Assembly (NCBI GenBank): GCA_965203575.1
Contig: OZ241894.1
Coordinates: 2,380,322-2,444,321 of the forward strand
Source: Candidatus Aldehydirespirator sp.
GTDB taxonomy: Bacteria > Actinomycetota > Acidimicrobiia > Acidimicrobiales > Aldehydirespiratoraceae
Direction: 5' to 3'
DNA length: 64,000 nucleotides
Shown here: positions 1 through 64,000 of the stretch, piece by piece
Layout of the letters: the number at the start of each line of letters is the position of its first letter
How positions within the stretch are numbered: the stretch's first letter is position 1
Notes under the pieces: generated by a model
Databases searched by the model: none
Told to the model about the DNA's origin: nothing
The model's input: the letters and a program-made list of their open reading frames with translations, nothing else
Translations under genes and position numbers: made by a program

Positions 1-243
1 GGCCTTCAGTCTGTCATTGCTGAATCTGTAGTTCCTCTGGTTCCACGAGTCGACTTCATACTCCTCTTGTATTCGGTACAGGTTGCGCCATGCAAAGTCG
101 TGCCTCCAACAGCCTTCCTTGAGCGGAGCCTTCGGGGCGAACGGCGTCAATGGAATGTACTCGTTGCCCCAGCCCGTGATTGCTTGAACCGGGCCTGCAA
201 GCCACCTAGGAGACTGCTGAATAATGCCGATTTCGCGCGACAC
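1..243 (-). CDS. edge-truncated CDS (5' part only), prokaryotic phospholipase A2-like
   Basis: Hand translation of minus strand from GTG at 243: VSREIGIIQQSPRWLAGPVQAITGWGNEYIPLTPFAPKAPLKEGCWRHDFAWRNLYRIQEEYEVDSWNQRNYRFSNDRLKA..., runs off the left edge. C-x-RHDF-x-(Y/W)-RN resembles the catalytic motif of Streptomyces-type secreted PLA2. Absent from ORF track because truncated. Locally lower GC. Confidence 0.4.
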   Translation of the reverse strand, partial: MSREIGIIQQSPRWLAGPVQAITGWGNEYIPLTPFAPKAPLKEGCWRHDFAWRNLYRIQEEYEVDSWNQRNYRFSNDRLKA

Positions 244-485
244 GCAAGCCTCTGACCTAGGGTTTTGTGGATCCGAAACGACCGTTTGGGGACATAATCA
301 ACAGTCTCCTAGGAGACTGCTGAGCAACTGGTGTGTGGTCGGGGCTGGGCTGGGCCGGTTGGGTTGGTGTGCGGGTCGGGGGTGTTGTGGCCGGTGCGGG
401 CTGGGGTCCGCGGCGTTGCCGCGGGGGTTCAGATGGTGAAGGCGCCGTTGGTGTGGGTAACCTGCTCCAGATCGAGTGGCGGCGC

Positions 486-1811
486 TCACGACGGGCTGCC
501 GCCCAGAGCTAGCCGTTTGCCGGTCCCGTGGGCGCCGCCCACGGTCAGCGCGAAGTCCGCGTCGAACACGAAGTCCGCGTCGTCCCACGCGCCGTCCAAC
601 ACGCGCAACAGGAACCCGACCTGGAATCCCGTGTAACCGTTGGCTGGGAGCCGGTCTATCGGCGTGTACCCCCACCGGGGCCAGCCGTCCTCGTAGACAC
701 CCACTTCGATCGACTGATACGGGACCAGCTCGCGCGCGTCGAGCACCCTGTCGTCGGCGTCCAGCCAGGTCAGATAGACCCTCAGGTCATCGATCGTCAC
801 GCTGCGGACCTCCTCTGCGATGCTGGGATGAGAGGTGGGCACATACAAATTGACCGAAGTCACAAAGTACTGCCCCCAGTCGTCGTCATGTAGGCCCTCA
901 GGCACCTCGATCAAGAAGGCCGGCAGACGGTGCTGCGCGTCGCTCCAGTGCTCGCCCCAAGTCCCCGGAAGCCCGCTGATATGAAGAGACCGCTTCGGGT
1001 CGGGCTCGGGCACGAACCGCGCGGCGACCTCGAAGCTGATCGAGGCGGGATCGCTGGGTCCCTGGTAGCCCTCGATCACAAACGGAGCCACCTCGGTGGG
1101 CTGCAGCGTCAACGGGAACACCCAGCGCCCCTCGCCCACCGACACCGTCACACCGCGCGCGAACAGCCTGTCGGACATGTTCTGCACCAGCCCGCGCACC
1201 ACACCGCCGCGCACCAGCACCGAGTCCCTGCGCACCGCCACCTCGTCTCTGTGCCCCTCCAGTTCGTAGCGATCCGGCCAGCGCTTAGAACCCAACTCGA
1301 AGAACAAGCCGCCGGGCTCGAACTGGAACCTCAACGGCCCCGGCAGGTCGGCCGGAGCCTCATCGACGGGCCCGCCGGGGTCCTCAGCTTCGCCGGGCGC
1401 GGCGTCCCCGCCGTCGACGGCCCTTTCAGACTCTGTCGGCTCCGACCCGTCGCCGGGGCCGGGCTCCACATCGGGCAGCTCGGACCCGTGGTCGACGACG
1501 ACCCTCTCGAACACCGGCAGCTCCGCACCGTCGGCGGGGTCGGGCTCCATGTCGTCGGCGGGGTCGGGCTCCATGTCGTCGGCGGGCTCCTGCCAGCGGT
1601 CGGCAGGTTCCTGCCCGCCGTCGGGCTCGAAGCCGTCGGGCTGCGCCTGCGGCGGCGCGATCGCCGCAGGCTCCCGCTGGGGGGCCTCGCGGCCGCAGCC
1701 GAACGCCACCACCATCACCGCCGCCGCCACGGTCGCCGCTGCCCGCGCCAGCACCCGCCCCAGCGGACGGGGACTCGCAATGCCCTCCGGGCAGCCGCCG
1801 GGCCGTCTCAT
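486..1811 (-). CDS. hypothetical secreted lipoprotein with acidic repeat region
   Basis: Long ORF (track 486..1979). Internal Met at 1811 precedes a signal peptide with lipobox (VMVVAFGC), then a D/E/P-rich linker (MEPDPADD x2). Same strand and directly downstream of the large secreted protein gene. Confidence 0.6.
   Translation of the reverse strand: MRRPGGCPEGIASPRPLGRVLARAAATVAAAVMVVAFGCGREAPQREPAAIAPPQAQPDGFEPDGGQEPADRWQEPADDMEPDPADDMEPDPADGAELPVFERVVVDHGSELPDVEPGPGDGSEPTESERAVDGGDAAPGEAEDPGGPVDEAPADLPGPLRFQFEPGGLFFELGSKRWPDRYELEGHRDEVAVRRDSVLVRGGVVRGLVQNMSDRLFARGVTVSVGEGRWVFPLTLQPTEVAPFVIEGYQGPSDPASISFEVAARFVPEPDPKRSLHISGLPGTWGEHWSDAQHRLPAFLIEVPEGLHDDDWGQYFVTSVNLYVPTSHPSIAEEVRSVTIDDLRVYLTWLDADDRVLDARELVPYQSIEVGVYEDGWPRWGYTPIDRLPANGYTGFQVGFLLRVLDGAWDDADFVFDADFALTVGGAHGTGKRLALGGSPS
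1531..1578. repeat. perfect 24-bp tandem duplication inside the lipoprotein CDS
   Basis: tcggcggggtcgggctccatgtcg occurs at 1531-1554 and 1555-1578, with a partial third copy after; encodes the MEPDPADD repeat on the minus strand. Confidence 0.9.
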
Positions 1812-1894
1812 CCCGTCACGTCCGCATATCTCATCACGCCTGCACCGTCGGGTGCCCAAGAAGCTCGTCGCGGGCCGTTGCGCATCGGGGGTCC

Positions 1895-4800
1895 TCACAC
1901 CCGATGCCAGCGGCACGGCCCCGGCGCTGCGCAGGTCTTGATGTAGAGCACTCTGTTGTCCACTGTGCCCTCGAACCATCCGTGGCCGTCGCCCAGCGTC
2001 GAGTCTCGGGCGTACTGGTTGGCGGGCACGCCGCGTATCAGCGTCGCGTCGTAGCCGGTCCCGGTGCCGGTCTCGCCTATGTCCGCGGCCGGGAACGCCG
2101 CGTACTTGGTGCCGTCGGTGTCGGTGAACGACACGAAGCCCGACGGCAGGGGGGTTATGTCATAGCAGTCGCCGTCACCGCCGCCGAGTTTCTCCCTGCA
2201 CTTGTCAGCCCACTTCCTGCCCTTGGAGTCTTCGCCGGTGGCGATCCTGCCGTCGGGGTGATAGTCCGTCGGGTCTCCCTCGGCGTTGGCGATGTCATAC
2301 CAGTAGCAGTCGAACTCGCCGCCGTCTGTGCCCCATCGGCACTTGCGGTCCTGAACCCCGCCGTCCACATCCGAGCCCGGCATCCGCTGGATCCACAGCG
2401 AGTCGTTCTCCTCGTCATATATGTCCGCGGCCTTCGGAGCGCAATAGTCGCGCTCCGGATCCTCCCCCGACGCTTTCCTTCCCGCGCACGCAAGCCATGT
2501 GCCAAGGGTGTCCTTCAGGCTCTGCTTGCCGCATAGCCCGGGGAGGAGATGGTCCGCGATCTCCGGGGCCACGATGGCGACATTGGCCCGCTCGGCATGG
2601 TTCCTGGTCAATACCGGATCCCAGATGTCCAGCTGCCACGGTCCCACGCCGGGGCTCCAGTGCGCTTTGGGCTCGCCCTTCTGGGTGCCCCGCGAGAAGA
2701 GATGTTTGCTCTTGGTGTTGGTGAAGACCGAGTCCCAGCGCGACAGGTCCATCAGCGACGGATTCTCACGCCGCAGCTCGCGCAGAGGTATGGCCAGCAT
2801 GTATGAGGCGAGCATGTTGGCTGTGACCGGATCAGTGTCACGGCTGACGCACATCCTCAGGTCATCATCTGTGCCGGCCCGGGCCGCGGCCACAGCTCCG
2901 CTGGAGGCGGAGAGCACGCCGTCGACCATTGCATCGGTGTACTTGAAGCGCGTCTGGGTGCTTGTGGTCGTCGTGGTCTGGGCTGCGGTGACGGTGAGGG
3001 TGAAGCCGCCGGTGGTCTGTTCCTCGCGGTGGGTGGTCTCGATGGTGTAGGTGCCAACGGGGAGGTTCTCGACCGAGATCCGGGGGTTGGCGCCGATGGC
3101 TTGTAGCGATTCGGCGGTGCTGCCGGGCGGGTGCAGCAGGTCCAGGTAGGCGGCGTCGGTGTTGTCGTCGGGGGTCAACTCGATGGTGACGTCGGAGGCG
3201 GTTGTGAGGGTGAGGGTGTAGCTCATGGCGTAGTAGGGTGTGCTCTTGTTGCCGCGCTGGTTTGATGTGCATGCGGTTGTCCACTGGCCGCGGCGGGGGA
3301 CGCCCGACGCGGTGACGGCCAGCGGCTCGGCGCATGTCTGCTGCGTCTGGTCTCGCGCCGCGGGATCCCGCACGGTGAATGTGGCTCCCTCGACGCTGCG
3401 TTTGAGCCGCGGGTGGGTGCAGTAGACGTAGACCCTGATCTTTCCGACGGCCGCGGCTGTGACTGTGACGGTTCGCTCGGCGCCGGTCCGGGGGCTGGTC
3501 GAGACCCGGCTCGCTGTCCTGCCCAGCAGCAGGGCGCGGCATGAGGCGTCCGCGGGCGTGACCGTGAACGTGGCGGTCATCGCGCCGGGGCCTGTGCGCG
3601 AGCCGCCCACATAGCCTTCGATCAGCACCCTCTCCGGCACCACCGGCGTGGTCGTGGTCGTGGTGGGCGGCCTGGTCGTGGTGGGCGGCGTGGTCGTGGT
3701 GGGCGGCGTGGTCGTGGTGGTGGGCGGCGTGGTCGTGGTGGGCGGCACCGGCGTGGTCGTGGTCGTGGTGGTGGGGGGCGGGGGGTGGTCGCCGGAACAG
3801 CCCGTCGGTGCGGTTCCGCCGCCGTGGGCGTCGCGGTGTGCCTGAGTGTTTTGGACTCCCGGCGGGTGCGCGCCCGAGCCGTAGTCGGGGTTGTGGGCGT
3901 GCTCGCCGGCGGCGCAGCGCGCCGTGACGGTGAACGCGGCCGTGCGGGTCGTGTCGGCCCAGCCGCGAGCCGAGCACACCACCCGCACCACCACGGTGCC
4001 CGCGGCGGCGGCCTGCACCGTCACCGAGCGGCCGATCCTGGAGGTCCCGGCCACCGACACCGTCGCGGCCGGCCCCGAGGTCCGCCGCGCGGCGCACGTC
4101 GCCGAGTCGGGCTCCACCGTGAACGCGGAGGTGGCCGTGCCCGCGCCCGACGCGCCCGTGAGGCCATTGACCCTCACATAGGGCCTCGCTGTGTAGCTCG
4201 CAGTGGCGCTGGCGCTGGATCCGAGCCTGCAGGTGACTCTCACCCGGGCGGTGCCGGTGCCCGTCGTGGTGACCCTCAGCACCCGCCACGGCCCCGAGCC
4301 GCCGCTCACCGACACCCCCGCAGGCACCCCCGACAGCCGCCGCGCCGAACACGACGCCGCGCCGGGCGCCACCGTGAACACCTCGCTCATCGCGCCCGGG
4401 CCGTCGCGCGACGCGCCGTCGAGGCCGCCCACCGCCACCGCAGAGAACACCGCATCAGCGCTGCGGGGGCGGTAGCCCGCCCGCGAACAGGCCACCCGCA
4501 CCTTCACCGACCCCGCCGCCTCGCCGGTGTCCACGCTCAAGATGCGCAACCGGCCCGCGCCGTCGAACCACGACAGCGCCGCGGAGATCCCCGACACCCG
4601 CGACGCCGAACACGACGCATCCACAGGCGACACCGTGAACGCCCCCAACATCGTGCCCGCACCCGAACGCGACCTGCCGCCGAAACCGCCGACATCCACC
4701 GTCGTCGTGGGCCGCGCCGTCGTCGTGGGCCGCGCCGTCGTCGTGGGCCGCGCCGTCGTCGTGGGCCGCGCCGTCGTCGTGGGCCGCGCCGTCGTCGTCG

Positions 4801-5446
4801 TGGCCGTGGTCGTGGTCGTCGTGTGGGTGTGCTCCACCGGCTCAGCGGTCACATACCTGTAACAGGAGATGATCCGGCCGTAGCCGCCGCGGGTGTACCC
4901 GTCCGGGCACCGCGCCGTCGTGCGCGTCCTCCACGCGTCGACGGTCCTGTAGCAGCCCCTTCCGATCTTGCGGTACCCCGCCGAGCACACATAGCGGGTC
5001 TCAGTCACCGTGCGGGTGCGGCCCCTCACCCAACACCCCGACCCCGAAGAAACCGCCGTGCTGCAATAGCGGTGACCCCTGAAACTGCGCCAGAAGCCCT
5101 GCCGCACACACCCCGCCCGGGTCGCCAAATCGACGCACACCGTCTTGGTCGTGGTCACCTCGGTCGCGTCCACCCGCAGCGTGCGAGTGCACCTCGAACC
5201 CGACCGCACCCCGCCACAGACCCTCACAGTCTCAATGATCGGCACCCTGTACTGCTTCTTGCGGCAGCCCGAACCGCTCGGCGAAAAGCCCGCAGGGCAC
5301 CGCACATCGGCCGCCGCGGGCTCAGCGCCCGGCGCCAGACCCTCAGGAAGCCCCTCCGGCGGCGAGAACCCCGCCAAACCATACACCACCACCGACACCG
5401 CCAACCCCCACAACAGCGCCCGAACCCGCCCCAGCCGCGACATCAC
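1895..5446 (-). CDS. large (1183 aa) secreted multidomain protein: Cys-rich N-region, Thr/Pro linkers, four Ig-like repeats, PPC-like domain, C-terminal domain of unknown function
   Basis: N-terminal signal-like segment (LLWGLAVSVVVYGLAG). Four ~90-aa repeats sharing G(P/A)G(A/T)M..FTV.P..A.C.A.R.SG....V........V.V......G...VRV.C. Segment YTLTLTTASDVTIELTPDD...GTYTIET resembles pre-peptidase C-terminal (PPC) domains. C-terminal region has a ...PGVGPWQLD... motif faintly like lytic transglycosylases (weak). Confidence 0.75.
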   Translation of the reverse strand: MMSRLGRVRALLWGLAVSVVVYGLAGFSPPEGLPEGLAPGAEPAAADVRCPAGFSPSGSGCRKKQYRVPIIETVRVCGGVRSGSRCTRTLRVDATEVTTTKTVCVDLATRAGCVRQGFWRSFRGHRYCSTAVSSGSGCWVRGRTRTVTETRYVCSAGYRKIGRGCYRTVDAWRTRTTARCPDGYTRGGYGRIISCYRYVTAEPVEHTHTTTTTTATTTTARPTTTARPTTTARPTTTARPTTTARPTTTVDVGGFGGRSRSGAGTMLGAFTVSPVDASCSASRVSGISAALSWFDGAGRLRILSVDTGEAAGSVKVRVACSRAGYRPRSADAVFSAVAVGGLDGASRDGPGAMSEVFTVAPGAASCSARRLSGVPAGVSVSGGSGPWRVLRVTTTGTGTARVRVTCRLGSSASATASYTARPYVRVNGLTGASGAGTATSAFTVEPDSATCAARRTSGPAATVSVAGTSRIGRSVTVQAAAAGTVVVRVVCSARGWADTTRTAAFTVTARCAAGEHAHNPDYGSGAHPPGVQNTQAHRDAHGGGTAPTGCSGDHPPPPTTTTTTTPVPPTTTTPPTTTTTPPTTTTPPTTTRPPTTTTTTPVVPERVLIEGYVGGSRTGPGAMTATFTVTPADASCRALLLGRTASRVSTSPRTGAERTVTVTAAAVGKIRVYVYCTHPRLKRSVEGATFTVRDPAARDQTQQTCAEPLAVTASGVPRRGQWTTACTSNQRGNKSTPYYAMSYTLTLTTASDVTIELTPDDNTDAAYLDLLHPPGSTAESLQAIGANPRISVENLPVGTYTIETTHREEQTTGGFTLTVTAAQTTTTTSTQTRFKYTDAMVDGVLSASSGAVAAARAGTDDDLRMCVSRDTDPVTANMLASYMLAIPLRELRRENPSLMDLSRWDSVFTNTKSKHLFSRGTQKGEPKAHWSPGVGPWQLDIWDPVLTRNHAERANVAIVAPEIADHLLPGLCGKQSLKDTLGTWLACAGRKASGEDPERDYCAPKAADIYDEENDSLWIQRMPGSDVDGGVQDRKCRWGTDGGEFDCYWYDIANAEGDPTDYHPDGRIATGEDSKGRKWADKCREKLGGGDGDCYDITPLPSGFVSFTDTDGTKYAAFPAADIGETGTGTGYDATLIRGVPANQYARDSTLGDGHGWFEGTVDNRVLYIKTCAAPGPCRWHRV
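3647..3790. repeat. imperfect 18/21-nt periodic repeats encoding a (P)PTTTT linker
   Basis: Reiterated ggcgtggtcgtggtgggc-like units on the + strand; minus-strand translation is TTTTTTPVPPTTTTPPTTTTTPPTTTTPPTTTRPPTTTTTTP. Confidence 0.7.
4701..4790. repeat. five perfect tandem copies of an 18-bp unit (encodes ARPTTT x5)
   Basis: gtcgtcgtgggccgcgcc repeated exactly at 4701, 4719, 4737, 4755 and 4773; lies inside the 1895..5446 CDS. Confidence 0.95.
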
Positions 5447-6032
5447 GACTCACCAACCAACACAACCGCCGCTCGAACCGGACCCCCCGGCCCGCGGGGG
5501 GGGGGCGGACGCGGAGGCGGCGGCAGCCCACAGCCGCCGCCTCCCGGACGTGACGCTCGGTCCGGTTGTCGCCCGTATGCGGCCCGCCTGCGCTACCAGG
5601 ATCGCGCGCCTGCCGGACCGACGTGACGTTCACAGCGGCGTGCACCAGGCTCAACCTATACACCTTTCGCCTCAGCCACACGATCAACATATCATGCACA
5701 GTTCGACAAGTTCGACTGAATGAGACTATGAATGATCCTCTGAAACCGACGGACGCGGCAACCCACAGCCAGCACCGCCCCGCGCGACGCCGACGAGCGA
5801 CAACCACTCCGCCAAGCGTCCGGGTTGTCGGTACGCCCAAAGTGCGCGAGTATGGGTCGGGGTTTCCTTCCTTGACCGAGGCCGCGTGGGCCTCCGGTCA
5901 CCTAGCGGGGCGGTGGTGCGCACTACCGGGGGGAGGAGGTGCGCATCACCGCCACCGCCCGCGCTGCCCGCGCCTGCGTCGGCGCCCGCCGAGCAAGGTG
6001 ACCGCGCAGGGCCCGCCCGTGACCGGTGCCGA

Positions 6033-6452
6033 TCAGCTGGCGCGGTGCTGGTAGGCGGCGATCAGCATCATCAGGCTGGCGAGCACCAAGTGGAACACCG
6101 TCGGTATCCATGTGCTGAACCACCCGGAGTGAGACAGCACGCTCAGGCCGAGCACCAGCCGGACGGCCATCACCGCGAAGTAGACGCCCCCCGCGACGGT
6201 CACGGGCAGGATAAGTCGCCGGCTGATCAAGCTGCTGCCGCGGTGCATGCGGGCGACCACCACGACCAGGAGCACGAGTATGGCGATCTGCGCCGCGAGC
6301 AGCACGGGGTACGGCAGGCCGCTTCCCTGGAAGTCGTCGAAGGGCGGTAGGAACGACACCGGGGCCCACTTCTGAACAGCCTGGCTCACCACCCGGGCCA
6401 AGAACGCGACGCTCAGCCCGGCGGTGGCCCACATGAACCGACGCTGCGTCAT
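6033..6452 (-). CDS. small integral membrane protein (about 4 TM)
   Basis: Hydrophobic 139-aa ORF. Its start overlaps the stop of the upstream enolase-superfamily gene by 4 nt (6449-6452), suggesting co-translation. Confidence 0.6.
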   Translation of the reverse strand: MTQRRFMWATAGLSVAFLARVVSQAVQKWAPVSFLPPFDDFQGSGLPYPVLLAAQIAILVLLVVVVARMHRGSSLISRRLILPVTVAGGVYFAVMAVRLVLGLSVLSHSGWFSTWIPTVFHLVLASLMMLIAAYQHRAS

Positions 6453-7600
6453 GGCTGTTCGTTCAGGTGCTCGAGCCCGGGCGTGGCCTGTTCGTCGACG
6501 GTCAGCCCGAAGCCGCCGCGGTCGGTGTCGACCGCTTCGCCGGCCGCGAGCGCTCCGGCGGGGCCGAACATGATGGTGGGTGTCGCCAGATCGCGATCCA
6601 GCAGGTTGGTGCCGAATGCGCCCTCGGCCGCAAGCAGGCCCGGCCTGGCTGCCTGCATCACCGGCAAAGCGGCCCGTGCGAGGATGCTGGTCTCACCCAC
6701 CTGGCATCCGACGATCACACCGATTCCGAGTTCGGCCGCCCTCCCGACGACGTCCAGCGCGCGGATGACGCCGCCCATCTTCGACACCCGGACATTGGCG
6801 ATCCATCGATCCGGGTCGTCGGCGACTGCGTCGAGCTGGCCGGCCCGCAGCAGGCTCTCGTCGAGGATTATCCGGGTTCCGCACCCGCCCGACACCCGCC
6901 GGAACCCGTCGAGGTCGTCGGCCTGAAGCGGCTCCTCCACTGCGAACAGGTCGAGGCCTAGGCCGCCGATGTGGTCGACGCACACATCGGCGGACTGCCA
7001 GAGGTTGTTGGCGTCGATCCGCACCCGCAGGCCGTCGCTCGCAGTCGAGTCCCGGTCGGCGAGAGTTCTCATCTTCCGCCTGTCGCGGCGCAGGTTGCCC
7101 GACGCCTTGACCTTGAAATCGCGGAAACCGTCGGCGAGATAGCGGCGGCACTGCTGGCGGTAGACGAGCCAGGGCGAGTCGCCCAGCACGGCCGAGTACC
7201 GGAAATCGCCGGCTGGCCGGGCGATGTCCAGCAGGTCCTCGGTCGCCCGCCCCTCGACCTTGCCCACCAGGTCCAGGACGGCGAGTTCCACTGCGCAGAA
7301 CGCAGCCGGGTTGCGGTCGATCACCTCCCGGTGAGCGCCCATCCAGGCCTGCAGGCTCGCTACATCGGCGATTCCGCCCGCCATAGCCTCCCGGTGCTCG
7401 ACGACGAACGCGGCCGCGCCGTCGACGGTCTCACCGGTCACGTAGGGGCGGGGGCAGCTCTCGCCCCAGCCGGTGATCCCGTCCGGCCCGCGGGCGGCCA
7501 CGATCAGGTTGCGCGCTCTCCGACGACTCGCCGATGCGTGGCGGAACACCGTGCGGAAGGGCACGCTGAAGGTGAGCACGTCGAGCCGCTCGATTCGCAT
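6449..7600 (-). CDS. enolase-superfamily enzyme, MLE subgroup (N-acylamino-acid racemase / dipeptide epimerase / OSBS-like)
   Basis: FKVKASG (KxK), RIDANN, VEEP and ILDES metal-ligand motifs, and VSKMGG catalytic Lys motif, in the canonical order. Confidence 0.85.
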   Translation of the reverse strand: MRIERLDVLTFSVPFRTVFRHASASRRRARNLIVAARGPDGITGWGESCPRPYVTGETVDGAAAFVVEHREAMAGGIADVASLQAWMGAHREVIDRNPAAFCAVELAVLDLVGKVEGRATEDLLDIARPAGDFRYSAVLGDSPWLVYRQQCRRYLADGFRDFKVKASGNLRRDRRKMRTLADRDSTASDGLRVRIDANNLWQSADVCVDHIGGLGLDLFAVEEPLQADDLDGFRRVSGGCGTRIILDESLLRAGQLDAVADDPDRWIANVRVSKMGGVIRALDVVGRAAELGIGVIVGCQVGETSILARAALPVMQAARPGLLAAEGAFGTNLLDRDLATPTIMFGPAGALAAGEAVDTDRGGFGLTVDEQATPGLEHLNEQP

Positions 7601-7609
7601 ACCAGGTCC

Positions 7610-9325
7610 TCAGTCCGCGCGATCCGGTTCGACGAAGGCGTCGAAGTCGAAGGCGCAGTCGTGGCGGTACTGCACGTGCAGGTACTTGAACTGGGCGTCC
7701 CTCTGGCCCGCGGCCACCTGTGCACGCCGGTACTCCGCGCCCGTGCCGGGTCGCAGACCCCGCAGGACCATGGGTCCGAGCCGGCCGCTGGCCCTCTTGG
7801 CGCCGTACTCGATGTTCATTGCGCCCAGCCGGGAGTCGGCCTCGGCTGCGACCGCGCGGTGACTGTCCGCCTCCCGAGCGGGCGAACGCGCCTGCCCGTC
7901 CGATTGGTTGCTCGGCGCCGGCGTGACCTCGGCGTAGAGCGTGTAGCAGGCTGCGTCCACGTCGGCCAGAACGATGAAGAAGTCGGTCGTGAGGCCGTGC
8001 TCGCGCAGCGCTTCCGGAACGGCGTCGAGCACCTGGGCCTCGTGCAGCTTCTCGCCGGTGATACTGGTGATCCCGCTGCCCTTCTGCACGAACACCAGCG
8101 ACGGGGTTGCGCCCACCCACCCGGTGACCCTCACGATGTCGCTCATGTCGTAGCGGTAGAGCCCGTCGGGCGTGGTCACCACCACGTAGTAGTCGCGTCC
8201 CGCCTCCAGTTCGCTCATGGACAGCAACTCCGCCGCGCCGGCCTCCCACGCGTCCCGCTCGGCGAACTCGAAGAACGTGTCGTCCAGCGCCGGCAGGCAG
8301 GTGTTGGACGGTGGGTCGATGTTGATCGTGCCCTGCATCTCGCTGGCCACGTAACCGGCCTCCATCACCAGGCACGACTCCGGCAGCGAGGATCGGACGT
8401 TGGCGACAGCCACGCCGCAGCTGCCTCCCGTCCACGTCACCACGCCTTGGAGCCGGGGCCAGATGTCGCGGTAGGTGAGCCGGCCGTGGGCGTCCAACTG
8501 CTTCTGAAGCTGCGCGGCGCGGCCGCGGCGGGGCTCGAGGCCGGGATCCTCGGCGGGGTCGAGCAGAGCGGTCAGATGGTCGGGCAGCCGGCCGTCGGCC
8601 ACCGCGGGCAGGATCGTGTCGGCGTGCTCGTGCACCACGGTCAGCAGCCGCATGAGTGTGGAGGGGTTGGCGGTCCCGATCGAGGTCACCTCGGGGTCGG
8701 CCAGCCCCAGGACGGCCATGATGATGTAGCGGGACTCGTAGTCCTCGACCGTGTTGACAGATGACGGCAGCGTGTAGCGCCGCCTCAGCAGGCGGGGCTG
8801 GTTCTCCCGCAGCAGCCCGGTGGCCGATCCGTACGGCGTGCCCCCGGCCATGTGGCCCTCGACCCCGGCCCCACCCACCATGAACACCTTGCCCGACAGG
8901 ATCGGCGCGCTCTTGGACCACACATGGGTGGCCAGGCGCTGGTGGGTCTTGAGCCGCTTGAGGCCGGCCGCGGTGAGCGGGATGTTCTTGGGGTCACCGA
9001 GGGTGCCGCTGGTGCGGTTGTAGTACACGGGCTGCTCGGCGGTGAGGAGCTTCTCTCCGGTGAGCTCCTGGCGCTCAACATGTTGGCGGAGATCCTCATA
9101 GGTCTGCACCGGCACAGCCCGGCGGTAGTCGGCGACGGTGCGTATCGTCCCGAAGGAGTGGTCCGCGCCGAAAGAGGTACGAGAATTGGCGGCCAGGATT
9201 CGTTCCAGCAGTGCCCATTGGGGTTTCTCCGGGGCCTTTGCCGAGGCCAGGAAACGCCGCAGGCGGGGCTCCTGGCCGACAATCAGCGCGGCTCTGAGGG
9301 CGACATAGCCGGCATCCACCGGCAT
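7610..9325 (-). CDS. GH3-family acyl-acid amido synthetase-like adenylating enzyme
   Basis: NRTSGTLGDPKNIPLT (SGT-x-G-x-x-K-x-x-P adenylation motif), GGTPYGSATG and LYRYDMSDIVRVTG (YRxGD-like). Start taken at MPVDAGY (ATG 9325), which shares one base with the upstream stop (TGATG). The track's 806-aa N-terminal extension overlaps the hydroxylase gene and is rejected. Confidence 0.8.
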   Translation of the reverse strand: MPVDAGYVALRAALIVGQEPRLRRFLASAKAPEKPQWALLERILAANSRTSFGADHSFGTIRTVADYRRAVPVQTYEDLRQHVERQELTGEKLLTAEQPVYYNRTSGTLGDPKNIPLTAAGLKRLKTHQRLATHVWSKSAPILSGKVFMVGGAGVEGHMAGGTPYGSATGLLRENQPRLLRRRYTLPSSVNTVEDYESRYIIMAVLGLADPEVTSIGTANPSTLMRLLTVVHEHADTILPAVADGRLPDHLTALLDPAEDPGLEPRRGRAAQLQKQLDAHGRLTYRDIWPRLQGVVTWTGGSCGVAVANVRSSLPESCLVMEAGYVASEMQGTINIDPPSNTCLPALDDTFFEFAERDAWEAGAAELLSMSELEAGRDYYVVVTTPDGLYRYDMSDIVRVTGWVGATPSLVFVQKGSGITSITGEKLHEAQVLDAVPEALREHGLTTDFFIVLADVDAACYTLYAEVTPAPSNQSDGQARSPAREADSHRAVAAEADSRLGAMNIEYGAKRASGRLGPMVLRGLRPGTGAEYRRAQVAAGQRDAQFKYLHVQYRHDCAFDFDAFVEPDRAD

Positions 9326-10218
9326 CAGCGCTGGACCTTGTCCAACTTGGGAACGAAGGGTGTCCGCATCTGCGTCCAGAACCCGGTCGGATAGTCGCGG
9401 TTGATGAGCCCCAGATCGCCTACCTCCCGCTCGGGGGGCAGGAACCGCGTCCCGAACAGCACATCCCACACGATGAGGTTGTTCCCGTAGTTGCTGTTGG
9501 ATTCCGCGATCACTTCCGAGTGGTGCCAGCGGTGCAGCTCGGGGCCGCTGATGACGTAGTTGAGCGGACCCAGCCGCACGTCGCAGTTCGAGTGCTGGAA
9601 GAAGCCGTTCACTGCGTAGAACACGAAGTATGAGGCCAGCACCTCCCTCCCCACCCCCATCACGGCGAAGGGCAAGGTGTCGAGCGCGAGTTGCACCGCC
9701 TTCTCGAAGGGGTGGAAGCGGCCGACGTTGAGCCAGTACAGGCGGTGCGGCGAATGATGGACGGCGTGGTAGCTCCACATGAACTGGTAGCGGTGGAAGG
9801 CCCGGTGCAGCCAGTACCGGCCGAAGTCGGCGGCCAGCAGCATCATCGCCGCCTGCAGCACGACCGGGAGGCTGTGCGGCCAGATGGTGTCGACGGTCAG
9901 CCCGGCGGACCGGAGCCAGTCGGCGAGCCAGATGGTGACCGTGATCGACACCAGGTACGGCAGTGCCATCTGCACCGCCACCATGAACGCCAGGTCGGCG
10001 CCGACTTCGTTTCGATGGGGTTTCCACCACTGCCGGTAGGGGAGCGCGAGCTCGTGCCAGGTCACGAGGGCTGCGGCGACGACAGCCGCCGAGTAGGCGG
10101 CGGGCGTAACGTGCACGCCCGCCGCGGTCAGCAGGCCGAACACCGCCAAGGTGATCAGCACGACCGCCGGATATGAGATCGCGACGACTAGTTTCGCTGC
10201 TCTAGTCCTTTCGGACAC
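9325..10218 (-). CDS. fatty acid hydroxylase / sterol desaturase family membrane protein
   Basis: Histidine boxes HRAFH, HAVHHSPH and HRWHH, with several TM segments; GTG start. Confidence 0.8.
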   Translation of the reverse strand: MSERTRAAKLVVAISYPAVVLITLAVFGLLTAAGVHVTPAAYSAAVVAAALVTWHELALPYRQWWKPHRNEVGADLAFMVAVQMALPYLVSITVTIWLADWLRSAGLTVDTIWPHSLPVVLQAAMMLLAADFGRYWLHRAFHRYQFMWSYHAVHHSPHRLYWLNVGRFHPFEKAVQLALDTLPFAVMGVGREVLASYFVFYAVNGFFQHSNCDVRLGPLNYVISGPELHRWHHSEVIAESNSNYGNNLIVWDVLFGTRFLPPEREVGDLGLINRDYPTGFWTQMRTPFVPKLDKVQR

Positions 10219-10240
10219 AGTCGCATTCTGGCACGGTTGG

Positions 10241-10645
10241 TCAGAGGTCGTCCGGGGGAACGATCACCTCGCAGAGAGGGCCGGTGGCCCGGCTGAGCCG
10301 GCGGTCGAGGGTGACCAGCGGCCAGTCGAGCGCCTCGGCCAGGGCCACATACCAGGCATCGTAGGCGGTGAGGTTGAACCGGAGTTCCCACACGCGTCCG
10401 GCGAAGGGCCCGAACCGGTAGAGCCTCAGGTTCAACCGGAGCAGGTCGCGATGAGCGGCCGCGGCATCCAGGCGCGAGACCGACCCCGACAGCTCTACCC
10501 GGCGCAGGATGTTGGTGGCTTCTGCTAGGGCCAGTTCGGGCGCGGCCAGAGGAGTCTGTGAGATTGACGCGCGTGCCCAGGATCCCTCACGTTGAGAATC
10601 GACACGCGCCGCGACGAGCACCGACGCGTCGACGACCGCACTCAC
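10241..10645 (-). CDS. vapC: PIN-domain toxin VapC
   Basis: VVDASVLV (N-terminal Asp), ...LAEATN..., TAYDAWYVALAE and LVTLDRRL acidic residues; 4-nt overlap with the upstream antitoxin. Confidence 0.85.
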   Translation of the reverse strand: MSAVVDASVLVAARVDSQREGSWARASISQTPLAAPELALAEATNILRRVELSGSVSRLDAAAAHRDLLRLNLRLYRFGPFAGRVWELRFNLTAYDAWYVALAEALDWPLVTLDRRLSRATGPLCEVIVPPDDL

Positions 10646-10878
10646 TTACGGTCGGCGTCGCGTGCGGCGAGGATCTCCTCAGCAGTGACGACTGTGCCCG
10701 ACGCTTCAACCCGCTGCCTCACCTCGCGCAGCCACGTCTCGACCGAAGGCAGGCCCGCGAGCCGCTCCAATTCCTCCCGCAGGAACTCCTGCATGGACTG
10801 GCGCTTGAGCGCAGCCCGGGACGCCAGTTCGTCGCGCACCTCCTCGGGAACGTTCCGGATGGTGATCTGCACACCCAT
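10642..10878 (-). CDS. vapB: ribbon-helix-helix antitoxin VapB (FitA/Arc-like)
   Basis: MGVQITIRNVPEEVRDELASRAALKRQSMQEFLREEL is a typical RHH antitoxin N-terminus; coupled to the PIN gene. Confidence 0.8.
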   Translation of the reverse strand: MGVQITIRNVPEEVRDELASRAALKRQSMQEFLREELERLAGLPSVETWLREVRQRVEASGTVVTAEEILAARDADRK

Positions 10879-10932
10879 GACTGCATTATGACAGCATCAG
10901 CAGCGTTTCGCAAGCAGATATTTCAGATTATG

Positions 10933-11976
10933 TCATGTGACGATGGTGACCTCGGTGGCCTTGAGCGAGGCCCAGATCGTGAGGCCCGGCCGCAGGTCGA
11001 GCTCATCGGCGGAATGCTTGGTGACGTCGGCCTTCACCGCGACCGGTCCGCTCAGGTGCACCCGGGCCCGCTCCCCGTCTATGTCGACCCTGCGCAGCTC
11101 GGCCTGCCAGGCGTTGCGGGCGCTGCCCGCGGGCCGGTCGCGGTGAAGGGTGACCGCATGGGCGGGGAAGGTGACGTAGACGGGTCCGGCTGCTTCCTCG
11201 GCCACGGCGAGCACCAGGCCGCCCTCGGTCGTCACCGACGTGCCGTGCGCCCGGCCCGGGACCACATTGGCGCCCAGGAAGGTGGCTGCCCACTCGCAGC
11301 CCGGTGAGGCCGTCACCTCCGCCGCGGAGCCCCGGCCGGCGACGGCACCGGCGTCGAGCACCACCACCCTCTGGGCCAGCGTGGCCACGTCCACCGGGTC
11401 GTGGGTGATGAGGATCACATGACGGGCCGGCGAGTCGCCGAGCAGGGAGCGCAACTGGGCGCGGCCCGACGAGTCCACCGAGGCCAGCGGCTCGTCCACG
11501 ATCAGCACCTCGGGCTCGGGCGCCAGGGCCCGGGCGATGGCCACTCGCTGGCGCTGCCCGCCCGACAGCGCGGCCGGTCGCCTCGGCCACGCCGCGGAGT
11601 CCACGCCGACCCGCTCCAGCAGGGTCCCAGCCTGCCGGCGGGCGCCGGCCCGGTCCGCTCCCGCCCGGCGCAGCCCGAACGCCACGTTGTCGATCACCCT
11701 GAGATGGCCGAAGAGCCGAAGGTCTTGGAACACCATGGCCACCCGGCGCCGGTGAGCCGGAACGAACACGCCGGCCGCCGGGTCGTCGGCCACGGACCCG
11801 GCGATCACCAGGCGACCATCGGCCAGGCGGTCGAGCCCGGCCACGGCCCGGCCCAGCGTCGTCTTGCCCGTGCCGTTGGCCCCGATCACTGCGGTGACCC
11901 CCTCGTCGATGTCGAGCCCGTCCACCTTCAGCGCCCAGCCTGAACGGGCTACCCGGCCGTCGAACGAGACCGTCAT
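10933..11976 (-). CDS. modC: molybdate ABC transporter ATP-binding protein
   Basis: Walker A GANGTGKTT, LSGGQRQRVAIARAL signature, Walker B LIVDEP, and a C-terminal TOBE-like domain. Sits in a modA-modB-modC order. Confidence 0.85.
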   Translation of the reverse strand: MTVSFDGRVARSGWALKVDGLDIDEGVTAVIGANGTGKTTLGRAVAGLDRLADGRLVIAGSVADDPAAGVFVPAHRRRVAMVFQDLRLFGHLRVIDNVAFGLRRAGADRAGARRQAGTLLERVGVDSAAWPRRPAALSGGQRQRVAIARALAPEPEVLIVDEPLASVDSSGRAQLRSLLGDSPARHVILITHDPVDVATLAQRVVVLDAGAVAGRGSAAEVTASPGCEWAATFLGANVVPGRAHGTSVTTEGGLVLAVAEEAAGPVYVTFPAHAVTLHRDRPAGSARNAWQAELRRVDIDGERARVHLSGPVAVKADVTKHSADELDLRPGLTIWASLKATEVTIVT

Positions 11977-12067
11977 CTCGGCTCCTCCACCAGAATTGGC
12001 AGCTGGAAGGGCCGCTTTGGGAGTCGTGGGCTGCCAGTTCGGGCCAGCACGGTGGGCGTGGAGACCG

Positions 12068-12895
12068 TCATCTCGGCATCCACCGGTCGCGCAGGGTGAC
12101 CAGCACGGCCAGCGCCACCGCCATCAGGACCAGGCTGATGGCCACCGCCGCCTCCGGATTGCGCTCCAGGGCCAGGTAGGTCTCCAGCGGCAGCGTGCGG
12201 GTCCGGCCGGGGAAGCTGCCCGCGAACGTGAGCGTCGCCCCGAACTCGCCCAGAGCCCTCGCCCACGCCAGGGCGGTGCCGGCCGCCAGCGCGGGACGGA
12301 TCGTGGGCAGCGTGACATGGGCCAGGGTGGCCCAGGCTCCCGCGCCGAGGGTGGCCGCGGCCTCGTCGAGCTCGTCGCCGGCTTGGCGCAGGGCGGCCTC
12401 GACGGTCACCACGAAGAAGGGGAGGGCCACGAAGGCGGCCGCCACCACGGACCCGGCCGTCGTGAACGGCAGGCTCACCCCGAACCATGAGTCGAGCCAC
12501 TGGCCCACCAGGCCCCGGCGGCCCAGCGCGAACAGCAGGGCGGTGCCGGCCACCACGGGCGGCAGCACCATGGGCAGCATCACCACGGCCCTGACGATCC
12601 GGGGGAACCGCAGTCGCCGGCGGGCCAGCACGAAGGCCAGGGGCAGGCCCAGCACTATGCAGGCTGCGGTGGCGGCCAGGCTGACGATCAACGAGACACG
12701 CAGGGCCTCCAGCACCTCGGACTCGCCCAGGATCGACGGAAGCGACGGCCATGGAGCCCGCTGCAGCAGCCCCACGATGGGCAGCAGCAGCAGGCCGAGG
12801 GCCACGAACCCCACCCAGGCCAGCGGAGCGGGCAACCGGCTGGCGGGCTGCGGCTCGGTGCCCGGATCGGCCCGGACGCGGGTCGGGGAGCTCAC
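12068..12895 (-). CDS. modB: molybdate ABC transporter permease
   Basis: Multi-TM protein; EAA-loop region ...ALGEFGATLTFAGSFPGRTRTLPLETYLALE is typical of ModB/CysTW-type permeases; 4-nt overlap with modA. Confidence 0.85.
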   Translation of the reverse strand: MSSPTRVRADPGTEPQPASRLPAPLAWVGFVALGLLLLPIVGLLQRAPWPSLPSILGESEVLEALRVSLIVSLAATAACIVLGLPLAFVLARRRLRFPRIVRAVVMLPMVLPPVVAGTALLFALGRRGLVGQWLDSWFGVSLPFTTAGSVVAAAFVALPFFVVTVEAALRQAGDELDEAAATLGAGAWATLAHVTLPTIRPALAAGTALAWARALGEFGATLTFAGSFPGRTRTLPLETYLALERNPEAAVAISLVLMAVALAVLVTLRDRWMPR

Positions 12896-13677
12896 GGCCG
12901 TCCGAACCCGTACGCGTGCAGCGCCTCGGCGCCGGTGCCGCCGGGGCCGGTGAAGTCGTCGATGACCGCCTGCACCTCAGACGCGGGCTCGGCGGACACC
13001 GCGGCGATGTAGTAGCCGTTGCGGTGATCGTTCAGTTCGGGGGCGTCGACCGTGGCCAGTCCCGCCCTTCTCGCGTCGGTGGCGTACACCAGTCCGGCAT
13101 CGAGCTCACCGAGCGAGATCTTGGTGGCCAGGGCCCGCACGTTGGGCTCCAGCGTGTCGGCGGACGGTGTGACGCTTGCCTCGCTGAGTGCCTGCTGAGC
13201 CAGCGTTCCGCAGGGCACCTCCGTCGCGCACAGACCGACCAGGAGGCTTCTCCGGGACAGGTCGGCCAGTCCGGTGACGTCCCCCGGATTGTCGGCCGGA
13301 GTCGCGAGGACGAGGGTGTTCACGGCGATCAGGACGGGCTCGCCCCGCACCGAGCCTTCGGCGACGGCCCGGTCCATGGTGGCCGCATTGGCGGTGATCA
13401 GAACGTCGGCCTCGGCGCCGGCCGCGAGCTGGGCGACCAGCGTCGAGCTCGCCGCGACTACCGGAGTGACGCTCTCACGGTCCTCGAACACGGTCTCCAG
13501 CACATCAGTTAGCGAGGAGGCGGCCATCACCACCACGTCACCATCTCCGGTTCCACTGTCCCCGGCGCTGCTGCAGCCCGCGGCCCCAAGCGTCGCCACC
13601 ACCATCAGGACCGTCGCCGTCAACCACGACACGGTCCACGGTGGGCGCCGGTGGCCGTTGGTGCTGCCCGCCGCCAT
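12892..13677 (-). CDS. modA: molybdate-binding periplasmic protein (lipoprotein)
   Basis: Signal peptide plus lipobox (LGAAGC), ...VVVMAASSLTDVLE... ModA-type fold; first gene of the mod operon. Confidence 0.8.
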   Translation of the reverse strand: MAAGSTNGHRRPPWTVSWLTATVLMVVATLGAAGCSSAGDSGTGDGDVVVMAASSLTDVLETVFEDRESVTPVVAASSTLVAQLAAGAEADVLITANAATMDRAVAEGSVRGEPVLIAVNTLVLATPADNPGDVTGLADLSRRSLLVGLCATEVPCGTLAQQALSEASVTPSADTLEPNVRALATKISLGELDAGLVYATDARRAGLATVDAPELNDHRNGYYIAAVSAEPASEVQAVIDDFTGPGGTGAEALHAYGFGRP

Positions 13678-13750
13678 AGACGGCCGAATCTACCTAGGCC
13701 GTGATTGGGCACTGTGCCCTAGGGGCGGCCCGCCGCGCGGCCTCTAGGGT

Positions 13751-14866
13751 GTGGCGATGCTCATCTTCGCTCAAACATCCACCAGTCAGGGACTCGCCGA
13801 CGCCTGCGGCACGTCGAACCGCGGCTTCGTTTGCGAGCGGGTCTACGAGTGGACCGAGAACGGCGGGTTGGCCACCGCAGCCGACTGGCTGCTCGACCGG
13901 CCCATCCGCATCGCGCTCATCCTGCTGGTGGCCTGGTTCATCGCCCGCATCGCCAAGCGGGCCATCGTGCGCTTCACCAAGCGGATCGCGGCCACGCCGA
14001 GCAGCTCGCGGCTGCAGAAGCTGCGGGAGAAGGGCCCCGGTCGGGCCCTGATCGACGAGGCGGAGCGGTCCAGGGCCGAGGCCCGGGCCGAGACGCTGGG
14101 CCATGTGCTGCGCAGCGTCGTCGTGGCTCTGGTCTGGGGCTTCACCGCGCTGATCATCCTGGGCGAGATCGGCGTGAACCTGGGACCGCTGATCGCGGGC
14201 GCGGGCATCGGCGGCGTGGCCTTGGGCTTCGGCGCCCAGTCGATCGTCAAGGACTTCCTGTCGGGCCTGTTCATGCTGATCGAGGACCACTACGGGGTGG
14301 GCGACTTCGTCGACCTCGGCTACGCCTCGGGCACGGTTGAGGAGGTGTCGCTGCGGTCCACCACCATCCGGGACCTCAGGGGCACGGTGTGGCACGTCCC
14401 CAACGGCGAGATCGCCCGGGTGGGCAACTACTCGCAGCTCTGGTCCAAGGCCGTGGTCGACATCGAGGTGGCCTACGACACCGACGTCCGTGTCGCCATG
14501 GGGATCATGCAGCAGGTGGCCAACGAGCTCTGGGACGATCCGGAGTGGGGTGGCGACGAGCTCTCCGAGGCGCCGACGGTCTTCGGCATCCAGAGCCTGG
14601 GCGCGTCGGGTGTCGGCCTCAGGTTGGCGGTCAAGACCGAGCCCTCGATGCAGTGGTCGGTGGAGCGCGAGATCCGCCTGCGCCTCAAGGAGGCCTTCGA
14701 CGCGGCCGGCATCGAGATCCCGTTCCCGCAGCAGACCACCTGGTTGCGCGACGACAGCGACCATGCAGCCACCGTCCTGTCCGAGGCCGAGCAGGCCGCC
14801 TTCCGGGCGCTCCACGAGGAGCAGCACGCTCCGAGACCGGAAGAAGAGTTCGAAGAGGACCGGTAG
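13751..14866 (+). CDS. MscS-family mechanosensitive channel
   Basis: LGPLIAGAGIGGVALGFGAQSIVKDFLSGLFMLIEDHYGVGDFVDL matches the conserved MscS TM3/beta-domain junction. Start could be GTG 13751 or ATG 13757. Confidence 0.85.
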   Translation: MAMLIFAQTSTSQGLADACGTSNRGFVCERVYEWTENGGLATAADWLLDRPIRIALILLVAWFIARIAKRAIVRFTKRIAATPSSSRLQKLREKGPGRALIDEAERSRAEARAETLGHVLRSVVVALVWGFTALIILGEIGVNLGPLIAGAGIGGVALGFGAQSIVKDFLSGLFMLIEDHYGVGDFVDLGYASGTVEEVSLRSTTIRDLRGTVWHVPNGEIARVGNYSQLWSKAVVDIEVAYDTDVRVAMGIMQQVANELWDDPEWGGDELSEAPTVFGIQSLGASGVGLRLAVKTEPSMQWSVEREIRLRLKEAFDAAGIEIPFPQQTTWLRDDSDHAATVLSEAEQAAFRALHEEQHAPRPEEEFEEDR

Positions 14867-14952
14867 AGGCCGAGCGAACAGGCGAGCGAGTCTGCCCATA
14901 CGGGTGAGGCCGTGGCCCGAGCGGCCCGTGAGCGAAGCGAACAAGAGCGGGA
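14866..14952 (+). repeat. intergenic repeat element, copy 1 of 3
   Basis: gaggccgagcgaaca + 16 nt variable + catacgggtgaggccgtggcccgagcggcccgtgagcgaagcgaacaagagcggga. Begins on the last base of the MscS stop codon (TAG). Confidence 0.85.
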
Positions 14953-15031
14953 TACAGGCCGAGCGGATCCGGTCGGGAACTTCTGGGAGCCGCTTGACAA
15001 GGGAAGTTTGTAAGGTAATGTTACTAACAAT

Positions 15032-16222
15032 ATGGGAGAGGGCTCTGGCTCGGGCGTTCTGAGGCTGCTCAACGGGCAGCGGATAGTCGACGCGCTGTTC
15101 TCGGCTCACCCGACCCGGATGTCGCGGGCCGGCATCGCCCGGGCCACCGGCCTGTCCAAGCCCACCGTGTCGGCGCTCATCGCCGACATGGAATCGGCGG
15201 GCCTGGTTCGGATCTCCGACGAGAGCCCCAGTTCGGGGTCGATCGGCCGCCCGGCCGCCCTGTACGAGCTGGTCCCCACGGTCCGCCACTCGGTAGTGGC
15301 CGACATCGGTGCGACGAAGATCCTCGTGGGCGTTGTCGACCTGTTCGGCAACCTGGTCGCCGAACAGGAACTCACCACCGGCCCCGATGCCCGCGCCGCA
15401 TTGGAGAGTGTCACCACAGCCGCGTCGGAGATGTTGCGCGGCATCGACGGCGGATGCCACGCGATGTGCGTCGGTGTTCCCGGGATCTACCGGCCCGGCC
15501 GCGATCGCGTCGAACAGGCCCTCAACCTCCCCGGCTTCGACAACCTGGCCCTGGGCGCCTACCTCTCCGAGAGGTTCGACGCCCGCGTCCATGTCGAGAA
15601 CGACGTCAACCTGGCCGCCCTCGGCGAGTTGACCCGGATGGGCGAAGAGCAGGCCGACGGGGACTTCGCGGCCATCTCCGTGGGCACGGGCATCGGCCTG
15701 GGAATGGTGGTCGGCGGCGACCTCTACCGGGGCGGCACCGGATCGGCGGGCGAGCTGGGATCCCTGTTGCTGTCGCCGCCCAAGCCGGGCGAGGCGCCCG
15801 TGACCCTCGAGGATGTGGCCTCCGCGCCGTCCATCCGAAAGCGGTTCGGTCGGGCTATCGAGGACGGCCACGGCTCGGGACTCGACGCCAGCGCCGACGT
15901 TCCCGACATATTCACGGCCGCGGCCACCGGTGACGCCGCCGCGTCGGCTGTGCTGGACGAGGTGGCGGCGGCCATGGCTCTGGCCGTGTCGCACCTGTGC
16001 CTGATCGCCGACCCGACCCGGGTCGTGTTCGGCGGTGGAGTCGGAGCCAACCCCGTGTTCGTGGATGCCGTTCGGGTCCACCTGTCCCGTCTTGTGGCCG
16101 CACCGCCGGAGCTCGCGGCGTCGACATTGGGGCGGCAGGCGGCCCTGGTGGGAGCGGTGTCCATGTCGTTGCGCTTCATCCACGAGTCCCTGGTGCCCGA
16201 GATCCTGGGGGACCAGCAGTGA
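15032..16222 (+). CDS. ROK-family transcriptional regulator
   Basis: N-terminal winged HTH (MSRAGIARATGLSKPTVSALIADMESAGLV) followed by a ROK sugar-kinase-like domain. Confidence 0.8.
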   Translation: MGEGSGSGVLRLLNGQRIVDALFSAHPTRMSRAGIARATGLSKPTVSALIADMESAGLVRISDESPSSGSIGRPAALYELVPTVRHSVVADIGATKILVGVVDLFGNLVAEQELTTGPDARAALESVTTAASEMLRGIDGGCHAMCVGVPGIYRPGRDRVEQALNLPGFDNLALGAYLSERFDARVHVENDVNLAALGELTRMGEEQADGDFAAISVGTGIGLGMVVGGDLYRGGTGSAGELGSLLLSPPKPGEAPVTLEDVASAPSIRKRFGRAIEDGHGSGLDASADVPDIFTAAATGDAAASAVLDEVAAAMALAVSHLCLIADPTRVVFGGGVGANPVFVDAVRVHLSRLVAAPPELAASTLGRQAALVGAVSMSLRFIHESLVPEILGDQQ

Positions 16223-17469
16223 CGAGCGCGGCCACACGGGTCGCGTCGGCGGTCGATGGCGAGGCGGTCACCGAGCTCGTCCGCGAGGCCACCCGCATTC
16301 CGAGCATCACCCCGAACGAGGAGGAGTTCGCGCGCTGGGCTTGCCGCCAGATGGCCGAGTCGGATGCCTTCGACTCGGCCGAGCTCTTCGAGTGCGAGCC
16401 GGGCCGGCCCAATGTCTGGGGAACGGCCGGGGACGGCGCAGGAAGGTCGCTGCTGCTGGCCGGACACCTCGACACGGTGGCCGTCGAAGACTGGTCCCAT
16501 CACTGGGCGGGAACCGACCGGGAGGATCCCTTCGGCGCCCACGTGATCGACGGCGAGCTATGGGGCCGGGGAGTCGCCGACCAGAAGGCCGGCATCTGCG
16601 CCATCATCGAGGCGGTCCGGGCCTTCGGCCGGGTGGGCCTCCGGCCCGCCGGAAGGGTGTCGACCCTGTTCGTGTGCGACGAGGAGTCGGGCCAGCCCGG
16701 CAGCGGTGTATCGGCCGGGATCCGGGCGTCGGTAGAGGGCCGGGCCGGACCGCGGCCCGATGCGGACTTCGCGATCTACACCGAGCCGACCACCTCCGCC
16801 ATCTACACCGCCCAGATGGGCTTCCTCATCGCCGACATCTCCTATACGGGGGTCTCCGCCTACTTCGGCCGGCCCGAACTCGGCGTCGACGCCCTGCGAG
16901 CCGGGCACCGCCTGCTCGACCGCCTGTGGGAGCACTCCGACCGGCTGCGGGAGTCGGTGCCCGCCCACGAGCTGCTGGGCGAGGCCTTCCTACTGGTCAC
17001 GTCGGTCGAGTCGGGAGGCAACATCGCGGTGCCGGGCCGCTTCGAGCTGTCGCTGATCCGCAAGATCCTGCCGGGCGAGAGCCTCGACGCCGCGGCCACC
17101 AGCATCCAGTCCATTGCCGCTGACGTTGCCGGCGAGCACGGCGTCGAGTGCAGCGTCGAGTTCAGCGCGCCCCGCGACCACCGGTTCGGGGGCACACCCG
17201 ACGAGGTAGCCGCCGACCAGCCGGGGGTGGCCGCGCTGGCGCGGTCGATCGAGGCGGTGACCGGCGAACCGGCCCGCATCGAGGGAGCGCCGTACTGGTC
17301 GGAGAAACCGTTCCTGCGGGACTTGAAGATCCCCGGCGTGTACTTCGCACCGGGCGACATCTCCAACTGCCACACCCCGTTCGAGCGCCTCGCCATCGAC
17401 GAGCTGGTGGCGGCCACCCGCACGCTCGCTCATTTCATCGCCCAGTGGTGCGGCGCTCACGATCCATAA
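16219..17469 (+). CDS. M20-family metallopeptidase / deacylase (ArgE/DapE-like)
   Basis: GHLDTV and GRGVADQKAG motifs. Start set at GTG 16219 (GTGA overlap with the ROK stop); the longer track ORF upstream overlaps the ROK gene. Confidence 0.8.
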   Translation: MTSAATRVASAVDGEAVTELVREATRIPSITPNEEEFARWACRQMAESDAFDSAELFECEPGRPNVWGTAGDGAGRSLLLAGHLDTVAVEDWSHHWAGTDREDPFGAHVIDGELWGRGVADQKAGICAIIEAVRAFGRVGLRPAGRVSTLFVCDEESGQPGSGVSAGIRASVEGRAGPRPDADFAIYTEPTTSAIYTAQMGFLIADISYTGVSAYFGRPELGVDALRAGHRLLDRLWEHSDRLRESVPAHELLGEAFLLVTSVESGGNIAVPGRFELSLIRKILPGESLDAAATSIQSIAADVAGEHGVECSVEFSAPRDHRFGGTPDEVAADQPGVAALARSIEAVTGEPARIEGAPYWSEKPFLRDLKIPGVYFAPGDISNCHTPFERLAIDELVAATRTLAHFIAQWCGAHDP

Positions 17470-17516
17470 ACCGGACCCAAAGGGAGGGGCCATGACAACC
17501 AATAGGAAGAGGCCAA

Positions 17517-17604
17517 GAGGCCGAGCGGGCAGGCGCACGAATCCGGTCCATACGGGCGAGGCCGTGGCCCGAGCGGCCCGTGAGCGCAGCGAACAGGAGC
17601 GGGA
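17517..17604 (+). repeat. intergenic repeat element, copy 2 of 3
   Basis: gaggccgagcgggc... + catacgggcgaggccgtggcccgagcggcccgtgagcgcagcgaacaggagcggga. Starts 48 nt after the M20 stop and lies upstream of the likely true start of the SBP gene. Confidence 0.85.
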
Positions 17605-17620
17605 GACGCACCGCCGCGGC

Positions 17621-18811
17621 GTGACGGGCTTGCACCTGCCAACGCGCGGTCCCAAGTGGCTGCTGATCGTGTCGCTGCTCGCAGTGTTCGCGGTCTTGGC
17701 CGCGGCATGCGCCGACGATGCCGACGACGCGGCACCGCCGGCCACGACTGCGGCGCCCGAGGCAGCGCCAGAACCCACCGATGAGACACCGGCTGAGCCT
17801 GTGGCTGAGGCGCCGAGGACTCAGGGGCCTGGTGGTGAGGAGGCGGTTGCTTCCAGCGAGGTGACGTTGAGTGACGATGAGGTTGCTGAGGTGCAGGCGG
17901 GCGGTCACACGGCCGCGTTGTTGTGGCATACCGCGGGGGCGTTCACCGACGCGGTCAGCCAGGGCGCCCGTGACGCTTTCGCGGAGCTCGGGATCGAGGT
18001 CATTGCTGAGACCAACGCCCAGTTCGACGCGGCCCAGCAGGCCAACGATGTGGAGACGGTCATGGCGTTGAGCCCCGACATCATCATCAGTTTGGCCATC
18101 GGTCCCGACGCGGGCGCGGAGGCGTTCCGCCCGGCGGTTGACGCGGGCGTGCAGCTGGTGTTCTTGTCCAACGTTCCCCAGGGTTATGTCCACGGTGAGG
18201 ACTATGTGGGCATCGTCACCGACGACCTGGCCGCCATGGGCATCACCGCCGCGGACCTGCTGGCCGACGCTCTCGGAGGCGAGGGCGAGGTCGGCTACAT
18301 CTTCCATGACGCCGCCTATTACGTGACCAACCAGCGCGACCAGGCGTTCAAGGCTTGGATCGAGATCAACTATCCCGGCATCGCCATCGTCGCCGAGCAG
18401 GGTCTGGCCGACCCGGCCGCGGCGGAGGAGATCGCCACGGCCATGCTGACCCGCAACCCCGACCTCGACGGCATCTACGCCCCGTGGTCGGCGGGTCCCG
18501 CCGACGGGGTGCTGGCCGCCCTCCGGGCTGCGGGCGCCTCCGATGTGGCTCTGGTGACCATGGATCTCGACACCAACGTGTCGCTGGACCTGGTCGAGGG
18601 CGGCAACGTGGTGGGCATAGCCGCCGACGAGGCCTACAACCTCGGCCGCACCATGGCCATCGAGGGCGCCTACGGGATCCTCGGCAAGCCGGCCCCGGCG
18701 TTCGCGGTGGTGCCGGCCATCGGCGTGACCGCCGACAACATCGTCGAGGGCTACCGCCAATCACTGGCCGCCGACCCACCCCAAGAAGTCCTCGACGCCA
18801 TCGGCGGCTGA
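17621..18811 (+). CDS. sugar ABC transporter substrate-binding lipoprotein (RbsB/periplasmic-binding-protein type I)
   Basis: Signal peptide plus lipobox (LLAVFAVLAAAC) then a PBP type I fold. Start placed at GTG 17621, because the track's upstream 43 codons are the repeat element; start uncertain by a few codons. Confidence 0.75.
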   Translation: MTGLHLPTRGPKWLLIVSLLAVFAVLAAACADDADDAAPPATTAAPEAAPEPTDETPAEPVAEAPRTQGPGGEEAVASSEVTLSDDEVAEVQAGGHTAALLWHTAGAFTDAVSQGARDAFAELGIEVIAETNAQFDAAQQANDVETVMALSPDIIISLAIGPDAGAEAFRPAVDAGVQLVFLSNVPQGYVHGEDYVGIVTDDLAAMGITAADLLADALGGEGEVGYIFHDAAYYVTNQRDQAFKAWIEINYPGIAIVAEQGLADPAAAEEIATAMLTRNPDLDGIYAPWSAGPADGVLAALRAAGASDVALVTMDLDTNVSLDLVEGGNVVGIAADEAYNLGRTMAIEGAYGILGKPAPAFAVVPAIGVTADNIVEGYRQSLAADPPQEVLDAIGG

Positions 18812-18891
18812 GGCAGACTTGCCCCCCAAGCCCCGGCGGCAACCAGAATTGAGTTGTCGCCGGGGCTCCGGGCCCCCTCAGTGAGGAACGC

Positions 18892-19890
18892 ATGACAGAC
18901 GACTCCGCCGCGGCCGGGCGGCTGCTTCCTGCCCACCAATGGCTGGCGCGGCGGCGCCGGGATCCGGGCCTGCGTCAATACGTGGTGTACGCGGCCGCGG
19001 TGCTCATCTTCGGGATGTTCGCCGTCATCCTCGCCGACGACGGGTTCCTCACCGCCTCCAACCTGCTCAACATCGGCCGCCAGGCTGCTCCGATCGCGGT
19101 GATGGCGGTGGGCATGACCTTCGCTCTGGCTGCGGCCGAGATCGACCTGTCGGTCGGAGCGACCTGTGCCCTGTCATCGCTGGTAGCCGCCGAGGCGGTG
19201 GGGAGCTACGGGTTCGTGGCCGGCGCCGCGGTGGCGCTGGCAGTCGGCGCCGGCATCGGGCTCGTCAACGGCGCCATCGCCGTCAAGGTGCGCATCCCGT
19301 CGTTCCTGGTGACGCTGGGGATGCTGGGGATCGTCAGCGGCATAGCCCGCAACATGAACAACCTGCAGTCGCTGCCGATCCGCAACGACACCTTCCTGGC
19401 CGTCTTCGGGGCCGGATCGGTGGGGCCCATCTCGTCGCTGCTCATCTGGACCGTCGTGGTCGGACTGATCGGGCACCTCGTACTGCACCAGCTCCGGTGG
19501 GGCCGCCACGTGCTGTCGGTGGGCGCCGACCGCGCCGCGGCAGGCGCGCTCGGCATCAACACGGATCGCATCCGCATCACCGCGCTGATGACCAGCGCAG
19601 CCGCGGCCTCGTTCGCGGGCGTGCTGCTGGCCGGACGGCTGGCGATCGGGCGCCACGACCTGGGCGAGAACCTGCTGCTCACGGTGATTGCCGCGGTGGT
19701 CATCGGCGGCACCAACCTGTTCGGCGGCCGGGCCTCGGTGGCCGGCGCCATAGCGGGGTCGGTGGTCATGGCCATGCTCAACAACGGCCTGATCCTCATG
19801 GGCTTGCGGGTCGCCGACCAGCTGATCGCCCGGGGCGTGATCATCATCCTGGCGGTGGCGCTGAGCATGCGAGAGCAGAAGGAGACGTGA
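18892..19890 (+). CDS. sugar ABC transporter permease (RbsC/BPD type)
   Basis: About 9-10 TM helices; typical ribose/xylose-family permease sequence (...GGTNLFGGRASVAGAIAGSVVMAMLNNGL...). Confidence 0.85.
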   Translation: MTDDSAAAGRLLPAHQWLARRRRDPGLRQYVVYAAAVLIFGMFAVILADDGFLTASNLLNIGRQAAPIAVMAVGMTFALAAAEIDLSVGATCALSSLVAAEAVGSYGFVAGAAVALAVGAGIGLVNGAIAVKVRIPSFLVTLGMLGIVSGIARNMNNLQSLPIRNDTFLAVFGAGSVGPISSLLIWTVVVGLIGHLVLHQLRWGRHVLSVGADRAAAGALGINTDRIRITALMTSAAAASFAGVLLAGRLAIGRHDLGENLLLTVIAAVVIGGTNLFGGRASVAGAIAGSVVMAMLNNGLILMGLRVADQLIARGVIIILAVALSMREQKET

Positions 19891-19940
19891 TGGGGGAGCG
19901 GGCGGTGGCGCTCAGCACGCGAGAGCAGAAGGAGGCCTGA
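19851..19940. repeat. imperfect 40-nt duplication (period 50 nt) of the permease 3' end
   Basis: 19851-19890 ggcggtggcgctgagcatgcgagagcagaaggagacgtga versus 19901-19940 ggcggtggcgctcagcacgcgagagcagaaggaggcctga (36/40); both end in TGA. Confidence 0.9.
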
Positions 19941-19941
19941 C

Positions 19942-21150
19942 GTGTTCCTGCAGCCGCTGCTGAGGCGCAACCCGCAGTTCGTTGAAGCCGCAGTCGAGTT
20001 CCATCAAGCGGGACGGATACCGGCCAACAGCTGCGTTCTCGACCTCGACGCGATCGAGACGAACACGGCTGGACTGTGCCGGCAAGCCCGTCGGCTGGGA
20101 CTCACCGTCTACGCCATGACCAAGCAGATCGGCCGGGCCCCGGCGGCGCTGGCTGCCATGACCGCCGGCGGTGTCGACGGCTATGTCGCTGTGGACATGG
20201 CCTGCGCCCGACCGATCGCCCGCCACGGCCACAACCTCGGCCACGTCGGCCATCTCGTGCAGGTGCCCCGAGCCGAGGCCGGCGAGGCTGCCGGGCTCGA
20301 GCCCGACTACTGGACGATCTTCTCTGAGAACAAGGCCGAGGAGGCCGCGGCCGCGGCCCGTCGTCTCGGGCGGTCCCAGCGGCTGCTGGTGCGGGTGTTC
20401 GCCGAAGGGGACACGTTCTACGCCGGCCACGAGGGCGGTGTCGGGCTGGACGACCTGCCCGCCATGATCGATCGCATCGCCGGGATGGAGGGAGCCGAGT
20501 TCGCCGGATTGACCACCTTCCCGGCGCTGCTGTTCGACTCCGCTTCGGGCGGGGCCCGCCTCACCCCAAACGCCGCGACGCTGGCCCGGGCTGCGGAGAT
20601 CGCCCGTGGCCACCCCGCCTGCCCACCGACGCTGGAGATCAACGCGCCCGGCACCACCTCGACCGAGGTGCTCGGCATGCTGGCCGAGGCCGGCGCCACC
20701 CAGGTCGAGCCCGGCCACGGACTCACCGGCACGACTCCCCTCCATGGGGTGCGGGACCTTCTGGAGCAGCCCGCGGTGCTCTACCTCAGCGAGGTGGCCC
20801 ACATCCACCAGGGCGTGCCGCTCTGCTTCGGCGGGGGGCTGTACGTCGACCCGGTGTTCGGCGACTACGACGTGCGAGCCGCTGTCGCCCACGACCCGTC
20901 GGAGGTCTCGACGGAACCGGTGCCGGTGGACATGCCCGCCCCGGCGGCCATCGACTACTACGCCAGACTCCACCCCGGCGAGAGCCGGACTGTGGCCGAG
21001 GGCGCCACCGTCGTCTTCGGTTTCCGGGTCCAGGCCTTCGTCACCAGGACGTTGATCGTGGGCCTCACCGGCGTTTCTTCCGGCCGGGCGCAGGTGGCGG
21101 GAGTCTGGAACGGCTTCGGGGACGAGGTCTCCGTCGGGGGCTCGAAGTGA
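19942..21150 (+). CDS. fold-type III PLP enzyme (alanine-racemase N-terminal domain family, YhfX-like)
   Basis: N-terminal ...CVLDLDAIETNTAGLCRQARRLGLTVYAMTKQIGR... with a candidate PLP lysine in a TIM-barrel context. The YhfX resemblance is from memory only. Confidence 0.45.
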   Translation: MFLQPLLRRNPQFVEAAVEFHQAGRIPANSCVLDLDAIETNTAGLCRQARRLGLTVYAMTKQIGRAPAALAAMTAGGVDGYVAVDMACARPIARHGHNLGHVGHLVQVPRAEAGEAAGLEPDYWTIFSENKAEEAAAAARRLGRSQRLLVRVFAEGDTFYAGHEGGVGLDDLPAMIDRIAGMEGAEFAGLTTFPALLFDSASGGARLTPNAATLARAAEIARGHPACPPTLEINAPGTTSTEVLGMLAEAGATQVEPGHGLTGTTPLHGVRDLLEQPAVLYLSEVAHIHQGVPLCFGGGLYVDPVFGDYDVRAAVAHDPSEVSTEPVPVDMPAPAAIDYYARLHPGESRTVAEGATVVFGFRVQAFVTRTLIVGLTGVSSGRAQVAGVWNGFGDEVSVGGSK

Positions 21151-21926
21151 CGGGCGCGGCCGGCACCCCCGCACTCGAGGTCGAGGGCCTGTGCAAGTCG
21201 TTCCGGGCCGTGCAGGCGCTCGATCATGTGGCGCTGAGCCTCCACTACGGCCGGGTCACGGCCCTGCTGGGCGACAACGGCGCGGGCAAGTCGACGCTGG
21301 TCAAGTGCATCTCCGGCGTGTACGCGCCCGACGCGGGCGTCGTCAAGGTCGACGGGACCGTCCAGGCGGTCGCATCGCCCGAGGCGGCCCGGTCGCTGGG
21401 CATCGAGACCGTCCATCAGACGTTGGCCGTGATCGACCCCCTCGATGTGGTCGAGAACCTCTTTCTCAACCGGGAGCACACCCGCGGCGGGCGGCTCGGC
21501 GCCTGGCTCGGGGTGCTCGACAAGAAGCGCATGCGGGCCGAGTCCGGCGAGATCCTGGGGAGACTCGACATTCGCATCCCGTCGTTGCGCCGGTCGATGA
21601 GCGCCCTGTCGGGCGGCCAGCGCCAAGCGGTGGCCATCGGCCGGGCGGCCGCATGGGGACAGCAGATCGTCCTGCTCGACGAGCCCGCGGCTGCACTGGG
21701 TGTGGAGCAGGCGGCCCGGGTGCTCGACCTCATCCGCAGCCTGCGCGACGCCGGCGTGGCGGTCCTGTTGATCACTCACAACATGGACCGCGTCACCGAG
21801 GTCTGCGACCGCGCCGTGGTGCTGCGCCAGGGCCGCAAGACCGCCGAGGTGGACGTGGGCGAGGTGACCAAGGACGACCTGGTCGCCTACATCACCGGCG
21901 CCAGAACGGGCGACCTGGGTCCATGA
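21147..21926 (+). CDS. sugar ABC transporter ATP-binding protein
   Basis: Walker A GDNGAGKST, LSGGQRQAVAIGRA signature, Walker B VLLDEP; GTGA overlap with the upstream gene. Confidence 0.85.
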   Translation: MTGAAGTPALEVEGLCKSFRAVQALDHVALSLHYGRVTALLGDNGAGKSTLVKCISGVYAPDAGVVKVDGTVQAVASPEAARSLGIETVHQTLAVIDPLDVVENLFLNREHTRGGRLGAWLGVLDKKRMRAESGEILGRLDIRIPSLRRSMSALSGGQRQAVAIGRAAAWGQQIVLLDEPAAALGVEQAARVLDLIRSLRDAGVAVLLITHNMDRVTEVCDRAVVLRQGRKTAEVDVGEVTKDDLVAYITGARTGDLGP

Positions 21927-22705
21927 GCGCAGGATCCGACATGCAGCTCGGCATAGATGTCGGGGGCACCAGCATCAAGGGCGCGGTGGTCGATCTGGAC
22001 ACAGGCGAACTGGCCGGGGCCATCCGCTCCGAGCCGACGCCTGAGACGGCGACGCCCGGTGACGTCGCATCCGCCATCGGTCGCATCGCGTCGGCGGTGG
22101 GCTGGTCCGGCCCGGTCGGTGTGGCCCTGCCGGGCGTCATCGACGGGTCGTTGCTGCGCCATGCCCCCAATCTCTCCGGCGCGTTCGAGGAGAATGGTGC
22201 GCTGGCCTGCCTGCGGTCGGAGGAGGGCGCCAACGCGGTGCTCATCAACGACGCCGATGCCGCGGGGCTGGCCGAGCTGACCTACGGCGACGCCGGACTC
22301 GACCGGGACGGGCTGACCATCGTGCTGACCTTCGGAACGGGCATAGGCAGCGCGCTGCTTCACAACGGCGATCTCATCGCCAACTCGGAGCTGGGCGGCC
22401 TAGTCGGCACCAACGGGCGCTTCGAGGAGATCGCCTCCGGGAGGGCGATCTCCACCGAGGAGCTCTCCCCGGTCGAATGGGCCCGGCGGGCCCAGCCCTT
22501 CTTCGACGAGCTGGAGGCCATGCTCAACCCGTCCCGCTGGGTGGTGGGCGGGGGACTGAGCGAGAACTTCGACCGCTTCGCGTCGAGGCTCAAGCTGTCC
22601 AAGCCCATCACGGCCGCCCACCTCGGCGTGCACGCCGGCGTAGTCGGCGCCGCTGTCGCCGTGCGCCGCGCCGGACGCGGCACCGCGGGCACCGCGACAC
22701 AGTGA
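21923..22705 (+). CDS. ppgK: ROK-family glucokinase (polyphosphate glucokinase-like)
   Basis: MQLGIDVGGTSIKGAVVDL ATP/phosphate-binding motif; about 260 aa as for PpgK; ATGA overlap with the upstream ABC ATPase. Confidence 0.65.
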   Translation: MSAGSDMQLGIDVGGTSIKGAVVDLDTGELAGAIRSEPTPETATPGDVASAIGRIASAVGWSGPVGVALPGVIDGSLLRHAPNLSGAFEENGALACLRSEEGANAVLINDADAAGLAELTYGDAGLDRDGLTIVLTFGTGIGSALLHNGDLIANSELGGLVGTNGRFEEIASGRAISTEELSPVEWARRAQPFFDELEAMLNPSRWVVGGGLSENFDRFASRLKLSKPITAAHLGVHAGVVGAAVAVRRAGRGTAGTATQ

Positions 22706-23475
22706 GGGTCGTCGTAAGCGAGTCTGCAGCCGCAGCCGCACGGGTGGTCGCTGATCTCGTCGAGCGGTACATGACTTCCGCGCCGCGGCCTGCTCTAGGC
22801 CTGGCCACCGGCGAGACGATGGAGGCGGTGTTCGTCGAACTGGTGCGGCGCCACCGTGAGCAGGGCCTGAGCTTCGCTCGCGTCGACGCCTATCTTCTCG
22901 ACGAGTACCTGGATGTCGCCCACGACGATCGGTGCGCCTACCGCAACGTGGTGCACCGGCTGCTGGCCGGTCAGGTCGACATGGACTCCGGCGCCGTCCA
23001 CGGCCCCAACCCCCAAGCGCCTGATGTGGTCGCGGAGTGCGCCCGCTACGAGCGGCAGGTGCGGGAGGCCTCCATCGGGCTGCAGCTGCTGGGCATCGGA
23101 GCCAACGGCCACATCGCCTTCAACGAGCCGGGATCTCCGCTGGACAGCGCTACCCGTGTGGTCGAGTTGAGCGAGCAGACCCGGGCCGACAACGCTCGCT
23201 TCTTCGGTGCGGGGCGGTCCGTGCCCGCCCGAGCCATCACCCAGGGCATCGCCACTATCAGTGCCGCCGCCCGACTGGTGCTGATCGCCTGCGGGGAGCA
23301 CAAGGCCCAGGCCGTGGCCCGAGCCCTGGAGGGTCCTGTGGCCCCACGAGTCCCCGCCTCAGCCATCCAGCGCCATCGCAGCGTCACCGTGGTGCTCGAC
23401 GCTCCCGCAGCGTCCCGCTTGCGGCGATGCAACGAACGGACCGTCCCGGTCGGGTCGAAGGTTCCCCTCGCCTGA
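22702..23475 (+). CDS. nagB: glucosamine-6-phosphate deaminase
   Basis: LGLATGETM and GIGANGHIAFNEPGS signature; GTG start overlapping the previous stop. Confidence 0.85.
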   Translation: MRVVVSESAAAAARVVADLVERYMTSAPRPALGLATGETMEAVFVELVRRHREQGLSFARVDAYLLDEYLDVAHDDRCAYRNVVHRLLAGQVDMDSGAVHGPNPQAPDVVAECARYERQVREASIGLQLLGIGANGHIAFNEPGSPLDSATRVVELSEQTRADNARFFGAGRSVPARAITQGIATISAAARLVLIACGEHKAQAVARALEGPVAPRVPASAIQRHRSVTVVLDAPAASRLRRCNERTVPVGSKVPLA

Positions 23476-23499
23476 GTAGGGGTCGAGGCCCTGCTGGGC

Positions 23500-24681
23500 T
23501 CAGAGGCCGTGCAGCGGCGAGCGGTGCAGTCGGTGCCAGGGGACTAGCAGGCCGTCGCTGCGTTCCTGCGGGTCGTCGCCTCCGTAGACGCAGACGACGC
23601 CGGCATCGGGATGCAGTTCCGCGAGATGGCCTCGTACCCTGCGGGCGCCGGCCAGCAGGCTCGACGACGGTGTGGCAGAGGACTTGGCCTCTACCAGCGA
23701 CAGCCCCGCCGGGTGTTCGATGACGAGGTCCACCTCGGCGCCGTTGCGATCCCGGTAGAACGACAGACCGCCCGTCAGGCCTCGGTTGGCCCGGTGCTTG
23801 GCGACCTCGGAGACGACCCATGTCTCGAAGATCGCGCCGCGCAGCGGATGGGTCGCGAGCTGCTCTGGTTCGCGGATGCCCAGCAACCAGCACACCAGGC
23901 CGGTGTCGTAGAAGTGCAGTCTCGGCATCTTCACGATCCGCTTGCGCAGCCTGGCGTGGAAGGCGGGAAGGCGGAAGGCGACGAAGCCCGCTTCCAGGAT
24001 GCTCAGCCACGCCTTGGCCGTGGGCTGGGAGACTCCGCAGTCGTCGGCCAGCGACGAGTAGTTGACGAGTTGCGCGGTCCGGCCCGCGCACAACTGCACG
24101 AACCTCTGGAACGCAGCGAGGTCGCCCACGTTGGTCACCGTGCGCACGTCGCGCTCGATGTACGTGGCCACATACGCGCTCAGCCACTCGACGGGATCGA
24201 GGCCCCGGTCGAAGATGGCGGGGTACCCCCCCGTGAACAGGGCCTCGTCGAGGCTGGCCGGGTGCTCAGCGAAGCGCAGAACCTCGCTGCGGGCGAGCGG
24301 TAGGAGGTGCAGGACCGCAGTGCGCCCAGCGAGCGACTGGCTGACCGACTCGACGAGGGCGAGGTTCTGCGATCCTGTGAGGATCCATCGCCCGGGCGTG
24401 GGGTCTGCGTCGATTGCACCCTGGAGATACGACAGCAGGTCGGGCACTCGCTGCACTTCGTCGATGACGGCGCCGTCCGGGTACTGGCCGAGGAAGGCCC
24501 TCGGGTCCTCCGACGCGAACGCACGCACGTCGGGCGACTCCAGACTGGCATAGGCATGTTGGGGGAAGAGCCTCCGGCATAGCGTCGTCTTGCCGCTCTG
24601 GCGCGGTCCGGTCAGTGTGATCGCAGGCCAACCGGCGGCGGCCCGTTCCAGCCGCGCCGTCAGATCACGTTCGATGATCAC
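23500..24681 (-). CDS. AAA ATPase with C-terminal DUF4143-like domain
   Basis: Walker A LTGPRQSGKTTL; overall architecture of the ATPase+DUF4143 family common in mobile or accessory regions. Confidence 0.75.
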   Translation of the reverse strand: MIIERDLTARLERAAAGWPAITLTGPRQSGKTTLCRRLFPQHAYASLESPDVRAFASEDPRAFLGQYPDGAVIDEVQRVPDLLSYLQGAIDADPTPGRWILTGSQNLALVESVSQSLAGRTAVLHLLPLARSEVLRFAEHPASLDEALFTGGYPAIFDRGLDPVEWLSAYVATYIERDVRTVTNVGDLAAFQRFVQLCAGRTAQLVNYSSLADDCGVSQPTAKAWLSILEAGFVAFRLPAFHARLRKRIVKMPRLHFYDTGLVCWLLGIREPEQLATHPLRGAIFETWVVSEVAKHRANRGLTGGLSFYRDRNGAEVDLVIEHPAGLSLVEAKSSATPSSSLLAGARRVRGHLAELHPDAGVVCVYGGDDPQERSDGLLVPWHRLHRSPLHGL

Positions 24682-25073
24682 AGCTTGAGCCTAGCCAGAG
24701 CTAGACTGTTTCAAAGTAGTGTTTTGAGATGGCCCATAGCTCTGTGTCTCCAATGGCTGCGTACACCCGCCGGGTGCTCAGGGGCATGGTGGCCGCTGGC
24801 ACCCTGGAGGTCGTACCCCGCACCGGCAGCCGTGCCAGGCTCTACCGGGTGGTCGACGGCTCCCCGTAGAACGCGAAATAAGGGGCCTGGAGCGACGTTG
24901 GAGGTCGAGGGTGCCCTGAACCCCTCCCGGACCCTCCACGTCGTTCCTGGCGCGTCTGGGTGGTTCTCTGGGCGGATACGGGTGGACCTGGGACCCCAGG
25001 AACCAGAAACCCCCGCCCTCCCCGACCCTACCACCGGCACCCCCGCTCAAGATGAGGGCTAGTCTGGAAGCCA

Positions 25074-25319
25074 ATGTGGCCTACCGCTTCCGTTCTCGTT
25101 CTCACCGGGCTGTATGTCGGGCAGATCGTGGCAGTGGTGGCGTTCGCCGCTTTGGGGGTCGCGGGGCTTGTGCCTGCCTGGGCCGCTTGGACTGTGGTGC
25201 TCATCTTCGCGGCCTCGTTCCTGGTGCCCGAGCTGCTCGGTCCGCTGCCCATAGTGGCTGCCGCGGTGGCTGCGGTGTGGTCCATCGTTGTCGCCGTCGA
25301 GCAGGGACTGATCCTCTAG
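25074..25319 (+). CDS. small hydrophobic membrane protein
   Basis: 81-aa ORF, 2-3 predicted TM helices; no homology recognised. Confidence 0.4.
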   Translation: MWPTASVLVLTGLYVGQIVAVVAFAALGVAGLVPAWAAWTVVLIFAASFLVPELLGPLPIVAAAVAAVWSIVVAVEQGLIL

Positions 25320-25330
25320 CAGGTGGAGGC

Positions 25331-25555
25331 ATGTACCTATTGCGGGCTCTCGCCTTCTACGCGGTCAAGACCATCATTTATGCCGCCTACGCCGCCCTCG
25401 GTGCCGGGCTCGGCTGGTTCGCTGTTTACGTCGTCGGTCTCAACGGGTCCGTCGTGATCTACGCCGCCCTGCTCATCATGCTCTACCCCACCAGAGCTGC
25501 CCGTGCCCGATTGCGTCAGCGGTTCGGTAAGGATGCTGTACGGTCAGGGCCGTGA
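25331..25555 (+). CDS. small hydrophobic membrane protein
   Basis: ATG at 25331 preceded by aggtggagg (RBS). MYLLRALAFYAVKTIIYAAYAALGAGLGWFAVYVVGLNGSVVIYAALLIMLY..., two TM helices. Confidence 0.5.
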   Translation: MYLLRALAFYAVKTIIYAAYAALGAGLGWFAVYVVGLNGSVVIYAALLIMLYPTRAARARLRQRFGKDAVRSGP

Positions 25556-25563
25556 GCACCAGT

Positions 25564-25592
25564 AACCCCCCGCCCTGGTCGGGCGGGGGGTT
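25564..25592. terminator. perfect 12-bp stem / 5-nt loop hairpin between convergent genes
   Basis: aaccccccgccc tggtc gggcggggggtt; no clear U-tract. Confidence 0.55.
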
Positions 25593-25631
25593 CCCGGTCA
25601 TTCACCTTGCCCGGTCGGGACCGGGAGCGGG

Positions 25632-25979
25632 TCAGCGTAGCAAGTGGTCGGCCCACGCCTCCATGACTGGCCTGCGGGCCTCCAGGAGGTCCGAGCGCTG
25701 GTAGGCACCCTCCACGCCGGGCACCACGTGACCTAGTGCGGTCTCGGCAACCTCGCGGGCTACCCCGGTGCCCGCGCACCAGGACCGGAACGCCGACCGC
25801 AACCCGTGGACCGTGCCCCGCTCGGGGTTCTCCACCTTCTGCCAGGTGCGCCGCAGCGCCACCGGGGTGAGCGTGTCACCACGGGGGGCCGGGAACACCA
25901 GACCCTCGCCCTCGGTGGTACGCCGACTAGACCCGTGCTGCCGGTAGTTCACTACCCATCCCTGGTGGTCGGAGAATAC
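25632..25979 (-). pseudogene. tyrosine recombinase (phage integrase family) C-terminal remnant
   Basis: ...LVFPAPRGDTLTPVALRRTWQKV...GTVHGLRSAFRSWCAGTGVAREVAETALGHVVPGVEGAYQRSDLLEARRPVMEAWADHL holds the HxxR...H...Y catalytic C-terminus. The N-terminal and box I region is absent (the FAH gene starts at 26031). The rest of the 365-aa track ORF is antisense to FAH. Confidence 0.7.
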
Positions 25980-26030
25980 GATGGAGCGGCATGTCGGCCA
26001 CCATCTCTCCGCTCTGTTGACCGATTTCCG

Positions 26031-26807
26031 ATGCGGTACGGACGAATCTCTATCGACGGCGAGACCCGCTGGGTCCGGGTGGACAACGACGCGGTCCATG
26101 TGCTGCGCAGTTCTCCCCTCGAGGGCGACCCCGTCGTCGAGCGGTCCCGAGCGCTCGAGGGGTTGGCCTTCCTGCCGCCGGTGGTGCCGTTCGTGTTCTA
26201 CGCGGTCGGCCTGAACTACCGGCGTCACATCGAGGAGCAGATAGCGGCGGGACGGGACGTCGCCGTGCCTGATCGCCCGGAGGTGGGTTACCGGGCGAAC
26301 AATGCGTTGATCGGGCATGGCGAGCCCATACTCGTGCCGCCCGACGTGACCGGCCGTTTCGAGGCCGAGGGCGAGGTCGTGGCCGTTCTCGGCCGCCGCC
26401 TGCGCAACGCGTCGCGGGCCGAGGCGCAGGAGTCGGTGTTCGGCTGGACGATCGGCAACGACGTGAGCGCCCGCGAGTGGCAGCGCTCCGACCGCTCGTT
26501 CTGGCGGAGCAAGAACAGCGACACCTTCAAGCCCATGGGCCCCTGGATCGAGACCGACGTCGACCCCATGGCCCAGACCACCACGGTCCGGGTCGACGGC
26601 CACGTTCAAGCCGAATTCGCCACCGGCGACATGGTCTTCGACCCGTGGGACTTCATCGTCGAGGCGTCCCGCTACATCACCTTCCATCCCGGAGACGTGC
26701 TGTGGATGGGAGCCGACTCGACCTGCCATCTCACACCGGGAGACACCGTCGACGTCGAGGTCACCGGCATCGGCGTGCTCTCGAACCCGGTCCGGCTAGC
26801 CAACTGA
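26031..26807 (+). CDS. fumarylacetoacetate hydrolase (FAH) family protein
   Basis: MRYGRISIDGETRWVRV... then ...YAVGLNYRRHIEE... and Ca/Mg-ligand-rich C-terminal domain (FEAEGEVVAV, WTIGNDVSAREWQ). Confidence 0.8.
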   Translation: MRYGRISIDGETRWVRVDNDAVHVLRSSPLEGDPVVERSRALEGLAFLPPVVPFVFYAVGLNYRRHIEEQIAAGRDVAVPDRPEVGYRANNALIGHGEPILVPPDVTGRFEAEGEVVAVLGRRLRNASRAEAQESVFGWTIGNDVSAREWQRSDRSFWRSKNSDTFKPMGPWIETDVDPMAQTTTVRVDGHVQAEFATGDMVFDPWDFIVEASRYITFHPGDVLWMGADSTCHLTPGDTVDVEVTGIGVLSNPVRLAN

Positions 26808-26871
26808 GACCGGGGAGTGAGGACGGCCCGGCCCAAGGTCGTGGTGCCGGCGGGCCGGTGACGGCCGGCGC

Positions 26872-27534
26872 TCAGGTTGGACGTCGGGCGATCAATGAGA
26901 GGCCGTCGCCTACGGGCAGCAGCGACACGAGCACCCGATCGTCGGCGAGGACGTGGGCGTTGAAGGCCCGGATCTCCTCGGTGGTGGAGTCGGCCTGGTC
27001 CGGGTCGGCAACATTGCCGTGCCAGAGCACGTTGTCCACCAGGATCACTCCTCGCTCCGACAGACGGGGAACCAACTCGGTGTAGTAGTCGATGTAGCCC
27101 CCTTTGTCGGCGTCGATGAAGGCGAGATCGACCTTCGGCTCGGTTGGCAGGGCTCGCAGCGTGTCGAGAGCCGGAGCGATGCGAAGATCGATGCGGTCGG
27201 CTACTCCGGCGCGTTTCCAGTGCTCGCTGGCGATTGCGGTCCACTCCTCAGAGATGTCGCAGCACAGCAGCCGGCCGCCCGGCGGCAGCGCCCTGGCCAC
27301 CGCAAGGGCCGAGTAGCCGGTGAATGTGCCGATCTCCACCGCGAACTGAGGTCGCAGCAGGCCGGTGAGAATCGTCATCAGGGTGCCCTGGGCCGGGCTT
27401 ATCTGCATGACGCTGGCGTCGCCGAGCTCGGCTGTGGCTGCTATCAGATCCCGCTGGACGTCGTCGGGGCCATCGGAGTAGTTCTCCACGTACTCGGCGA
27501 GAGCCTCGGCCAGAAGGACGTGTTCAGAACTCAT
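26872..27534 (-). CDS. class I SAM-dependent O-methyltransferase (caffeoyl-CoA OMT-like)
   Basis: VEIGTFTGYSALAVARAL SAM motif, FIDADKGGY and characteristic length (220 aa). Confidence 0.8.
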   Translation of the reverse strand: MSSEHVLLAEALAEYVENYSDGPDDVQRDLIAATAELGDASVMQISPAQGTLMTILTGLLRPQFAVEIGTFTGYSALAVARALPPGGRLLCCDISEEWTAIASEHWKRAGVADRIDLRIAPALDTLRALPTEPKVDLAFIDADKGGYIDYYTELVPRLSERGVILVDNVLWHGNVADPDQADSTTEEIRAFNAHVLADDRVLVSLLPVGDGLSLIARRPT

Positions 27535-27696
27535 GGCTCGTCGATGCTAACGACTGGTGCAGCGCGACCGCGTCGGCGGAGGAGAGCCGGCCGATCCGGT
27601 GGAGGATCCAGGAAAGCACCGGATATATTGAAATCAGACGAGTATCGCGACCCAGTCGTCCGGGCGCCGGATATCCGCTCACGCAGGAGGAGCACC

Positions 27697-28065
27697 ATGG
27701 CGCCGTTCGTGATGACCGCGGAGTTCGCGTTCTTCGGATTTGCCATGTTCAACATGGGGTTGATCGTCCCCTTGGCGAGGAACAGGTGGTACCGCTGGCG
27801 GATGCAGCGCGAGCGCGCCGGCCGCGGCGATGGCAGGACCATCACCAAGGACGACATCCGCGAGGAGCTGTGCCGCGACCCGGTGGCCATCGACATGTTC
27901 ATGAGCGACTGCACACCCGACGACGTGCAGAGGTACCTGTACCTGGAGGCCGAGCGCCGGGCGATCATGCGCAAGCGGAAGCAGCTCGCCGACCACGAGA
28001 ACGACTTCTTCGCCCCGCCGAGGCGTCCCGGCCCGGACCCGGGCTTCAGCGGCTGCCGGAGCTAG
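27697..28065 (+). CDS. hypothetical protein with N-terminal TM segment
   Basis: ATG 27697 preceded by gcaggaggag RBS; 122 aa; no family recognised. The track ORF 26953..28065 upstream part is antisense to the OMT gene. Confidence 0.5.
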   Translation: MAPFVMTAEFAFFGFAMFNMGLIVPLARNRWYRWRMQRERAGRGDGRTITKDDIREELCRDPVAIDMFMSDCTPDDVQRYLYLEAERRAIMRKRKQLADHENDFFAPPRRPGPDPGFSGCRS

Positions 28066-28149
28066 AGGCCGAGCGAATAGAGGTGCATTCGGCGCATACG
28101 GGCGAGGCCGTGGCCCGAGCGGCCCGTGAGCGCAGCGAACAAGAGCGGG
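28064..28149 (+). repeat. intergenic repeat element, copy 3 of 3
   Basis: gaggccgagcgaata... + catacgggcgaggccgtggcccgagcggcccgtgagcgcagcgaacaagagcggga. Begins inside the TAG stop of the 27697..28065 gene. Confidence 0.85.
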
Positions 28150-28208
28150 AGTGGCGCCGGCCCGACTGCCGTCCATGGCGGCCCGGCGCGCCGTAGCATC
28201 GTGCCGCG

Positions 28209-29162
28209 ATGGCCTCGATCACACCGCCGGGCGGCTGGACCTACGGCGTAGCGCTGCCGGTCCACACACTCACCGCCACGCTGGCCGACCCCTGGGAGCA
28301 CACCGCCACCGTCGAGGACCTGGTGCGCATCGCCCGCAAGGCCGAGGGCACCGGCCACCACTTCGTGGGCATCACCGACCACGTCGCCATCCCCGACAAC
28401 GACTACGCGGCTCACATGAGCACCACCTGGTACGACACGGTGGCCACGCTGTCGTACCTGGCTGCGTGCACTGAGACGGTCAACCTGGCCTCGGTGGTGT
28501 GGATCGCGGCCTACCGCCATCCCCTGCAGACGGCCAAGTCCTTCGCCACGCTGGATCATCTCTCGGGCGGACGGGCCATCCTCGGCGTGGGGGCGGGGCA
28601 CGTGGAGGCCGAGTTCGAGGCGCTGGGGGTGGACTTCGAGGCCAGGGGCCGGCTGCTCGACGAGATCCTGGAGGCGGTGAGGGGAGCTTTCGCCGGCACC
28701 TACGTGAGCCACACCGGTGAGGCCTTCAGCTATTTCAACGTCGGAGTGGGGCCGCCGCCTGTGCGGGAGTTGCCCATCTGGGTGGGGGGCAGCGGCCGGG
28801 CCGCGTGGCGGCGTGCCGGGCGTCTGGGCGACGGCTACGTGCCGATGGGCAATCCTGTGTCGCAGTACGGCGAGATCATCGACACGATGAACGCCGCCGC
28901 GGCCTCCGCCGGCCGCGCCGGCGCTGGCTTCGACATCGGCTTCATGCCGCCGTGGTGCTATCTGCTGGCCGACGCCGCGCCCGAGGGTCTTCCACCGGTC
29001 ATGGCCTGCGGCGTGGAGCCTGTCGCGGCCAGCATCCGGGCCGGCCGGGCCGCGGGGGCCAACACCTTCCACCTCAAGTTCCGGACCCGCACCCTCGACG
29101 AGTACCTGGAGCAGTTCGACGTCTTCGCTGAGTCGGTCGTCCCCCTGGTAAACGAAGCCTGA
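28209..29162 (+). CDS. LLM-class (luciferase-like) F420-dependent oxidoreductase
   Basis: Luciferase-like TIM barrel sequence (…HHFVGITDHVAIP…LDHLSGGRAILGVGAGH…). Confidence 0.8.
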   Translation: MASITPPGGWTYGVALPVHTLTATLADPWEHTATVEDLVRIARKAEGTGHHFVGITDHVAIPDNDYAAHMSTTWYDTVATLSYLAACTETVNLASVVWIAAYRHPLQTAKSFATLDHLSGGRAILGVGAGHVEAEFEALGVDFEARGRLLDEILEAVRGAFAGTYVSHTGEAFSYFNVGVGPPPVRELPIWVGGSGRAAWRRAGRLGDGYVPMGNPVSQYGEIIDTMNAAAASAGRAGAGFDIGFMPPWCYLLADAAPEGLPPVMACGVEPVAASIRAGRAAGANTFHLKFRTRTLDEYLEQFDVFAESVVPLVNEA

Positions 29163-29183
29163 CCGCCGGCCAGCGCGCTCGCG

Positions 29184-30782
29184 CTAGTTGACGCGGCGGT
29201 CGCGGCCGGCCCAGAGCTGGTCACGCAGGGCGAACTTCTGGATCTTGCCGGTGGCGGTCTTGGGCAGGTCGCCGAACGTCACCGACTTGGGGGCCTTGAA
29301 GCGGGCGATGCGGGACTTCACGTGCTCGACGAGGTCGGCCTCGGTCACGGCTGCTCCCGCACGGAGCACCACGAACGCGGCCGGCACCTCGCCCCAGGTG
29401 TCGTCGGGGGCGGCCACCACCGCGCACTCCACCACGTCGGGGTGCGAGGCCAGGGCCTGCTCCACCTCGATGGAGGCGATGTTCTCGCCGCCGGAGATGA
29501 TCACGTCCTTGGCCCGGTCCCGCACCTCCACGTAGCCGTGGTCGTGCATCACGGCCATGTCCCCCGTCCGGAACCAGGTCCCGCCGGGCCCGTCCACCGA
29601 CGCCGTCGCGGTGGCCTCGGGATCCTTGTAGTAGCCGAGCATCACGTTGTTGCCGCGGATGGCGATCTCCCCTTGGGTGGCGCCGTCGGCGGGCACGTCG
29701 GCGCCGCCGGCGTCGATCACCCGCACCGATGAGGTCACCAGCGTGCCCACCCCCTGGCGGGCCTTGATCCGGGCCTGCTCGGCGGCGGGCAGGCCGTCCC
29801 ATTCGCTGCGCCAGTCGCAGATCAGCGAGGGACCGTAGGTCTCGGTCAGGCCGTACAGGTGGGTCACATGGATGTTGAGCTCGGCCATCTGCGCCAGCAG
29901 GGTGGGCGACGGGGGAGCGCCGCCGGTGCAGACCTTCACGGTGCGGGGCGCCGGCGCCGCGTCGGGGTGGTTGACCAGGCCGATCAGCACGGTAGGGGCG
30001 GCGTTGAAGTGGGTGACGCCGTCGTCGCGGATGTGGCGCCACACGATGCCCGGGTCCGGGGTTCGCAGCATCAGGTGCACTCCGCCCACCGCGGTGACCG
30101 CCCACGGGAAGCACCAGCCGTTGCAGTGGAATATGGGCAGCGTCCACAGGAACACTGCGTCGCTGTCGAGGCCGCACTGGGCGGCCATGGCCAGCGCATT
30201 GAGGTTGGCGCCCCGGTGCGAGTACATGACGCCCTTGGGGTTGCCGGTCGTGCCCGACGTGTAGTTGAGGCTCAGCACGGAGTGCTCGTCGGTGATCTCG
30301 ACCCGGTGGGGTTGCGCGGCCGCCAGCAGGGCCTCGTACTCGCAGTCGGAGGCGCCGGACGCACCGGCGTCCTGCGACAGCACCAGCCGCAGGCCCGGCA
30401 CCCTCTCCTGCACGGATCGGGCCACATCGGCCAGGCCGTGGTCGGCGAACAGCACCTTGGACTCCGCGTGATCCACGATCCAGGCCAGCTCCGGTGCCGA
30501 CAGCCTGGAGTTCAGCGCGTTGAACACCACCCCGGCCATGGGGAACCCGAAGGTGGCCTCCAGAGCCATCGACACGTTGGGGGCCAGCACCGACACCGCG
30601 TCGCCCGGCTCGAGGCCCAGGTCGACGGTGGCTCCGGCCAGCCGCTCGCAGCGGTCGGCGAATTCCTCGTAGCTGCGCCGCAGTGGTCCGTCCACCACTG
30701 CGGGGCGGTCGCCGTGCACCAGCCGGGCCCGGTCGAGGAAGGAGACCGGCGTGAGCGGCACCGGCACGAACGGTGAGGTCAT
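29184..30782 (-). CDS. AMP-forming acyl-CoA synthetase
   Basis: YTSGTTGNPKGV (A3) and WFRTGDMAV (A8) motifs. Start set at ATG 30782 (MTSPFVPVPL...). Confidence 0.85.
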   Translation of the reverse strand: MTSPFVPVPLTPVSFLDRARLVHGDRPAVVDGPLRRSYEEFADRCERLAGATVDLGLEPGDAVSVLAPNVSMALEATFGFPMAGVVFNALNSRLSAPELAWIVDHAESKVLFADHGLADVARSVQERVPGLRLVLSQDAGASGASDCEYEALLAAAQPHRVEITDEHSVLSLNYTSGTTGNPKGVMYSHRGANLNALAMAAQCGLDSDAVFLWTLPIFHCNGWCFPWAVTAVGGVHLMLRTPDPGIVWRHIRDDGVTHFNAAPTVLIGLVNHPDAAPAPRTVKVCTGGAPPSPTLLAQMAELNIHVTHLYGLTETYGPSLICDWRSEWDGLPAAEQARIKARQGVGTLVTSSVRVIDAGGADVPADGATQGEIAIRGNNVMLGYYKDPEATATASVDGPGGTWFRTGDMAVMHDHGYVEVRDRAKDVIISGGENIASIEVEQALASHPDVVECAVVAAPDDTWGEVPAAFVVLRAGAAVTEADLVEHVKSRIARFKAPKSVTFGDLPKTATGKIQKFALRDQLWAGRDRRVN

Positions 30783-30869
30783 GGCAGGCAACGCTATGTG
30801 ACCGAATTCACGAATGCGACGGCCGGCACCGGCCATTCAATTGACAAGCAGAAGCAGAAGGAGAGAAAC

Positions 30870-31223
30870 ATGGCTTACGCAATCGCCATCGTGGTCTTCC
30901 TGGTGCTGCCGGCCGTTGCCGCTGCAGCCAGGATTGCCGCCCATCAGCGCCATGGAGCGCACGGCCGTCCCGATCTCGAGGCCGGCCACACCAGGGACCT
31001 GAAGCCGGCAGCGAGTGTGGCTTACAACAACTTGCTGCTTCAGGCTCGAGAGGATGCTTCGGGCGCCCGCACCCGCCGCAAGGACCGATCGGCCACTCTG
31101 AGGCCTGTCTTCAATCTCGGTGCCACACCAGCTCCCGAAGAGGTAAGCCCTTGGGCTTCCGACGAGGCCATCCGCAGGGAGTTCGACCGGGACTCGTCCG
31201 ACGGTCACGGCCGAGCGGCATAG
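30870..31223 (+). CDS. hypothetical small membrane-anchored protein
   Basis: ATG 30870 after gaaggagag RBS; MAYAIAIVVFLVLPAVAAAA... TM anchor. Confidence 0.45.
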   Translation: MAYAIAIVVFLVLPAVAAAARIAAHQRHGAHGRPDLEAGHTRDLKPAASVAYNNLLLQAREDASGARTRRKDRSATLRPVFNLGATPAPEEVSPWASDEAIRREFDRDSSDGHGRAA

Positions 31224-31228
31224 GGGCG

Positions 31229-32968
31229 CTAGGCGTCGCTCACCAGCCGGGCCCGCAGCTCGTGCTTGAGCACCTTGCCTGAAGCATTGAGCGGCAGCTC
31301 CGCTGTGAAGGTGACGCCGCGGGGGGCCTTGTAGTTGGCCATCCGCTCCCGGCACCATGCCACCAGCTCGGCCCCGTCGGCCTCGGTGGCGGCCGCGCCC
31401 GGTGCGGGCACCACGAAGGCGTGGCCCACCTCGCCCAGGCGGTCGTCGCGCCGGCCCACCACCGCCACCTGGCCCACTGCCGGGTGGGCCAGCATCGTGG
31501 CCTCGATCTCGGCCGGGTAGGCGTTGAACCCGCCGCAGATGAACATGTCCTTGAGCCGGTCGGTGATGGCGACATAACCGGCCGCGTCCATGGTGCCGAT
31601 GTCGCCGGTGTGCAGCCACCCGTCGGCGTCGACGGCGCCTGCGGTGGCCTCCGGGTCGTCGAGGTAGCCGTCCATGACGTTGTAGCCCCGCACCACGATC
31701 TCACCCGGCTCGCCGCGGGGTAGTTCGGCGCCGCCCGGGCCGACAACCCGCACTTCCACGTCGTCGATGGCCCGGCCCGACGTTGCCGAGATCGTTTCGG
31801 GGGGATCATCGTGGCGGCACATGGTGGCGATGCCGGAGGCCTCGGTGAGCCCGTAGCCGGTCACCACCACCTCGAAGCCGAGCCGGTCGCGCATGGCCTC
31901 GATCATCGGTACCGGCACGGGAGCGGCGCCGGTCACCGCTAGGCGCAGGGTGGACATGTCGAACGTGTCGAGGTCGGGATGGTTGAGGATGGTCTGGTAG
32001 ATGGCGGGCGGGCCGGGCAGCACCGACACCCGCTCCGCGGGGATGCGGGCCATCACCGAGGGCACGTCGAACACCGGATGGGGGATCATCGTCGCCCCGG
32101 TCATCAAGCAGGCCAGGATCCCGGCGTTGAGGCCGAAGGAGTGGAAGAACGGGTTGACGATCAGGTACCGGTCGCCGTGGCGCAGGCCGATCACCGAGGC
32201 CCAGTTCCGGTAGGCGCGGCAGACCGCTCCGTGGTTGAGCACGACTCCCTTGGGTCGGCCCGTGGTGCCGGAGGTGAACATCACGTGGCAGGGGTCGCTG
32301 CGCCACACCGGGCGGTGGTGGCCGGGCTCGGGCGCCGCGGCCCTGGCCGTGAAGTCGGCGAAGCTCTCGGCGCCGGGCGGAACGGGGCCGCGCATGACCA
32401 CGGTGGCCTCGACCGACTCGGGCATGCCGTCCTTCGCCGCCCTGAGCAGGCCCAGATGGTCGGCGCCCAGGAAGTCGGTGACACAGAACAGGACCCGGGT
32501 CCGGGCCGCGCCGAGCACGTAGGCGGTCTCGTCTCCCTTGAACCGGGTGTTGACCGGCACGACCACACCGCCCATGGCATGGACGCCGAGCGCGGCGACA
32601 GCCCACTCCCAGGTGTTGTGGCCCCACACTGCGGCCCGGTCGCCCGGTGCCAGTCCCCACGCTCGCAGGGCCTCGGCCATGGTGGCGACCCGGTTGCGCA
32701 GGTCCGCGAACGACATCCGCAAGTCGCCGTCCACCAGAGCCTCGGCGTCGCCGAAGCGGTCCGCGGCGTCGTCCACCAGCGCACCGATGGTGTCGGGCAG
32801 GCCGGGGGCGGCGTGGGTGTTGCGGGGCGTGCCGGCGGATGACGCAGTCGTGGCGGCCAGCGGGTCGCCGGCGTCGGCCAGGCGCCGGCGCGATCGGCTC
32901 TGCGTGAGGGAGCCCTCAGCGCCGGAGCGGTCCGGCGTCGCCTGCGGTCCGGCAGAGTCCTCAGGCAT
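31229..32968 (-). CDS. AMP-dependent synthetase/ligase (FadD-like)
   Basis: MFTSGTTGRPKGV and GWLHTGDIGT motifs. The annotated start overlaps the P450 stop by 8 nt; the true start could be internal. Confidence 0.8.
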   Translation of the reverse strand: MPEDSAGPQATPDRSGAEGSLTQSRSRRRLADAGDPLAATTASSAGTPRNTHAAPGLPDTIGALVDDAADRFGDAEALVDGDLRMSFADLRNRVATMAEALRAWGLAPGDRAAVWGHNTWEWAVAALGVHAMGGVVVPVNTRFKGDETAYVLGAARTRVLFCVTDFLGADHLGLLRAAKDGMPESVEATVVMRGPVPPGAESFADFTARAAAPEPGHHRPVWRSDPCHVMFTSGTTGRPKGVVLNHGAVCRAYRNWASVIGLRHGDRYLIVNPFFHSFGLNAGILACLMTGATMIPHPVFDVPSVMARIPAERVSVLPGPPAIYQTILNHPDLDTFDMSTLRLAVTGAAPVPVPMIEAMRDRLGFEVVVTGYGLTEASGIATMCRHDDPPETISATSGRAIDDVEVRVVGPGGAELPRGEPGEIVVRGYNVMDGYLDDPEATAGAVDADGWLHTGDIGTMDAAGYVAITDRLKDMFICGGFNAYPAEIEATMLAHPAVGQVAVVGRRDDRLGEVGHAFVVPAPGAAATEADGAELVAWCRERMANYKAPRGVTFTAELPLNASGKVLKHELRARLVSDA

Positions 32969-34295
32969 CCCAGGCCACTAGCAGCTTTCTGGGGCCGCGG
33001 AAGGTGATGTTGGCGAAGCGCTCCAGGCTCTGGCCCTCGACCAGCCGCAGAGACGGGATCCGCTCGGTCAGAACCTCCAGGGCGACGGTGGCTTCCAGGC
33101 GGGCCAGGCGGGCGCCCAGGCAGAAGTGGATGCCCTTGCCGAAGGAGATGTGGTTGCGGGCATTCGGCCGGTGGATATCGAATTCGCCGGCGTCGTCGAA
33201 GATGTCGGGCTGGTGGTTGGCCGCGGCCAGGCTCATGAAGACGTTGGTCCCGGCGGGCACCCTCACCCCGGCCACCTCGGCGTCGACGTTGGCGACGCGC
33301 CGCCAGCTGGTCTGGGGCGACTCGAAACGCAGCACCTCCTCCAGCGCGGCCGGTATCAGCGACGGGTCCGCGCAGAGCTGATCCCACTGGTCGGGGCGCG
33401 ACAGCAGGCAGATCAGCGAGTTCGACAGGAAGTGGCTGACGATCTCGTGACCCGCGAAGGACAGGCCGTAGACGATCGACTCCACCTCCCGGTAGGTGAG
33501 TTCGTCTGGGTCGGCCTTGTGGACCGCCAGCAGCTCGGAGGCGAAGTCGTCGCCGGGGTCGTCGACCTTGGCGGCCACCACGCTGCGGCAATAGCGCCAG
33601 TAGGCCAGCATCTTGTGGGCGATGTCCGTCTGTTCGGCCTCGGTGGGCTTGCCCCAGCTGAAGGCCAGCCGGTCCGAGCACCATCCCTTGAGCTTCTCGT
33701 CGTCCTCTTCGGGGAAGCCGATGAACCGGAAGATCGTCTCGCCCGGCAGGGGATGCGCGAACACCGGCACGAAGTCGGCGGGGGATCCCGCGGCCAGCAG
33801 GGCGTCGGCGAGGTCGTGGCTGCGGCTGCGGATGTAGGGCTCCAGGATCCGCATGCGCCGGTTCGAGAAGCCCTGCTTGGTATGGTTGCGGATCCGGCCG
33901 TGGTCGGGCGGCTGGCGGTTGGACATGACCGCCACCGGGTTGAAGTCGGGCGCGGCCAGCACAGCGTGGGCGGCAGGGCTGAGGGGGAACACCGGGTCCT
34001 GCACGTTCTGGGACCCGAACGTCTCGGGATCCAGGAACACGTCGCTGACGTCCTCCATGCGGGTTACCACCAGGTAGCCGAGTTCGCTGGAGTAGAACAC
34101 CGGCATGTCCCTCAGCCCGTCCAGCACCGCGTACGGGTCGGCCAGATAGTCCGGCGCGAACGGCGTGAAGCCGGTCACCGGGCAACCCGACGGCGGGGGC
34201 GGCACCGCATCGGGCACCCGGTGATAGGAGGCCTCAGTCTGGGTCACTGATCGCCTGCTCCGAACTTCCGTCGATTGTTGCTCACATACGACCAT
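32961..34295 (-). CDS. cytochrome P450
   Basis: Heme-binding FGKGIHFCLGARLA and EEVLRFESP (ExxR). Start uncertain (ATG 34295 or GTG 34247); the track's 512-aa version is probably too long. Confidence 0.85.
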   Translation of the reverse strand: MVVCEQQSTEVRSRRSVTQTEASYHRVPDAVPPPPSGCPVTGFTPFAPDYLADPYAVLDGLRDMPVFYSSELGYLVVTRMEDVSDVFLDPETFGSQNVQDPVFPLSPAAHAVLAAPDFNPVAVMSNRQPPDHGRIRNHTKQGFSNRRMRILEPYIRSRSHDLADALLAAGSPADFVPVFAHPLPGETIFRFIGFPEEDDEKLKGWCSDRLAFSWGKPTEAEQTDIAHKMLAYWRYCRSVVAAKVDDPGDDFASELLAVHKADPDELTYREVESIVYGLSFAGHEIVSHFLSNSLICLLSRPDQWDQLCADPSLIPAALEEVLRFESPQTSWRRVANVDAEVAGVRVPAGTNVFMSLAAANHQPDIFDDAGEFDIHRPNARNHISFGKGIHFCLGARLARLEATVALEVLTERIPSLRLVEGQSLERFANITFRGPRKLLVAWDA

Positions 34296-34374
34296 AACGC
34301 CCGGACGCGGCTCCCGGAAGTTCGATGAGGGCCGAGGTTCCTCGCTCTGACGGCGCCGCGTTATGGTCTGAGCC

Positions 34375-35898
34375 GTGGCCAGGACGCTCACCGCCGCAAC
34401 CCGCCGGGTGCTGGGGTCCCGACGTCGACGGGACCGTGCGGCTGCCGTCCCGGCCGCCGCCACCGACGCCGCGCTGGTCGCCGACCTGGTCGAGGCCATC
34501 GGGGCCGACCGGGTGCGGGCCGACGCGGCAGCCCGCTACCTGGCCTCCCGTGACGCCTCCATCTACAAGGAGGGCAACGCCGGACCGGTGTGCTATCCCG
34601 ACTCCACCTCCGACGTGGTGGAGTGCGTGAAGGTCGCCACCCGCCACGGGCGGGCGGTGTCGCCCAGGGGGGCCGGCACCGGCCTCGCCGGCGGGGCCGC
34701 GCCGCTGGGCCAGCCCGTGGTCCTGTCGATGACCCGGATGGACAAGCTGCTGGAGATCGACCTCGACAACGGCGTGGCCTGGGTACAGCCCGGCATGGTC
34801 AACCTCGACCTCAGCCGGGCGCTGGCTCCCCACGGCGTGCACTACGCGCCCGATCCGTCCAGCCAGGCGGTATGCACCATCGGCGGCAACCTGGCCAACA
34901 ATGCCGGTGGCCCCCACTGCCTGGCCTACGGCGTGACCAGCGCCCATGTGCTGGCGGTGGAGGTGGTGATGTCGGACGCCTCCGTCGTCACCCTCGGCGA
35001 CATCACCGCCGAGCCGGCCGGCTACGACCTGCGGGGGGCGTTTGTCGGCTCCGAGGGGATGTGCGGCATAGCCACCGCCGTGGCCGTGCGCCTCACCCCC
35101 AACCCGCCCGCGGTGCGAACCATGTTGCTGTGCTTCGAAGACGTGTCGGACGCGGCAGCCACCGTCAGTGCCATCATCGCGGCCGGGATCGTGCCGGCGG
35201 CCATCGAGATGATGGACCAGCGCTGCGTCCGAGCGATCGAGGACTTCGCCCAGGCGGGCTATCCCGAGGACGCGGCCGCGGTGCTGCTGGTCGAGGTTGA
35301 CGGGGCCGAGGGGGGCGTGGCCATCGCCAGCGAGCGAGTGGACGGCATAGCCCGGCGGAACCAGGCCATCAGCGTGCGCATCGCGGCCGACGAGGACGAG
35401 CGGGCCCGGCTGTGGAAGGGGCGCAAGAGCGCGTTCGGGGCGGTGGCCAACGTGATGCCCGACTACTACCTGCACGACACGGTGGTGCCCCGCACCCGGC
35501 TGGTGGAGGTGCTCGAGCGGATCTACGAGATCGTCGATCGTCACGACCTGATCGTGCTCAACGTCTTCCACGCGGGTGACGGCAACCTCCATCCCATCCT
35601 GGCCTACGACTCCAGGGTGCCCGGCACCGTCGAGCGAGTGCACGCCGCGGGCCGGGAGATCATCGAGATGTCGTTGGACATGGGCGGGGCGCTCACCGGC
35701 GAGCACGGGATCGGGGTGGAGAAGCGCGAGTACATGAACCGCATGTTCAGCGCGGTGGACCTCGACCAGCAGAGCCGGCTGCGGGCGTCGTTCGACCCGC
35801 ACTGCCGCATGAACCCCGGCAAGGTGCTGCCCAGCGCCCACAGCTGCTCGGACATCGGCGCGTTGAGAGCCTCCGACGCCGCCGGTGTCTGGGGCTGA
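34375..35898 (+). CDS. glcD: FAD-linked oxidase, glycolate oxidase subunit GlcD-like
   Basis: PCMH-type FAD-binding domain (PRGAGTGLAGGA) plus C-terminal FAD-oxidase domain (GTLTGEHGIG-like GALTGEHGIGVEK). Confidence 0.8.
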   Translation: MARTLTAATRRVLGSRRRRDRAAAVPAAATDAALVADLVEAIGADRVRADAAARYLASRDASIYKEGNAGPVCYPDSTSDVVECVKVATRHGRAVSPRGAGTGLAGGAAPLGQPVVLSMTRMDKLLEIDLDNGVAWVQPGMVNLDLSRALAPHGVHYAPDPSSQAVCTIGGNLANNAGGPHCLAYGVTSAHVLAVEVVMSDASVVTLGDITAEPAGYDLRGAFVGSEGMCGIATAVAVRLTPNPPAVRTMLLCFEDVSDAAATVSAIIAAGIVPAAIEMMDQRCVRAIEDFAQAGYPEDAAAVLLVEVDGAEGGVAIASERVDGIARRNQAISVRIAADEDERARLWKGRKSAFGAVANVMPDYYLHDTVVPRTRLVEVLERIYEIVDRHDLIVLNVFHAGDGNLHPILAYDSRVPGTVERVHAAGREIIEMSLDMGGALTGEHGIGVEKREYMNRMFSAVDLDQQSRLRASFDPHCRMNPGKVLPSAHSCSDIGALRASDAAGVWG

Positions 35899-36841
35899 CC
35901 AGAGGCCGAGCGGGGTGGCTGACCTCGACGAGGCACTGACCGCCTTCGCGGCCGAGGTCGGCCCGGACGGGCCGGTGTGCGTGCGGGGTGGCGGGACCCG
36001 CTGGAGCCTGGGCGGGGACCCGTCGCCGGGCACCCGTGAGGTGCAGGCTCCGGCGGGCATTGTGGCCTTCGAGCCGGCGGAGATGACGGTGCGGGTGCGG
36101 GCCGCAACGCCGGTGGCCGAACTACACGCAGAGCTGGCTGAGGCCGGCCAGCGCACTGCTCTGCCCGAGCGCGCCGGGGGTACGGTGGGCGGAGCGCTGA
36201 TGGCGGGGGAGTCGAGCATCGCTCGCCTCGGGCTGGGGTCGGTGCGGGAAGCTCTACTTCAGGCCCGCTACGTGTGCGCCGACGGCCGGATCGCCAGCGC
36301 CGGCGCGGCCACGGTCAAGAACGTGAGCGGCTTCGACCTGTGCCGGCTGCTGGTCGGGTCGCTGGGCACGCTCGGCCTGATGGGCGAGGCGTTGCTGCGC
36401 ACCTTTCCGGTGGGGGAGACGGAGCGCTGGGTGCGCCTGGCCGGCGTCGATCCGGACGCGGTGCGGTCGTGCTACACAGCCGCGTCCGTGCTGTGGGACG
36501 GTGCCGATGTATGGATCCTGTTGAGCGGCTACGCGGTCGACGTGGACGCCGACCTGAGCCGGCTGACGGCGCTGGGCACCTGCGAGGACGTCGACGGCCC
36601 GCCCCGGCTTCCGCCCCACCGGTGGGTGTGCACGCCCGCGGAGGCCGCCTCCTTCGATGCCCGCAACGGCGCGGCCGACCCCTTCGTGGCCGAGATCGGC
36701 GTCGGGGTGGTGCATGCCTCCGAACCCCAGCCGCCCCGCCCGGTCGAGCAGGGTGTGGTCGAGCTGAACCGCCGCTTCAAGGAGCGCTTCGACCCGACCG
36801 GCCGCCTGAACCCGGGCCGCGACCCCCTGCGTAGGCCGTGA
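35885..36841 (+). CDS. glcE: FAD-binding subunit GlcE-like
   Basis: VRGGGTRWSLGG FAD-binding motif; overlaps the glcD end; followed by the Fe-S subunit. Start uncertain. Confidence 0.65.
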   Translation: MSGADQRPSGVADLDEALTAFAAEVGPDGPVCVRGGGTRWSLGGDPSPGTREVQAPAGIVAFEPAEMTVRVRAATPVAELHAELAEAGQRTALPERAGGTVGGALMAGESSIARLGLGSVREALLQARYVCADGRIASAGAATVKNVSGFDLCRLLVGSLGTLGLMGEALLRTFPVGETERWVRLAGVDPDAVRSCYTAASVLWDGADVWILLSGYAVDVDADLSRLTALGTCEDVDGPPRLPPHRWVCTPAEAASFDARNGAADPFVAEIGVGVVHASEPQPPRPVEQGVVELNRRFKERFDPTGRLNPGRDPLRRP

Positions 36842-36932
36842 TGGCTGCCGTGGCTCGACTCCGACGAAATTGGTGCGGATTCTGTACCTATAGGGGCGGA
36901 TTCGTCATCAATTTCGATTGCGGGAAGCCCTG

Positions 36933-38105
36933 ATGTATCTCGGTTTGGACGACGACGAGCTGGTCGCCTGCGTCTCGTGCGGGCTGTGCCTGCCGCACTG
37001 CCCCACGTTCGTGATCACCGGCCGGGACACCGAGTCGCCCCGGGGACGGATCGCGCTGATGCGAGCCGTGCAGAACGAGGGCGCACCGGTGACCGACGAC
37101 CTGGTCCGCTCGATCGAGACGTGCGTGCAGTGCCGGGGCTGCGAGACGGCCTGCCCGAGTGCGGTGCCGTTCGGCCATCTGATGGAGGGCACCCGGGCCG
37201 CGCTGGCCGGTGCCGGCCGGATCACGCCCGGCTGGCAGCGCCTGGCCATGCGGATGCTGCGGCACCGCCGCCTGCTGATGGCCGGCTCGACCCTGATGGC
37301 GCTGGCCATACGGCTGCGGCTGCTGCCGACGAGGCGCTTGGGGCTGCCGGCGAGGATGCCGCTGCGGCGCCCTCCGCTGCGAACCTCCGGCGACGACGTC
37401 TGGCTGTTCACCGGCTGCGTGATGGACGCCTGGCAGCGCGACGTGCACCTGGCCGTGCAGCGGGTGCTGGAGGCGGCCGGCGTGGGGGTGGAGCCCACCG
37501 GCGGGATCGCGCCGTGCTGCGGGGCTCTGCACATCCACGCAGGGCTGGAGTCCGAGACCAAGGACATGGCCCGCGAGGTGATGGCCGGCCTGTCCGGCGA
37601 CGACCGTCCCATCCTGGTGGACGCGGCCGGATGCGGCGCCTCGCTCAAGGACTACGGGCACCTGCTGGGGACCGACGAGGCCCGGGCCTTCTCGGCCCGG
37701 GTGTACGACGTCCATGAGTGGCTGGCCGAGCGCCTCGACGAGCTGGAGTCGCGGCGGCCGGCCGTTCCGCTGGATCTGACCGTGGCCGTGCAGGATCCCT
37801 GCCATCTGCGCCACGTGCAGCGGGCCCATCAGGCGGTCCCGGCGGTGCTGCGCCCCTTCGTGGCCGAGGTGGTCGCCCTCGACGACGACGGCCTGTGCTG
37901 CGGCGCCGGCGGCGCCTACTCGCTGATGGAGGCCGAGCTGTCGAGGGCCATCCGCGAGCGCAAGACCGCGGCGGTGGCCCGCTCGGGCGCGTCGGTGGTG
38001 GCCAGCGCCAATCCCGGCTGCTCGCTGCATCTGGCCGCGGCCGGCCTGGACGTGCGACACCCCCTGGAGCTGGTCGACCAGGCCCTCTCCGCCTCCCGCT
38101 TCTAA
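36933..38105 (+). CDS. glcF: (Fe-S)-binding subunit GlcF-like with CCG domains
   Basis: CVSCGLCLPHCP and CVQCRGCETACP ferredoxin motifs plus two Cys-rich CCG-type regions (CCG...DPCH). Confidence 0.8.
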   Translation: MYLGLDDDELVACVSCGLCLPHCPTFVITGRDTESPRGRIALMRAVQNEGAPVTDDLVRSIETCVQCRGCETACPSAVPFGHLMEGTRAALAGAGRITPGWQRLAMRMLRHRRLLMAGSTLMALAIRLRLLPTRRLGLPARMPLRRPPLRTSGDDVWLFTGCVMDAWQRDVHLAVQRVLEAAGVGVEPTGGIAPCCGALHIHAGLESETKDMAREVMAGLSGDDRPILVDAAGCGASLKDYGHLLGTDEARAFSARVYDVHEWLAERLDELESRRPAVPLDLTVAVQDPCHLRHVQRAHQAVPAVLRPFVAEVVALDDDGLCCGAGGAYSLMEAELSRAIRERKTAAVARSGASVVASANPGCSLHLAAAGLDVRHPLELVDQALSASRF

Positions 38106-38146
38106 CCCGTCCCTAGCCGGCCCGCCCCTCGCTCCTCCCCGAGTTT

Positions 38147-38183
38147 CCTGTAGTTGGGGACCTCTGGGGTCCTCAACTACTGG
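38147..38183 (+). terminator. 13-bp stem hairpin after glcF
   Basis: gtagttggggacc (38150-38162) / ggtcctcaactac (38168-38180), one G-U position, 5-nt loop, followed by gggatttgg. Confidence 0.55.
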
Positions 38184-38288
38184 GATTTGGAGGACGGCCT
38201 CTTCTTGAGAGGCCCGGGAACCAGACGGCCGCGCGCGTCGTCGTAGGAACCGAATCGGACGCAAAGGGCGTCCACCGCCTGGAGGAGG

Positions 38289-40223
38289 GTGACCATGGAG
38301 ACCAGGGGATCCGAGAGGTTCCGAACTAGGACGAACTGGAGCATCGGATGGCTGGGAGCGGTGCTGGCGCTGAGCCTGCTGGCCGTGTCCTGCAGCGGAT
38401 CCGGCGACGACGACGCCGTCATGGCGGTCTCGACTGCGACGTCCTCATCGGCAGATGCTGGGGACGGGGAGGAACGCGGATCGGCGGATGCAGCCGGTGA
38501 CACGGCGGAACGCGGGTCGGCGGACGTCAGCGGCGACCGGGACAGCTCGGGCAGTGTCGATCTGGGTCCGGCGGCCACCACGACTGTACGCAGCCGGACG
38601 TACGACATGCAGGCTGAGCCCGAGTCGGAGCCGATGCCTGGGGAGGAGCCGATGGCCGAGGAGGCCGCCGACTACGACGACTCCTACGAGGCAGCGGCGG
38701 CGGAAACAGCGGCAGCATCGGCGGCGCTGGAGTCAGCCGCCGAAGCGGCCACCAGCGGCGTGTCCCGGCGGGAGGCGGCCCGGTCCGACCGGGAGCGTCC
38801 CGAGGAGGAGCGCCGCCGCTGCCCCGAGTGCCGGGCCAACACGTTCGAGGACTACGGCGTCAACCCGTTCGTGGACCCGTACGACGACAACCTGTCCACC
38901 TTCGCCCTCGACGTGGACACCGCGTCCTACGTCGTCACCCGCAACCACCTGGAGGGCGGCCAGCTGCCGCCGGTCGGGGCCGTGCGGGTGGAGGAGTTCG
39001 TCAACTACTTCGACGGCGGTTACCGGACCGTCATCGACGAGTTCAACGTCACCCTGGAGGCGGTGCCCTCCCCGTTCAGCGACCCCGACCGGGTGATGCT
39101 GCGGGTGGGCGTGCAGGCGCCCGAGCTGCTGTCGGATCTGGTGATACCGGACACCGTGGTGCTGGTGCTGGACCGCTCCGGGTCGATGAGCCAGTCCGCC
39201 GGGCCCGCCGACCGGCCCATGGACAGGATGAGCCTGGTCCACGAGGCCGTCGAGCTGCTGCTGTCGGGACTGCCGACAAGCACCCGGGTCGGCGTGGTGG
39301 CCTACAACGACCGGGTCGCCACGATCCTCGATCCGACCGAGGTGTCGGGCAACGCCGGCTGGATCATGGACGAGATCCGGGCCCGGGTCTACCCGGGAGG
39401 CTCCACCAACGCCGAGGCCGGTCTCGTGAGGGGCTACGACATGGCGCTGCGGGAGGCCGACCGGGGCCGGGCCGTGCTGGTGCTGCTGCTGTCGGACGGG
39501 GTCGCCAATGTGGGCGCCACCCGAACCGACGACATCCTCGAGGAGATCGGCGAGCGCGGCGACATCGGGCTGTCCACCATCGGCGTGGGCCTGGGCCCGT
39601 TCAACGACGAGCTCATGGAGCAGCTGGCCAACAAGGCCGACGGCACCTACCACTACATCGACACGCCCTCCGAGGCACGGCGCATCTTCGTGGAGAACCT
39701 CACCAGCCTGCTGGCCTCGGTGGCCCGGGACGCCAAGATCCAGGTGGAGTTCGACCGGGACAAGGTGCTCTCCTACCGGCTGCTCGGCTTCGAGAACCGG
39801 GCCATCGCGGACGAGGACTTCCGCGACGACACCCGCGACGCCGGTGAGGTCGGTGCGGGCCAGAGCTCGACCGCCCTCTACGAGGTGACGCTGGACCGCA
39901 GCTGGGACCGCGGCCGGGGGCCGATCGCCACCGCCACCCTGCGCTACCGCAGGCCGGCCAGCGAGCGGATCACCGAGACGTGGGCCAGCCTGCACGCCCA
40001 CGACGTGGGGCGCTCGTTCCGGGACGCCGACCCCCACTTCCGGCTGGCCGTGGTGGCGGCCGAGTTCGCCGAAGTGCTGCGGGACAGCCCGTTCGTGGAG
40101 GACCGCAGCATGGAGGAGCTGAGCTACCAGGCCGACCGGGTGGCCGACGAGCTGCGCCGTGACGCCGATGCCGAGGAACTGGCCGACCTGATCGACACCG
40201 CGCGACGCATCCGCCGCCGTTAG
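38289..40223 (+). CDS. von Willebrand factor type A domain lipoprotein (YfbK-like)
   Basis: Lipobox LLAVSC, FVNYFDGGY N-terminal module, and MIDAS VLVLDRSGSM; acidic low-complexity linker. Confidence 0.8.
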   Translation: MTMETRGSERFRTRTNWSIGWLGAVLALSLLAVSCSGSGDDDAVMAVSTATSSSADAGDGEERGSADAAGDTAERGSADVSGDRDSSGSVDLGPAATTTVRSRTYDMQAEPESEPMPGEEPMAEEAADYDDSYEAAAAETAAASAALESAAEAATSGVSRREAARSDRERPEEERRRCPECRANTFEDYGVNPFVDPYDDNLSTFALDVDTASYVVTRNHLEGGQLPPVGAVRVEEFVNYFDGGYRTVIDEFNVTLEAVPSPFSDPDRVMLRVGVQAPELLSDLVIPDTVVLVLDRSGSMSQSAGPADRPMDRMSLVHEAVELLLSGLPTSTRVGVVAYNDRVATILDPTEVSGNAGWIMDEIRARVYPGGSTNAEAGLVRGYDMALREADRGRAVLVLLLSDGVANVGATRTDDILEEIGERGDIGLSTIGVGLGPFNDELMEQLANKADGTYHYIDTPSEARRIFVENLTSLLASVARDAKIQVEFDRDKVLSYRLLGFENRAIADEDFRDDTRDAGEVGAGQSSTALYEVTLDRSWDRGRGPIATATLRYRRPASERITETWASLHAHDVGRSFRDADPHFRLAVVAAEFAEVLRDSPFVEDRSMEELSYQADRVADELRRDADAEELADLIDTARRIRRR

Positions 40224-40375
40224 CGGCGACCAGGGCTCCTCCAACCCCCTGTGACTCACCCCTGGAGGGGCCCGGCATGGGGCTCGGCGGCCCGGTTTCG
40301 GAGGGGACTGGGCCGCCGAGCCTTCCTCGCGCCCCCGGGTCCGGGACAGGCAGCGGCGGTCCGAGGGCGAGGCGC

Positions 40376-41443
40376 TCAGGCGAAGCCGAACACGGGCGGG
40401 AAGACGACCACGACCGCGGCGGCCCACAGCGCATATACGGGCGCGTAGGCGGTCTGCCAGCGTTCCACCGACGAGAGGGGGCGCCGGCCCACCCAGAAGC
40501 CGAACTGGAGTCGCATCGCCCAGGCCAGGTTCACCAGCAGCACCAGGTTCTCGCCGAGGGCGGCGACCCGATTGGGGGTGAAGCCGAGGTCCGACAGCCG
40601 CACCACTATGGCGCTGAGCGTCAGCACGTCGGCCAGCAGGGCTGTGGTGACGAGGGCCAGCAGGGCGAAGTCGAAGATCCCCGGCGGCTTGTGCGGGTCG
40701 CGGACTGCGATGGAGTAGATCACGAGCCCCACCACCAGTGCCAGCAATACGTCGAAGAAGATCAGGACCTCGCGGTCCATGTCGGCGGCCCTGTCGGTCA
40801 CGGCGGCCACGACGAGGAAGCCGAGCAGGGCGAGAGCCAGCAGGGGCGACAGGATGCTGGTCATCACGGGGGCGATGCGCTCGAGCACGCCCGCTCGGGT
40901 GTCGGCGAGCCAGGCGGCCACTACGACCGCACCCGCGGCGCCGCACATCAGCACCCATTCGAAGATGAGCGGCGCGGCGTCGATGTCGAGAGCCAACAAC
41001 AGGAATACCGCGATGCTGAAGAAGATCTGTCCCGCGACGGCGATGAGCCCGTAGTAGAGGATCCATTCTCCCGTGAAGCGCACGAAGTCCATGCGCTTGC
41101 CATGGGACCGCCAGTCGCCGGAGGCGTGGGCCAGACCGACGACGAGCCACAGCAGGATGGGCAGGTGCAGCGCGGCCAGCACCTCGGTGTCGGCGACGTC
41201 TCGTACTTCGTCGAACGGGTAGGAGTTGACGAGCGCGGCCGGCGCGGCGAAGGCGGCTGCAAGCACGGCCAGGGTCGTCGGGCCGAGCCTGCGCTTCCAG
41301 GCGAAGTAGCCGGCCAGGAAGGGCAGAACCAGCAGGCTGACGTTGCGAGCGTAGAACTCGCCGTCGTGCTCGAGCTGCAGGCCGAAGATCTCTGGTGCCT
41401 TGATGGCGGCGGACGCGCCGCACGCCAGAGCGCCCATGACCAC
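40376..41443 (-). CDS. polytopic integral membrane protein (about 9-10 TM); the frame stays open upstream to 41809
   Basis: Hydrophobic 355-aa ORF from GTG 41443. The same frame stays open with coding-like GC3 for 122 more codons upstream but holds no ATG/GTG/TTG (see findings). Confidence 0.65.
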   Translation of the reverse strand: MVMGALACGASAAIKAPEIFGLQLEHDGEFYARNVSLLVLPFLAGYFAWKRRLGPTTLAVLAAAFAAPAALVNSYPFDEVRDVADTEVLAALHLPILLWLVVGLAHASGDWRSHGKRMDFVRFTGEWILYYGLIAVAGQIFFSIAVFLLLALDIDAAPLIFEWVLMCGAAGAVVVAAWLADTRAGVLERIAPVMTSILSPLLALALLGFLVVAAVTDRAADMDREVLIFFDVLLALVVGLVIYSIAVRDPHKPPGIFDFALLALVTTALLADVLTLSAIVVRLSDLGFTPNRVAALGENLVLLVNLAWAMRLQFGFWVGRRPLSSVERWQTAYAPVYALWAAAVVVVFPPVFGFA

Positions 41444-41871
41444 TAACTCTCGGCGGGCCTCGGGACTGGCGGTGCGTGCCGTCAGTCCCAGCCGCTGCCG
41501 GTGTCCCTCTGACGGCTGCGGAGCGGCGTCCGCCTGCCGCGTGGGCTCCGGTTGTGGGGTGGGCTCCGGTTGCGGTGCGGTGTCCGCCTGCTCGTCGGGT
41601 TCAGGTTCGTCGACACGGGCGATGACGGCTAGGGCCTCATCAAGGGCTCCGACCCGTCTGGCCGCGATCAGGAACGCCTCATCGGGTTCCAGCCCCGCGT
41701 CCGCGAGCCCGATCAGATGCTCCCGCAGCCGGCGTTCGAGTTGGTCGTCGCCGGTCCGGTCGCGCCAGTCGCCGATGAGGGCTTCGAGTCGGTCGTCGAT
41801 GCCCGCAAGCTACTCGCCGCCTCGCAGCCTCCGGTCGGGCCGGCTCCCTGGCCGTGGTGTTGAATGGGGCC

Positions 41872-42312
41872 ATGGACCAGTTCATGCAGGCTGCGATTGA
41901 CGAGGCTCGCAAGGGCCGGGCCAGCGGCGGCATCCCCATCGGGGCGGTGCTGGTGCACGACGGCGAGATCATCGGCCGGGGCCACAACCGGCGGGTGCAG
42001 ATGGGCTCGGCCATCCGCCACGGCGAGACCGACGCCTTGGAGAACGCCGGCCGGCTTCCGGCGAGCGTCTACCGTGACTCGGTGATGTACACCACCCTGT
42101 CGCCGTGCGCGATGTGCACTGGCGCGATCCTGCTCTACGGCATCGGTGAGGTCGTGGTGGGCGAGAACCGGACGTTCATGGGCGAGGAGGCCCTGCTGGC
42201 CGAGCGGGGCGTGAGGGTGACCGTGCTCGACGACGAGGCGTGCGTGGCCATGATGGAGGAGTTCATGGCGGCCGAGCCCGATCTCTGGAACGAGGACATC
42301 GGCGAGGACTAG
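41872..42312 (+). CDS. CMP/dCMP-type zinc deaminase (cytosine/guanine deaminase-like)
   Basis: HGETDALENAG (H-x-E) and PCAMCTGAI (PCxxC) zinc motifs; ATG 41872 (MDQFMQAAIDEARKG). Confidence 0.85.
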   Translation: MDQFMQAAIDEARKGRASGGIPIGAVLVHDGEIIGRGHNRRVQMGSAIRHGETDALENAGRLPASVYRDSVMYTTLSPCAMCTGAILLYGIGEVVVGENRTFMGEEALLAERGVRVTVLDDEACVAMMEEFMAAEPDLWNEDIGED

Positions 42313-42326
42313 CAGCGGCCCCTGCG

Positions 42327-42373
42327 AACTTGACGTAGTTGTGCCGCTATAGGGCGGATAACTACGTCAAGTT
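42327..42373. terminator. perfect 14-bp inverted repeat with 19-nt spacer between convergent genes
   Basis: aacttgacgtagtt (42327-42340) ... aactacgtcaagtt (42360-42373). AT-richer than surroundings; could be a bidirectional terminator or a protein-binding palindrome. Confidence 0.5.
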
Positions 42374-42387
42374 GCTGAGAGACGCCC

Positions 42388-43524
42388 CTACAGACAGGTC
42401 CGGACGGCGTCGATGATCCTGCGGCCGCGGACATCGCCCATCAGGTCGGAGTCCATGCGGTTCATCACGTAGGCGACGCTCAGGCGGTTGTCGAGGTCCA
42501 CCGCGGACAGCGAGCCGCCCCAGCCGCCCCAGAACATCTGGCCCGGTTCGGTGGTGAACGCCTCTCCGAGTTGCAGCCCGAAGCCGAGCCCGTGGCGCAG
42601 GCGGACCATCAGCACCTGGTCGATGCCGTCGATCTGCTCCTCCAGGGCCCGCCGGGCGGTCGCCTCCGACATCAGGCGCACGCCGTTGACCGCGCCTCCG
42701 CAGGCCAGCGCTGAATGGATGCGGGCGATTCCCCGGGCGTTGCCGAACCCGCCGGCGGCGGGGATCTCTGCGGCTCGCCACTCCCGTGTGGCCGGCTCGG
42801 CGGCGGACATGGGGATGCTCAGAATGGCCTTGAGTGCGATCGAGTCGGCCGACACCTCCTGCCCGTTGATGGTGAGCTTGTCGCCGCTGAACACCGGAGG
42901 CACCAGGGCGGCGACCCGGTGGTCCTCGGAGGCGGGCAGGCTGATCCAGAAGTCGGCTCCGAGGGGTTCGGCCACCTCGGTGCGGAACCAGTCGGCCATG
43001 CGCCGGCCGGTGATGCGGTAGAGGATCTCGCTCTGCAGGTTGCCCTGGCTGATGGCGTGGTAGCCCGAGGCGGTGCCCGGCTCCCACCACGGGGCCTGGG
43101 CCGCGAGGTTTGCGGCCACGGCTTCGAGGTCGTAGAGCTGCTCGGTGGTTATGGGCGGGTCGAAGCCGGGCACGCCGGCGGTGTGGGCCATCACGTGGCT
43201 CACCAGCACGCCCTCCTTGCCGTTCTGGGCGAACTCGGGCCAGTACCGGGCCACGGGGGCGTCGAAGTCGAGCTCGCCCCGGTCGGCCAGCATCAGCATG
43301 CAGGTGGCCGCCATGGTCTTGGTGGTGGAGTAGACGTTGACGATGGTGTCGCGCTGCCAGGGTGTTCCTTCGCGGTCGGCGTCGCCGCCCCAGATGTCGA
43401 CGACGAACTCGCCGTCCAAGGTCACCGCCGCAGCCGCGCCGACCTCCAGCCCCTCGTCGAAGTTGGCCTCGAACGCCTCCTGGACCGCTTCGAACCCGGG
43501 CTTGCATGTCCCATAGATCTCCAT
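42388..43524 (-). CDS. serine hydrolase, beta-lactamase/esterase (class C-like) family
   Basis: S-x-x-K motif VYSTTKTMAA; family-typical length; start at ATG 43524 (MEIYGTCKPGFE). Confidence 0.8.
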   Translation of the reverse strand: MEIYGTCKPGFEAVQEAFEANFDEGLEVGAAAAVTLDGEFVVDIWGGDADREGTPWQRDTIVNVYSTTKTMAATCMLMLADRGELDFDAPVARYWPEFAQNGKEGVLVSHVMAHTAGVPGFDPPITTEQLYDLEAVAANLAAQAPWWEPGTASGYHAISQGNLQSEILYRITGRRMADWFRTEVAEPLGADFWISLPASEDHRVAALVPPVFSGDKLTINGQEVSADSIALKAILSIPMSAAEPATREWRAAEIPAAGGFGNARGIARIHSALACGGAVNGVRLMSEATARRALEEQIDGIDQVLMVRLRHGLGFGLQLGEAFTTEPGQMFWGGWGGSLSAVDLDNRLSVAYVMNRMDSDLMGDVRGRRIIDAVRTCL

Positions 43525-43788
43525 GCCCCCATCATGGCGCAGCATGACGCGGTTTGTTGGTCCGGTGTTGCGAGCCAGCGAGCTTGATCAACAGATAGTT
43601 TTCTGCTATAACAGGCATTCAACTTCGTCATGATGCACTCATGACCTGTCCTGTAACTAGCTTCAACAGCCTTTAGTAACACTGAGTATGTCGACGAAGG
43701 TTGATCAACTGAAGACCGTGCAGTGATGTCCGGCCCAGGGGTCTGGGGTCTTGAGCACGGCCCAACCCCGAGGAGGGCTCTCGCGACT

Positions 43789-44490
43789 ATGACTACCGCT
43801 CACAGCCAGGCCGGCGACCCCACTGCCAGCATCGACTCCGGGACCGCCGGCGCTCTTGCGGCTCGCGCCGAGCAATCCGGGTGGGGTGCCTTGCACACCG
43901 CATTCCTGATGCTGCTCATAGCCCCGCCCGTGGTCGCCCTCGTGCTGGTCATGATTGTCCTGCCCATCCGCGACGGCAAGAGGGATGGGGACAGTGCGAG
44001 GGAGACGTACAGCAACCTCCAGTCCTTGACCTACTCGGCGCGCTGGAGGACCGACAGCGAGATCAGAGATGTCCGATGGAATTTGAACAGCGACCTGTAC
44101 TCCCTAGACTCCGCCCTCTGGTCGGTAGGCCTTGACCTGGGCTCACTCACCTACGACCTCGGGGCGGACTCCCGTCCCAAGATCCGAGAGCTGGAGGGCC
44201 AGGTTGAGGCCAGCCGTGACGAAGTCGACCGACTCCGACTCTCGGCCGATGCCCGGTTCGAGCGACTTCAGGACAGCGTCGACGCGAGGCTCGGCGAGCT
44301 GGAGGGCGTCGCCGATGGTGCGATGGACGCCCATTGGGACGAGTCAAGCCGGCGGTTCTCGCGCGACATGCGGATCGTCACCGGCACCCTGTGGGTGATC
44401 GGCGCCACCTTCTTTGCGATGGCGATAGCTGGATTGTGGGCGTCTTGGCGAGACAGTCGGGCCCGCACCCAGCCCGCCGCGGGAGGGTGA
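43789..44490 (+). CDS. hypothetical membrane protein with central coiled coil
   Basis: Two TM segments flank a helical repeat region. ATG 43789 lies 12 nt after aggagg; an alternative start is at 43723/43726. Confidence 0.5.
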   Translation: MTTAHSQAGDPTASIDSGTAGALAARAEQSGWGALHTAFLMLLIAPPVVALVLVMIVLPIRDGKRDGDSARETYSNLQSLTYSARWRTDSEIRDVRWNLNSDLYSLDSALWSVGLDLGSLTYDLGADSRPKIRELEGQVEASRDEVDRLRLSADARFERLQDSVDARLGELEGVADGAMDAHWDESSRRFSRDMRIVTGTLWVIGATFFAMAIAGLWASWRDSRARTQPAAGG

Positions 44491-44680
44491 CCACCATGTG
44501 GCCCTCGGATCGCGGGGGACCAGACCGGACGAGACCGAAGGGGAACGGAGAGATGAAAGAACTTCCGGCGGCAGAGAAGGACCCTCTGCTGAGCGCCATG
44601 GAACAGGGTCCTGAGAGCTTGTGAACCTGGGCGACATGCGTCCGCTCATCGCAAGATCGCCCTTGAGATATCATATTCCT

Positions 44681-44887
44681 GTGAGCAAGACATCTTTGGA
44701 GATCGACCATGATATCGCTGCTGAGGCGGCGATGATCCTGGGCACCAAGACGCTGCGCGACACCGTCGACGCGTCGTTGCGCGAGATTGTCAACGCCAGG
44801 CGTCGTCTCGAGTTGGTCGCCCTGCTCTCGGAGCCGGGGCGCTACGACTTCGATGCGCTTGACGATGCGTGGGGTGGAGAGGACTGA
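44681..44887 (+). CDS. vapB: VapB-type antitoxin
   Basis: VSKTSLEIDHDIAAEAAMILGTKTLRDTVDASLREIV matches the M..TLDIDDxLLxEA... antitoxin family. GTG start; abuts the PIN gene. Confidence 0.7.
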   Translation: MSKTSLEIDHDIAAEAAMILGTKTLRDTVDASLREIVNARRRLELVALLSEPGRYDFDALDDAWGGED

Positions 44888-44888
44888 C

Positions 44889-45308
44889 GTGGCTCGTGCC
44901 GTCTACTTGGCTGACACGAGTGCTTTCGCTCGTCTCAGCAAGCCCCACGTAGCCGCGGCCGTTGCTCCACTCGTTGCGGAGGGCAGCATCGCGCTGTGCG
45001 CGCCGGTCGCGTTCGAGCTTGGCTTCAGCGCTCGCAGCGCCGCCGACCACGATGCCGTCATGAGCCACATCGACGCGTTCGAGTCGGTGCCGACGACCGA
45101 GGGCGACCACCGGCGGGCGCTCGAGCTGCAGGGGCTGCTGGCGGGTCGGGGCCAGCACCGGGCTCTGTCCCTCGTAGATGCTCTTGTTGCCGCCATCGCC
45201 GAGAGCCGGGGCCTCACTGTGCTGCACTACGACTCCGACTTCGATGTTGTGTCGGAGCTCACCGGCCAGCCGACGCAGTGGATCGTCGAGCGCGGTTCAG
45301 CAGACTGA
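44889..45308 (+). CDS. vapC: PIN-domain toxin VapC
   Basis: VYLADTSAF, ...PVAFELGF..., LVDALVAAIAE and LHYDSDFD acidic PIN residues; GTG 44889, 1 nt after the antitoxin stop. Confidence 0.8.
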   Translation: MARAVYLADTSAFARLSKPHVAAAVAPLVAEGSIALCAPVAFELGFSARSAADHDAVMSHIDAFESVPTTEGDHRRALELQGLLAGRGQHRALSLVDALVAAIAESRGLTVLHYDSDFDVVSELTGQPTQWIVERGSAD

Positions 45309-45468
45309 CGTACTAGGGCAGCGGTCCGCAGCCGCCGAGGAGTCCGGCGATGGCTCCTGCGATCCCCCAGCCGATGAGCCCGGGCCATCCGCCCAACCGG
45401 TCGATCGCTCCCATAGCTCTATGATCCCGAAGGGTGTGACACCCGACGGCGAGCATGAGGGAGCGGCG

Positions 45469-45990
45469 ATGGGTTATCCCCGCGAAGAGATGGAGGAGAT
45501 GTGGAGCCGGTGGACCGCGGCCAATGAGGCGGCGGAGGCGGCTGGCGACTGGACGGGGCTCGGAGCGTTCTACACCGAAGACGCGGTCTACACCTGGACG
45601 GTGGGCCACCACGGGGAGTTCGCCGCCCGGGGCCGCCAGGACGTCATCGACCACGTCCTGGTCTTCGAGATGATCGGGTTCGAGGGCTGGACCTACCCGT
45701 ATGAGAAGGTGGTGATCGACGACTCCCGGGGCGAGATCGTCGGGTACTGGAGCCAGGTCACCCCGTTCGAGGACGAGGCGGGCCGACGGATCCGGACCAA
45801 CGGCCTGGGGTGCTCGTGGTTCCGGTACGCCGGCGACTTCAAGTGGTCCGAGCAGCTGGACCTGTTCGACATCGACGATGTGCAGGGGGTCCTGAAGAAG
45901 CTCAACCGGCTCGGCCTTCTCAGCGAGGAGTTCAAGGCCCGCCAGCAGCGCTACGTCGACGGCACCGCGCCAGGATCGCGCTTCGTCTAG
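45469..45990 (+). CDS. SnoaL-like / NTF2-fold protein
   Basis: 173 aa; alpha+beta-barrel-type sequence (WTAANEAAEAAGDWTGLGAFYTEDAVYTW...). RBS gagggagcgg upstream of ATG 45469. Confidence 0.55.
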   Translation: MGYPREEMEEMWSRWTAANEAAEAAGDWTGLGAFYTEDAVYTWTVGHHGEFAARGRQDVIDHVLVFEMIGFEGWTYPYEKVVIDDSRGEIVGYWSQVTPFEDEAGRRIRTNGLGCSWFRYAGDFKWSEQLDLFDIDDVQGVLKKLNRLGLLSEEFKARQQRYVDGTAPGSRFV

Positions 45991-46007
45991 GCGCGGGGGA
46001 GCAGCAG

Positions 46008-46757
46008 GTGGACTCTCTGCGGGGCGCGGCGGTGGTGGTGACCGGGGCCAGTTCGGGGATCGGGCTCGCGGTAGCGGAGCGTTTCGTGGCCGCGGGGGCC
46101 CGGGTGCTGACCGGCAGCCGGAGCGAGCCGCCGGACGGTGGGGGCCGCTGGGTCCGTACCGACGTGGCCGATCCGGCTCAGGCCGAGGCCCTGATCGCTG
46201 CGGCGGCGAAGGCCTTCGGCCGGGTCGATGTGGTGGTGAACAACGCCGGCGTGCAAGTCGAGAAGACGGTGGCCGACACCACCGATGAGGACTTCGACTA
46301 CGTGATGGGCGTGAACGTTCGCGGTGTGTTCAACGTCTGCCGGGCCGCGGTGCGCCAGATGCGGGACCAGCTCGATGGCGGGGTGATCATCAACGTCGGC
46401 TCGATCTCCGGCCGTGTCTCCGACCACGGCATGGCGGTGTACAACACGTCGAAGGCGGCGGTGCACGCCCTGACCCGCTCGATCGCCATCGACCACGGCG
46501 GCGACGGCATCCGCTGCAACGCGGTCCTGCCCGGCTGGATAGAAACCGCCATGGCCGACTCGTCCTTCAGTCACGCAGCCGATCCGGCCACAGCCCGCGC
46601 CGCAGCGGTCGAGCGTCACCCCGTCGGCCGCCTGGGCCGCCCCGAGGACATAGCCGGCCTAGTGCTCTGGCTGGCCAGCACCGAGGCGTCGTTCGTCTCA
46701 GGAAGCCTCTTCACCATCGACGGCGGCCTAACGGCCCAAACCCCTATCGCACCCTGA
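46008..46757 (+). CDS. short-chain dehydrogenase/reductase (SDR)
   Basis: TGASSGIGLA cofactor motif, NNAG, and YNTSKAAV catalytic YxxxK. Confidence 0.85.
   Translation: MDSLRGAAVVVTGASSGIGLAVAERFVAAGARVLTGSRSEPPDGGGRWVRTDVADPAQAEALIAAAAKAFGRVDVVVNNAGVQVEKTVADTTDEDFDYVMGVNVRGVFNVCRAAVRQMRDQLDGGVIINVGSISGRVSDHGMAVYNTSKAAVHALTRSIAIDHGGDGIRCNAVLPGWIETAMADSSFSHAADPATARAAAVERHPVGRLGRPEDIAGLVLWLASTEASFVSGSLFTIDGGLTAQTPIAP
46718..46757. repeat. direct repeat copy 1 (the 3' end of the SDR gene)
   Basis: cgacggcggcctaacggcccaaacccctatcgcaccctga; an imperfect second copy lies at 47340-47379. Confidence 0.8.
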
Positions 46758-46911
46758 TTCTAGCAAGTTAGCTTTAGATTGCTTGAAATAACAGATTGAA
46801 CATGTAGTATCGTTGTCCTGCCGCCTGTTGGGCTGTCAGGCCTGACGGCGGCCTCGGAGCAGCCCTCGCGGGCGCCCCCAGCCGATCAAGTTTCGAACGG
46901 ACGGAGGTCCC

Positions 46912-47334
46912 GTGATGGCCGCAACCCAAGCACAGCGCGCCGCGCTGTACACGCGCCTGGTGGACTCGATGGGCGACGAAGCCGCAGAAACCCTCATGGA
47001 CCAGCTCCCGCCCAGCGGGTGGGACCAGATGGCCACCAAGGATGACCTCGCCGGGGTCGAGCAGCGCCTACAGGCCTCCCTCGCGGTGTTGGCCGCCGAG
47101 ACGAACGCGAAGTTCGCCGAGAGCCACACCAAGCTTGTCGAGAGCCACGCAGCCTTGCAGGTCGCCATGCACCAGGGCTTCGCCGAGGCCGCCAAGGAGC
47201 GTACCGAGATCATCAAGGCTCAGGCTGAGATGATCAAGATCCAGGCCAAGCAACTCTACGTCATCGTCTCGGCCATCGCCGCAGCCACGATCTCGATCTG
47301 GGTAGCTCTGTTCACAATCGGCGCCGGCACATAG
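46912..47334 (+). CDS. coiled-coil protein with C-terminal TM anchor (DUF1640-like)
   Basis: ...WDQMATKDDLAGVEQRLQASLAVL...; heptad-like helix then IVSAIAAATISIWVALF. RBS acggagg before GTG/ATG 46912/46915. Confidence 0.6.
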   Translation: MMAATQAQRAALYTRLVDSMGDEAAETLMDQLPPSGWDQMATKDDLAGVEQRLQASLAVLAAETNAKFAESHTKLVESHAALQVAMHQGFAEAAKERTEIIKAQAEMIKIQAKQLYVIVSAIAAATISIWVALFTIGAGT

Positions 47335-47339
47335 CCGGT

Positions 47340-47379
47340 CGACGGCGACCTAACCGCCCAAATCCCCATCGCCCTCAGA
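47340..47379. repeat. direct repeat copy 2 (relic copy of the SDR 3' end)
   Basis: cgacggcgacctaaccgcccaaatccccatcgccctcaga; about 33/40 identical to 46718-46757. Translates as VDGDLTAQIPIA versus IDGGLTAQTPIAP. Confidence 0.8.
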
Positions 47380-47519
47380 CCCCGCCCCGCCCTCGGACAC
47401 GTGTCAGTGGCAGGAGGCTGAGCCACGGAGCCAGCGGAAGGCCCGACCGCTCACCGTCCGGTGAGGAGTCGGGCCCGCTTCCTTGGGCTAGTGCCCTCGG
47501 CGATCTCAAGTATGCAAGG

Positions 47520-48191
47520 TCACGCAGGTCTTCGCAAGCGTTGCCCGTGACGGAGCAGCAGAGCCGCAGCGGCCGCGATCAGCGACGCCGCTGCCAGGAC
47601 TTGCGGTCCGCAGCCGGTGGATGCCGCGGGGGCACGCTCGCGGGTTTGTTTGCTGTGCCGGTGATGGCGGCTTTCGGCCGAGTCGCCGTGTTCGATCAAT
47701 TCCTGTAGCCGCTCTTTGCGGTCCCAGGACTTGTCCCGGAGTTGTTGGACGGTGCTGCGGAGGTAGCCGTGCTCGGAGGCGTCGGCGAGCGCCATCAGTT
47801 CGACGTTCTCGTGCAGGCCGGCGATGGTGAGGTTGGCCGACCCGACCAGGAAGGCCTGCGGGGTTCCGGCATTGTTGCAGGCCGCCCACACCTTGAGGTG
47901 GGCCTCGGAGCGTCCCTGGTTGGAGCGGCCGGTGCGGTACCAGTTGAGCACGGTCACATTGCCCCGCTGGACGAAGTCGAGCGCAGCACGCCGGTCGGCA
48001 TGGGTGGCATGCGCGAAGTTGCGGCTCTTCATGTCGCCGATGAGCAGTGTCACCGGCCGGCCGCGGGAGCGCTTCGCGAGCCAGACGATTCCCTTCACGC
48101 TCGCCGATCCCACGCACACCACCAGCGGCCCGCTCGGATGCGCTGCCAGGAAGCGCTCCACCCGGTCCGCCGCAGTGTCGCCGAGAGCCAC
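47520..48191 (-). CDS. phospholipase D-family (single HKD) nuclease-like protein with hydrophobic C-terminus
   Basis: HLKVWAACNNAGTPQAFLVGSANLT is an H-x-K...GSxN HKD-type motif (the canonical Asp position is not conserved). One copy only, as in Nuc/BfiI-type nucleases. C-terminal VLAAASLIAAAAALLL segment; GTG start. Confidence 0.65.
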   Translation of the reverse strand: MALGDTAADRVERFLAAHPSGPLVVCVGSASVKGIVWLAKRSRGRPVTLLIGDMKSRNFAHATHADRRAALDFVQRGNVTVLNWYRTGRSNQGRSEAHLKVWAACNNAGTPQAFLVGSANLTIAGLHENVELMALADASEHGYLRSTVQQLRDKSWDRKERLQELIEHGDSAESRHHRHSKQTRERAPAASTGCGPQVLAAASLIAAAAALLLRHGQRLRRPA

Positions 48192-48395
48192 CCGAGCAAC
48201 TTATCGGTGTCCCGCACTCTCGGACGAGCGGCTGCGCGGCGGCTAAAGCCGATGCCTCTGCAACGACCCTCTCGTAGGAGCTTGCCCGGACATCAAGGGT
48301 CCCCAAGCCTCGGGTGGGCTGGAGTCGGCGGCGAGTCCGGAGCGGTGGGTCGGTGGTGAGTAAGATCGACCTGTCGCCTCGGGCTGGCAGGACGC

Positions 48396-49322
48396 ATGGA
48401 CAGGTTGTGGACGGACGACGACGAATCGAATCCAGTTGACGATTGGGTCGAGAGGGTCACGTCCATAGGGCGGTTCAAGAGCAGGGACAAGGACAAGCGC
48501 GCCCCCTACAAGCCGTTGTTGCTGCTGTGGATGATCGGTCGCTTGGCTGGGGGGCTGCCGGGCCGTGTGTCGTTCCGGGAGGCGGAGGAGGACCTGCAGC
48601 GGCTGCTGAACAAGCACCCTGTGGGCAAGTCGAAGCCGAAGGTCGAGAATCCGTTCGTGTACCTCGCAAGCGACCCGAATCTCTGGCGGGTTGAGGATTC
48701 GGGCGGCGGCAATGTGGCCCGCATGGAGCGGCGCAAGAAGATGAGCCCGCCTTTCCTGCGGGCGGAGGCGACCGGCGCGCTCGCGCCCGAGTTCGAGCTG
48801 GCGCTGCGAGATCCGAACGTGAGATCCCGTGTCGTGAACGCCCTGCTTCGGATGGAGTTCCCCGATTCGCAGCACGAGGAAGTCCTGCAGGATGTGAACC
48901 TCGGTCATGTGGTGGCGGTCGCGCCGGCACCCCGTGATCCGAAGTTCAGGATCACGGTGCTGCGGGCCTACGAGGATCGATGCTCGTTCTGCGGATACGA
49001 CCTGCGTCTCGGCGGCTCGCCGGTGGGCATCGATGCCGCCCATGTGCAGATGCACAGAAAGGGAGGGCCCAACCGCATCGAGAACGGGATCGCGCTCTGC
49101 GTGCAGCATCACCGGCTGTTCGACGCGGGCGCGCTCGGCCTGAGCCAGGATCATCGGATCCTGGTGAGCGAGGACTTGAATCTGAGCGACCATGATTCGG
49201 CCGCTCGCATCAAGAGCCTCGTCGGCGAGCGGATGCGCACACCCCTGCGCCGGTACAGCCTCCCGGCCTCCGAGCACATCGACTGGCACACCAAGAACCT
49301 CTTCAAACACCCCGCCCGCTAG
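48396..49322 (+). CDS. HNH endonuclease with N-terminal SBD-like (phosphorothioate-DNA-binding type) domain
   Basis: C-terminal CSFCGYDLRL...IDAAHVQMHRKGGPNRIENGIALCVQHHRLFDAGAL (HNH). N-terminal RAPYKPLLLLWMIGRL..., ENPFVYLASDPNLWRVED and ALLRMEFPDSQHEEVLQDVNL resemble the family I recall as ScoMcrA-type sulfur-binding-domain HNH enzymes. Confidence 0.65.
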   Translation: MDRLWTDDDESNPVDDWVERVTSIGRFKSRDKDKRAPYKPLLLLWMIGRLAGGLPGRVSFREAEEDLQRLLNKHPVGKSKPKVENPFVYLASDPNLWRVEDSGGGNVARMERRKKMSPPFLRAEATGALAPEFELALRDPNVRSRVVNALLRMEFPDSQHEEVLQDVNLGHVVAVAPAPRDPKFRITVLRAYEDRCSFCGYDLRLGGSPVGIDAAHVQMHRKGGPNRIENGIALCVQHHRLFDAGALGLSQDHRILVSEDLNLSDHDSAARIKSLVGERMRTPLRRYSLPASEHIDWHTKNLFKHPAR

Positions 49323-49400
49323 CCGCTGCGCTCAGGCGGCGCCGCGAGCGTCATTCCTCGGCAATGGGGTCCCGGTCGGTTCTACTAGCGCTGCTCAGGC

Positions 49401-49646
49401 TCAGGGCCGGTAGACGCGTCCGCGAGGCCCGACTCGCAGCACGACGACTACTCCGTCGTCGCGCTGCCGGTGGATGATTCGGAAGTCGCCGAACCTCACT
49501 GAACGGCAGCCGCTCAGCCTTCCCTGAAGACGCTTGCCCATGGAGGGGTCCGTGTCGAGGGAGGCGATGATCTCCAGCGCCCTCGAGCGGTCGGCAGCCG
49601 TGAGCCGGTCCAGGCCCTTCTGCGCCGGTCTAGAGAGGAGGGGCAT
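49401..49646 (-). CDS. RelE/ParE-family toxin
   Basis: ...DPSMGKRLQGRLSGCRSVRFGDFRIIHRQRDDGVVVVLRVGPRGRVY matches the RelE/ParE C-terminal consensus (RvGdyRiiY...v.vl.vghR..vY). Confidence 0.75.
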   Translation of the reverse strand: MPLLSRPAQKGLDRLTAADRSRALEIIASLDTDPSMGKRLQGRLSGCRSVRFGDFRIIHRQRDDGVVVVLRVGPRGRVYRP

Positions 49647-49989
49647 AGCGATCGAGAGGAAGCAAGTCGTCGTTCGCTATGTTGTTGTCGGCTTCTTCGA
49701 GGTCGGCCATCGCTTCCGGGTCGTTGAGCAGGGCCAGGGTCTCGAGGGCGCCCTCGGGATCGTTCCAGTCCAGTTCGGGATGCTGTGATCGCAGTCGGCG
49801 CGCGGAAGCAGCGTCCAGATCCTTCTCGCCCAGCACCGCCGGACGGTCCGCGAGGGTCGCCTCGGGCCTAGTGGCGCCGATGGGTCCCGAGTGCGCCGGT
49901 TGGTCCACGTCCCGATCGTAACTCAGGACCGCGACGGCACCCGCCACTCCGCCACCGCAGAGACGGCCGCGCACTACCAGTTTCGTCAA
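49630..49989 (-). CDS. putative Phd/YefM-like antitoxin (start uncertain)
   Basis: C-terminal ...ETLALLNDPEAMADLEEA... is typical of Phd/YefM antitoxins; overlaps the toxin start by 17 nt. The track start is a TTG overlapping the SNF2 stop; GTG 49908 is an alternative. The N-terminal half is atypical. Confidence 0.4.
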   Translation of the reverse strand: MTKLVVRGRLCGGGVAGAVAVLSYDRDVDQPAHSGPIGATRPEATLADRPAVLGEKDLDAASARRLRSQHPELDWNDPEGALETLALLNDPEAMADLEEADNNIANDDLLPLDRYAPPL

Positions 49990-51548
49990 GGAGCTAGGAG
50001 TTCACGAACTGCGTCAGGACGGTGCTGGAGGGCGTCGATGAGCTGGTCAAACGTCATCTCCTTGCGGTCCAGGAGAGGCTGAAGGCGGTCCTCGACGGTA
50101 TCGGCGCAAGTCAGGTAGTGAACGATGACCGGCTTGGTCTGGCCGATCCGCACCACGCGGTCGACGGCCTGCGAGTTGGTCGACGGGTTCCACCAGCGGT
50201 TGACGAAGATCACCCGGTTGGCCTCGGTGAGGGTGAGGCCCTCGCTGGCGACCCGCGTTGAGGCCAGCAGCACCCAGCAGTCGGGATGGGTCTTGAACCG
50301 CGCCACCGAACGCCTTCGTTGATCGAGCGGCTGCTCTCCGGTCAGCATGGCGGCGATGTTGCCATGGGCGGCGACTAGCCGTTTCTGTAGGTGCCGCAGC
50401 GGGTCGAGCATGTACGAGAACACGACCGTCTTGCACCCGTCGGCCATCGCGGACTCGGCGAGCTCGACAGCACGGTCGAGCTTGGCACTCGCGCCCGTCT
50501 CGGGATCGATGTCGCAGATTGATCGCAGCCGGTTGAACAGGGCCAGGTACCCCTCCTCGGAGCGACGGCCCATGGACGACAGGGCGGCGCTGTAGGCACT
50601 CCGCTGCGCGCCGTGAAGTCGGACCTTCTCGACGTGCTCGGTCGCTGCTGGCAGTTCCGGCAGAACGAGATCCTTGGTGCGGCGCAGCAGGTAGGGCCGG
50701 ACCCGGGAGCGCAGCGCGTCGATTCCGTGACGGTGGTCATCGATGGCGAATCGGCGGGGTTCGAGCAGTGACAGCAGGCAGGCAAGATCCTGCGAGTCGC
50801 GCTCCACGGGGGTACCGGTGAGGGCCCACACCCGCGGTGCGGCTATCCGGCGCATCGCCTGGTGAGCGAGCGACTCAGCCTTGCGGAGGCGGTGTGCCTC
50901 GTCGGCGACGATCAGGTCGGGCGGCTGGCCTGCAAGATCGTCCCAGAGCCCGCGCAGGTCTTCGTAGCTGGCTAGAAGGACATGTGCTCGGGCCACGGCG
51001 CCGCGCCAGTGCGCCGGGGTGAAGGTGCGGTTGGTGAACTCCAACCGTTGAGCGATGAGTTCGGGCGCCCACTTGTCGACTTCAGCTAGCCAGTTCGCAA
51101 GCAGTGTCCGGGGTGCGATGACGAGACACGACTCGATGCGGCCGTATCGGTACAGTCGCCTAATCGCAGCGATCACCTGAATGGTCTTGCCCAGCCCCAT
51201 GTCGTCCGCGAGGATCGCCTTGCGATTCTGCAGCAGCCAAGCAACGCCTTTGCGCTGGAACGGGTAGAGATCGTCGCGCACACCCGGCGGCAACAGGAGC
51301 GGCAGAACCCGGCGTAGCCTGCGATCACAGTTGCGCTCATACCCAGGCCGCGGATCGAACGCCAAGGCCAGAGAGTCGGGCGCTACTGCTCGTAGGCGGC
51401 GCGCCAAGCCGCCGTCCCACCTGACCAGTGACTCCGCCGCTTTGTGCAGTCGAGCGCTGCCGGACGATGCCTCAGGGGAGCACGCGATCTCGAACCGATT
51501 GACGTCTTCGGAGGCCGTTACCGATGATGAGATCTGTCGCGAGTCCAT
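49986..51548 (-). CDS. SNF2-family helicase/ATPase
   Basis: DMGLGKTIQ (motif I), DEAHRLRK (II), LTGTPVERD (III), and ...NPSTNSQAVDRVVRIGQTKPV (VI, QxxDRxxRIGQ). Confidence 0.9.
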   Translation of the reverse strand: MDSRQISSSVTASEDVNRFEIACSPEASSGSARLHKAAESLVRWDGGLARRLRAVAPDSLALAFDPRPGYERNCDRRLRRVLPLLLPPGVRDDLYPFQRKGVAWLLQNRKAILADDMGLGKTIQVIAAIRRLYRYGRIESCLVIAPRTLLANWLAEVDKWAPELIAQRLEFTNRTFTPAHWRGAVARAHVLLASYEDLRGLWDDLAGQPPDLIVADEAHRLRKAESLAHQAMRRIAAPRVWALTGTPVERDSQDLACLLSLLEPRRFAIDDHRHGIDALRSRVRPYLLRRTKDLVLPELPAATEHVEKVRLHGAQRSAYSAALSSMGRRSEEGYLALFNRLRSICDIDPETGASAKLDRAVELAESAMADGCKTVVFSYMLDPLRHLQKRLVAAHGNIAAMLTGEQPLDQRRRSVARFKTHPDCWVLLASTRVASEGLTLTEANRVIFVNRWWNPSTNSQAVDRVVRIGQTKPVIVHYLTCADTVEDRLQPLLDRKEMTFDQLIDALQHRPDAVRELLAP

Positions 51549-51601
51549 GGCATCAACTCGGCGGGCAGGATTGGGGTCCGAATGGCACCGTTGCGCCTCG
51601 C

Positions 51602-53017
51602 TCAGCCAACCACTCCCGCTTCGACTTCAAGCCACAATGAATCGGCCTCGGCTGCTGCGGAAGCCGGAAGATAGGCGTACCAGAGGCTGCGCAGCCCACC
51701 CGTTCCGCTGATCTCCTCCTCGGTCAACGGGTCGACGCCGCATTGCCAGCGAACAATGCGCTCCATCAACTGCATGCGCTTCTTGCGTTCCTCGTTGACG
51801 ATTCGCCAGGACGCGGAGGGATCATCTGTCGGTACCAACATGATGTACTTCCATGGTGGGAGGTGGGCATCCCAACTGATCTGGCTCAGCGGATAGAGCG
51901 CCTCGCAGGCTTGCTCGACTGTCATGGGTTCTCGTGACATCGTGTCAGGCATGACTGAGTCGTCAAGTAGGGCCCTTGCCAGATCCGCCACCATTTGTTG
52001 AACCACCGGCCAGAAGAGTACGCAGTCCTGTGATGCTTCGGGGTCGTCTCGCTGCTCAGGAGGCCGGTGATCTCGCATCTGTCTGCCATCTTCACTAATG
52101 ATTGGCAGGGTTTCAATCAGAGCCTCCCAGTACGTGAATACCTCTACCTCTAAAGCATCGATCTCCTCATCCGAGGGACGGAACTTCTTGTAGACTTGCA
52201 GCTGCTCCTGGTTGGCGCCCCAACCCGTGTTGCGTCGTTGTCTGCTCGCCAGCAGTCGAACATTGAGTTCGTACAGAACCTCTAGCGTAGTGAAGAACGG
52301 GTGACTGATTCCAAGGTTCTTGCCAGGCTCCATCCGTATGCGGCCACTGTCGAACTCCGATTCACTGAAGCTGCTGAAGAATGGGTGTTGGGAAACGAGT
52401 CGTCGAGTGACGATAGCTAAGGCGTCGTCTTCATCCATGATGATGTTGTCGTATTGTGACATCGCCTTTGCATATCGATTCAAATGGCCAAACAGTCGCC
52501 TATATCGCACAATGAAATTCGAGGTCTCCTCGAGCTGCTGAGGAGTCACAATGAGTACGCTCACTTCCTCATCACGAAAATGCTCAGGTGGCCTGAAGTC
52601 GGTCGTGTGGTCCAGGAGACTGCGGATTGCTGCGAGACGGTGCTGCCCGTCGAGCGCGTAGTAGTTCTCCGTGCCGTCGAAGGTGAGCACGCCGAAGGCG
52701 TCAGTCAACCGTCCTTTTCCTAGCAACTCGAACTTCGGGTCTTCCTCAAGGCTGACTGGGTGCCACTTGGGGTCGCCTCCGAGAGCTGCGACGACGATGG
52801 CCCCAAAGAACCGGTCGTCATGTCGGGCAAGGTATCTGGCGATCTCGCCCGTGGCGCGGTTCTTGTTGAGGTTGCGCTGAATGGCATCTGACAATTGGGA
52901 GGCACCGTGGATCTCTTCCGCGTAGCGGATGTTCTGAGCGATCTCTACCATCGACATTCGTACGAGATAGTATTGCCAGCGCCCCATTCGGGCTTGCACG
53001 GCGGGATAGATTTGCAC
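51602..53017 (-). CDS. DGQHR-domain (DndB-like / ParB-fold) protein
   Basis: ...NYYALDGQHRLAAIRSL... DGQHR signature preceded by QRNLNKNRATGEIARYL and FFGAIVVA. GTG start with aggtg RBS. Markedly lower GC than neighbours. Confidence 0.8.
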   Translation of the reverse strand: MQIYPAVQARMGRWQYYLVRMSMVEIAQNIRYAEEIHGASQLSDAIQRNLNKNRATGEIARYLARHDDRFFGAIVVAALGGDPKWHPVSLEEDPKFELLGKGRLTDAFGVLTFDGTENYYALDGQHRLAAIRSLLDHTTDFRPPEHFRDEEVSVLIVTPQQLEETSNFIVRYRRLFGHLNRYAKAMSQYDNIIMDEDDALAIVTRRLVSQHPFFSSFSESEFDSGRIRMEPGKNLGISHPFFTTLEVLYELNVRLLASRQRRNTGWGANQEQLQVYKKFRPSDEEIDALEVEVFTYWEALIETLPIISEDGRQMRDHRPPEQRDDPEASQDCVLFWPVVQQMVADLARALLDDSVMPDTMSREPMTVEQACEALYPLSQISWDAHLPPWKYIMLVPTDDPSASWRIVNEERKKRMQLMERIVRWQCGVDPLTEEEISGTGGLRSLWYAYLPASAAAEADSLWLEVEAGVVG

Positions 53018-53037
53018 GATGCACCTGCTTTCACAAT

Positions 53038-53514
53038 CTAGGCGGGGACTGCCTGCTTGATTCGTCCTGATACCGGTTGTGCTGATGGGATCACTCGGTT
53101 CGCGGGTGGGTCCAACACAGTCACGAGAATGTGCTCTGTTTGGTTGAGCCAGTTACTCGACCTCGTCGTGGCATTCTCAGGTACTCGGGTGTATGAGAAG
53201 CGCAGGCGTCCGAATATCGAGCGGAACTGCTTGATACGTTCGTTTTGTGGGTTCGGCGCAGCGTGTTGCCAGAAGCGCCGACGTAGGTTCTTGGTTTGGC
53301 CGACGTACAACACACCCGAGACTTCACTCGGAAGCGAGTAGATGTCTGACAGGATCGTTGGAGAAACATGAAGTATGTAGATTCCTCTTGCTTGTGGCAC
53401 CGCTGAGTCGAACAGCGTGTCCAACCAGGTCGAGTGCCAGTCGGTGCCTTCCAGCGCAGAGATGACGCGGCTCCAAGCGTCGGCGCTTAGGGATAGCCCT
53501 CTAGATCCTGTCAT
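53038..53514 (-). CDS. small GIY-YIG-like nuclease-domain protein
   Basis: GIYILHV...VLYVGQTKNLRRRFWQH...NQTEHIL...N: GIY, YVG, Arg, Glu and Asn elements in the order of GIY-YIG domains, though the GIY-to-YVG spacing is longer than usual. The start overlaps the upstream stop by 14 nt. Confidence 0.55.
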   Translation of the reverse strand: MTGSRGLSLSADAWSRVISALEGTDWHSTWLDTLFDSAVPQARGIYILHVSPTILSDIYSLPSEVSGVLYVGQTKNLRRRFWQHAAPNPQNERIKQFRSIFGRLRFSYTRVPENATTRSSNWLNQTEHILVTVLDPPANRVIPSAQPVSGRIKQAVPA

Positions 53515-56071
53515 GTCCCTGGATGCTCACTGATTTGGGTGCAGGTTCACCGGATTCCTTGAATCGAGCCGCCAGCGGGGCGGCGATGGTGATGCCGCCG
53601 ATGGTGGGAGGCAGTTGCTGGAAGGAAGTAGGCGTCCCAGCGTGGAGTGGCGAGCCTTTGGTCGGTAGCGGGTTCTCGGGTCTCATCGCCAGACCGAAGG
53701 TGACTTCCGAGGGATTGTGAATGGTGAGGCTCACACTGGCACCTTCATTGATTCCGAGTGCTCGCAGCGCCGGGCCCAGACGACCGATCTCGGGCCCGTG
53801 CATCGAGGTCTTGCGCCAGATGACTGAGATGTCCTGACAGCCGTGCGGTGAGCGGACGGCAGCTGTGGTCTTGGTTCCGAAGTAGCAACCCAGCGCGGCC
53901 GCGACGGACGGTGGAACGCTGTGAAGGCTGTAGCCGTCGAGGTGCCGGTCGTACACTGAGAACGACCAGTACGGGTCGTCGTTGTCGTCGCGTCCGTCGA
54001 TCACGTCGTCGAGGCGGCCGACATCGATTCCGGTGCCGTCAGCCTCACTCACCCAGCCGTGCTCCACTCGGAACGCGGGCGTGTTCAAGTACGCCCAGAC
54101 GCTTCCCTCGTTCACTCCGAAGAGGCGGGGAAGCTCGTCAAGAACGCGGTTGAGGCGGGTTGATCCTCCGTCCTCGTTGATGCGCTGCACGATCTCGGCG
54201 GGAATGCCCTCGTAGATGTCGTCTATCCACTCCCGCAGGCCCCAGCGGTGCTTGTCAGCTCGGGCGACTGAGGGGATGTTCGACAGTGCGCCGGCCACCT
54301 GTCGTTCGGACAGGCTGGACTCCTGGGCGAGTTCTGCCTTGGTGGCGGGCGAGCCGATCTTGAGCAGAGCAGCCTTGACCCGGGCTCGAACCGTAGCTCG
54401 GGGCGCGACGTGATCGAACAGGCAGTGCCATCCGATCCAGCGTGTGAGCAGCTCTGAGTGGTCGTGCCACTCGGGGGCGAGCGCACTCCGTAGCCGATCG
54501 GTGGAAATCAGGCCAGCATCGTCTACGAGCTCGTCGACAGCGCCCTTCAGTGCCTCAGCAGCCTCTACAGCCGCAGGGCTGAGGCAGAGTCCCTCGCGGC
54601 ACTCGTAGCCGAGCATGGCGCCTAGCATTCTGCGAGCCACGAGAAGGGCTTGCTGCGCCACCTCGTCTTCGGGCTTAGGAAGTAGCTCAGTCGTCGTAGT
54701 CTCGGTCTCGAGAACTGTCGTCACTTCACCGAGACGCTGATAAGCGATCAATTCGAGAATCCTGAGGGCCGGACCCGCGGCATCTTCCAGTTGCTCCTGA
54801 GCCTTGCGGGCGATCTGACGAATTCGCTCTCGTGACAGTCCTACGCGCTCTGCGAGTTCCGCGAGCGTCATCGGCGAGTCCGATGCAACACGTTCGAGCA
54901 CAGCTAGCCGCTCAATATCGGTCATCTGCGCCAGCGTTGCGCTGACCATCTCGACCGCTCGATCAGTGACCGTGGGGGCATCGATCCCCAGCGGCAGACC
55001 ATCCAGCCCAGCGTCCGCTTCAGCTGCCGCGATCAGATCCGATAGATCCAGCCGGAGCAGATCCCCGAAGGTCGTGGCCCCTCGGAATTCAGCGGCAGCG
55101 GCAGCGATCAGCTCGACCGCGTCGGAATGCAGGACCGCTTCGGGAATTGTTCGGTGCTGAAACGTGACCTCAGCGTGCGCTGAGGCTTCGGCGGTCTGGG
55201 CCGTGCCGACTGCAGCCGCCGGCCATTCGAAGTTCTCGGCTGCCTCGAGTACACACATCAGGTCAAGTAGCGACGCGATCCCAAAGCTGGGCAGACGCAT
55301 CAACTGCCCGAGCGTTGCCTCGGAGAGCGCCCCGCTAGTCAAGCCGGCGCGAAGACAATTGCGTGTCCGGTTCGCAAGCGGCAGGCGGTCAAGTTCGTCG
55401 ACGTCCAAGTGGGGCGGGAGTACCTTGAGACCCTCGGGCGGCAGCATTCTCATGGCCATGTCACGCAGCAACCAGGCCGACACAGCCTGGACGGGCTCGT
55501 TGTAGTGCTCCCAGAAGCGTGCCAGGTCCCGAACATGCCGAGTCGCCGGGTAGGCGCTCGTGAACTCCCGCGGGAGCGTCTTGTGACCATGAGACACCAG
55601 ATACCAGCGCGGTAGAAGGGGGGTGGGCGGGCTGCCCCAAGGTGCTGGCGGGTCGCTGGATGCAATGGAGGGCAAGTCGTCCGCAGGAACGTCGAAATGC
55701 TGAGGCTCAGCGGTCGGCTCACGATTCCTTGAGGCCCCATTCAGCCGCAGCGCGACGCGTCGCCGGCCGGTGACGACTAGATCGACCGACTGTTCGGAGC
55801 AGGCCCCGATGTTCTTCAGAGGCTCGGCGATACTGAGTACGACCGTTCGTGGCGGATCGCCCTCTTCCAAGCAGACCGTCAGTTTGCGGCAACCCATAGG
55901 ATCCTCGACCGCGACGCGAGTGAGCGCGCCGGGCTTGCAGCCGAGTTGGGCGGCGACCTCCTTGGGGAAGGCGACCCGACGGTTGTCCTGAAGGAGGGCG
56001 TCGGTTACTCGGAACGTCCAGGCTGGATTGCCGTCGGTATCCCTCCGCGTTGATGCGACCGCGCTTCTCAT
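53501..56071 (-). CDS. 856-aa multi-HTH protein: related N- and C-terminal ~90-aa domains, RpoA-alphaCTD-like HhH, sigma-70 region-4-like HTH, winged-helix segment
   Basis: ATG 56071 forms an ATGA overlap with the sspD-like stop. NRTRNCLRAGLTSGALSEATLGQLMRLPSFGIASLLDL (alpha-CTD-like). MTLAELAERVGLSRERIRQIARKAQEQL (sigma r4-like). Terminal domains share W(T/S)FxVxD...(F/V)PxxVAAxLGC..G..T..AV..P.GC. The track's extra 121 N-terminal codons overlap sspD out of frame and are rejected. Confidence 0.7.
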   Translation of the reverse strand: MRSAVASTRRDTDGNPAWTFRVTDALLQDNRRVAFPKEVAAQLGCKPGALTRVAVEDPMGCRKLTVCLEEGDPPRTVVLSIAEPLKNIGACSEQSVDLVVTGRRRVALRLNGASRNREPTAEPQHFDVPADDLPSIASSDPPAPWGSPPTPLLPRWYLVSHGHKTLPREFTSAYPATRHVRDLARFWEHYNEPVQAVSAWLLRDMAMRMLPPEGLKVLPPHLDVDELDRLPLANRTRNCLRAGLTSGALSEATLGQLMRLPSFGIASLLDLMCVLEAAENFEWPAAAVGTAQTAEASAHAEVTFQHRTIPEAVLHSDAVELIAAAAAEFRGATTFGDLLRLDLSDLIAAAEADAGLDGLPLGIDAPTVTDRAVEMVSATLAQMTDIERLAVLERVASDSPMTLAELAERVGLSRERIRQIARKAQEQLEDAAGPALRILELIAYQRLGEVTTVLETETTTTELLPKPEDEVAQQALLVARRMLGAMLGYECREGLCLSPAAVEAAEALKGAVDELVDDAGLISTDRLRSALAPEWHDHSELLTRWIGWHCLFDHVAPRATVRARVKAALLKIGSPATKAELAQESSLSERQVAGALSNIPSVARADKHRWGLREWIDDIYEGIPAEIVQRINEDGGSTRLNRVLDELPRLFGVNEGSVWAYLNTPAFRVEHGWVSEADGTGIDVGRLDDVIDGRDDNDDPYWSFSVYDRHLDGYSLHSVPPSVAAALGCYFGTKTTAAVRSPHGCQDISVIWRKTSMHGPEIGRLGPALRALGINEGASVSLTIHNPSEVTFGLAMRPENPLPTKGSPLHAGTPTSFQQLPPTIGGITIAAPLAARFKESGEPAPKSVSIQGHDRI

Positions 56072-56925
56072 AGGGCGCAGACTGTGCAGGGTTCGGTGTC
56101 GTCTTCTTCGTTGAAGGCGTCGGCTAGGGCTTCGATCAGGGGGAGGTTGGCCCTGGTCTTGCTGGCGCGGGCCATGGCGGTCTCGTGGCGTTCGAGGATC
56201 TGGTCGCGGCGGTTGCGGAGCTGGACAAGGGTCTCGCCGCCGGACCAGGTGTACTGGCGGCCTCGCATGGCTCGGTCGCCGAAGTCGGCGTCGCCGTCGA
56301 CGCCGGCGTCCTGGAGGACCTTCTGCTCGATGGCCACCGCCCGCTCGAACAGGTCCGGGTGGCGCTCGGCGAGGCCGATCCACTCGGCCTTGCGCTGGTA
56401 GAAGCAGAAATAGCAGCCCGAGCGGGTCCGCCACTCGTAGTAGGCGGGCAGGCCGATCCCGGCATCGTCTAGGAGCCTCAGCACCTTCGCATGGTCGATG
56501 CCGTCCTCCACGAACGGGAAGCGGGTCTTGATGTTGGGCTTGGTGGAGACGTAGCCCTTGCGGTTCGACTCGTCCGCCCGGATCGCCACGTACGACACCG
56601 CCGGGGCGTCACCGATCCACTCCTCGATCGGCTTGATCTTCATGTTCTTGGTGCACCACCGCATCTGCGGCGACGGCAGCGCCCCCCTGAACACCTCGAA
56701 CCAGTGGTCGAAGCCCCGCGACGCGTTGAGCCTGACGATCGGCCGGCCCAGGATCACCTCCAGGCGGGTCAAGTACTCGTAGGTCTCGGGCAGCTCCGCA
56801 CCGGTGTCGCAGAAGAAGTACTCCATCTCCGGCACGCGGTCCCGCATATACACCGCCAAGGCGCTGGAGTCCTTCCCGCCCGAGATCCCGCAGATGTGGC
56901 GCACCGGCGCCTCCGGCTCACCCAC
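56068..56925 (-). CDS. sspD: PP-loop ATP pyrophosphatase, PAPS-reductase family (SspD/DndC-like)
   Basis: ICGISGGKDSSAL (SGGxDS PP-loop); 285 aa (short, SspD-like rather than full DndC); 8-nt overlap with the upstream ATPase gene. Confidence 0.75.
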   Translation of the reverse strand: MGEPEAPVRHICGISGGKDSSALAVYMRDRVPEMEYFFCDTGAELPETYEYLTRLEVILGRPIVRLNASRGFDHWFEVFRGALPSPQMRWCTKNMKIKPIEEWIGDAPAVSYVAIRADESNRKGYVSTKPNIKTRFPFVEDGIDHAKVLRLLDDAGIGLPAYYEWRTRSGCYFCFYQRKAEWIGLAERHPDLFERAVAIEQKVLQDAGVDGDADFGDRAMRGRQYTWSGGETLVQLRNRRDQILERHETAMARASKTRANLPLIEALADAFNEEDDTEPCTVCAL

Positions 56926-59900
56926 CGGCCACCCTCCTTCGCGCCGCGCCGACCGGGCTCTCGTCAGCGGGAGCCGAGCTGAGGTCGCTGGCTCGGGACT
57001 CGGGCAGCAGGCGCTCGCTCAGCAGCGCCAGGAGGCTCTGGTGGGCGGTCAGGGCCGAGCCCGTGATCTGTGCCAGATCGGCCAGCACCTCTTCCAGCGC
57101 GTCCTCCAGCTCGGGTCGGCGCCTGCCGTCGATGCCCACCAGGCGGATGTACTCGCTTCCGTCGGAGCGGGTGACGGTCACGCGCAGCGCGTCGAACGGG
57201 CCCCTGCCGTCGGCACGGCGCTCCGCGTGCAGGGCGACCAGCCGATGGAACGCCGCCAGTCTCTCGGGCAGCTCGCGGTCGAAGCGCAGCCGGTCGTCGT
57301 CGGTCCATTCCGCAGGGGCCTTGCGGGCCACGACAGTGGCGACCGCCGCCATCCAGGCCGCGTCCGACTCGACGCCGTCGTTGGCCAGGGCGAGCACGAA
57401 CGCCCTTACCTCGGGGTCGAGGACCTCGTCGCCGAGCAGAGCGGCCTCGCCCGTCACCGGCATCCGGCTGCCCGCTCCGCAAGCGTCGAGCAGCGACTCC
57501 ATCAGACCGTCCAAGAGTCGATCCAGGCTCGACTCCAGCTCGGCCAGAGCGGCTGCGACCGCCCTCGCGAATTCGGCTGCGAACTCACAACCGGTCGCGT
57601 CCGCAGCCACGGGGCGGAAGCCCAGCGCTCGGGGCAGGTCGGTGAACAGCAACTCGTCGGGCTCGACTGCTTCGGTCAGAGCGTCCCGCACGGCTCGCGA
57701 CTCGGCGCTCACGCTGCTCGTGCGGCGTGCGTAGTTCTCGAGTCGGCTGATCCGCAGGACAAGGCTGGTGACCACGGCGAGAACATTCGCCACTCGTCGT
57801 TTGCCCCCTCCGATCCGGTGCTCAGCGCGTGTGCGAGCCAGTGCAGGCTGCGAGTGATCCCCGGCGTCCACCGAGAGTCCCAACTGCTCGGTGAGAGCCT
57901 CCACGACCATGAGCCGCCCGCCGCTGGCGTTGGCGAAGTGCTTGACATCGAAGTGGCCCGGATTGCGCACCATCCGCTCGGAGACCTCGGGTGACAGAAC
58001 CGGCTTGAACGTTCCGTGCTCGTAGATGGCGACCTCGTCGCGGAAGGCCAGCAGACCCGCAGTGACGAAGACGGGTACCACCGCAGCCTTCATGCCGACA
58101 GGGGGCGAACGCAGCGCGGCGTGGACGCTGTTCAGGTTGATCCGCCGGTCGGTCGAGCGCCGGAACTCGCCCTCGAGGATCTCCCAAGCGGGCTTGAGCG
58201 TCTCATCGGCGGGCGGTCCGAAGGACATGGTGCCGCCGCGGGGATCGACGGCGTGAAGCCCGGTCCGCAGCAGGAACGCTCGATACATAGCCGTCTCCGG
58301 GCCGTATCCCTCGAATCCCAGATCGGCGATGCCGGACTCGCCGCGTTCGATCATGGCTTCCAGGAGCAGGCGGCGCGACTTGGCTCCCTGGGAGGTGAGT
58401 TCGCTCCGGTTGAGCATCTCATTGCCAACCACGGGGGTGGACGGGTAGGCGATGTCCGCGGCCGATGACAGGGCGGCGCTGCCCCGCCCGCCGGCCAGTT
58501 CGGTTGGGCCTGCGCCGTCCTCGCCCCCCAGCAGGATCCAACGGCAGGATTCGGCGCCGAACGTGTCGGCCAGGGCCTGATCGAAGGCGACTCGGGTCTG
58601 CGCCAGCCGCTCGCCCAACTCGCGCCGCGCCACCTGGTCCTCGGCTACCGCGGGGTCGTCGAGCACCGAAGCCACTGCGGCGATCTCCCGGGCGGCCGCG
58701 TCGAGCGCCGACACATCCCGGGGCAGCGCCGCCACCACCGGCTTGGACCCGTCCACGGATTGGGCGACGGTCGGCGGGCGGCCCGAAGGGTCGACAACGA
58801 GGAGCGCCTCGCCGTCGTAGGGGGAGAACGGCTCGGGAGCCGTGGCCTGCTCGCCCGCTTCGGCATAACGCCGGCGGAAGACGCGCAACACATCGTGCTC
58901 CGCGCTGTGGCGCGCCGCCACGACCGGCTCCGGCCGGTCGGTCTCCGCCACCATCCCAGCGAGCGGCCTGCGCTGCATTCTCTGACGGGCGGAGTCGAGG
59001 AGCAGACCGACGTCGACGTCGCTGCCCTGCCATATCCGGTACTCGTCGGCGAAGTCCCGGAAAGTGACGATCCCCATGCTCTCCAGATCGGCGAGAGCGG
59101 CGTGGGCGCCCCTGCCGGACATCTCCAGGACCTGCCGGGACGCCCGGATGGTCCCCGTCGTGGACACCAGGTTCAACAGAGCGACGGACTTGGCCGTGCG
59201 GGCCTGCGACGGCGTGAGGCCATGGGTGTCGCGCAGCCGGGTGGCGACCTCACTCCAGCGGCTCGACTGGCGCGCCGAGGAGATGCTGAGGGCGCCGCTC
59301 GCTACGAAGTAGTCGTACACCGCTTCGAGGCCAAGGGACGGCAGCGGCCCCCTCGCCGGAAGGTTCGCAGCGCTGAGGAACGACAGGACGCCCGCAGGGT
59401 GCGGGCCGGCGAGGAAGGAGAAGAGCGTTCGTTCGTGCTGGCCGTAGCGGCTGCACAATTCGGGCAGCACGAGCGCCGCCAGCGGGTGAAGCGGGTAGCA
59501 GGCGGCCAGGACGGTCGGGTCGGCGAGGTCCGCGATGCCCAAGGCACGCATCTTCCGGGCGTGCGAGCGCGCCCAGCGGTCGATGCGGGTCCGGAGGTGT
59601 TCGTCGCGGACGTCGAACACGGTGCCGATGAGGGATCGGGTCTGCCCGGCCGAGTCCACGAAGGACACGTCCTCGAAACGGCCCTGCACCTTGGCCCACT
59701 CACGGCGCTGAGCGCTGTCGGCGCTGGCCAGGCAGTCGTCGAGGGACACGTGCTGCAGAGTGACCACGAAGATCGGCAGTCCCGATCCCTGGCCGGCCTC
59801 CGCGAGACGTTGCAGCAGATACGGATCCGCGCCGTGTCCGTCACGAACGGCTTCTAGGTTCTTGCCGAACTCGTCGATGATCAGCAGCAGCGGCGCGTCC

Positions 59901-60477
59901 TCGGCCAGCCGGCGCGCGATATCAACCAGGATCGAGGGTGAAGGGCCGCCTCCCCGGATGTCGTCGTGAGCGGTGTCCTCCAGGGAGCGGATCAGCTCTG
60001 GAGCGTCACCGAGGCAATCCGCAGGGGGGGGGTCTGGTCGTCGCGGAGAACGGCGGATTGCAGGGCGCGCAGCACTGTGCGGGCCAGCGGCTCGCGCTCC
60101 GCGGTGACGAGCGCGCGGGTAAAGCCGCGGTTCAGGGTTCCGTGGCGCCGGTGGGCCCTCCGGATCAGGTCGCCCGATGCGTCCGACGCGTCGTCGATGA
60201 TCCCGAGGGCTGAGCGCCGGAGCTGCGAGCGGCCGCCGAAGGCCGCGTCCAGCAGCAGGGCGAGCGACGACTTACCCGATCCGTACGGACCGGTGAGCGA
60301 CCAGGCACCGCCCGCGGGTCCCGTCGCTGCGGTAGTTGCGATGCGCTCGACCACATCGAGGCCTCGGGCGGTGAGGACGTATCCGTCCAGCGGTTCGGGC
60401 CGGGCGAGGTCGCGCTCGAGGTTCGCCGAGCGGGCGAACCGGCCGCTGACCGAGATGGCGTCACCAAGGGTCGGCAT
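56918..60477 (-). pseudogene. sspC: ~1187-aa P-loop NTPase (SspC-like) split by a frameshift in a C9 (G9 on + strand) tract
   Basis: 5' part 60477..59992 carries GPYGSGKSS (Walker A). The frame shifts at 60024-60032. By hand translation the downstream frame is open from at least 60059 and reads ...PPPADCLGDAPELIRSLEDTAHDDIRGGGPSPSILVDIARRLAEDAPLLLIIDEFGKNLE... (Walker B), joining the 949-aa ORF. One extra C would fuse both parts. Confidence 0.75.
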
Positions 60478-61532
60478 CAGCCGGCTCCCGCCAGGGCGTG
60501 CAGGCTCCGGAGGCTGTCTGTGGAGTTGCGGCCTGCGCCGAGGTCCTCGAGAAGGTTGTCGTCCACCGCCAGATCCCCGATGCAGCCGGCGCACACTTCC
60601 GTCGCCGACGAGCCGTAGTAGTCGTTCAGGACCGCCGTCGCGATCTCTGCCGGGTCGCCCGAGCAGGCGAAGTGCCACGCCCCGGCCGGGGATGCGAGGC
60701 TCAGCCCTTCCGTTCGATCCACGGCAGGCTTGACCGCGGCCAGGAGCTCCGTCTCGTTCAGTTTGAACGCTCGGCCGGGCGCTCCGGGCTCGTGGGCCAG
60801 GCGGCTGAGCGTGACGGTCCTGCCGCCGCTGCCGGTGCGTTCGATGTAGTCGAGCACGGCGTGGACGGCAACCTCGGACGGCAGGGTCGGCTTGGGTCCC
60901 AGCGTGAAGCGAGGCAGTCCCGTTGCGGGAGACCGCCGCAGCAGGTTCAGTTCCCGCAGCGGGCAGTCCAGCAGGTCGTCCACGCTGATGCGGCGGGAAT
61001 GCTCCGACGGCGCATAGGTGCGCAGCAGGGCGCCGACGTCCTTCCTGACCGACGACTCGTGCGGCGCGGCCCAGTCCGCGGAGGCCTCCAGCTGCGTGGA
61101 GACCGCCCCGGCGAGGTCGGTGTCGCTGAACTCGACCGCGTTGAACTCGTTGAACGCGAGCCACCAGACCGGCAGACGCGAGGGCGGCGCCAGCAGCAGC
61201 CAGTGCAACAGCCAGAGCGTTCCGGGATCCTCCATGTAGGGGTCCCAGCCCTGCTCACCGAAGAGCGCGTGGCCGCGGCGGGTGGGCACGAACTGTGGCG
61301 CCCTGCGGTTCGGGGAGTGGGGATCCTCAGTGATGACCTTGGCGGCGAGGCCCCAGAAGCGGATGGCGCGCACCATGTTCTTGCCCACGCCTATTACCAC
61401 CGGCGCGTCCGGCCGCCCGAACGTGTAAGGATCGGCGGCTGCGACCGCATAGGCCTTGCGGAACCAGCCGAAGCGGGGGTGGAAGGTCTCGTGCCGGGCG
61501 AATGAGCGAACGGCAGCGTCCGGCAACCTCAT
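60477..61532 (-). CDS. sspB: DUF4007-like protein (SspB-like)
   Basis: N-terminal MRLPDAAVRSFARHETFHPRFGWFRKAY matches the HETF..R.GW..K signature I recall for DUF4007/SspB. ATG 61532 has a gggag RBS 8 nt upstream (GTG 61571 alternative). Its stop shares a base with the sspC-like ATG. Confidence 0.65.
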   Translation of the reverse strand: MRLPDAAVRSFARHETFHPRFGWFRKAYAVAAADPYTFGRPDAPVVIGVGKNMVRAIRFWGLAAKVITEDPHSPNRRAPQFVPTRRGHALFGEQGWDPYMEDPGTLWLLHWLLLAPPSRLPVWWLAFNEFNAVEFSDTDLAGAVSTQLEASADWAAPHESSVRKDVGALLRTYAPSEHSRRISVDDLLDCPLRELNLLRRSPATGLPRFTLGPKPTLPSEVAVHAVLDYIERTGSGGRTVTLSRLAHEPGAPGRAFKLNETELLAAVKPAVDRTEGLSLASPAGAWHFACSGDPAEIATAVLNDYYGSSATEVCAGCIGDLAVDDNLLEDLGAGRNSTDSLRSLHALAGAG

Positions 61533-61680
61533 TCGCCGGCTCCCGCATTCACGTCGATGAAGATACCGCACCCGTGTGACAGCGACCTGGGTCCTGCAAG
61601 CGAGTCCGTCAGACGGTCTGCCCTACACCCAGTTGGGCATCGGCATCACTGGCGCGACGCGGCGGGCTTGGTTCTGGCGA

Positions 61681-62829
61681 TCAGGTCAGGGCGCGGACAC
61701 GCTTGACGGCAGCGGTGGCGCTCTCTACTGCGGCGTCGACATCAGCCTCGGTGGTGAAGCGGCCGAGACTGAAGCGCACCGACTCGAAGGCGGTCTCATG
61801 GGACCGGCCCATGGCCACGAGAACCTCCGACGGCTCGATCGATCCTGCGCTGCAGGCACTGCCGATGGACACTGCGACAGGGTCCATGTTGGCCATGACC
61901 GCCTCGGCGTCGGCGCCCACGAAGCACAGATTGGCTGTGTTGGGCAGTCGCCTCGACGGGTCGCCGTTCTGCAGCACGCGGGGGAGGCTGGCCTGCAGTT
62001 CGGACACGAGGCGGTCGCGCAGCGCTCCTACAGTCTCGGACTCCCGTTCGCGCTCGTCAGCGGCTATACGGGCGGCGGTACCAAGGCCGACGATGCCAGC
62101 CACGTTGAGCGACCCCGAGCGCAGGCCTCGCTCGTGGCCGCCGCCGTGGAGCAGGGCTTCGAGTTGCCTGAGGCTGTGCCGGGTGCCGACCAATGCGCCC
62201 ACCCCGCCCGGGCCGCAGATCTTGTGCCCGCTCAGCGACACCAGGTCCACGCCCAGCGCCTCCATGTCGAACGGCAGGCGTCCCGCCATCTGGGTGGCGT
62301 CACAGTGGAACAGCGCGCCCGCAGCGTGTACCCGCTCCGCGATCTCACCCGCCGGGTTCAGAACGCCGGTCTCACTGTTGGCTGCCATGACCGACACAAG
62401 CACAACATCGTCGCCGACCATCTCTTCCACGGTGGCCGGCTCGACGAAGCCACCTGCGGTCACCTCGATCACATCCAGCTTCACCAGGCCATAGTCGGCG
62501 AGCCACCTCGCCGTACCTGCCACCGAAGCGTGCTCTACCGCGGAGACGAGCATCCTTTGCCTGTTTTGGGGGGCGGCCTCAAGGGCACCCTGCAGAGCCA
62601 GGTTGTTGGCCTCGGTCGCTCCCGAAGTGAACACGACCCCCGATGCGCGCCCGCCCACCAGAGCCGCTACGTGTTCACGGGCATCGTCCACCGCGGCCGC
62701 CTGTCTGCGTCCGAAGCGATGGACTGACGAGGCGTTGCCGACCGAGTCGGTCAGGATCGGCATCATCGCCTCCGCCACCCGCGGGTCGAGCGGAGACGAT
62801 GCGTTGTAGTCGAGATAGACCTCCCTCAC
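61681..62829 (-). CDS. sspA: class V cysteine desulfurase (SspA/DndA/IscS-like)
   Basis: SLSGHKICGP (PLP Lys), GSACSAGS (persulfide Cys) and HGGGHERGLRSG. GTG start with ggaggtggc RBS. Confidence 0.8.
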   Translation of the reverse strand: MREVYLDYNASSPLDPRVAEAMMPILTDSVGNASSVHRFGRRQAAAVDDAREHVAALVGGRASGVVFTSGATEANNLALQGALEAAPQNRQRMLVSAVEHASVAGTARWLADYGLVKLDVIEVTAGGFVEPATVEEMVGDDVVLVSVMAANSETGVLNPAGEIAERVHAAGALFHCDATQMAGRLPFDMEALGVDLVSLSGHKICGPGGVGALVGTRHSLRQLEALLHGGGHERGLRSGSLNVAGIVGLGTAARIAADERERESETVGALRDRLVSELQASLPRVLQNGDPSRRLPNTANLCFVGADAEAVMANMDPVAVSIGSACSAGSIEPSEVLVAMGRSHETAFESVRFSLGRFTTEADVDAAVESATAAVKRVRALT

Positions 62830-62994
62830 GCCACCTCCGGTGCTGTTGCTGTCACTCGCGGGCCTCGCCGACGTTAGCGCTGTTCAGCGGAGCCGGTGCT
62901 GCATAGCCGGTCGTCGGCCGTACCATGCGGTCGTCGCGGTCGGACGGGAGCTCCGGCCGAGCGACCCATCCGCGAGACAAGAGGTGGTGACCTG

Positions 62995-63444
62995 ATGCTC
63001 ACGCAGGGACTGGACCATGTGGCCGTCATCACGAACGACTCCGACCGGCTCCAGAGCTTCTACATCGACATGTTCGGGGCCACCGTGGAGTTCGACGGCG
63101 AGGAGTTCCCCGGCGGGCCTCGCATGACCGTCATCAACATCGGCCCGGCCACCGAGCTGAACGTGTTCGAGATCGACGGCAACGGCCAGGCCGACCACCA
63201 GACGCCGATGTTCGGCCGGGGCCGGCTCGACCACATCGGCCTGTATGCGGCCAGCCTTGAGGACTTCAACGAGATCCGCTCCAGGCTTACGGCGGCCGGA
63301 GCCACCGACGGCACCGTCACCGACTTCGGCCGCAAGCTCAGCCTGTTCTTCAGGGATCCCGACCGGATGGAGTGCGAGGTGCTGGTGACCAACCCCGAGC
63401 CCGGCCAGGTCCCCATCGGCAGCGCCTCCCACCTCTACCCGTAG
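62995..63444 (+). CDS. VOC/glyoxalase-family protein
   Basis: MLTQGLDHVAVITNDSDRLQSFYIDMFGA... and ...RLDHIGLYAASLEDF... paired beta-alpha-beta-beta-beta modules. Confidence 0.75.
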   Translation: MLTQGLDHVAVITNDSDRLQSFYIDMFGATVEFDGEEFPGGPRMTVINIGPATELNVFEIDGNGQADHQTPMFGRGRLDHIGLYAASLEDFNEIRSRLTAAGATDGTVTDFGRKLSLFFRDPDRMECEVLVTNPEPGQVPIGSASHLYP

Positions 63445-63585
63445 CCCGGCCGCTAACTGCGGCAGACACGCTGGCATTGGGCATGGAAACCACTTGAAAA
63501 TCATCTATACTGAGTTATATTCATGTCTACGGTCTTCAGTTCACCGTGACCGCGGGATTCGGCCGATCATGTGGGAGGTATTGCC

Positions 63586-63942
63586 ATGGGCACGTTTGAG
63601 TGGCCTCTGAGGATTGCTGGCTTGAGCGGCGGACGAAGCGTGGAGATCGAGGCCACGGTGGACACCGGCGCCTTCTACAGCGTGGTGCCGGCACGCCTGC
63701 TGCGCGAGATCGGCGTCGAGCGGTTGGACAGGCGCCGGATGCGGCTGGCCGACGGCAGAGTCGTCGACGCCGATATGGGGGAGGCGCAGGTGACCATCGA
63801 CGGCAAGAGCGTGACGACCCAGGTGATCTTCGGCGAGGACGGTGCCCCGTCCCTGCTAGGGGCCTACACCCTCGAGGGCCTCGCCCTAACGGTCGACCCC
63901 GTCGACCAACGCCTGATTCCCCGCGGCCTCCTCCCCTTGTAA
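63586..63942 (+). CDS. retropepsin-like (clan AA) aspartic protease
   Basis: EATVDTGAFYSVVP (D-T-G-A active site) and overall ~118-aa single-lobe size. Confidence 0.7.
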   Translation: MGTFEWPLRIAGLSGGRSVEIEATVDTGAFYSVVPARLLREIGVERLDRRRMRLADGRVVDADMGEAQVTIDGKSVTTQVIFGEDGAPSLLGAYTLEGLALTVDPVDQRLIPRGLLPL

Positions 63943-64000
63943 ACCACAGCCGCGGGCTCACTTGATACGCGAATGGATCGGTAAGTCGGGTCGTCGTTAC

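Follow-up and report, generated by a model that had tools for sequence, protein, structure and literature searches.

A two-domain SBD-HNH endonuclease gene near an sspABCD phosphorothioation writer, and the recurrence of this pairing among relatives

We show here that a clade of SBD-HNH proteins (sulfur-binding domain, SBD, followed by an HNH nuclease domain), known chiefly from sponge-associated bacteria, repeatedly accompanies sspABCD phosphorothioation (PT) writers. The member described here is encoded in the window, by which we mean the whole 64-kb stretch of Candidatus Aldehydirespirator DNA that was analysed. SBD-HNH readers of PT are usually portrayed as enemies of PT writers, and in one survey <3.6% of them were near dnd clusters (PMC7461809). 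An earlier note on this DNA had called the juxtaposition of reader and writer paradoxical. That view is not supported by comparison with 79 relatives, which are loci found through two peptide patterns and hence a sample neither random nor phylogenetically independent: ssp genes lay within 10 kb of the SBD-HNH gene in 20 of them, in several lineages and several arrangements, and of the further relatives 3 had ssp remnants and 3 had DndC. Together with published precedents from Dnd and BREX type 4 systems, described below, these observations make the pairing look like a recurring design and not a paradox.

The gene is a further member of an already known family. Its 308-aa open reading frame, with an ATG at 48396 and a TAG at 49320-49322 (this and other features are collected in Table 1), has a GC3 of 0.85, near host-gene values, and contains all the motifs that had been quoted from it, namely RAPYKPLLLLWMIGRL (aa 35-50), ENPFVYLASDPNLWRVED (aa 84-101), ALLRMEFPDSQHEEVLQDVNL (aa 149-169) and the C-terminal HNH motif CSFCGYDL...HVQMHRKGGPNRIENGIALCVQHHRLFD (aa 196-243). 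The protein scored 219.9 bits against the NCBIfam profile NF045808 (cut-off 180), with aa 16-304 aligned to positions 2-284 of 284. The N-terminal domain gave no match to our local Pfam copy, even at E<=1, and for this reason NCBIfam, the PDB and Foldseek were used for that part; homologues of the protein bear precomputed PF26340. Phmmer comparison with the PDB returned the SBD of SprMcrA (7ccd/7cc9/7ccj, E=1.2e-7), and Foldseek searches with an AlphaFold2 model (pLDDT 88.7) gave the same domain as top match (7ccd, TM 0.72, prob 1.00) and also matched the SBDs of ScoMcrA (5zmo, TM 0.77) and Hga, while the HNH part of the model matched the HNH domains of TagI, VcaM4I and ScoMcrA. Pfam HNH_2 matched aa 196-248, where the zinc ligands C196, C199, C235 and H238 and the catalytic residues H216, N230 and H239 are all present; the CCHNCHH pattern is retained in nearly all relatives, and no part of the protein varies less than the HNH domain. 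Pfam, PDB and Foldseek comparisons detected no SRA (SAD) domain, only a short linker occupying aa ~170-180, and neither DUF262 nor DUF1524 was matched in Pfam, PADLOC or NCBIfam.

Table 1. Positions of the SBD-HNH gene, its domains and neighbouring genes within the window
Feature	Position	Strand	Basis
PLD-like (NgoFVII-type) nuclease, divergent from SBD-HNH gene	47520..48191	-	Pfam RE_NgoFVII, PLDc_2
SBD-HNH gene	48396..49322	+	ORF confirmed; NCBIfam NF045808 'phosphorothioated DNA-binding restriction endonuclease'; AlphaFold2 model
Sulfur-binding domain, aa ~14-170	48435..48905	+	phmmer to SprMcrA SBD; Foldseek; pocket conservation in 120 homologues
Pocket codons	Y38-K39-P40 48507-48515; N85-P86 48648-48653; Y89 48660-48662	+	
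HNH nuclease domain, aa ~180-250	48933..49145	+	Pfam HNH_2; alignment to ScoMcrA HNH
ParE-family toxin	49401-49646	-	Pfam ParE_toxin 3e-10
Small ORF, putative antitoxin, upstream of ParE toxin	49630-49989	-	
SNF2 helicase (accessory module, 49986..56071, downstream of sspD)	49986-51548	-	Pfam/PADLOC/NCBIfam
DGQHR/DndB-like (accessory module)	51602-53017	-	Pfam/PADLOC/NCBIfam
GIY-YIG (accessory module)	53038-53514	-	Pfam/PADLOC/NCBIfam
856-aa HTH protein (accessory module)	53501-56071	-	Pfam/PADLOC/NCBIfam
sspD (PP-loop / PAPS-reductase-like)	56068..56925	-	SGGKDS motif; GC3 0.93; PADLOC SspD 1e-109
sspC (DUF499/BrxC-like ATPase), frameshifted	56918..60477	-	PADLOC SspC 7e-238 (C-terminal part), 1.5e-36 (N-terminal part)
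G9 tract (C9, coding strand) at sspC frameshift	60024..60032	-	orthologue alignment
sspB (DUF4007)	60477..61571	-	Pfam DUF4007 3e-78; PADLOC SspB 3e-99
sspA (cysteine desulfurase)	61681..62829	-	PADLOC SspA 1e-132; NCBIfam DndA/IscS-like

By profile, by the sequences of solved structures and by comparison of the modelled fold (TM 0.72-0.77 to the two McrA domains), the gene product was thus shown to be a real SprMcrA-type SBD-HNH endonuclease with two domains, a winged-helix SBD at the N-terminus and a zinc-stabilised HNH domain at the C-terminus, and with predicted DNA cleavage. The family membership claimed earlier is borne out, but the further label "ScoMcrA-type" is imprecise because the protein has neither SRA nor head domain and is of the shorter SprMcrA type; with no SRA domain, reading of 5mC or 5hmC is not expected. 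SprMcrA itself (Streptomyces pristinaespiralis; PDB 7CC9, 7CCD, 7CCJ) shares the two-domain layout, a similar length and the NCBIfam family with the present protein, and is its best SBD match in sequence and fold, yet the two SBDs are only ~25% identical, and no link of SprMcrA to a PT writer has been described. ScoMcrA (S. coelicolor, head-SBD-SRA-HNH; PDB 5ZMM, 5ZMO) has the SBD fold in common with it, and also the Cys/His zinc ligands and the H...N...H catalytic triad of the HNH domain.

Judging from the solved homologues, the Rp sulfur of the PT link would be taken up by a hydrophobic pocket made of Y38, K39, P86 and Y89 together with a variable residue, here N85. The core of this pocket, an aromatic residue or His joined by Lys/Arg (H116-R117 in ScoMcrA) together with an invariant Pro (P165), is represented by Y38-K39-P40 and P86 (at the H116 and P165 positions, SprMcrA likewise carries Tyr and Pro), and Y38, K39, P40, P86 and Y89 are kept in 116-120 of 120 homologues. 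In contrast, the lid Tyr (ScoMcrA Y164, SprMcrA Y78) and the small residue at the A168 position are absent, so that H116, Y164 and A168 of ScoMcrA correspond to Y, N and Y here; the pocket reads Y-K...N-P..Y versus Y-Q...Y-P..A in SprMcrA, and the base-contact loop ERRKK versus HGD. From the Asn-Pro in place of Tyr-Pro, it had been proposed that the domain has diverged, and one could suppose that sulfur recognition was lost through the exchange of Asn for Tyr and bulky Tyr for Ala, leaving a PT-independent HNH nuclease or a DNA-binding protein with nothing but ancestry in common with SprMcrA. Replacement of the lid Tyr by Ala nearly abolished binding by SprMcrA (PMC7470945), A168I halved binding by ScoMcrA (PMC6224610), and the failure of the local Pfam copy to match the N-terminal domain points in the same direction. 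However, position 85 is naturally variable (Y in 48, N in 26, F in 23, H in 14 and D in 6 of the 120 homologues), ScoMcrA Y164 is kept in just 7 of 23 homologues, the Y164 and A168 positions being poorly conserved (PMC6224610), and the Hga SBD, which has Leu and His at these 2 positions, bound all contexts (PMC10602919); the lid Tyr and small residue are therefore not family-defining. With the core residues conserved, the SBD fold kept in the AlphaFold2 model and PF26340 assigned to homologues, we regard loss of sulfur recognition as very improbable. The identity of residue 85 showed no association with ssp linkage; ssp-linked genes have N, F, Y, D or Q there. We note that N85 puts a polar side chain at a position occupied by Y or L in characterised pockets, and that Y89 is a bulky residue in place of the Ala of ScoMcrA; both count against the explanation that we prefer below.

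The neighbouring cluster, recognised earlier as an Ssp writer, is by its PADLOC and Pfam matches a true sspABCD phosphorothioation writer, with all four genes together and sspC interrupted once. The reported frameshift in sspC is real in the sequence: three-frame translation revealed a -1 shift, located in a G9 homopolymer, that splits the gene into N-terminal (60477-59992) and C-terminal (59767-56918) pieces, and one added base (C10) regains the full-length SspC frame. Among orthologues, the tract is C10 and in frame in loci L001, L003 and L012, and out of frame as C9 in L011 and C11 in L021. Homopolymer runs of >=8 bases number just two within the window. Given a Pro codon usage of CCG 246 and CCC 219, a CCC run is not very improbable. 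Exact-protein look-ups for independent copies of this strain's tract returned nothing, and two pattern scans of metagenomes yielded nothing beyond chance matches. The frameshift may be a one-base homopolymer error of long-read assembly, or it may be phase variation. The suggestion had been made that the writer is off, and sspC as a pseudogene or in a phase-variable OFF state would indeed remove the conflict, since the reader would then meet no PT in the cell. This suggestion fits the present sequence alone, and the location of the frameshift within G9, the matching frame states of the orthologue tracts and the scarcity of long runs speak for it. Against it are the possible assembly error, the empty result of those searches for independent tract copies, the intact state and host-like codon bias of the remaining ssp genes of the window and the finding that in at least 8 related genomes an intact reader adjoins an sspC that is uninterrupted over ~1160-1300 codons (stop to stop). 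Because of these genomes, neither a silent writer nor a diverged domain is a general explanation of the pairing, and we consider the former improbable.

The reader had been placed 0.7 kb from the PT operon. The distance is correct as 664 bp to the stop of the SNF2 gene (49986), the last large gene of a co-directional minus-strand array that begins with sspA, but the nearest true writer gene, sspD, is 6.7 kb off. The accessory module between them is of lower GC (56-66%) and was found as a set also in L002, L006, L008, L012 and L014, and in L017 without the HTH protein. A 926-aa gene that follows the reader in Poribacteria (L045) was considered as a counterpart of the 856-aa HTH protein; it gave no match, and encodes a TIR-STAND protein. 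The ParE toxin gene and its small companion ORF (49401-49989) separate the SNF2 gene from the SBD-HNH gene. The divergent PLD-like nuclease, which has weak PADLOC matches to DrmC and ZacB, adjoins the SBD-HNH gene in L001, L004 and L012 and is 2.5 kb off in L016. None of the island genes covered by the PADLOC scan matched SspE or SspFGH, the presence of SspF/G/H models in the library being uncertain.

Within the close clade, linkage of reader and writer largely reflects shared synteny at a single conserved chromosomal hotspot, whose housekeeping flanks are 85-97% identical; independent support therefore comes from the other lineages and arrangements. The ssp-linked loci are scattered across the SBD-HNH protein tree. 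Approximately two-thirds of the relatives lack a writer within 10 kb, and of 4 annotated plasmid relatives, the 3 whose flanks were read all lacked one. In Poribacteria, Fimbriiglobus and Azotimanducaceae, the SBD-HNH gene lies within ~140 bp behind the last ssp gene and is encoded on the same strand; the preceding gene is sspD, except in Fimbriiglobus L064, where it is sspC and no sspD was found. That the reader comes straight behind sspD in several phyla suggests that the two are co-expressed and possibly tied more closely in function than a stand-alone type IV enzyme requires. In L048, two tandem, diverged SBD-HNH copies stand beside one sspBCD writer and are the sole nucleases adjoining it, being followed by housekeeping genes.

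There are precedents for such arrangements. SBD-type HNH genes, with wHTH(SBD), SAD(SRA) and HNH domains, occur inside Dnd loci in 698 taxa (PMC10853773), and mcrA lies between brxP and brxC of a Bacteroides BREX type 4 PT system (PMC12914056). In both cases an SBD/McrA-type HNH protein in or beside a PT operon was proposed as the restriction arm (PMC10853773, PMC12914056), but these proteins are three-domain, or Dnd- or BREX-4-linked, whereas the present one is two-domain and accompanies sspABCD. In the literature that we searched, we found no explicit report of linkage between sspBCD and SBD-HNH genes.

The explanation that we prefer, and hold with about even confidence, is that the reader would be an autonomous type IV-like, PT-dependent nuclease. 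To our knowledge, all characterised SBD nucleases cut PT-DNA and not unmodified DNA. The sparse single-strand marks of the resident Ssp writer would be tolerated, and incoming DNA with another PT pattern, for instance double-strand Dnd-type marks or marks set within some other sequence context, would be cut. The island would then comprise two arms, "self-mark" and "foreign-mark", like E. coli McrBC and Mrr beside hsdRMS. In that immigration control region (mcrBC-hsdRMS-mrr), a methylation writer and modification-dependent nucleases of non-overlapping specificities lie side by side; the comparison is an analogy only, between base methylation and backbone sulfur, with no homology. A different PT context or strandedness for the reader, one of the possibilities raised earlier, appears plausible. 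Among characterised SBD proteins, SprMcrA does not bind CpsCA (PMC7470945), and Hga restricted hemi-PT DNA only 10-fold versus 1000-fold for double-strand PT (PMC10602919).

Variation of reader alleles apart from near-identical writers also favours an autonomous PT-dependent nuclease. In a test of 9 related close-clade loci, which belong to one syntenic hotspot and form non-independent pairs, SspC and SspD distances correlated with each other (rho 0.77), whereas SBD-HNH distances were uncorrelated with those of SspC or SspD (rho 0.11 and 0.17). For example, SspC is 93% identical between L001 and L011 and the readers just 71%, with the reader differences falling exactly at residue 85 of the pocket and in the loops that contact DNA. 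Moreover, the reader is intact in the same hotspot in L004, L007, L015 and L016, where ssp is decayed or absent.

A competing explanation, which we think doubtful but less so than a silent writer or a loss of sulfur recognition, is that the protein is a cognate Ssp effector, in which the SBD would dock on host PT as a self signal, as in SspE and DndI, and so restrain or license the HNH domain, with damage confined to unmarked invading DNA. The same-strand position behind sspD, the 2 copies as sole nucleases in L048 and the unmatched SspE and SspFGH in our PADLOC scan are consistent with such a role, as is the observation that ~84% of sspBCD clusters are without a known restriction partner (PMC8092258). 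PT-sensing HNH nucleases do exist in SspE and DndI (PMC9646914, PMC11662687), and SBD-SRA-HNH proteins have been proposed as restriction partners of Dnd (PMC10853773). SspE and DndI (DUF262 NTPase plus DUF1524 HNH) likewise place a nuclease with a PT-reading surface beside a PT writer, and the usual slot of sspE after sspD is taken by the SBD-HNH gene in some relatives. Yet their reader domain is unrelated and without sequence similarity to the SBD, and the NTPase domain that they need as a switch for discrimination is absent here, leaving the SBD-HNH protein with no known switch. The independent variation of readers beside near-identical writers, the pairing of one writer with two diverged readers in L048, the persistence of intact readers without ssp and the PT-dependent cleavage by characterised family members further argue against a cognate effector. 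In an extended and unlikely form of this idea, sspABCD with a two-domain SBD-HNH protein would constitute an unreported third type of Ssp effector system beside SspE and SspFGH, widespread in sponge symbionts, with the SBD reading resident single-strand PT as self and poly-C slippage in sspC switching the writer ON and OFF in one lineage; such switching could be tolerated only since the partner nuclease does no harm when PT is absent.

Should the linkage prove functional, it would mean either that there is a new type of Ssp effector, or that pairing a "self" PT pattern with a nuclease directed against "foreign" PT patterns is routine among bacteria. SBDs are under development as PT-directed targeting tools, and the natural reader alleles that occur beside near-identical writers, with N85 or F85 and with differing DNA-contact loops, constitute a panel for SBD specificity.

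The SBD-HNH gene adds a member to an established family. Its product matched the NCBIfam profile NF045808, "phosphorothioated DNA-binding restriction endonuclease", from end to end (aa 16–304 against profile positions 2–284 of 284; 219.9 bits, curated cut-off 180 bits), and a PDB sequence search returned the sulfur-binding domain (SBD) of SprMcrA (7CC9, 7CCD, 7CCJ; E=1.2e-7, aa 14–169) as well as ScoMcrA, the latter through both its SBD and its HNH domain. Pfam placed HNH_2 at aa 196–248. When an AlphaFold2 model (pLDDT 88.7, built from 77 homologues) was compared with the PDB by Foldseek, the top match was the SprMcrA SBD (TM 0.72 on the target), followed by the ScoMcrA SBD (TM 0.77), with the Hga SBD also among the matches; the HNH half resembled TagI, VcaM4I and ScoMcrA. 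The zinc ligands C196, C199, C235 and H238 and the catalytic residues H216, N230 and H239 are all present, and are retained in nearly all relatives. GC3 of the gene is 0.85, near the values for host genes. The reading frame described in the earlier note, with its four quoted sequence blocks, and the family assignment are thus borne out, but the label "ScoMcrA-type" is not, since the protein has neither the SRA nor the head domain of the four-domain ScoMcrA and shares the short architecture of SprMcrA. A search of 1.84 billion representative sequences gave 327 matching clusters at E<=1e-30, so the family is sizeable and ordinary, and PGAP annotation already gives its plasmid-borne members the family name.

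Alignment to the solved SBDs assigned the pocket positions H116, R117, Y164, P165 and A168 of ScoMcrA (PMC6224610), which are Y31, Q32, Y78, P79 and A82 in SprMcrA (PMC7470945) and H25, K26, L75, P76 and H79 in Hga (PMC10602919), to Y38, K39, N85, P86 and Y89 of the window protein. The Asn-Pro noticed previously does occupy the Tyr-Pro position, but divergence of the domain, one of the readings offered for the pairing, is not supported, because position 85 is free among 120 homologues (Y 48, N 26, F 23, H 14, D 6), while Y38, K39, P40, P86 and Y89 are retained in 116–120 of them. Judged from these sequences, Asn-Pro is normal variation at a specificity position and not a sign of domain decay. 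Among close orthologues, variability peaked at aa ~52–58, 66–85 and 104–118, which form the DNA-contacting loops of solved SBD complexes, and the HNH domain was nearly invariant. We observed two reader allele types in the close clade, one with "KVENPFVYLAS" and the loop "RMERRKKMSPPF", the other with "RVGFPFVYLGT" and the loop "KMPQATKESPVF"; the related locus L002 is a hybrid.

Positions of genes and sequence tracts in the window
Feature	Position	Strand	Remarks
1183-aa gene	1895-5446	-	product opens with signal-peptide-like sequence
G10 run	5496-5505		~50 bp upstream of 1183-aa gene start
SDR gene and small ORF	45810-47334		hotspot border
Island	~47500-62850		conserved chromosomal hotspot
PLD-type (NgoFVII-like) nuclease gene	47520-48191	-	divergent from SBD-HNH gene
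SBD-HNH gene	48396-49322	+	ATG start, TAG stop, 308 aa
ParE-family toxin gene and upstream 119-aa ORF (putative antitoxin)	49401-49989	-	between SNF2 and SBD-HNH genes
Accessory module downstream of sspD	49986-56071	-	HTH, GIY-YIG, DGQHR/DndB-like and SNF2 genes
Mechanical 977-aa ORF	53501-56434		first ~120 residues spurious, Arg/Pro-rich
sspD	56068-56925	-	found via SGGKDS PP-loop motif and GC3
sspC	56918-60477	-	frameshifted
G9 run	60024-60032		sspC break; C9 on coding strand
sspB (DUF4007)	60477-61571	-	
sspA	61681-62829	-	
Glyoxalase-family gene	62896-63444		hotspot border

The minus-strand array convergent with the SBD-HNH gene (the reader) is a genuine Ssp writer of phosphorothioate (PT) modification. 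Its sspD had been masked by the spurious start of the mechanical ORF, and the HTH protein (856 aa, with a sigma-70 region-4-like HTH) probably begins at the Met near 56071. The accessory module is clearly lower in GC (56–66%) and is no single known system by PADLOC, which assigned the DGQHR protein to DndB and the SNF2 helicase to ZorD/DpdE/DrmD helicase models and gave no real match for the HTH and GIY-YIG proteins. A GIY-YIG and DGQHR pair is found close to ssp in Poribacteria locus L045 too; such a pair may correspond to SspE/DndI in split form (a ParB-like NTPase and a nuclease), or else the DGQHR protein may serve as a regulator like DndB. The distance of 0.7 kb reported earlier between reader and operon holds to the end of this extended array; to the nearest writer gene it is 6.7 kb. 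The 119-aa ORF had no family match, and copies of the ParE/119-aa pair occur at differing positions in related loci L008, L010, L013 and L039. The PLD-type nuclease gene is found near readers even where ssp is not nearby (adjacent in L004, 2.5 kb away in L016). The flanks of the hotspot are 85–97% identical across sponge-symbiont MAGs (window, L001, L004–L008, L011, L015, L016, L021, L039), and the island contents vary or are partly deleted.

The sspC frameshift is real and lies in the G9 run; with one added C the SspC frame runs through unbroken and reads "...DDQTPPPADCLGDAPELIR...". The corresponding tract is C10 and in frame in L001, L003 and L012, and out of frame as C9 in L011 and C11 in L021. 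Only 2 runs of >=8 bases occur in the whole window, the second being the G10 run at 5496-5505. The sspC tract could be a site of slipped-strand phase variation that turns the PT writer ON and OFF, or the differing lengths could be homopolymer errors in long-read MAG assemblies. Several related islands have G or C runs of 12–17 nt (L022:13449-13464, L046:10892-10908, L040:11133-11147, L024:15898, L030:18312, L035:17764, L055:18384), among them C16 where sspB meets sspC in L022 and G17 ~30 bp past the SBD-HNH gene of L046.

A PT reader beside a PT writer had been called paradoxical. We examined 79 loci with SBD-HNH relatives, one genome per GTDB species, with flanks of up to 10 kb on each side, using PADLOC, local tblastn with window proteins and a scan for the PP-loop motif. 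Sponge-associated lineages, including Acidimicrobiia (for example Ca. Aldehydirespirator and Poriferisodalis) and Poribacteria, supply most of these loci, as MAGs. In this small, related and pattern-selected sample, 20 loci had ssp genes <=10 kb from the reader, 3 had ssp remnants, 3 had DndC and 1 had the accessory module at the edge of its contig, and the paradox dissolves into a recurrent pairing. Linkage to ssp was seen in 12 of the 15 closest relatives whose downstream flank was complete; these loci share synteny with the window (housekeeping flanks 85–97% identical) and so amount to a single defence hotspot of varying content, not 12 independent events. Independent support comes from loci with other arrangements, and ssp-linked members are spread over the neighbour-joining tree. 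The reader precedes a co-directional sspABCD in L022 and L032. Readers 31–35% identical to that of the window follow sspD in Poribacteria (L042, L043, L045, L048) and Azotimanducaceae (L065), and sspC in Fimbriiglobus (L064), on the same strand and within ~140 bp. At Poribacteria L048:9920-11939, two tandem paralogues (51% mutual identity) follow sspD, and only housekeeping genes come after; in L043 a short pAgo (Piwi) gene comes after the reader. An inactive writer, proposed earlier to explain the pairing, is consistent with the frameshift in the window but is no general reason for coexistence, since uninterrupted sspC accompanies an intact reader in L001, L003, L012, L017, L022, L045, L048 and L065. 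Two plasmid loci, L089 (Euzebya, 6561-10798) and L088 (Azospirillum, 5650-10861), suggest another recurrent partnership of the family: each reader directly follows a very large gene of helicase type, encoding a helicase-related protein or a strawberry-notch-like NTPase, with a 4-bp overlap in one and a 28-bp gap in the other.

The position of the reader directly after sspD in other phyla would suit an SspE-like effector for which resident PT is the self signal (PMC9646914, PMC11662687), and we keep this reading alive. In the close clade, however, the writer genes share a common history (SspC against SspD distances, rho 0.77), and reader distances track neither SspC nor SspD (rho 0.11 and 0.17). 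L001 and L011 are 93% identical in SspC and 98% in SspD, and 71% in their readers; the reader is also intact where ssp is absent or decayed (L004, L007, L015, L016), and most relatives have no writer nearby, including 3 annotated plasmid copies whose flanks were read. Together with the biochemistry of all characterised family members, these observations speak for a PT-dependent nuclease that acts autonomously and would diversify its recognition surface independently, a mechanism that we hold with about equal belief and doubt because the sample is small, related and selected by pattern. Such a reader would tolerate Ssp marks if it behaved as SprMcrA, which shows no binding to CpsCA, the Ssp motif (PMC7470945), or as Hga, whose restriction is only 10-fold for single-strand PT versus 1000-fold for double-strand PT (PMC10602919). 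From these properties we infer a reason why reader and Ssp marks could coexist, and a different PT context or strandedness appears the most likely of the three explanations in the earlier note.

Lutz et al. found dnd clusters beside <3.6% of SBD-HNH homologues and regarded such cases as outliers (PMC7461809), and Krishnan et al. described Dnd loci from 698 taxa that hold a wHTH(SBD)+SAD+HNH gene, which they proposed as the restriction arm (PMC10853773). In a Bacteroides BREX type 4 PT system, a 2026 paper placed mcrA between brxP and brxC and found it dispensable for PT synthesis (PMC12914056). We found no description of a two-domain SBD-HNH linked to sspBCD in the literature searched. What merits follow-up is the linkage to Ssp, together with the natural alleles of the reader and the possibly phase-variable writer.

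Follow-up and report, generated by a model that had tools for sequence, protein, structure and literature searches.

A putatively switchable Ssp-type DNA phosphorothioation operon with uncharacterised partner genes in Candidatus Aldehydirespirator

The backbone sulfur of DNA phosphorothioation (PT) is a mark of "self" DNA, and SspABCD-type PT is a single-strand modification, as at CpsCA. PT-sensing defence by the SspABCD-SspE system was reportedly described by Xiong et al. in 2020. In the literature, SspA draws sulfur from cysteine, SspB is a DNA-binding nickase, SspC a ring ATPase and SspD a PP-loop enzyme; the system is summarised in two articles (PMC8092258, PMC10853773). SspE is counted as the DndB equivalent of Ssp systems; for DndB itself, the role described in Dnd systems is transcriptional regulation and not that of an effector (PMC10853773). 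Known partners also differ in their dependence on the mark: without PT, SspE and PbeABCD do no harm, whereas SspFGH is toxic (PMC8092258, PMC6459918).

Here we analyse a 64,000-nucleotide stretch of a Candidatus Aldehydirespirator genome (the window), in which the four-gene writer of SspABCD-SspE appears in the same order, and its partners likewise include a nuclease and an NTPase-type domain of the ParB superfamily (DGQ[HQ]R). In contrast to SspE, the ParB-like protein of the window is a polypeptide of its own, from the DndB/DGQHR family; its nuclease partner is of the GIY-YIG and not the HNH type, and the set is enlarged by an SNF2 motor and a DNA-binding protein of 856 aa. SspE joins an N-terminal DUF262 domain (DGQQR) to a C-terminal DUF1524 domain. 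Pfam found neither domain (PF03235, PF07510; none at E ≤ 0.01) in the four proteins encoded downstream of the writer, and PADLOC, which holds SspE models, returned no SspE match, so that SspE is excluded, as a sequence-only reading of this DNA had held.

Writer genes and operon layout

We read the minus-strand array as a single co-directional operon for Ssp-type PT defence, switchable via sspC and equipped with uncharacterised partner genes; judged from sequence comparison, this reading has a probability of roughly 0.6. Analysis of open reading frames reproduced the coordinates, overlaps and gaps given in the sequence-only reading for every gene except sspC.

The cysteine desulfurase gene sspA (61681..62829, minus strand; 382 aa, with SLSGHK and GSACSAG) matches the PADLOC SspA model over its full length (1.1e-132) and Pfam Aminotran_5 with 247.7 bits. 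It is followed by sspB (60477..61532, minus; 351 aa, FARHETFHPRFGWFRKAY), a DUF4007 gene (PADLOC SspB 2.6e-99; Pfam DUF4007, 263.4 bits) whose frame can be extended to a GTG at 61571 and whose stop shares 1 nt with the start of sspC. On the other side of sspC, with an overlap of 8 nt, lies sspD (56068..56925, minus; 285 aa, ISGGKDSSAL), which encodes a PP-loop, PAPS-reductase-like protein (PADLOC SspD 9.7e-110; Pfam PAPS_reduct). SspA, SspB and SspD are thus found within one cluster, and these matches, together with that of the repaired SspC described below, bear out the proposed sspA-B-C-D identity. By the published chemistry, SspA would give sulfur from cysteine, and SspB, SspC and SspD would put PT into host DNA. 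PADLOC detected no DndC, DndD or DndE in the window, and the earlier statement that the module is not DndABCDE also stands.

The genes further downstream likewise overlap or abut one another. The sspD stop and the start of the 856-aa gene overlap in an ATGA, this gene overlaps the GIY-YIG gene by 14 nt, and gaps of 20 and 53 nt separate the GIY-YIG gene from the DGQHR gene and the DGQHR gene from the SNF2 gene, respectively.

A poly-C tract of variable length in sspC

The gene for the writer ATPase, sspC (56918..60477, minus), had been taken for a single open reading frame of a P-loop NTPase of about 1187 aa. This does not hold: the interval of 3560 nt is not divisible by three, and a three-frame translation places the N-terminal part (59992-60477) and the C-terminal part (56918-60022) out of frame with each other. 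The first 161 codons, which include GPYGSGKSS, stop prematurely at 59992, and the remainder, from LLLIIDEFGK onward, lies in a different frame. At the junction of both frames, at about codon 149, sits a poly-C tract (60024..60032, minus; nine C on the coding strand, nine G on the plus strand). Adding one C, to give 10, restores a 1186-aa SspC, and only then does the protein match the PADLOC profile end to end (3.7e-298, positions 2-1104 of 1104); as sequenced, the frame is split.

The tract varies among relatives. Four close ones (about 94-95% DNA identity), in which the sequence on either side of the tract is near-identical, have 9, 10, 10 and 11 C; sspC is intact in the loci L153 and L155, both with 10 C (1186 and 1180 aa), and out of frame in L068, with 11 C. 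Distant orthologues span 9-13 C and follow the same rule, being in frame at 10 or 13 C (L008, L011, L026) and out of frame at 9 or 12 C (L001, L005, L006). Frame-shifting repeats (poly-C, poly-G or (GA)n) lie within sspC in 17 of 44 related loci, and in other lineages they occupy other positions of the gene, as G14, G16, C18, C14, C15, (GA)15 and (GA)17. Their density in sspC is about 11 times that of the flanks (17 in 153 kb versus 13 in 1,245 kb; binomial p = 1e-9, a value that overstates independence, as some ten tracts are related by descent). The reading frame on both sides of the break is maintained: compared with L068, dN/dS is 0.215 for the N-terminal and 0.185 for the C-terminal part, with no other stops. 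Values of 0.07-0.23 across all partner genes likewise indicate purifying selection.

This is the pattern of a contingency gene, with a repeat length that varies amid conserved flanks, a frame that follows the length and a gene otherwise under selection. The likeliest reading of the poly-C tract is therefore a phase-variation switch whose window copy, with 9 C, is OFF, and the system as a whole probably alternates between ON and OFF. Mechanistically, the tract would be hypermutable and slippage would alter its length, 10 C giving full-length SspC (ON) and 9 C a truncated product of 161 codons (OFF). Because each downstream gene overlaps or abuts the preceding one, the premature stop in sspC may also have a polar effect that lowers expression of the partner genes and of sspD.

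Alternatively, the break could be no switch at all, but either a homopolymer error of the assembly, the system being intact, or a fixed inactivating mutation in a decaying operon. The window's proteins match proteins on a single 3.93-Mb contig, which suggests a long-read metagenome-assembled genome (MAG); long-read consensus can miscount long homopolymers, and the window's length of one C too few could be such an error. Many of the related MAG copies are also out of frame, and a lone run of this kind fits the base composition, with 2 G/C runs of nine observed in the 64 kb against about 5.6 expected under an iid model of a 70% G+C genome, so that a single run is not unusual. Decay, on the other hand, is contradicted by a dN/dS of about 0.2, by 1034 codons free of further stops at a dS of about 0.15 and by the intactness of all other operon genes. 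Error alone leaves unexplained why tracts of 9-18 nt and (GA)15-17 concentrate in sspC at no fewer than five independent sites, on contigs whose record names point to differing assembly pipelines, and why separate samples yield the series 9/10/10/11. We consequently regard error or decay as unlikely and retain the phase-variation switch.

The same logic is known from phasevarions and from the G-tract in pglX of Pgl/BREX, where an intragenic homopolymer in the modification arm likewise has ON and OFF lengths that differ among close relatives. The present case differs from phase-variable restriction-modification in that the mark is backbone sulfur and not base methylation, the repeat lies in an ATPase and not in a methyltransferase gene, and the hosts are uncultured sponge symbionts. 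Our literature search found no report of repeat-mediated phase variation in Dnd or Ssp systems. In 84 non-sponge loci, collected with the DGQHR protein as seed, no such repeats were found in sspC, which indicates that switching is not a general property of Ssp systems.

The partner genes

Directly after sspD lies a gene for a multi-domain DNA-binding protein of 856 aa (53501..56071, minus), in which Pfam recognises Sigma70_r4 (33.8 bits, residues 380-428). Its AlphaFold2 model (mean pLDDT 79.8) shows, in order, a B3-like barrel, a helical region, a sigma-70 region-4 helix-turn-helix, about four tandem winged helices and a second B3-like barrel. Foldseek relates the model to B3 domains and the LlaJI.R1 N-domain (probability 0.96-1.0), to sigma region 4 (TMt about 0.7) and to the tandem winged helices of SelB and UFL1; the barrels at the two ends of the protein are paralogues of each other (E 2e-12). 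All recognised domains bind DNA, and no enzymatic domain is present.

Homologues of this protein are nearly confined to MAGs of sponge symbionts. Of the 67 genome loci with enough flank recovered, nearly all have the homologue placed behind a sulfur-writer module. The gene usually precedes PbeA- and PbeC-like genes rather than the trio of the window: in about 50 related loci it is followed by a PbeA-like gene (504 bits), a PbeC-like gene (151 bits) and a gene of about 165 aa, and the window trio sits exactly in this slot. PbeABCD itself is excluded for the window, none of whose proteins has a Pbe match (PbeA, HKD-SF2 helicase; PbeC, CxC ABC ATPase). Moreover, this CxC ABC-ATPase system, despite its likeness to the genes of the related loci, has been described with Dnd and not Ssp writers (PMC6459918, PMC10853773). 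From its predicted fold and its position, the 856-aa protein most likely serves as a scaffold that binds DNA at recognised sequences and links writer modules to exchangeable effector cassettes.

The trio starts with a GIY-YIG nuclease gene (53038..53514, minus; 158 aa; Pfam GIY-YIG, 26.9 bits versus a cutoff of 22.6). Among 84 family members G44, Y46, Y70, G72, R80 and E127 are invariant, H84 is conserved in 92% and N139 in 98%, so that both tyrosines and the catalytic Arg, His/Tyr, Glu and Asn residues are in place. The second gene (51602..53017, minus) encodes a DGQHR/DndB-like protein of the ParB superfamily (471 aa; Pfam DndB PF14072, 105.6 bits, cutoff 29.1; TIGR03187 DGQHR, 96.9 bits versus a cutoff of 58.85), with the motif D123-G-Q-H-R127 invariant among 30 homologues; structural searches gave no significant match, and solved structures include no relative by sequence. 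The third product is an SNF2-family helicase/translocase core (49986..51548, minus; 520 aa; Pfam SNF2-rel_dom, 150.6 bits; Helicase_C, 58.9 bits) with DDMGLGKT, DEAH and RIGQ but without a fused nuclease; its PADLOC matches are confined to the helicase cores of ZorD and DpdE. The profile search that had been proposed returned no specific PADLOC or NCBIfam model that fits any of the four downstream proteins, and our literature search found no paper describing them together with Ssp.

To count linkage, we used 84 loci retrieved with the DGQHR protein as the sole seed, with those having enough flank as denominators. In 70 of 71 loci the GIY-YIG gene immediately precedes the DGQHR gene, SNF2 is present in 41 of the 42 with room downstream, and SspD in all 15 with 3.5 kb or more on each side. 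These loci stem from plasmids and from metagenomes of marine, freshwater and soil origin, and in many environments the trio accompanies sspBCD without the 856-aa gene. By these sequence counts the trio is a conserved partner of sspBCD; the idea of one conserved quartet, with the 856-aa gene as fourth member, is abandoned, given that the trio often occurs without this gene, which itself mostly precedes Pbe-like genes.

On Rhizobium pTiK1_93, the GIY-YIG and DGQHR pair precedes an SspFGH-like trio; on Roseobacter pROLI83, it stands beside PLD, ATPase and helicase genes, without SNF2.

SspFGH resembles the window set as a multi-gene, motor-containing partner of sspBCD, next to which, in Rhizobium, the pair may lie. 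The suggestion that the DGQHR protein and the helicase form part of SspFGH nonetheless fails against the published domain description, in which SspF carries a Walker A motif, the C-terminus of SspH is FtsK-like, and neither DGQHR nor SNF2 appears (PMC8092258). The window lacks both the Walker-A SspF-like and the FtsK-like SspH protein; there is no FtsK/HerA domain downstream, the SNF2 helicase being the only P-loop protein, and on domain content SspFGH is excluded. Its toxicity without PT (PMC8092258) would also fit poorly to a naturally OFF writer.

That the OFF writer is tolerated, as expected of a PT-activated effector such as SspE, suggests that the effectors of the window either require PT for activity, as SspE and PbeABCD do, or are co-silenced with the writer. 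The downstream genes may form the PT-sensing restriction arm that the sequence-only reading had proposed, with the trio acting as a split SspE plus motor: the DGQHR protein would read the PT status of DNA using NTP, SNF2 would translocate and GIY-YIG would nick foreign DNA.

The family of the DGQHR protein brings in another possibility, namely that the GIY-YIG and DGQHR pair acts in the manner of DndB, as an accessory or regulator adjusting the amount of PT, its placement or ssp transcription, with restriction left to SNF2 and another nuclease, to the neighbouring sulfur-binding HNH enzyme or to nothing at all. DndB/DGQHR is indeed the best family match of the 471-aa protein, with the invariant motif, DndB is reported to be an ATP-modulated repressor of dnd genes (PMC10853773), and the pair adjoins differing effector sets on the two plasmids above. 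However, the protein reaches only 56.3 bits on the DndB equivalog TIGR03233 against a cutoff of 328, differs from DndB in its 471-aa length with a distinct helical C-terminal half and in its pairing with a GIY-YIG gene, and is linked to ssp instead of dnd genes. An obligate partner with a fully conserved catalytic set would be needless for a regulator, SNF2 accompanies the close DGQHR subfamily almost without exception, and SspE, itself an NTPase of the ParB-like kind, has been proven to be an effector and co-occurs with SspFGH (PMC8092258). We hold a regulatory role to be rather improbable, if slightly less so than an error or decay of sspC.

It is far less probable still that the downstream genes are an independent defence system, functionally unrelated to PT, that merely lies beside ssp in a defence island. 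Defence genes do cluster, with toxin-antitoxin pairs and a type IV enzyme nearby, and Zorya, Dpd and DISARM are among the many unrelated systems that contain SNF2 helicases. Against this stand the invariable presence of SspD in the well-flanked DGQHR-seeded loci across diverse metagenomes and plasmids, the overlap of the downstream genes within one operon in the window, and the recurrence of homologues of the 856-aa protein behind sulfur-writer modules. A restriction arm working with the writer remains our preferred assignment.

Neighbouring genes and a possible two-sided barrier

The operon is bordered by a ParE/RelE-type toxin gene (49401-49646, minus; PF05016, 40.9 bits), as the RelE-type assignment had anticipated, and an upstream antitoxin-like frame (49630-49947, minus) for which no profile match was found; gene calls in L068 and L157 include this pair as well. 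Convergent to the operon lies a gene for a type IV-like, PT-DNA-binding HNH endonuclease (48396..49322, plus strand; 308 aa; NCBIfam NF045808, 219.9 bits versus a cutoff of 180). Its residues 14-169 align to the sulfur-binding domain of SprMcrA (7CC9, 7CCD; E 1e-7) and its HNH part to ScoMcrA (5ZMM), a combination of sulfur-binding and HNH domains shared with both enzymes. The window protein is, however, shorter, has no detected SRA domain and is encoded beside a PT writer, an arrangement noted for Dnd (PMC10853773). Orthologues of about 70% identity occupy the same position in L001, L002, L004, L005, L011, L068 and L157. Such an enzyme could cut PT-modified DNA.

Somewhat short of even odds, we tentatively propose that DNA phosphorothioation is phase-variable in these symbionts, with slippage at repeats in sspC, or in other lineages at repeats in sspB or the PP-loop gene, switching the whole PT-defence operon at random. 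ON cells would mark their DNA and restrict unmarked invaders via GIY-YIG, DGQHR and SNF2, while OFF cells would be unmarked, and their PT-dependent HNH enzyme could destroy phage carrying PT from ON siblings. If true, this would amount to a two-sided barrier at the level of the population.

The writer module and its surroundings

On the minus strand of the window, which has a G+C content of ~70%, the gene array described by the sequence-only reading was recovered with every quoted motif, and its ATGA overlap, 14-nt overlap and 20-nt and 53-nt gaps are all correct. It includes sspA (61681-62829, 382 aa), sspB (60477-61532, 351 aa) and sspD (56068-56925, 285 aa), followed by the gene of an 856-aa protein, here called P5 (53501-56071), and by a GIY-YIG gene (53038-53514, 158 aa), a DGQHR gene (51602-53017, 471 aa) and an SNF2 gene (49986-51548, 520 aa). 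What did not hold was sspC as one ORF from 60477 to 56918, since this span of 3560 nt is impossible for a single ORF.

Among the PADLOC models, the four writer proteins matched best SspA (E 1.1e-132), SspB (2.6e-99), SspC after repair of the frame (3.7e-298, profile positions 2-1104 of 1104) and SspD (9.7e-110), with Pfam in agreement (Aminotran_5, DUF4007, PAPS_reduct) and only marginal scores for DndC and DndD. By its profiles, then, the phosphorothioation (PT) writer is an Ssp rather than a Dnd module, as had been proposed.

Next to the array lie a ParE-family toxin gene (49401-49646) and, on the plus strand and convergent to the writer, a gene for an HNH endonuclease of the ScoMcrA/SprMcrA type (48396-49322). 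The latter matches the family that binds phosphorothioated DNA (NF045808, 219.9 bits against a cutoff of 180), aligned to the sulfur-binding domain of SprMcrA and is kept at the same position in the closest relatives. To encode such a nuclease beside a PT writer is a paradox, which an OFF writer or a difference in specificity would resolve; readers of this type beside Dnd writers have already been noted (PMC10853773). No tRNA gene was found in the window, and the long ORFs sampled elsewhere in it, none of them an integrase or transposase, were ordinary metabolic genes or had no Pfam match. The sole homopolymer of at least 9 nt outside sspC, G10 at 5496-5505, sits ~50 nt upstream of an ORF on the minus strand (1895-5446, 1183 aa); with its perfect tandem repeats of 18 nt (4699-4798) and without a Pfam match, this ORF may not be a real gene. 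In L068, a metagenome scaffold with the same operon at 95% DNA identity, a PemK/CcdA toxin-antitoxin pair (2237-2745) separates a glyoxalase-family gene from sspA; it is missing from the window at ~62840-62905.

The partner genes downstream of sspD

None of the downstream proteins contains DUF262 or DUF1524 in Pfam searches, which bears out the earlier claim that the partner is not SspE. The suggested correspondence to SspFGH fell: the published SspF carries a Walker A motif and the published SspH ends in an FtsK-like part (PMC8092258), neither of which is present in the window, and this identity is ruled out by domain content. The only PADLOC match of the DGQHR protein was DndB (4.6e-14), the SNF2 protein matched generic ZorD/DpdE/DrmD helicase cores only, P5 gave a marginal HTH match (mad1, 19.4 bits) and the GIY-YIG protein had no match. 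Judged on domains, the downstream genes are neither SspE nor SspFGH.

Relatives of the DGQHR protein are numerous (836 at E <= 1e-3), and in three chromosomal or metagenomic examples at ~46% identity the same gene set lies beside sspB-C-D, usually convergent to it and after an unannotated gene of ~260 aa. A further 80 loci were pulled from public metagenomes by DGQHR alignment alone, for a total of 84. Among those with enough upstream sequence, the GIY-YIG gene lies directly upstream in 70 of 71; SNF2 is found in 41 of the 42 loci with at least 1.7 kb downstream, and SspD in all 15 that are flanked by 3.5 kb or more on each side. That the three genes are merely co-located with ssp is hardly credible beside this linkage, recovered from an alignment that used only the DGQHR protein, and we consider the trio a conserved Ssp partner on genomic grounds. 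A regulatory role of the DndB kind for the GIY-YIG and DGQHR genes is a less remote alternative, in keeping with the DndB match, but one that we regard as unlikely, since the entire catalytic set is kept across the GIY-YIG family. The DGQHR motif is invariant.

The plasmid search returned distant DGQHR relatives only (30-34% identity). On pROLI83 of Roseobacter litoralis, a distant GIY-YIG and DGQHR pair directly follows sspABCD and lacks SNF2. On pTiK1_93 of Rhizobium sp. K1/93 (NZ_CP072148, 165474-182472; loci L160/L161), a distant pair, its second member named 'DndB' and its GIY-YIG profile matches at E 1e-13 to 1e-18, lies directly upstream of genes for 589-aa, 513-aa and FtsK-like 1809-aa proteins, a set convergent to sspABCD that fits the description of SspFGH; the SspFGH paper leaves the pair unmentioned (PMC8092258). 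Because the pair occurs both without SNF2 and ahead of an SspFGH-like set, gene content indicates a constant pair combined with varying motors.

Searches with the DGQHR protein found no solved structure by sequence and, by fold, only weak ParB-N and BrxU matches (probability at most 0.41). Over the GIY-YIG and DGQHR genes the G+C content falls to 57% (52000-54000) against ~70% elsewhere in the window, which suggests acquisition of the pair from a donor of lower G+C. A protein of ~260 aa, here called X, precedes the GIY-YIG gene in about half of the non-sponge loci (8761-9549 in L069, 8755-9546 in L070 and 8364-9134 in L071). It has no Pfam or NCBIfam match and carries a DGAKRL stretch reminiscent of DGQHR; the possibility that X is a short P5 was discarded, as BLASTP similarity is absent. 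PADLOC at E <= 10 added nothing for P5, X, or the GIY-YIG and DGQHR proteins.

The 856-aa protein

Among 5.8 billion proteins, relatives of P5 form only 77 clusters, all of them unannotated. The 67 loci in species-representative genomes belong nearly all to MAGs with record names indicative of sponge symbionts, spread over Acidimicrobiia, Gemmatimonadota, Binatia, Latescibacteria, Alpha- and Gammaproteobacteria. Where enough flank was recovered, P5 lies in nearly all loci downstream of a sulfur-writer module. In ~45 loci this is SspABCD; in ~20 it includes a DndC-like PP-loop gene, a cysteine desulfurase, PDC-M33A/B-like genes and DUF6339, and many of these loci also hold a TIGR04096 methyltransferase-like gene ('DNA phosphorothioation-associated methyltransferase'). 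This second module, found in proteobacterial MAGs (L037, L039, L044, L046, L050-L056, L058, L061, L064, L065 and L067), has a PP-loop protein of ~450-480 aa and PbeA/PbeC-like genes after P5, and may represent another sulfur-modification variant.

What follows P5 also varies. The trio is found in 14 loci, the window included (L001-L006, L008, L011, L026, L036, L057 and L068, with metagenome loci L074 and L075), and ~50 loci have a PbeA-like gene (504 bits), a PbeC-like gene (151 bits) and a gene of ~165 aa. The AlphaFold2 model of P5 (mean pLDDT 79.8), searched with Foldseek, comprises a B3-like DNA-binding barrel resembling LEC2, FUS3, VAL1 and the N-domain of LlaJI.R1, a helical region, a sigma-70 region 4, about four tandem winged helices and another B3-like barrel, a paralogue of the N-terminal one (E 2e-12), with no catalytic domain evident. 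From its fold and position we infer that P5 would act as a DNA-recognition scaffold joining writers to interchangeable effector cassettes.

Repeat tracts in sspC and the proposed switch

The Walker-A part of sspC in the window (GPYGSGKSS) stops at 59992 and the remainder, from LLLIIDEFGK onward, is in a different frame. The junction on the coding strand is CCAGA-C9-TGCGG (plus strand 60024-60032), where one added C yields an SspC of 1186 aa. In L068 sspC is likewise split, with a tract of 11 C. Two further loci with ~94% identity in sspC DNA and DGQHR proteins at least 90% identical (L153 and L155) have tracts of 10 C within near-identical flanks, and their sspC is called intact at 1186 aa, the length predicted from the window repair, and 1180 aa, respectively. 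Between the window and L068, dN/dS of sspC is 0.215 in the N-part and 0.185 in the C-part at dS ~0.15 (0.07-0.23 for the remaining operon genes), with no further stop over 1034 codons. On these data the break looks like a switch and not decay; a pseudogene of such age would look different.

The C9 length in the window could be a long-read consensus error, and a lone 9-nt G/C run is unsurprising from base composition; an assembly error or a fixed mutation nevertheless seems to us quite improbable, given this polymorphism and what is seen across the related loci. More distant orthologues have poly-C at the corresponding codon, in frame with 10 C (L008, L011) or 13 C (L026) and out of frame with 12 C (L001, L005) or 9 C (L006); in L004, with 13 C, the flanks differ and the frame is ambiguous. 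Other lineages carry different repeats at different positions of sspC: G14 near residue 54 (L034), G16 near 77 (L062), (GA)15 and (GA)17 near 95 (L015, L018), C18 near 543 (L057), and C14 and C15 within the gene in L041 and L009. Independent repeat sites number at least five. Over all loci the repeats range through poly-C of 9-18, poly-G of 14-16 and (GA)15-17 at five or more positions, and many sspC copies are out of frame as assembled.

Counting repeats that shift the frame and span 9 nt or more, with contig ends and scaffold gaps left out (as were artefact-like long G-runs beside N's in L013 and a C35 at a contig end in L032), we found 17 across 153 kb of sspC sequence, spread over 17 of 44 loci, and 13 in 1,245 kb outside it. 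This is an ~11-fold higher density (binomial p = 1e-9, a generous value because roughly ten tracts share descent). Several of the repeats outside sspC fall in sspB (L021, L033), and one, G18, within the PP-loop gene of the alternative writer (L037). No such repeat occurred in sspC of the 84 non-sponge DGQHR-seeded loci, and we came across no published account of phase variation in Dnd or Ssp systems. L024, a locus with no ssp genes, has poly-G tracts of 10, 12 and 15 (at 6587, 8581 and 9690) at gene boundaries just upstream of its P5 homologue.

The gene identities, linkage, tract polymorphism and purifying selection established here from sequence lead to a proposed mechanism, with the Ssp chemistry taken from the literature. 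Mechanistically, the sspC tract would turn SspC ON or OFF and might be polar on the overlapping downstream genes; PT would be sensed by the DGQHR protein, with SNF2 as a putative translocase, GIY-YIG as the predicted nicking enzyme and P5 presumably targeting the machinery. Absence of PT leaves the known partners SspE and PbeABCD inert, whereas SspFGH is then toxic (PMC8092258, PMC6459918).

Taken globally, the kind of system, PT-based restriction-modification, is already known; its partner module is uncharacterised and widely conserved, P5 would be a rare scaffold protein nearly confined to sponge-symbiont MAGs, and a repeat-driven switch in the writer is probable. For some 84% of sspBCD clusters no restriction partner is known (PMC8092258). 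A candidate to fill part of this gap is the pair, alone or accompanied by SNF2; it is widespread, tightly linked to the writer and open to testing as a split SspE analogue. Switching of sspC could help account for the lack of PT noted in some genomes whose PT genes are complete (PMC12914056). In the annotation of MAGs, a 'pseudogenised' sspC may be switched off and not dead. If the switching is true, phase-variable epigenetics would reach beyond methylation, to a writer of backbone sulfur.

Follow-up and report, generated by a model that had tools for sequence, protein, structure and literature searches.

Protein X, 856 aa in length, is probably a missing component of phosphorothioate (PT) anti-phage systems, because its family is almost always encoded directly upstream of the PT DNA-cutting genes. 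X is made solely of nucleic-acid- and protein-binding modules, in the order B3-like barrel, alpha-CTD-like helix-hairpin-helix (HhH), sigma region 4 helix-turn-helix (HTH), about four winged helices and a second B3-like barrel, and it is read here, tentatively and with a probability of roughly 45%, as a non-catalytic, modular DNA-recognition or adaptor subunit of PT-linked restriction modules. PT defence poses a puzzle: sulfur is present at only a minority of the consensus sites, and still the restriction partners separate self from foreign DNA. The X family, which is conserved, non-catalytic and predicted to bind DNA, heads two unrelated restriction modules and lies behind three sulfur-modification modules, and from this position it is an obvious candidate for the targeting or licensing component that is missing. 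The data define a large dark protein family of about 1100 clusters at 50% identity (1126 scoring E ≤ 1e-30) with no Pfam, NCBIfam or PADLOC model of its own, and two cassette types outside the defence-system catalogues, SspABCD-X-GIY-YIG/DGQHR/SNF2 and (PAPS-like/cysteine desulfurase/GHKL)-X-PbeABCD. Furthermore, RNA polymerase promoter-recognition modules are reused here outside the polymerase with their contact residues intact.

Gene X and its neighbours

Gene X was found in a window of 64,000 nucleotides (the whole stretch of DNA that was analysed), among the following genes:

48396..49322, plus strand, SBD-HNH phosphorothioate-dependent restriction endonuclease of ScoMcrA type (NF045808, E 3.6e-65)
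49986..51548, minus strand, SNF2-family helicase (Pfam, PADLOC, NCBIfam)
51602..53017, minus strand, DndB-like DGQHR protein of the ParB superfamily (Pfam, PADLOC, NCBIfam)
53038..53514, minus strand, GIY-YIG nuclease gene (Pfam), its start overlapping the end of X
53501..56071, minus strand, gene X, 856-aa multi-domain protein, stop codon at 53501-53503
56068..56925, minus strand, sspD, PAPS-reductase-type (PADLOC SspD, E 1e-109), its stop overlapping the start of X
56918..60477, minus strand, sspC (PADLOC), with a frameshift at a C-run near 60023-60031
60477..61571, minus strand, sspB (DUF4007; Pfam, PADLOC)
61681..62829, minus strand, sspA / cysteine desulfurase, by homology to loci whose gene has Pfam Aminotran_5

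Translation of 53501-56071 on the plus strand is riddled with stops. The mechanical open reading frame of X extends to a GTG at 56434, the extra 121 codons before the ATG being an Arg/Pro-rich, out-of-frame read-through of sspD; the start is the ATG at 56071-56069, which the homologues share (an alignment of 37 sequences has M1 throughout). The ATGA fusion of this start with the sspD stop, reported in the preliminary description, is seen in the sequence, the 3' end of X and the GIY-YIG gene, from its ATG onwards, share 14 nt, and X is translationally coupled within the sspB-C-D / X / GIY-YIG / DGQHR / SNF2 operon. The SBD-HNH gene is a conserved neighbour that adjoins the cassette in relatives too.

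Gene order was surveyed in 110 non-redundant loci, mostly from sponge-symbiont genomes and covering at least 9 phyla; all 107 loci retrieved by scanning (L006-L085 and L092-L118) came from one WH4 peptide pattern, so the sample is biased. A restriction-type module directly follows X in 92 of the 103 loci with at least 1.5 kb of downstream sequence (89%), the adjoining genes being PbeA in 73 and GIY-YIG/DGQHR in 19. Of the 100 loci whose upstream flank reaches 1.5 kb or more, 51 have SspD and 28 a PAPS-like/GHKL module upstream on the strand of X, and three different sulfur-modification modules are found in this position altogether. X stays with the restriction module when the modification and restriction operons split: the two modules are convergent in L073, where X opens the X-GIY-DGQHR-SNF2 series, and divergent in L040, where it opens X-PbeABCD. 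A modification module with X and without a restriction module did not occur among the loci with enough flanking sequence. About 7% of loci lie outside PT islands (UDG-X-glyoxalase, a mycobacterial plasmid and orphans), and stand-alone short relatives of X are found in non-defence neighbourhoods. The preliminary description had placed X in a PT island and tied it to the GIY-YIG, DGQHR and SNF2 genes; the restriction and modification neighbours in the survey agree with the former and gene order in the 110 loci with the latter. Its use of the sspD fusion as a linkage stands in part, in that the overlap is real but the defining partner is the restriction module, mostly PbeABCD, and not SspD.

Domains of X and their variation in the family

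The AF2 model of X has a mean pLDDT of 82.3, and the protein divides as follows, from the N-terminus:

55727..56047, minus strand, N-terminal B3-like pseudobarrel, aa 9-115 (duplication, AF2 structure), net charge +5
55436..55651, minus strand, helical domain hel1, aa 141-212 (AF2), which travels with the alpha-CTD-like domain
55223..55435, minus strand, RNA polymerase alpha-CTD-like HhH, aa 213-283 (PDB profile search, Pfam in homologues)
54989..55141, minus strand, helical domain hel2, aa 311-361 (AF2), preceded by a disordered linker, aa 282-309
54731..54976, minus strand, sigma-70 region 4 (4.1 + 4.2), aa 366-447 (Pfam, NCBIfam, PDB profile, Foldseek), motif S-R-E-R-I-R-Q
54392..54730, minus strand, winged-helix pair WH1-WH2, aa 448-560 (AF2, tandem-WH fold matches), net charge -11, fast-evolving
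54002..54391, minus strand, winged-helix pair WH3-WH4, aa 561-690 (AF2, alignment), the most conserved part of the family
53672..54001, minus strand, C-terminal B3-like pseudobarrel, aa 691-800 (pLDDT 94, Foldseek, hhalign)
53504..53671, minus strand, disordered C-terminal tail, aa 801-856 (AF2 pLDDT < 50)

The sigma-70 region 4 at residues 366-447 is genuine. First noticed from the sequence alone, it matches Pfam Sigma70_r4 at E 2.4e-8 (33.8 bits against a cut-off of 24.1); the family profile reaches SigB region 4 at E 3.9e-13 in a PDB search whose best 60 matches listed are all sigma factors or sigma-region-4 constructs, and Foldseek aligns it with SigA region 4 at TM 0.66-0.71, rmsd ~2 Å and 31-37% identity. 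The recognition-helix motif [ST]RER[IV]RQ is conserved at 84-94% per position in 270 family members. X as a sigma factor is ruled out: there is no Pfam Sigma70_r2 match to indicate region 2, region 1.2 is absent, a faint region-3-like stretch is present only elsewhere in the protein, and X scores far under the cut-off of every NCBIfam sigma model, the best giving 32.9 bits where 323 are required.

The alpha-CTD-like HhH was likewise recovered, by a profile of residues 212-285 built from 23 family members and searched against all PDB sequences, with 40 of 40 matches to alpha-CTDs (best E 4.9e-5). Pfam RNA_pol_A_CTD matches the homologues P0174 and P0121 directly (1.9e-8 and 1.4e-5) and is not reported at E ≤ 0.01 for X of the window itself. 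The contact set R235, N238, G264, S267 and D270, equivalent to alpha R265/N268/G296/S299/E302, is kept at 83-95% in the family alignment and the K298 equivalent is lost; the surface motifs of this domain and of sigma region 4 are far better conserved than the rest of both. Pfam and PDB matches are confined to the CTD, and X has no alpha subunit N-terminal dimerisation/assembly domain. Together with hel1 the domain forms one unit, present in 0-3 copies in relatives.

Homology between the two termini, as claimed beforehand, is evident in BLASTP (residues 10-129 against 694-814, 30% identity over 121 residues, E 4e-14), in a Smith-Waterman score of 111 against 25.3 +/- 4.3 for 2000 shuffles (z = 20) and in hhalign of the homologues' N-copies against their C-copies (probability 99.9%, E 2.9e-31, 109 columns); judged by sequence, the terminal domains are true duplicates. 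Their weak initial assignment to B3/EcoRII-N-type barrels, seven-stranded pseudobarrels with two short helices, finds modest support at fold level from Foldseek against the PDB. The first 24 matches of the isolated C-terminal barrel model all belong to the B3 / DNA-binding pseudobarrel superfamily, headed by the LlaJI.R1 N-domain (probability 0.99, TM 0.53), then VAL1, FUS3, VRN1 and ARF, with BfiI-C lower, at modest figures (probability ≤ 0.99, TM 0.45-0.53, E ≥ 0.036, ~10% identity); the likeness is one of fold only, no sequence-profile match of the barrel to the B3 / EcoRII-N / BfiI-C superfamily having been found. Barrels of the superfamily bind specific DNA sequences through their N- and C-arms; in the X family the N copy carries an average charge of +3.5 and the C copy -2.7. 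The N-terminal barrel is a clade-specific addition found only in a subset of the family; it is shuffled between clades, and in X it makes for a mosaic, sharing 58-66% identity with its counterparts in Pbe-linked relatives.

The further winged-helix stretch of the preliminary description appears in the AF2 model as a canonical winged HTH at residues 561-612. It belongs to the WH3-WH4 pair, which carries the motif RADKxRWGLxEWIDDxYEGIPAEIxQRIxEDGG and is 55-84% identical across clades; within the pair WH3 is basic (+5) and WH4 acidic (-9). Because WH1-2, WH4 and the C-terminal barrel are acidic, a description of X as all DNA-binding is too simple, and for several modules protein binding is more likely than DNA binding. 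PT sensing by X, which had also been suggested, was not borne out: the winged helices have no profile similarity to the ScoMcrA-type sulfur-binding domain (with an alignment of 20 SBD-HNH proteins of the X loci, the profiles of WH1-2, WH3-4 and the barrel reach an hhalign probability of ≤ 0.6%), and Pfam DNA-SBD_ScoMcrA has no match in X. Comparison of the X profiles with the triple-wHTH of 45 SspB sequences gave an hhalign probability of ≤ 3%, and HARE-HTH, the winged HTH of the RpoE-delta N-domain type that ends in a W-G-L-x-x-W wing motif, had no Pfam match at E ≤ 1 in 17 family members and no PDB sequence match. The N-domain of B. subtilis delta, entered as an approximate query, aligned with WH3-4 at hhalign probability 26% (E 7e-4), with WGLxxW aligned.

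No enzyme domain was found in X with Pfam, PADLOC, NCBIfam, the PDB profile search or Foldseek. Beyond the sigma region 4 HTH the databases hold no model for the family; the sole PADLOC match of X is to a 26-residue HTH stretch of mad1 (E 2e-4), X of L002 has no PADLOC match, and none of the SspE, SspFGH, DndFGH and PbeABCD models of PADLOC or NCBIfam matches X. The earlier remark that no described PT component has this architecture is in line with these searches of PADLOC, Pfam and NCBIfam, and an X-like protein goes unmentioned in the Rakesh/Aravind/Krishnan reappraisals of PT and BREX systems (PMC10853773, PMC12839542). Sizes of 650-1200 aa with up to 3 alpha-CTD units occur in the family, and the minimal form, in L073, has 311 aa. 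WH3-4 and the C-terminal barrel are the invariant core, the tree of which tracks restriction-module type, and L073, L076, L014 and L078 lack sigma region 4 as well as the alpha-CTD part; in L014, a close relative of the window cassette, X is reduced to 370 aa.

Possible roles of X

As a DNA-recognition or adaptor subunit, X may dock on the restriction machinery with its invariant, partly acidic C-terminal core (WH3-WH4 and barrel), or this core may alternatively recognise something that all contexts share. The complex would be anchored on DNA by the N-terminal array, which is variable and more basic (N-barrel, alpha-CTD-like domain and sigma region 4) and would use the residues that contact UP and -35 promoter elements in RNA polymerase, and X would thereby set the loading sites of nuclease and translocase, with the PT marks written by SspABCD sparing host DNA. 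X is accessory and not a universal requirement, because the experimentally studied PbeABCD system reportedly works without an X-like protein (PMC6459918), as does the SspABCD system, which modifies DNA in heterologous hosts (PMC8092258).

The main alternative is that X controls transcription of the restriction genes much as C proteins do in classical restriction-modification systems, a possible but unlikely reading in which it would bind -35/UP-like DNA through the sigma region 4 and alpha-CTD-like domains, delaying or limiting expression of nuclease and translocase until host DNA is modified. The genuine sigma region 4 with its -35-recognition motif and the retained alpha-CTD-like contact set would fit such a role, as would the stand-alone short relatives in non-defence surroundings, where an ordinary regulator might be expected. 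C proteins sit at the head of the restriction operon, which is where X lies in the split loci, and those of type II systems are likewise DNA-binding, encoded immediately upstream of the restriction gene and co-transcribed with it (an analogy of gene order); a regulator within Dnd systems also has a precedent in DndB. However, C proteins are Xre-type dimers of roughly 80-100 aa, to which X is unrelated in its domains and which it exceeds 8-10 times in size, and we know of no controller that approaches the size of a family with 650-1200 aa, up to 3 alpha-CTD units, two barrels and four winged helices. The very domains that would read the promoter are dispensable, being absent from the four loci named above, whereas the core is WH3-4 plus barrel; X of the window is coupled mid-operon on both sides, and the promoters are unrelated across cassettes, since X accompanies two unrelated restriction and three modification modules.

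The least probable role is on the modification side, with X choosing PT sites as a target-selection or loading factor for SspABCD or other sulfur-modification modules; the ATGA fusion to sspD in the window, the presence of SspD upstream in 51 of 100 loci and the 58-66% identity of sspD-adjacent N-barrels across cassettes with different restriction and similar Ssp modules would suit it, but X goes with the restriction operon in L073 and L040, follows three unrelated modification modules and in no adequately flanked locus accompanies a modification module alone, and heterologous SspABCD modification proceeds without it (PMC8092258). It is very unlikely that X is a sensor or decoy mimicking RNA polymerase surfaces hijacked by phages, such that a phage protein binding or modifying X would release or activate the restriction module. 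The most-hijacked of these surfaces are the targets of AsiA/ORF67-type anti-sigma proteins and the alpha-CTD, through ADP-ribosylation, and the corresponding motifs in X are conserved well above the rest of their domains, although DNA binding explains the conserved residues equally well. The best Foldseek matches are sigma region 4 in complexes with phage ORF67 and with WhiB-type proteins, the variation, repetition and shuffling of the N-terminal units are what an arms-race interface would show, and MzaA (known here by family name alone) is a precedent for a sigma-like defence protein; against this, members without both domains (L073, L076) keep an identical gene context, modification-linked restriction needs no additional trigger and no phage partner of X is known. 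It is conceivable, if quite unlikely, that X is a polymerase-free promoter reader, one polypeptide that copies the alpha-CTD / sigma region 4 pair of RNA polymerase with its UP-element and -35 contact residues kept by strong selection, and that the pair would load the restriction motor-nuclease at strong promoters of incoming DNA or serve as a bait for phage proteins that hijack alpha-CTD and sigma surfaces; if true, PT immunity would be targeted via promoter recognition and not only via PT sites.

Likeness to known systems

DndG (of DndFGH), SspB and BrxA are, like X, non-catalytic proteins with tandem winged helices encoded inside PT or BREX cassettes, and their proposed task is the scanning or recognition of target DNA on behalf of a motor-nuclease partner (PMC10853773, PMC12839542), the triple-wHTH DndG/SspB/FokI being proposed as target-recognition units (PMC10853773). 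All three lack the B3-like barrel, alpha-CTD-like and sigma region 4 domains of X; X has no detectable profile similarity to SspB, which the profile comparison covered, and pairs with PbeABCD or GIY-YIG/DGQHR/SNF2, whereas DndG pairs with DndFH. The central segment of PglW from type-2 BREX resembles X residues 212-690 in having an alpha-CTD-like domain followed by winged helices (three wHTH in PglW), and BrxL has a sigma-HTH-like domain (PMC12839542). PglW has a kinase, a nuclease and an inactive STAND ATPase, none of which is present in X; in X, unlike PglW, a true sigma region 4 separates the winged helices from the alpha-CTD-like domain, and PADLOC PglW models do not match X. Nor does X have the Walker A motif of SspF or the FtsK-like character of SspH (PMC8092258).

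Both terminal domains of X probably have the B3-like fold that is known from plant B3 factors and from three restriction enzymes, EcoRII (N-domain), BfiI (C-domain) and LlaJI.R1 (N-domain). In these enzymes the barrel is the part that recognises the DNA site, and it serves a catalytic or motor part that is separate from it; X differs in being a separate polypeptide, unfused to a nuclease, with an acidic C-terminal barrel. With sigma-70 factors X shares region 4.1-4.2 and its RERIRQ recognition helix. The alpha-CTD and sigma region 4 are placed side by side on UP/-35 promoter DNA, and the order of the two domains in X, alpha-CTD then sigma region 4, mirrors this placement.

Reading frame, operon and adjoining genes

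The gene for the 856-aa protein (X) occupies the minus strand at 53501-56071, and stops fill the plus-strand translation. Its mechanical ORF reaches upstream to a GTG at 56434, adding 121 Arg/Pro-rich codons in which sspD is read in another frame, and the resulting 977-aa product was dismissed as out-of-frame read-through of sspD. The start is the ATG at 56071, as in homologues, where M1 is invariant. The ATGA fusion of this start with the sspD stop, already reported in the preliminary description, is present in the sequence, and the X stop and the ATG of the next gene overlap by 14 nt. The neighbouring genes are:

61681-62829 (-), cysteine desulfurase, same operon
60477-61571 (-), sspB / DUF4007, same operon
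56918-60477 (-), sspC, frameshifted, same operon
56068-56925 (-), sspD, same operon, directly before X
53038-53514 (-), GIY-YIG gene, same operon, directly after X
51602-53017 (-), DndB-like DGQHR (ParB-superfamily) protein, same operon
49986-51548 (-), SNF2 helicase, same operon
48396-49322 (+), SBD-HNH phosphorothioate (PT)-dependent type IV endonuclease (NF045808, E 3.6e-65)
47520-48191 (-), PLD-like ORF, after the SBD-HNH gene

The frameshift in sspC (59965-60477) leaves residues 1-145 in frame -2 and residues 172-1124 in frame -1, with the break near 60023-60031, where some nine C follow one another; sspC is likewise split in a related locus, L001 (162 + 984 aa). Sequencing error, phase variation and a true split of the gene are the possible causes. 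The SBD-HNH endonuclease and PLD-like ORF that adjoin the PT-writing operon are also kept beside many related cassettes, a paradoxical pairing of a PT-cutting enzyme with a PT writer.

Domain anatomy of X

The layout below combines domain HMMs with an AlphaFold2 structure (mean pLDDT 82) predicted with 37 homologues.

Domain layout of X (residues)
9-115, N-terminal barrel
116-140, disordered linker
141-212, helical domain hel1
213-283, alpha-CTD-like domain
282-309, disordered linker
311-361, helical domain hel2
366-447, sigma region 4
448-690, four winged-helix-type units, WH1-4
691-800, C-terminal barrel
801-856, disordered tail

Pfam, NCBIfam, PADLOC, PHROGs and searches of the PDB by sequence and by fold revealed no enzymatic domain. 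Both polymerase-like motifs recognised in the preliminary description were borne out. Sigma-70 region 4 is matched by Pfam at E 2.4e-8, better than the cut-off; the family profile searched against all PDB sequences reached E 3.9e-13, the best 60 matches listed all being sigma factors or sigma-region-4 constructs, and the structure superposes on SigA region 4 with a TM of ~0.7 and an rmsd of ~2 A (Foldseek). For the alpha-CTD, all 40 hits of a 77-position profile (residues 212-285) are RNA polymerase alpha C-terminal domains (best E 4.9e-5), and Pfam RNA_pol_A_CTD matches two X homologues outright. The recognition-helix motif [ST]-R-E-R-[IV]-R-Q is 84-94% conserved per position in the family (270 non-identical sigma region 4 domains) while its flanks drift, and it aligns to RERIRQ/RERVRQ in real sigma factors; in sigma-70, residues R584, E585, R586, R588 and Q589 read the -35 element. 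Similarly, R235 (91%), N238 (86%), G264 (95%), S267 (83%) and D/E270 (95%) are conserved in 214 alpha-CTD-like domains and align to E. coli alpha R265, N268, G296, S299 and E302, which belong to the DNA-binding '265 determinant'; the K298 equivalent is not kept. With these contact residues conserved, both modules look like functional DNA readers, and their N-to-C order, alpha-CTD-like then sigma region 4, is that of both on UP/-35 DNA. X as a true sigma factor or alpha subunit was dismissed, the defining domains being missing.

The homology noted earlier between the two termini is firm (BLASTP E 4e-14, 30% identity over 121 residues), with a Smith-Waterman z of 20 against 2000 shuffles and a profile-profile probability of 99.9% (E 2.9e-31). 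EcoRII, BfiI and LlaJI.R1 recognise their sites through B3-like barrels, and the assignment of the termini to this kind of barrel, called weak at the outset, is now supported at the level of fold. The C-terminal barrel modelled alone reached pLDDT 94 and its first 24 PDB matches were all B3-type DNA-binding pseudobarrels, headed by restriction protein LlaJI.R1 (N-domain; probability 0.99, TM 0.53), followed by plant B3 domains and, lower still, the BfiI recognition domain; the assignment stays unproven because E is just 0.04 and identity ~10%. The N-terminal barrel is confined to a subset of the family (44/221 database members), which makes the terminal duplication a clade-specific elaboration. 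The window N-barrel is 58-66% identical to those of Pbe-linked relatives, whose other domains are only 32-59% identical, which points to domain shuffling.

The tandem winged helices resemble the tandem-WH scaffolds of UFL1/DDRGK1, SelB WH2-4 and ESCRT-II in fold searches. Net charge is uneven along X, with basic parts in the N-barrel (+5) and WH3 (+5) and acidic parts in WH1-2 (-11), WH4 (-9) and the C-barrel (-3), which makes protein a likelier ligand than DNA for part of X. An internal duplication of WH1-2 as WH3-4 was undetectable, and the motif-level resemblance of WH3 to HARE-HTH is a lead only.

Family architecture and gene neighbourhoods

A word-indexed search returned 77 relatives, none of them named, and an exhaustive profile scan across 1.84 billion cluster representatives gave 1126 at E <= 1e-30. 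Pfam, NCBIfam and PADLOC hold no model for any part of the family except the sigma region 4 HTH. WH3-WH4 and the C-terminal barrel together form the invariant core in a comparison of 84 members encoded in the loci and 221 from databases, the smallest form having 311 aa (locus L073). Nearly all members surveyed also carry sigma region 4 and WH1-2, and the unit of hel1 and alpha-CTD occurs in 0 to 3 copies. Conservation is by far highest in WH3-4, with 55-84% identity between clades against 29-54% for sigma region 4 and WH1-2. L014 is closely related to the window cassette and keeps its gene order, including the SBD-HNH gene and PLD-like ORF; its X (9030-10142) has only 370 aa (WH units and barrel), with no N-barrel, alpha-CTD or sigma region 4. 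Three database proteins (P0212, P0215 and P0218) consist solely of 4-7 tandem WH1-2/WH3-4 units, with Pfam matches of Sigma70_r3 and DUF4777 type.

Neighbours were called by tblastn with proteins of the window and of L002 in 110 non-redundant loci, drawn from exact-protein look-ups, GTDB species genomes (80 loci), JGI metagenomes (27 loci) and one annotated plasmid region; the sample is biased toward one subfamily because the GTDB and JGI scans both relied on a single WH4 peptide pattern. A restriction-type module directly follows X in 92/103 loci with at least 1.5 kb downstream (89%): PbeA-B-C-D, identified by PADLOC, in 73 and the GIY-YIG/DGQHR/SNF2 trio in 19. A reappraisal of the PT machinery (PMC10853773) gives the Pbe proteins new annotations: HKD nuclease-SF2 helicase, small disordered protein, CxC ABC ATPase and DndE cognate. 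The conserved trio (49986-53514, minus strand, in the window; also L001, L007-L011, L013, L029, L037, L042, L073 and L092, among others) matches no PADLOC system model and appears to be a restriction-type partner of SspABCD not described before.

Upstream, where at least 1.5 kb was available, SspD lies on the same strand in 51/100 loci and a different putative sulfur module in 28/100. The latter, a third kind of putative sulfur-modification module, precedes X-PbeABCD and comprises a PAPS-reductase-like protein of 445-504 aa weakly similar to SspD/BrxP, a DndA-type cysteine desulfurase, a GHKL-type ATPase that matches the PADLOC candidate PDC-M33A, and a protein resembling PDC-M33B, joined in some loci by a DUF6339 protein; it is seen in L054 (2065-9784), L050, L038, L087, L100, L102, L104, L105, L107 and some 20 others. 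In two clear cases the modification genes lie on the strand opposite to the restriction genes, and X heads the restriction operon in both (L073, convergent; L040, divergent). The first split in a NJ tree of the X core is by restriction type, and the Pbe branch then divides by modification type. SspD was dismissed as the key association of X, the linkage being to the restriction module.

Proposed role and distribution

From anatomy and gene order, X may be a non-catalytic recognition/adaptor subunit of the restriction module, the reading with the best support, to which we give a probability of about 45%. The constant core would act together with the nuclease and translocase or read a feature common to all contexts, while the variable N-terminal array would anchor X on DNA. 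A C-protein-like transcriptional controller would account for the promoter-reading domains and for X in first-gene position, yet it is a rather doubtful alternative given the size of the protein, its translational coupling in mid-operon and the fact that the sigma region 4 and alpha-CTD-like domains are exactly the dispensable ones. That X serves as a decoy or sensor for phage factors targeting sigma region 4 or alpha-CTD is improbable, and slightly more so is a targeting factor on the modification side, against which stand both the split loci, where X goes with the restriction operon, and the ability of SspABCD to function without X (PMC8092258).

The adaptor reading has precedents besides the B3-like barrels of restriction enzymes. 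Triple-wHTH units of DndG/SspB/FokI have been proposed as target-recognition units (PMC10853773), PglW combines an alpha-CTD-like domain with three wHTH, and BrxL has a sigma-HTH-like domain (PMC12839542). At profile level X was dismissed both as a relative of the SspB triple wHTH and as a PT reader of SBD type: the PT-state sensor proposed earlier gained support from no test run, the winged helices having no similarity to the ScoMcrA-type sulfur-binding domain. SspE, SspF, SspG and SspH were rejected on zero model matches and different domain content, and X is no named Ssp, Dnd or Pbe component. In line with the earlier remark that no described PT component has this architecture, the PT, BREX and sponge-symbiont literature searched, including two comprehensive PT/BREX re-annotations, contained no description of X. 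We rate X as an unprecedented combination of known domain types, and its cassette as PT-based restriction-modification with a previously unrecognised, widespread fifth component, which is relevant to target finding by PT restriction modules.

The 80 X-carrying species-representative genomes, a sample from a single peptide pattern, span at least 9 phyla, and many are MAGs that bear the names of sponge symbionts (Poriferisocius, Poriferisodalis, Spongiisociaceae) or bin labels from sponge studies, which suggests that the cassette spread horizontally within sponge microbiomes. A phage or viral origin of X was dismissed, with zero homologues in INPHARED phages or IMG/VR contigs. Exceptions to the restriction-module context make up ~7% of loci: a few orphans, distant homologues on mycobacterial plasmids, and a small clade whose ~445-aa proteins share a conserved UDG - X - glyoxalase-like gene order. 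This order is found in two unrelated contigs (L086, 4850-7767; L090, 9241-11833), and one mycobacterial plasmid homologue (NZ_CP126902.1) adjoins UDG, DUF499, DUF1156 and helicase genes, so that uracil-DNA-glycosylase-family genes recur beside non-PT relatives of X.
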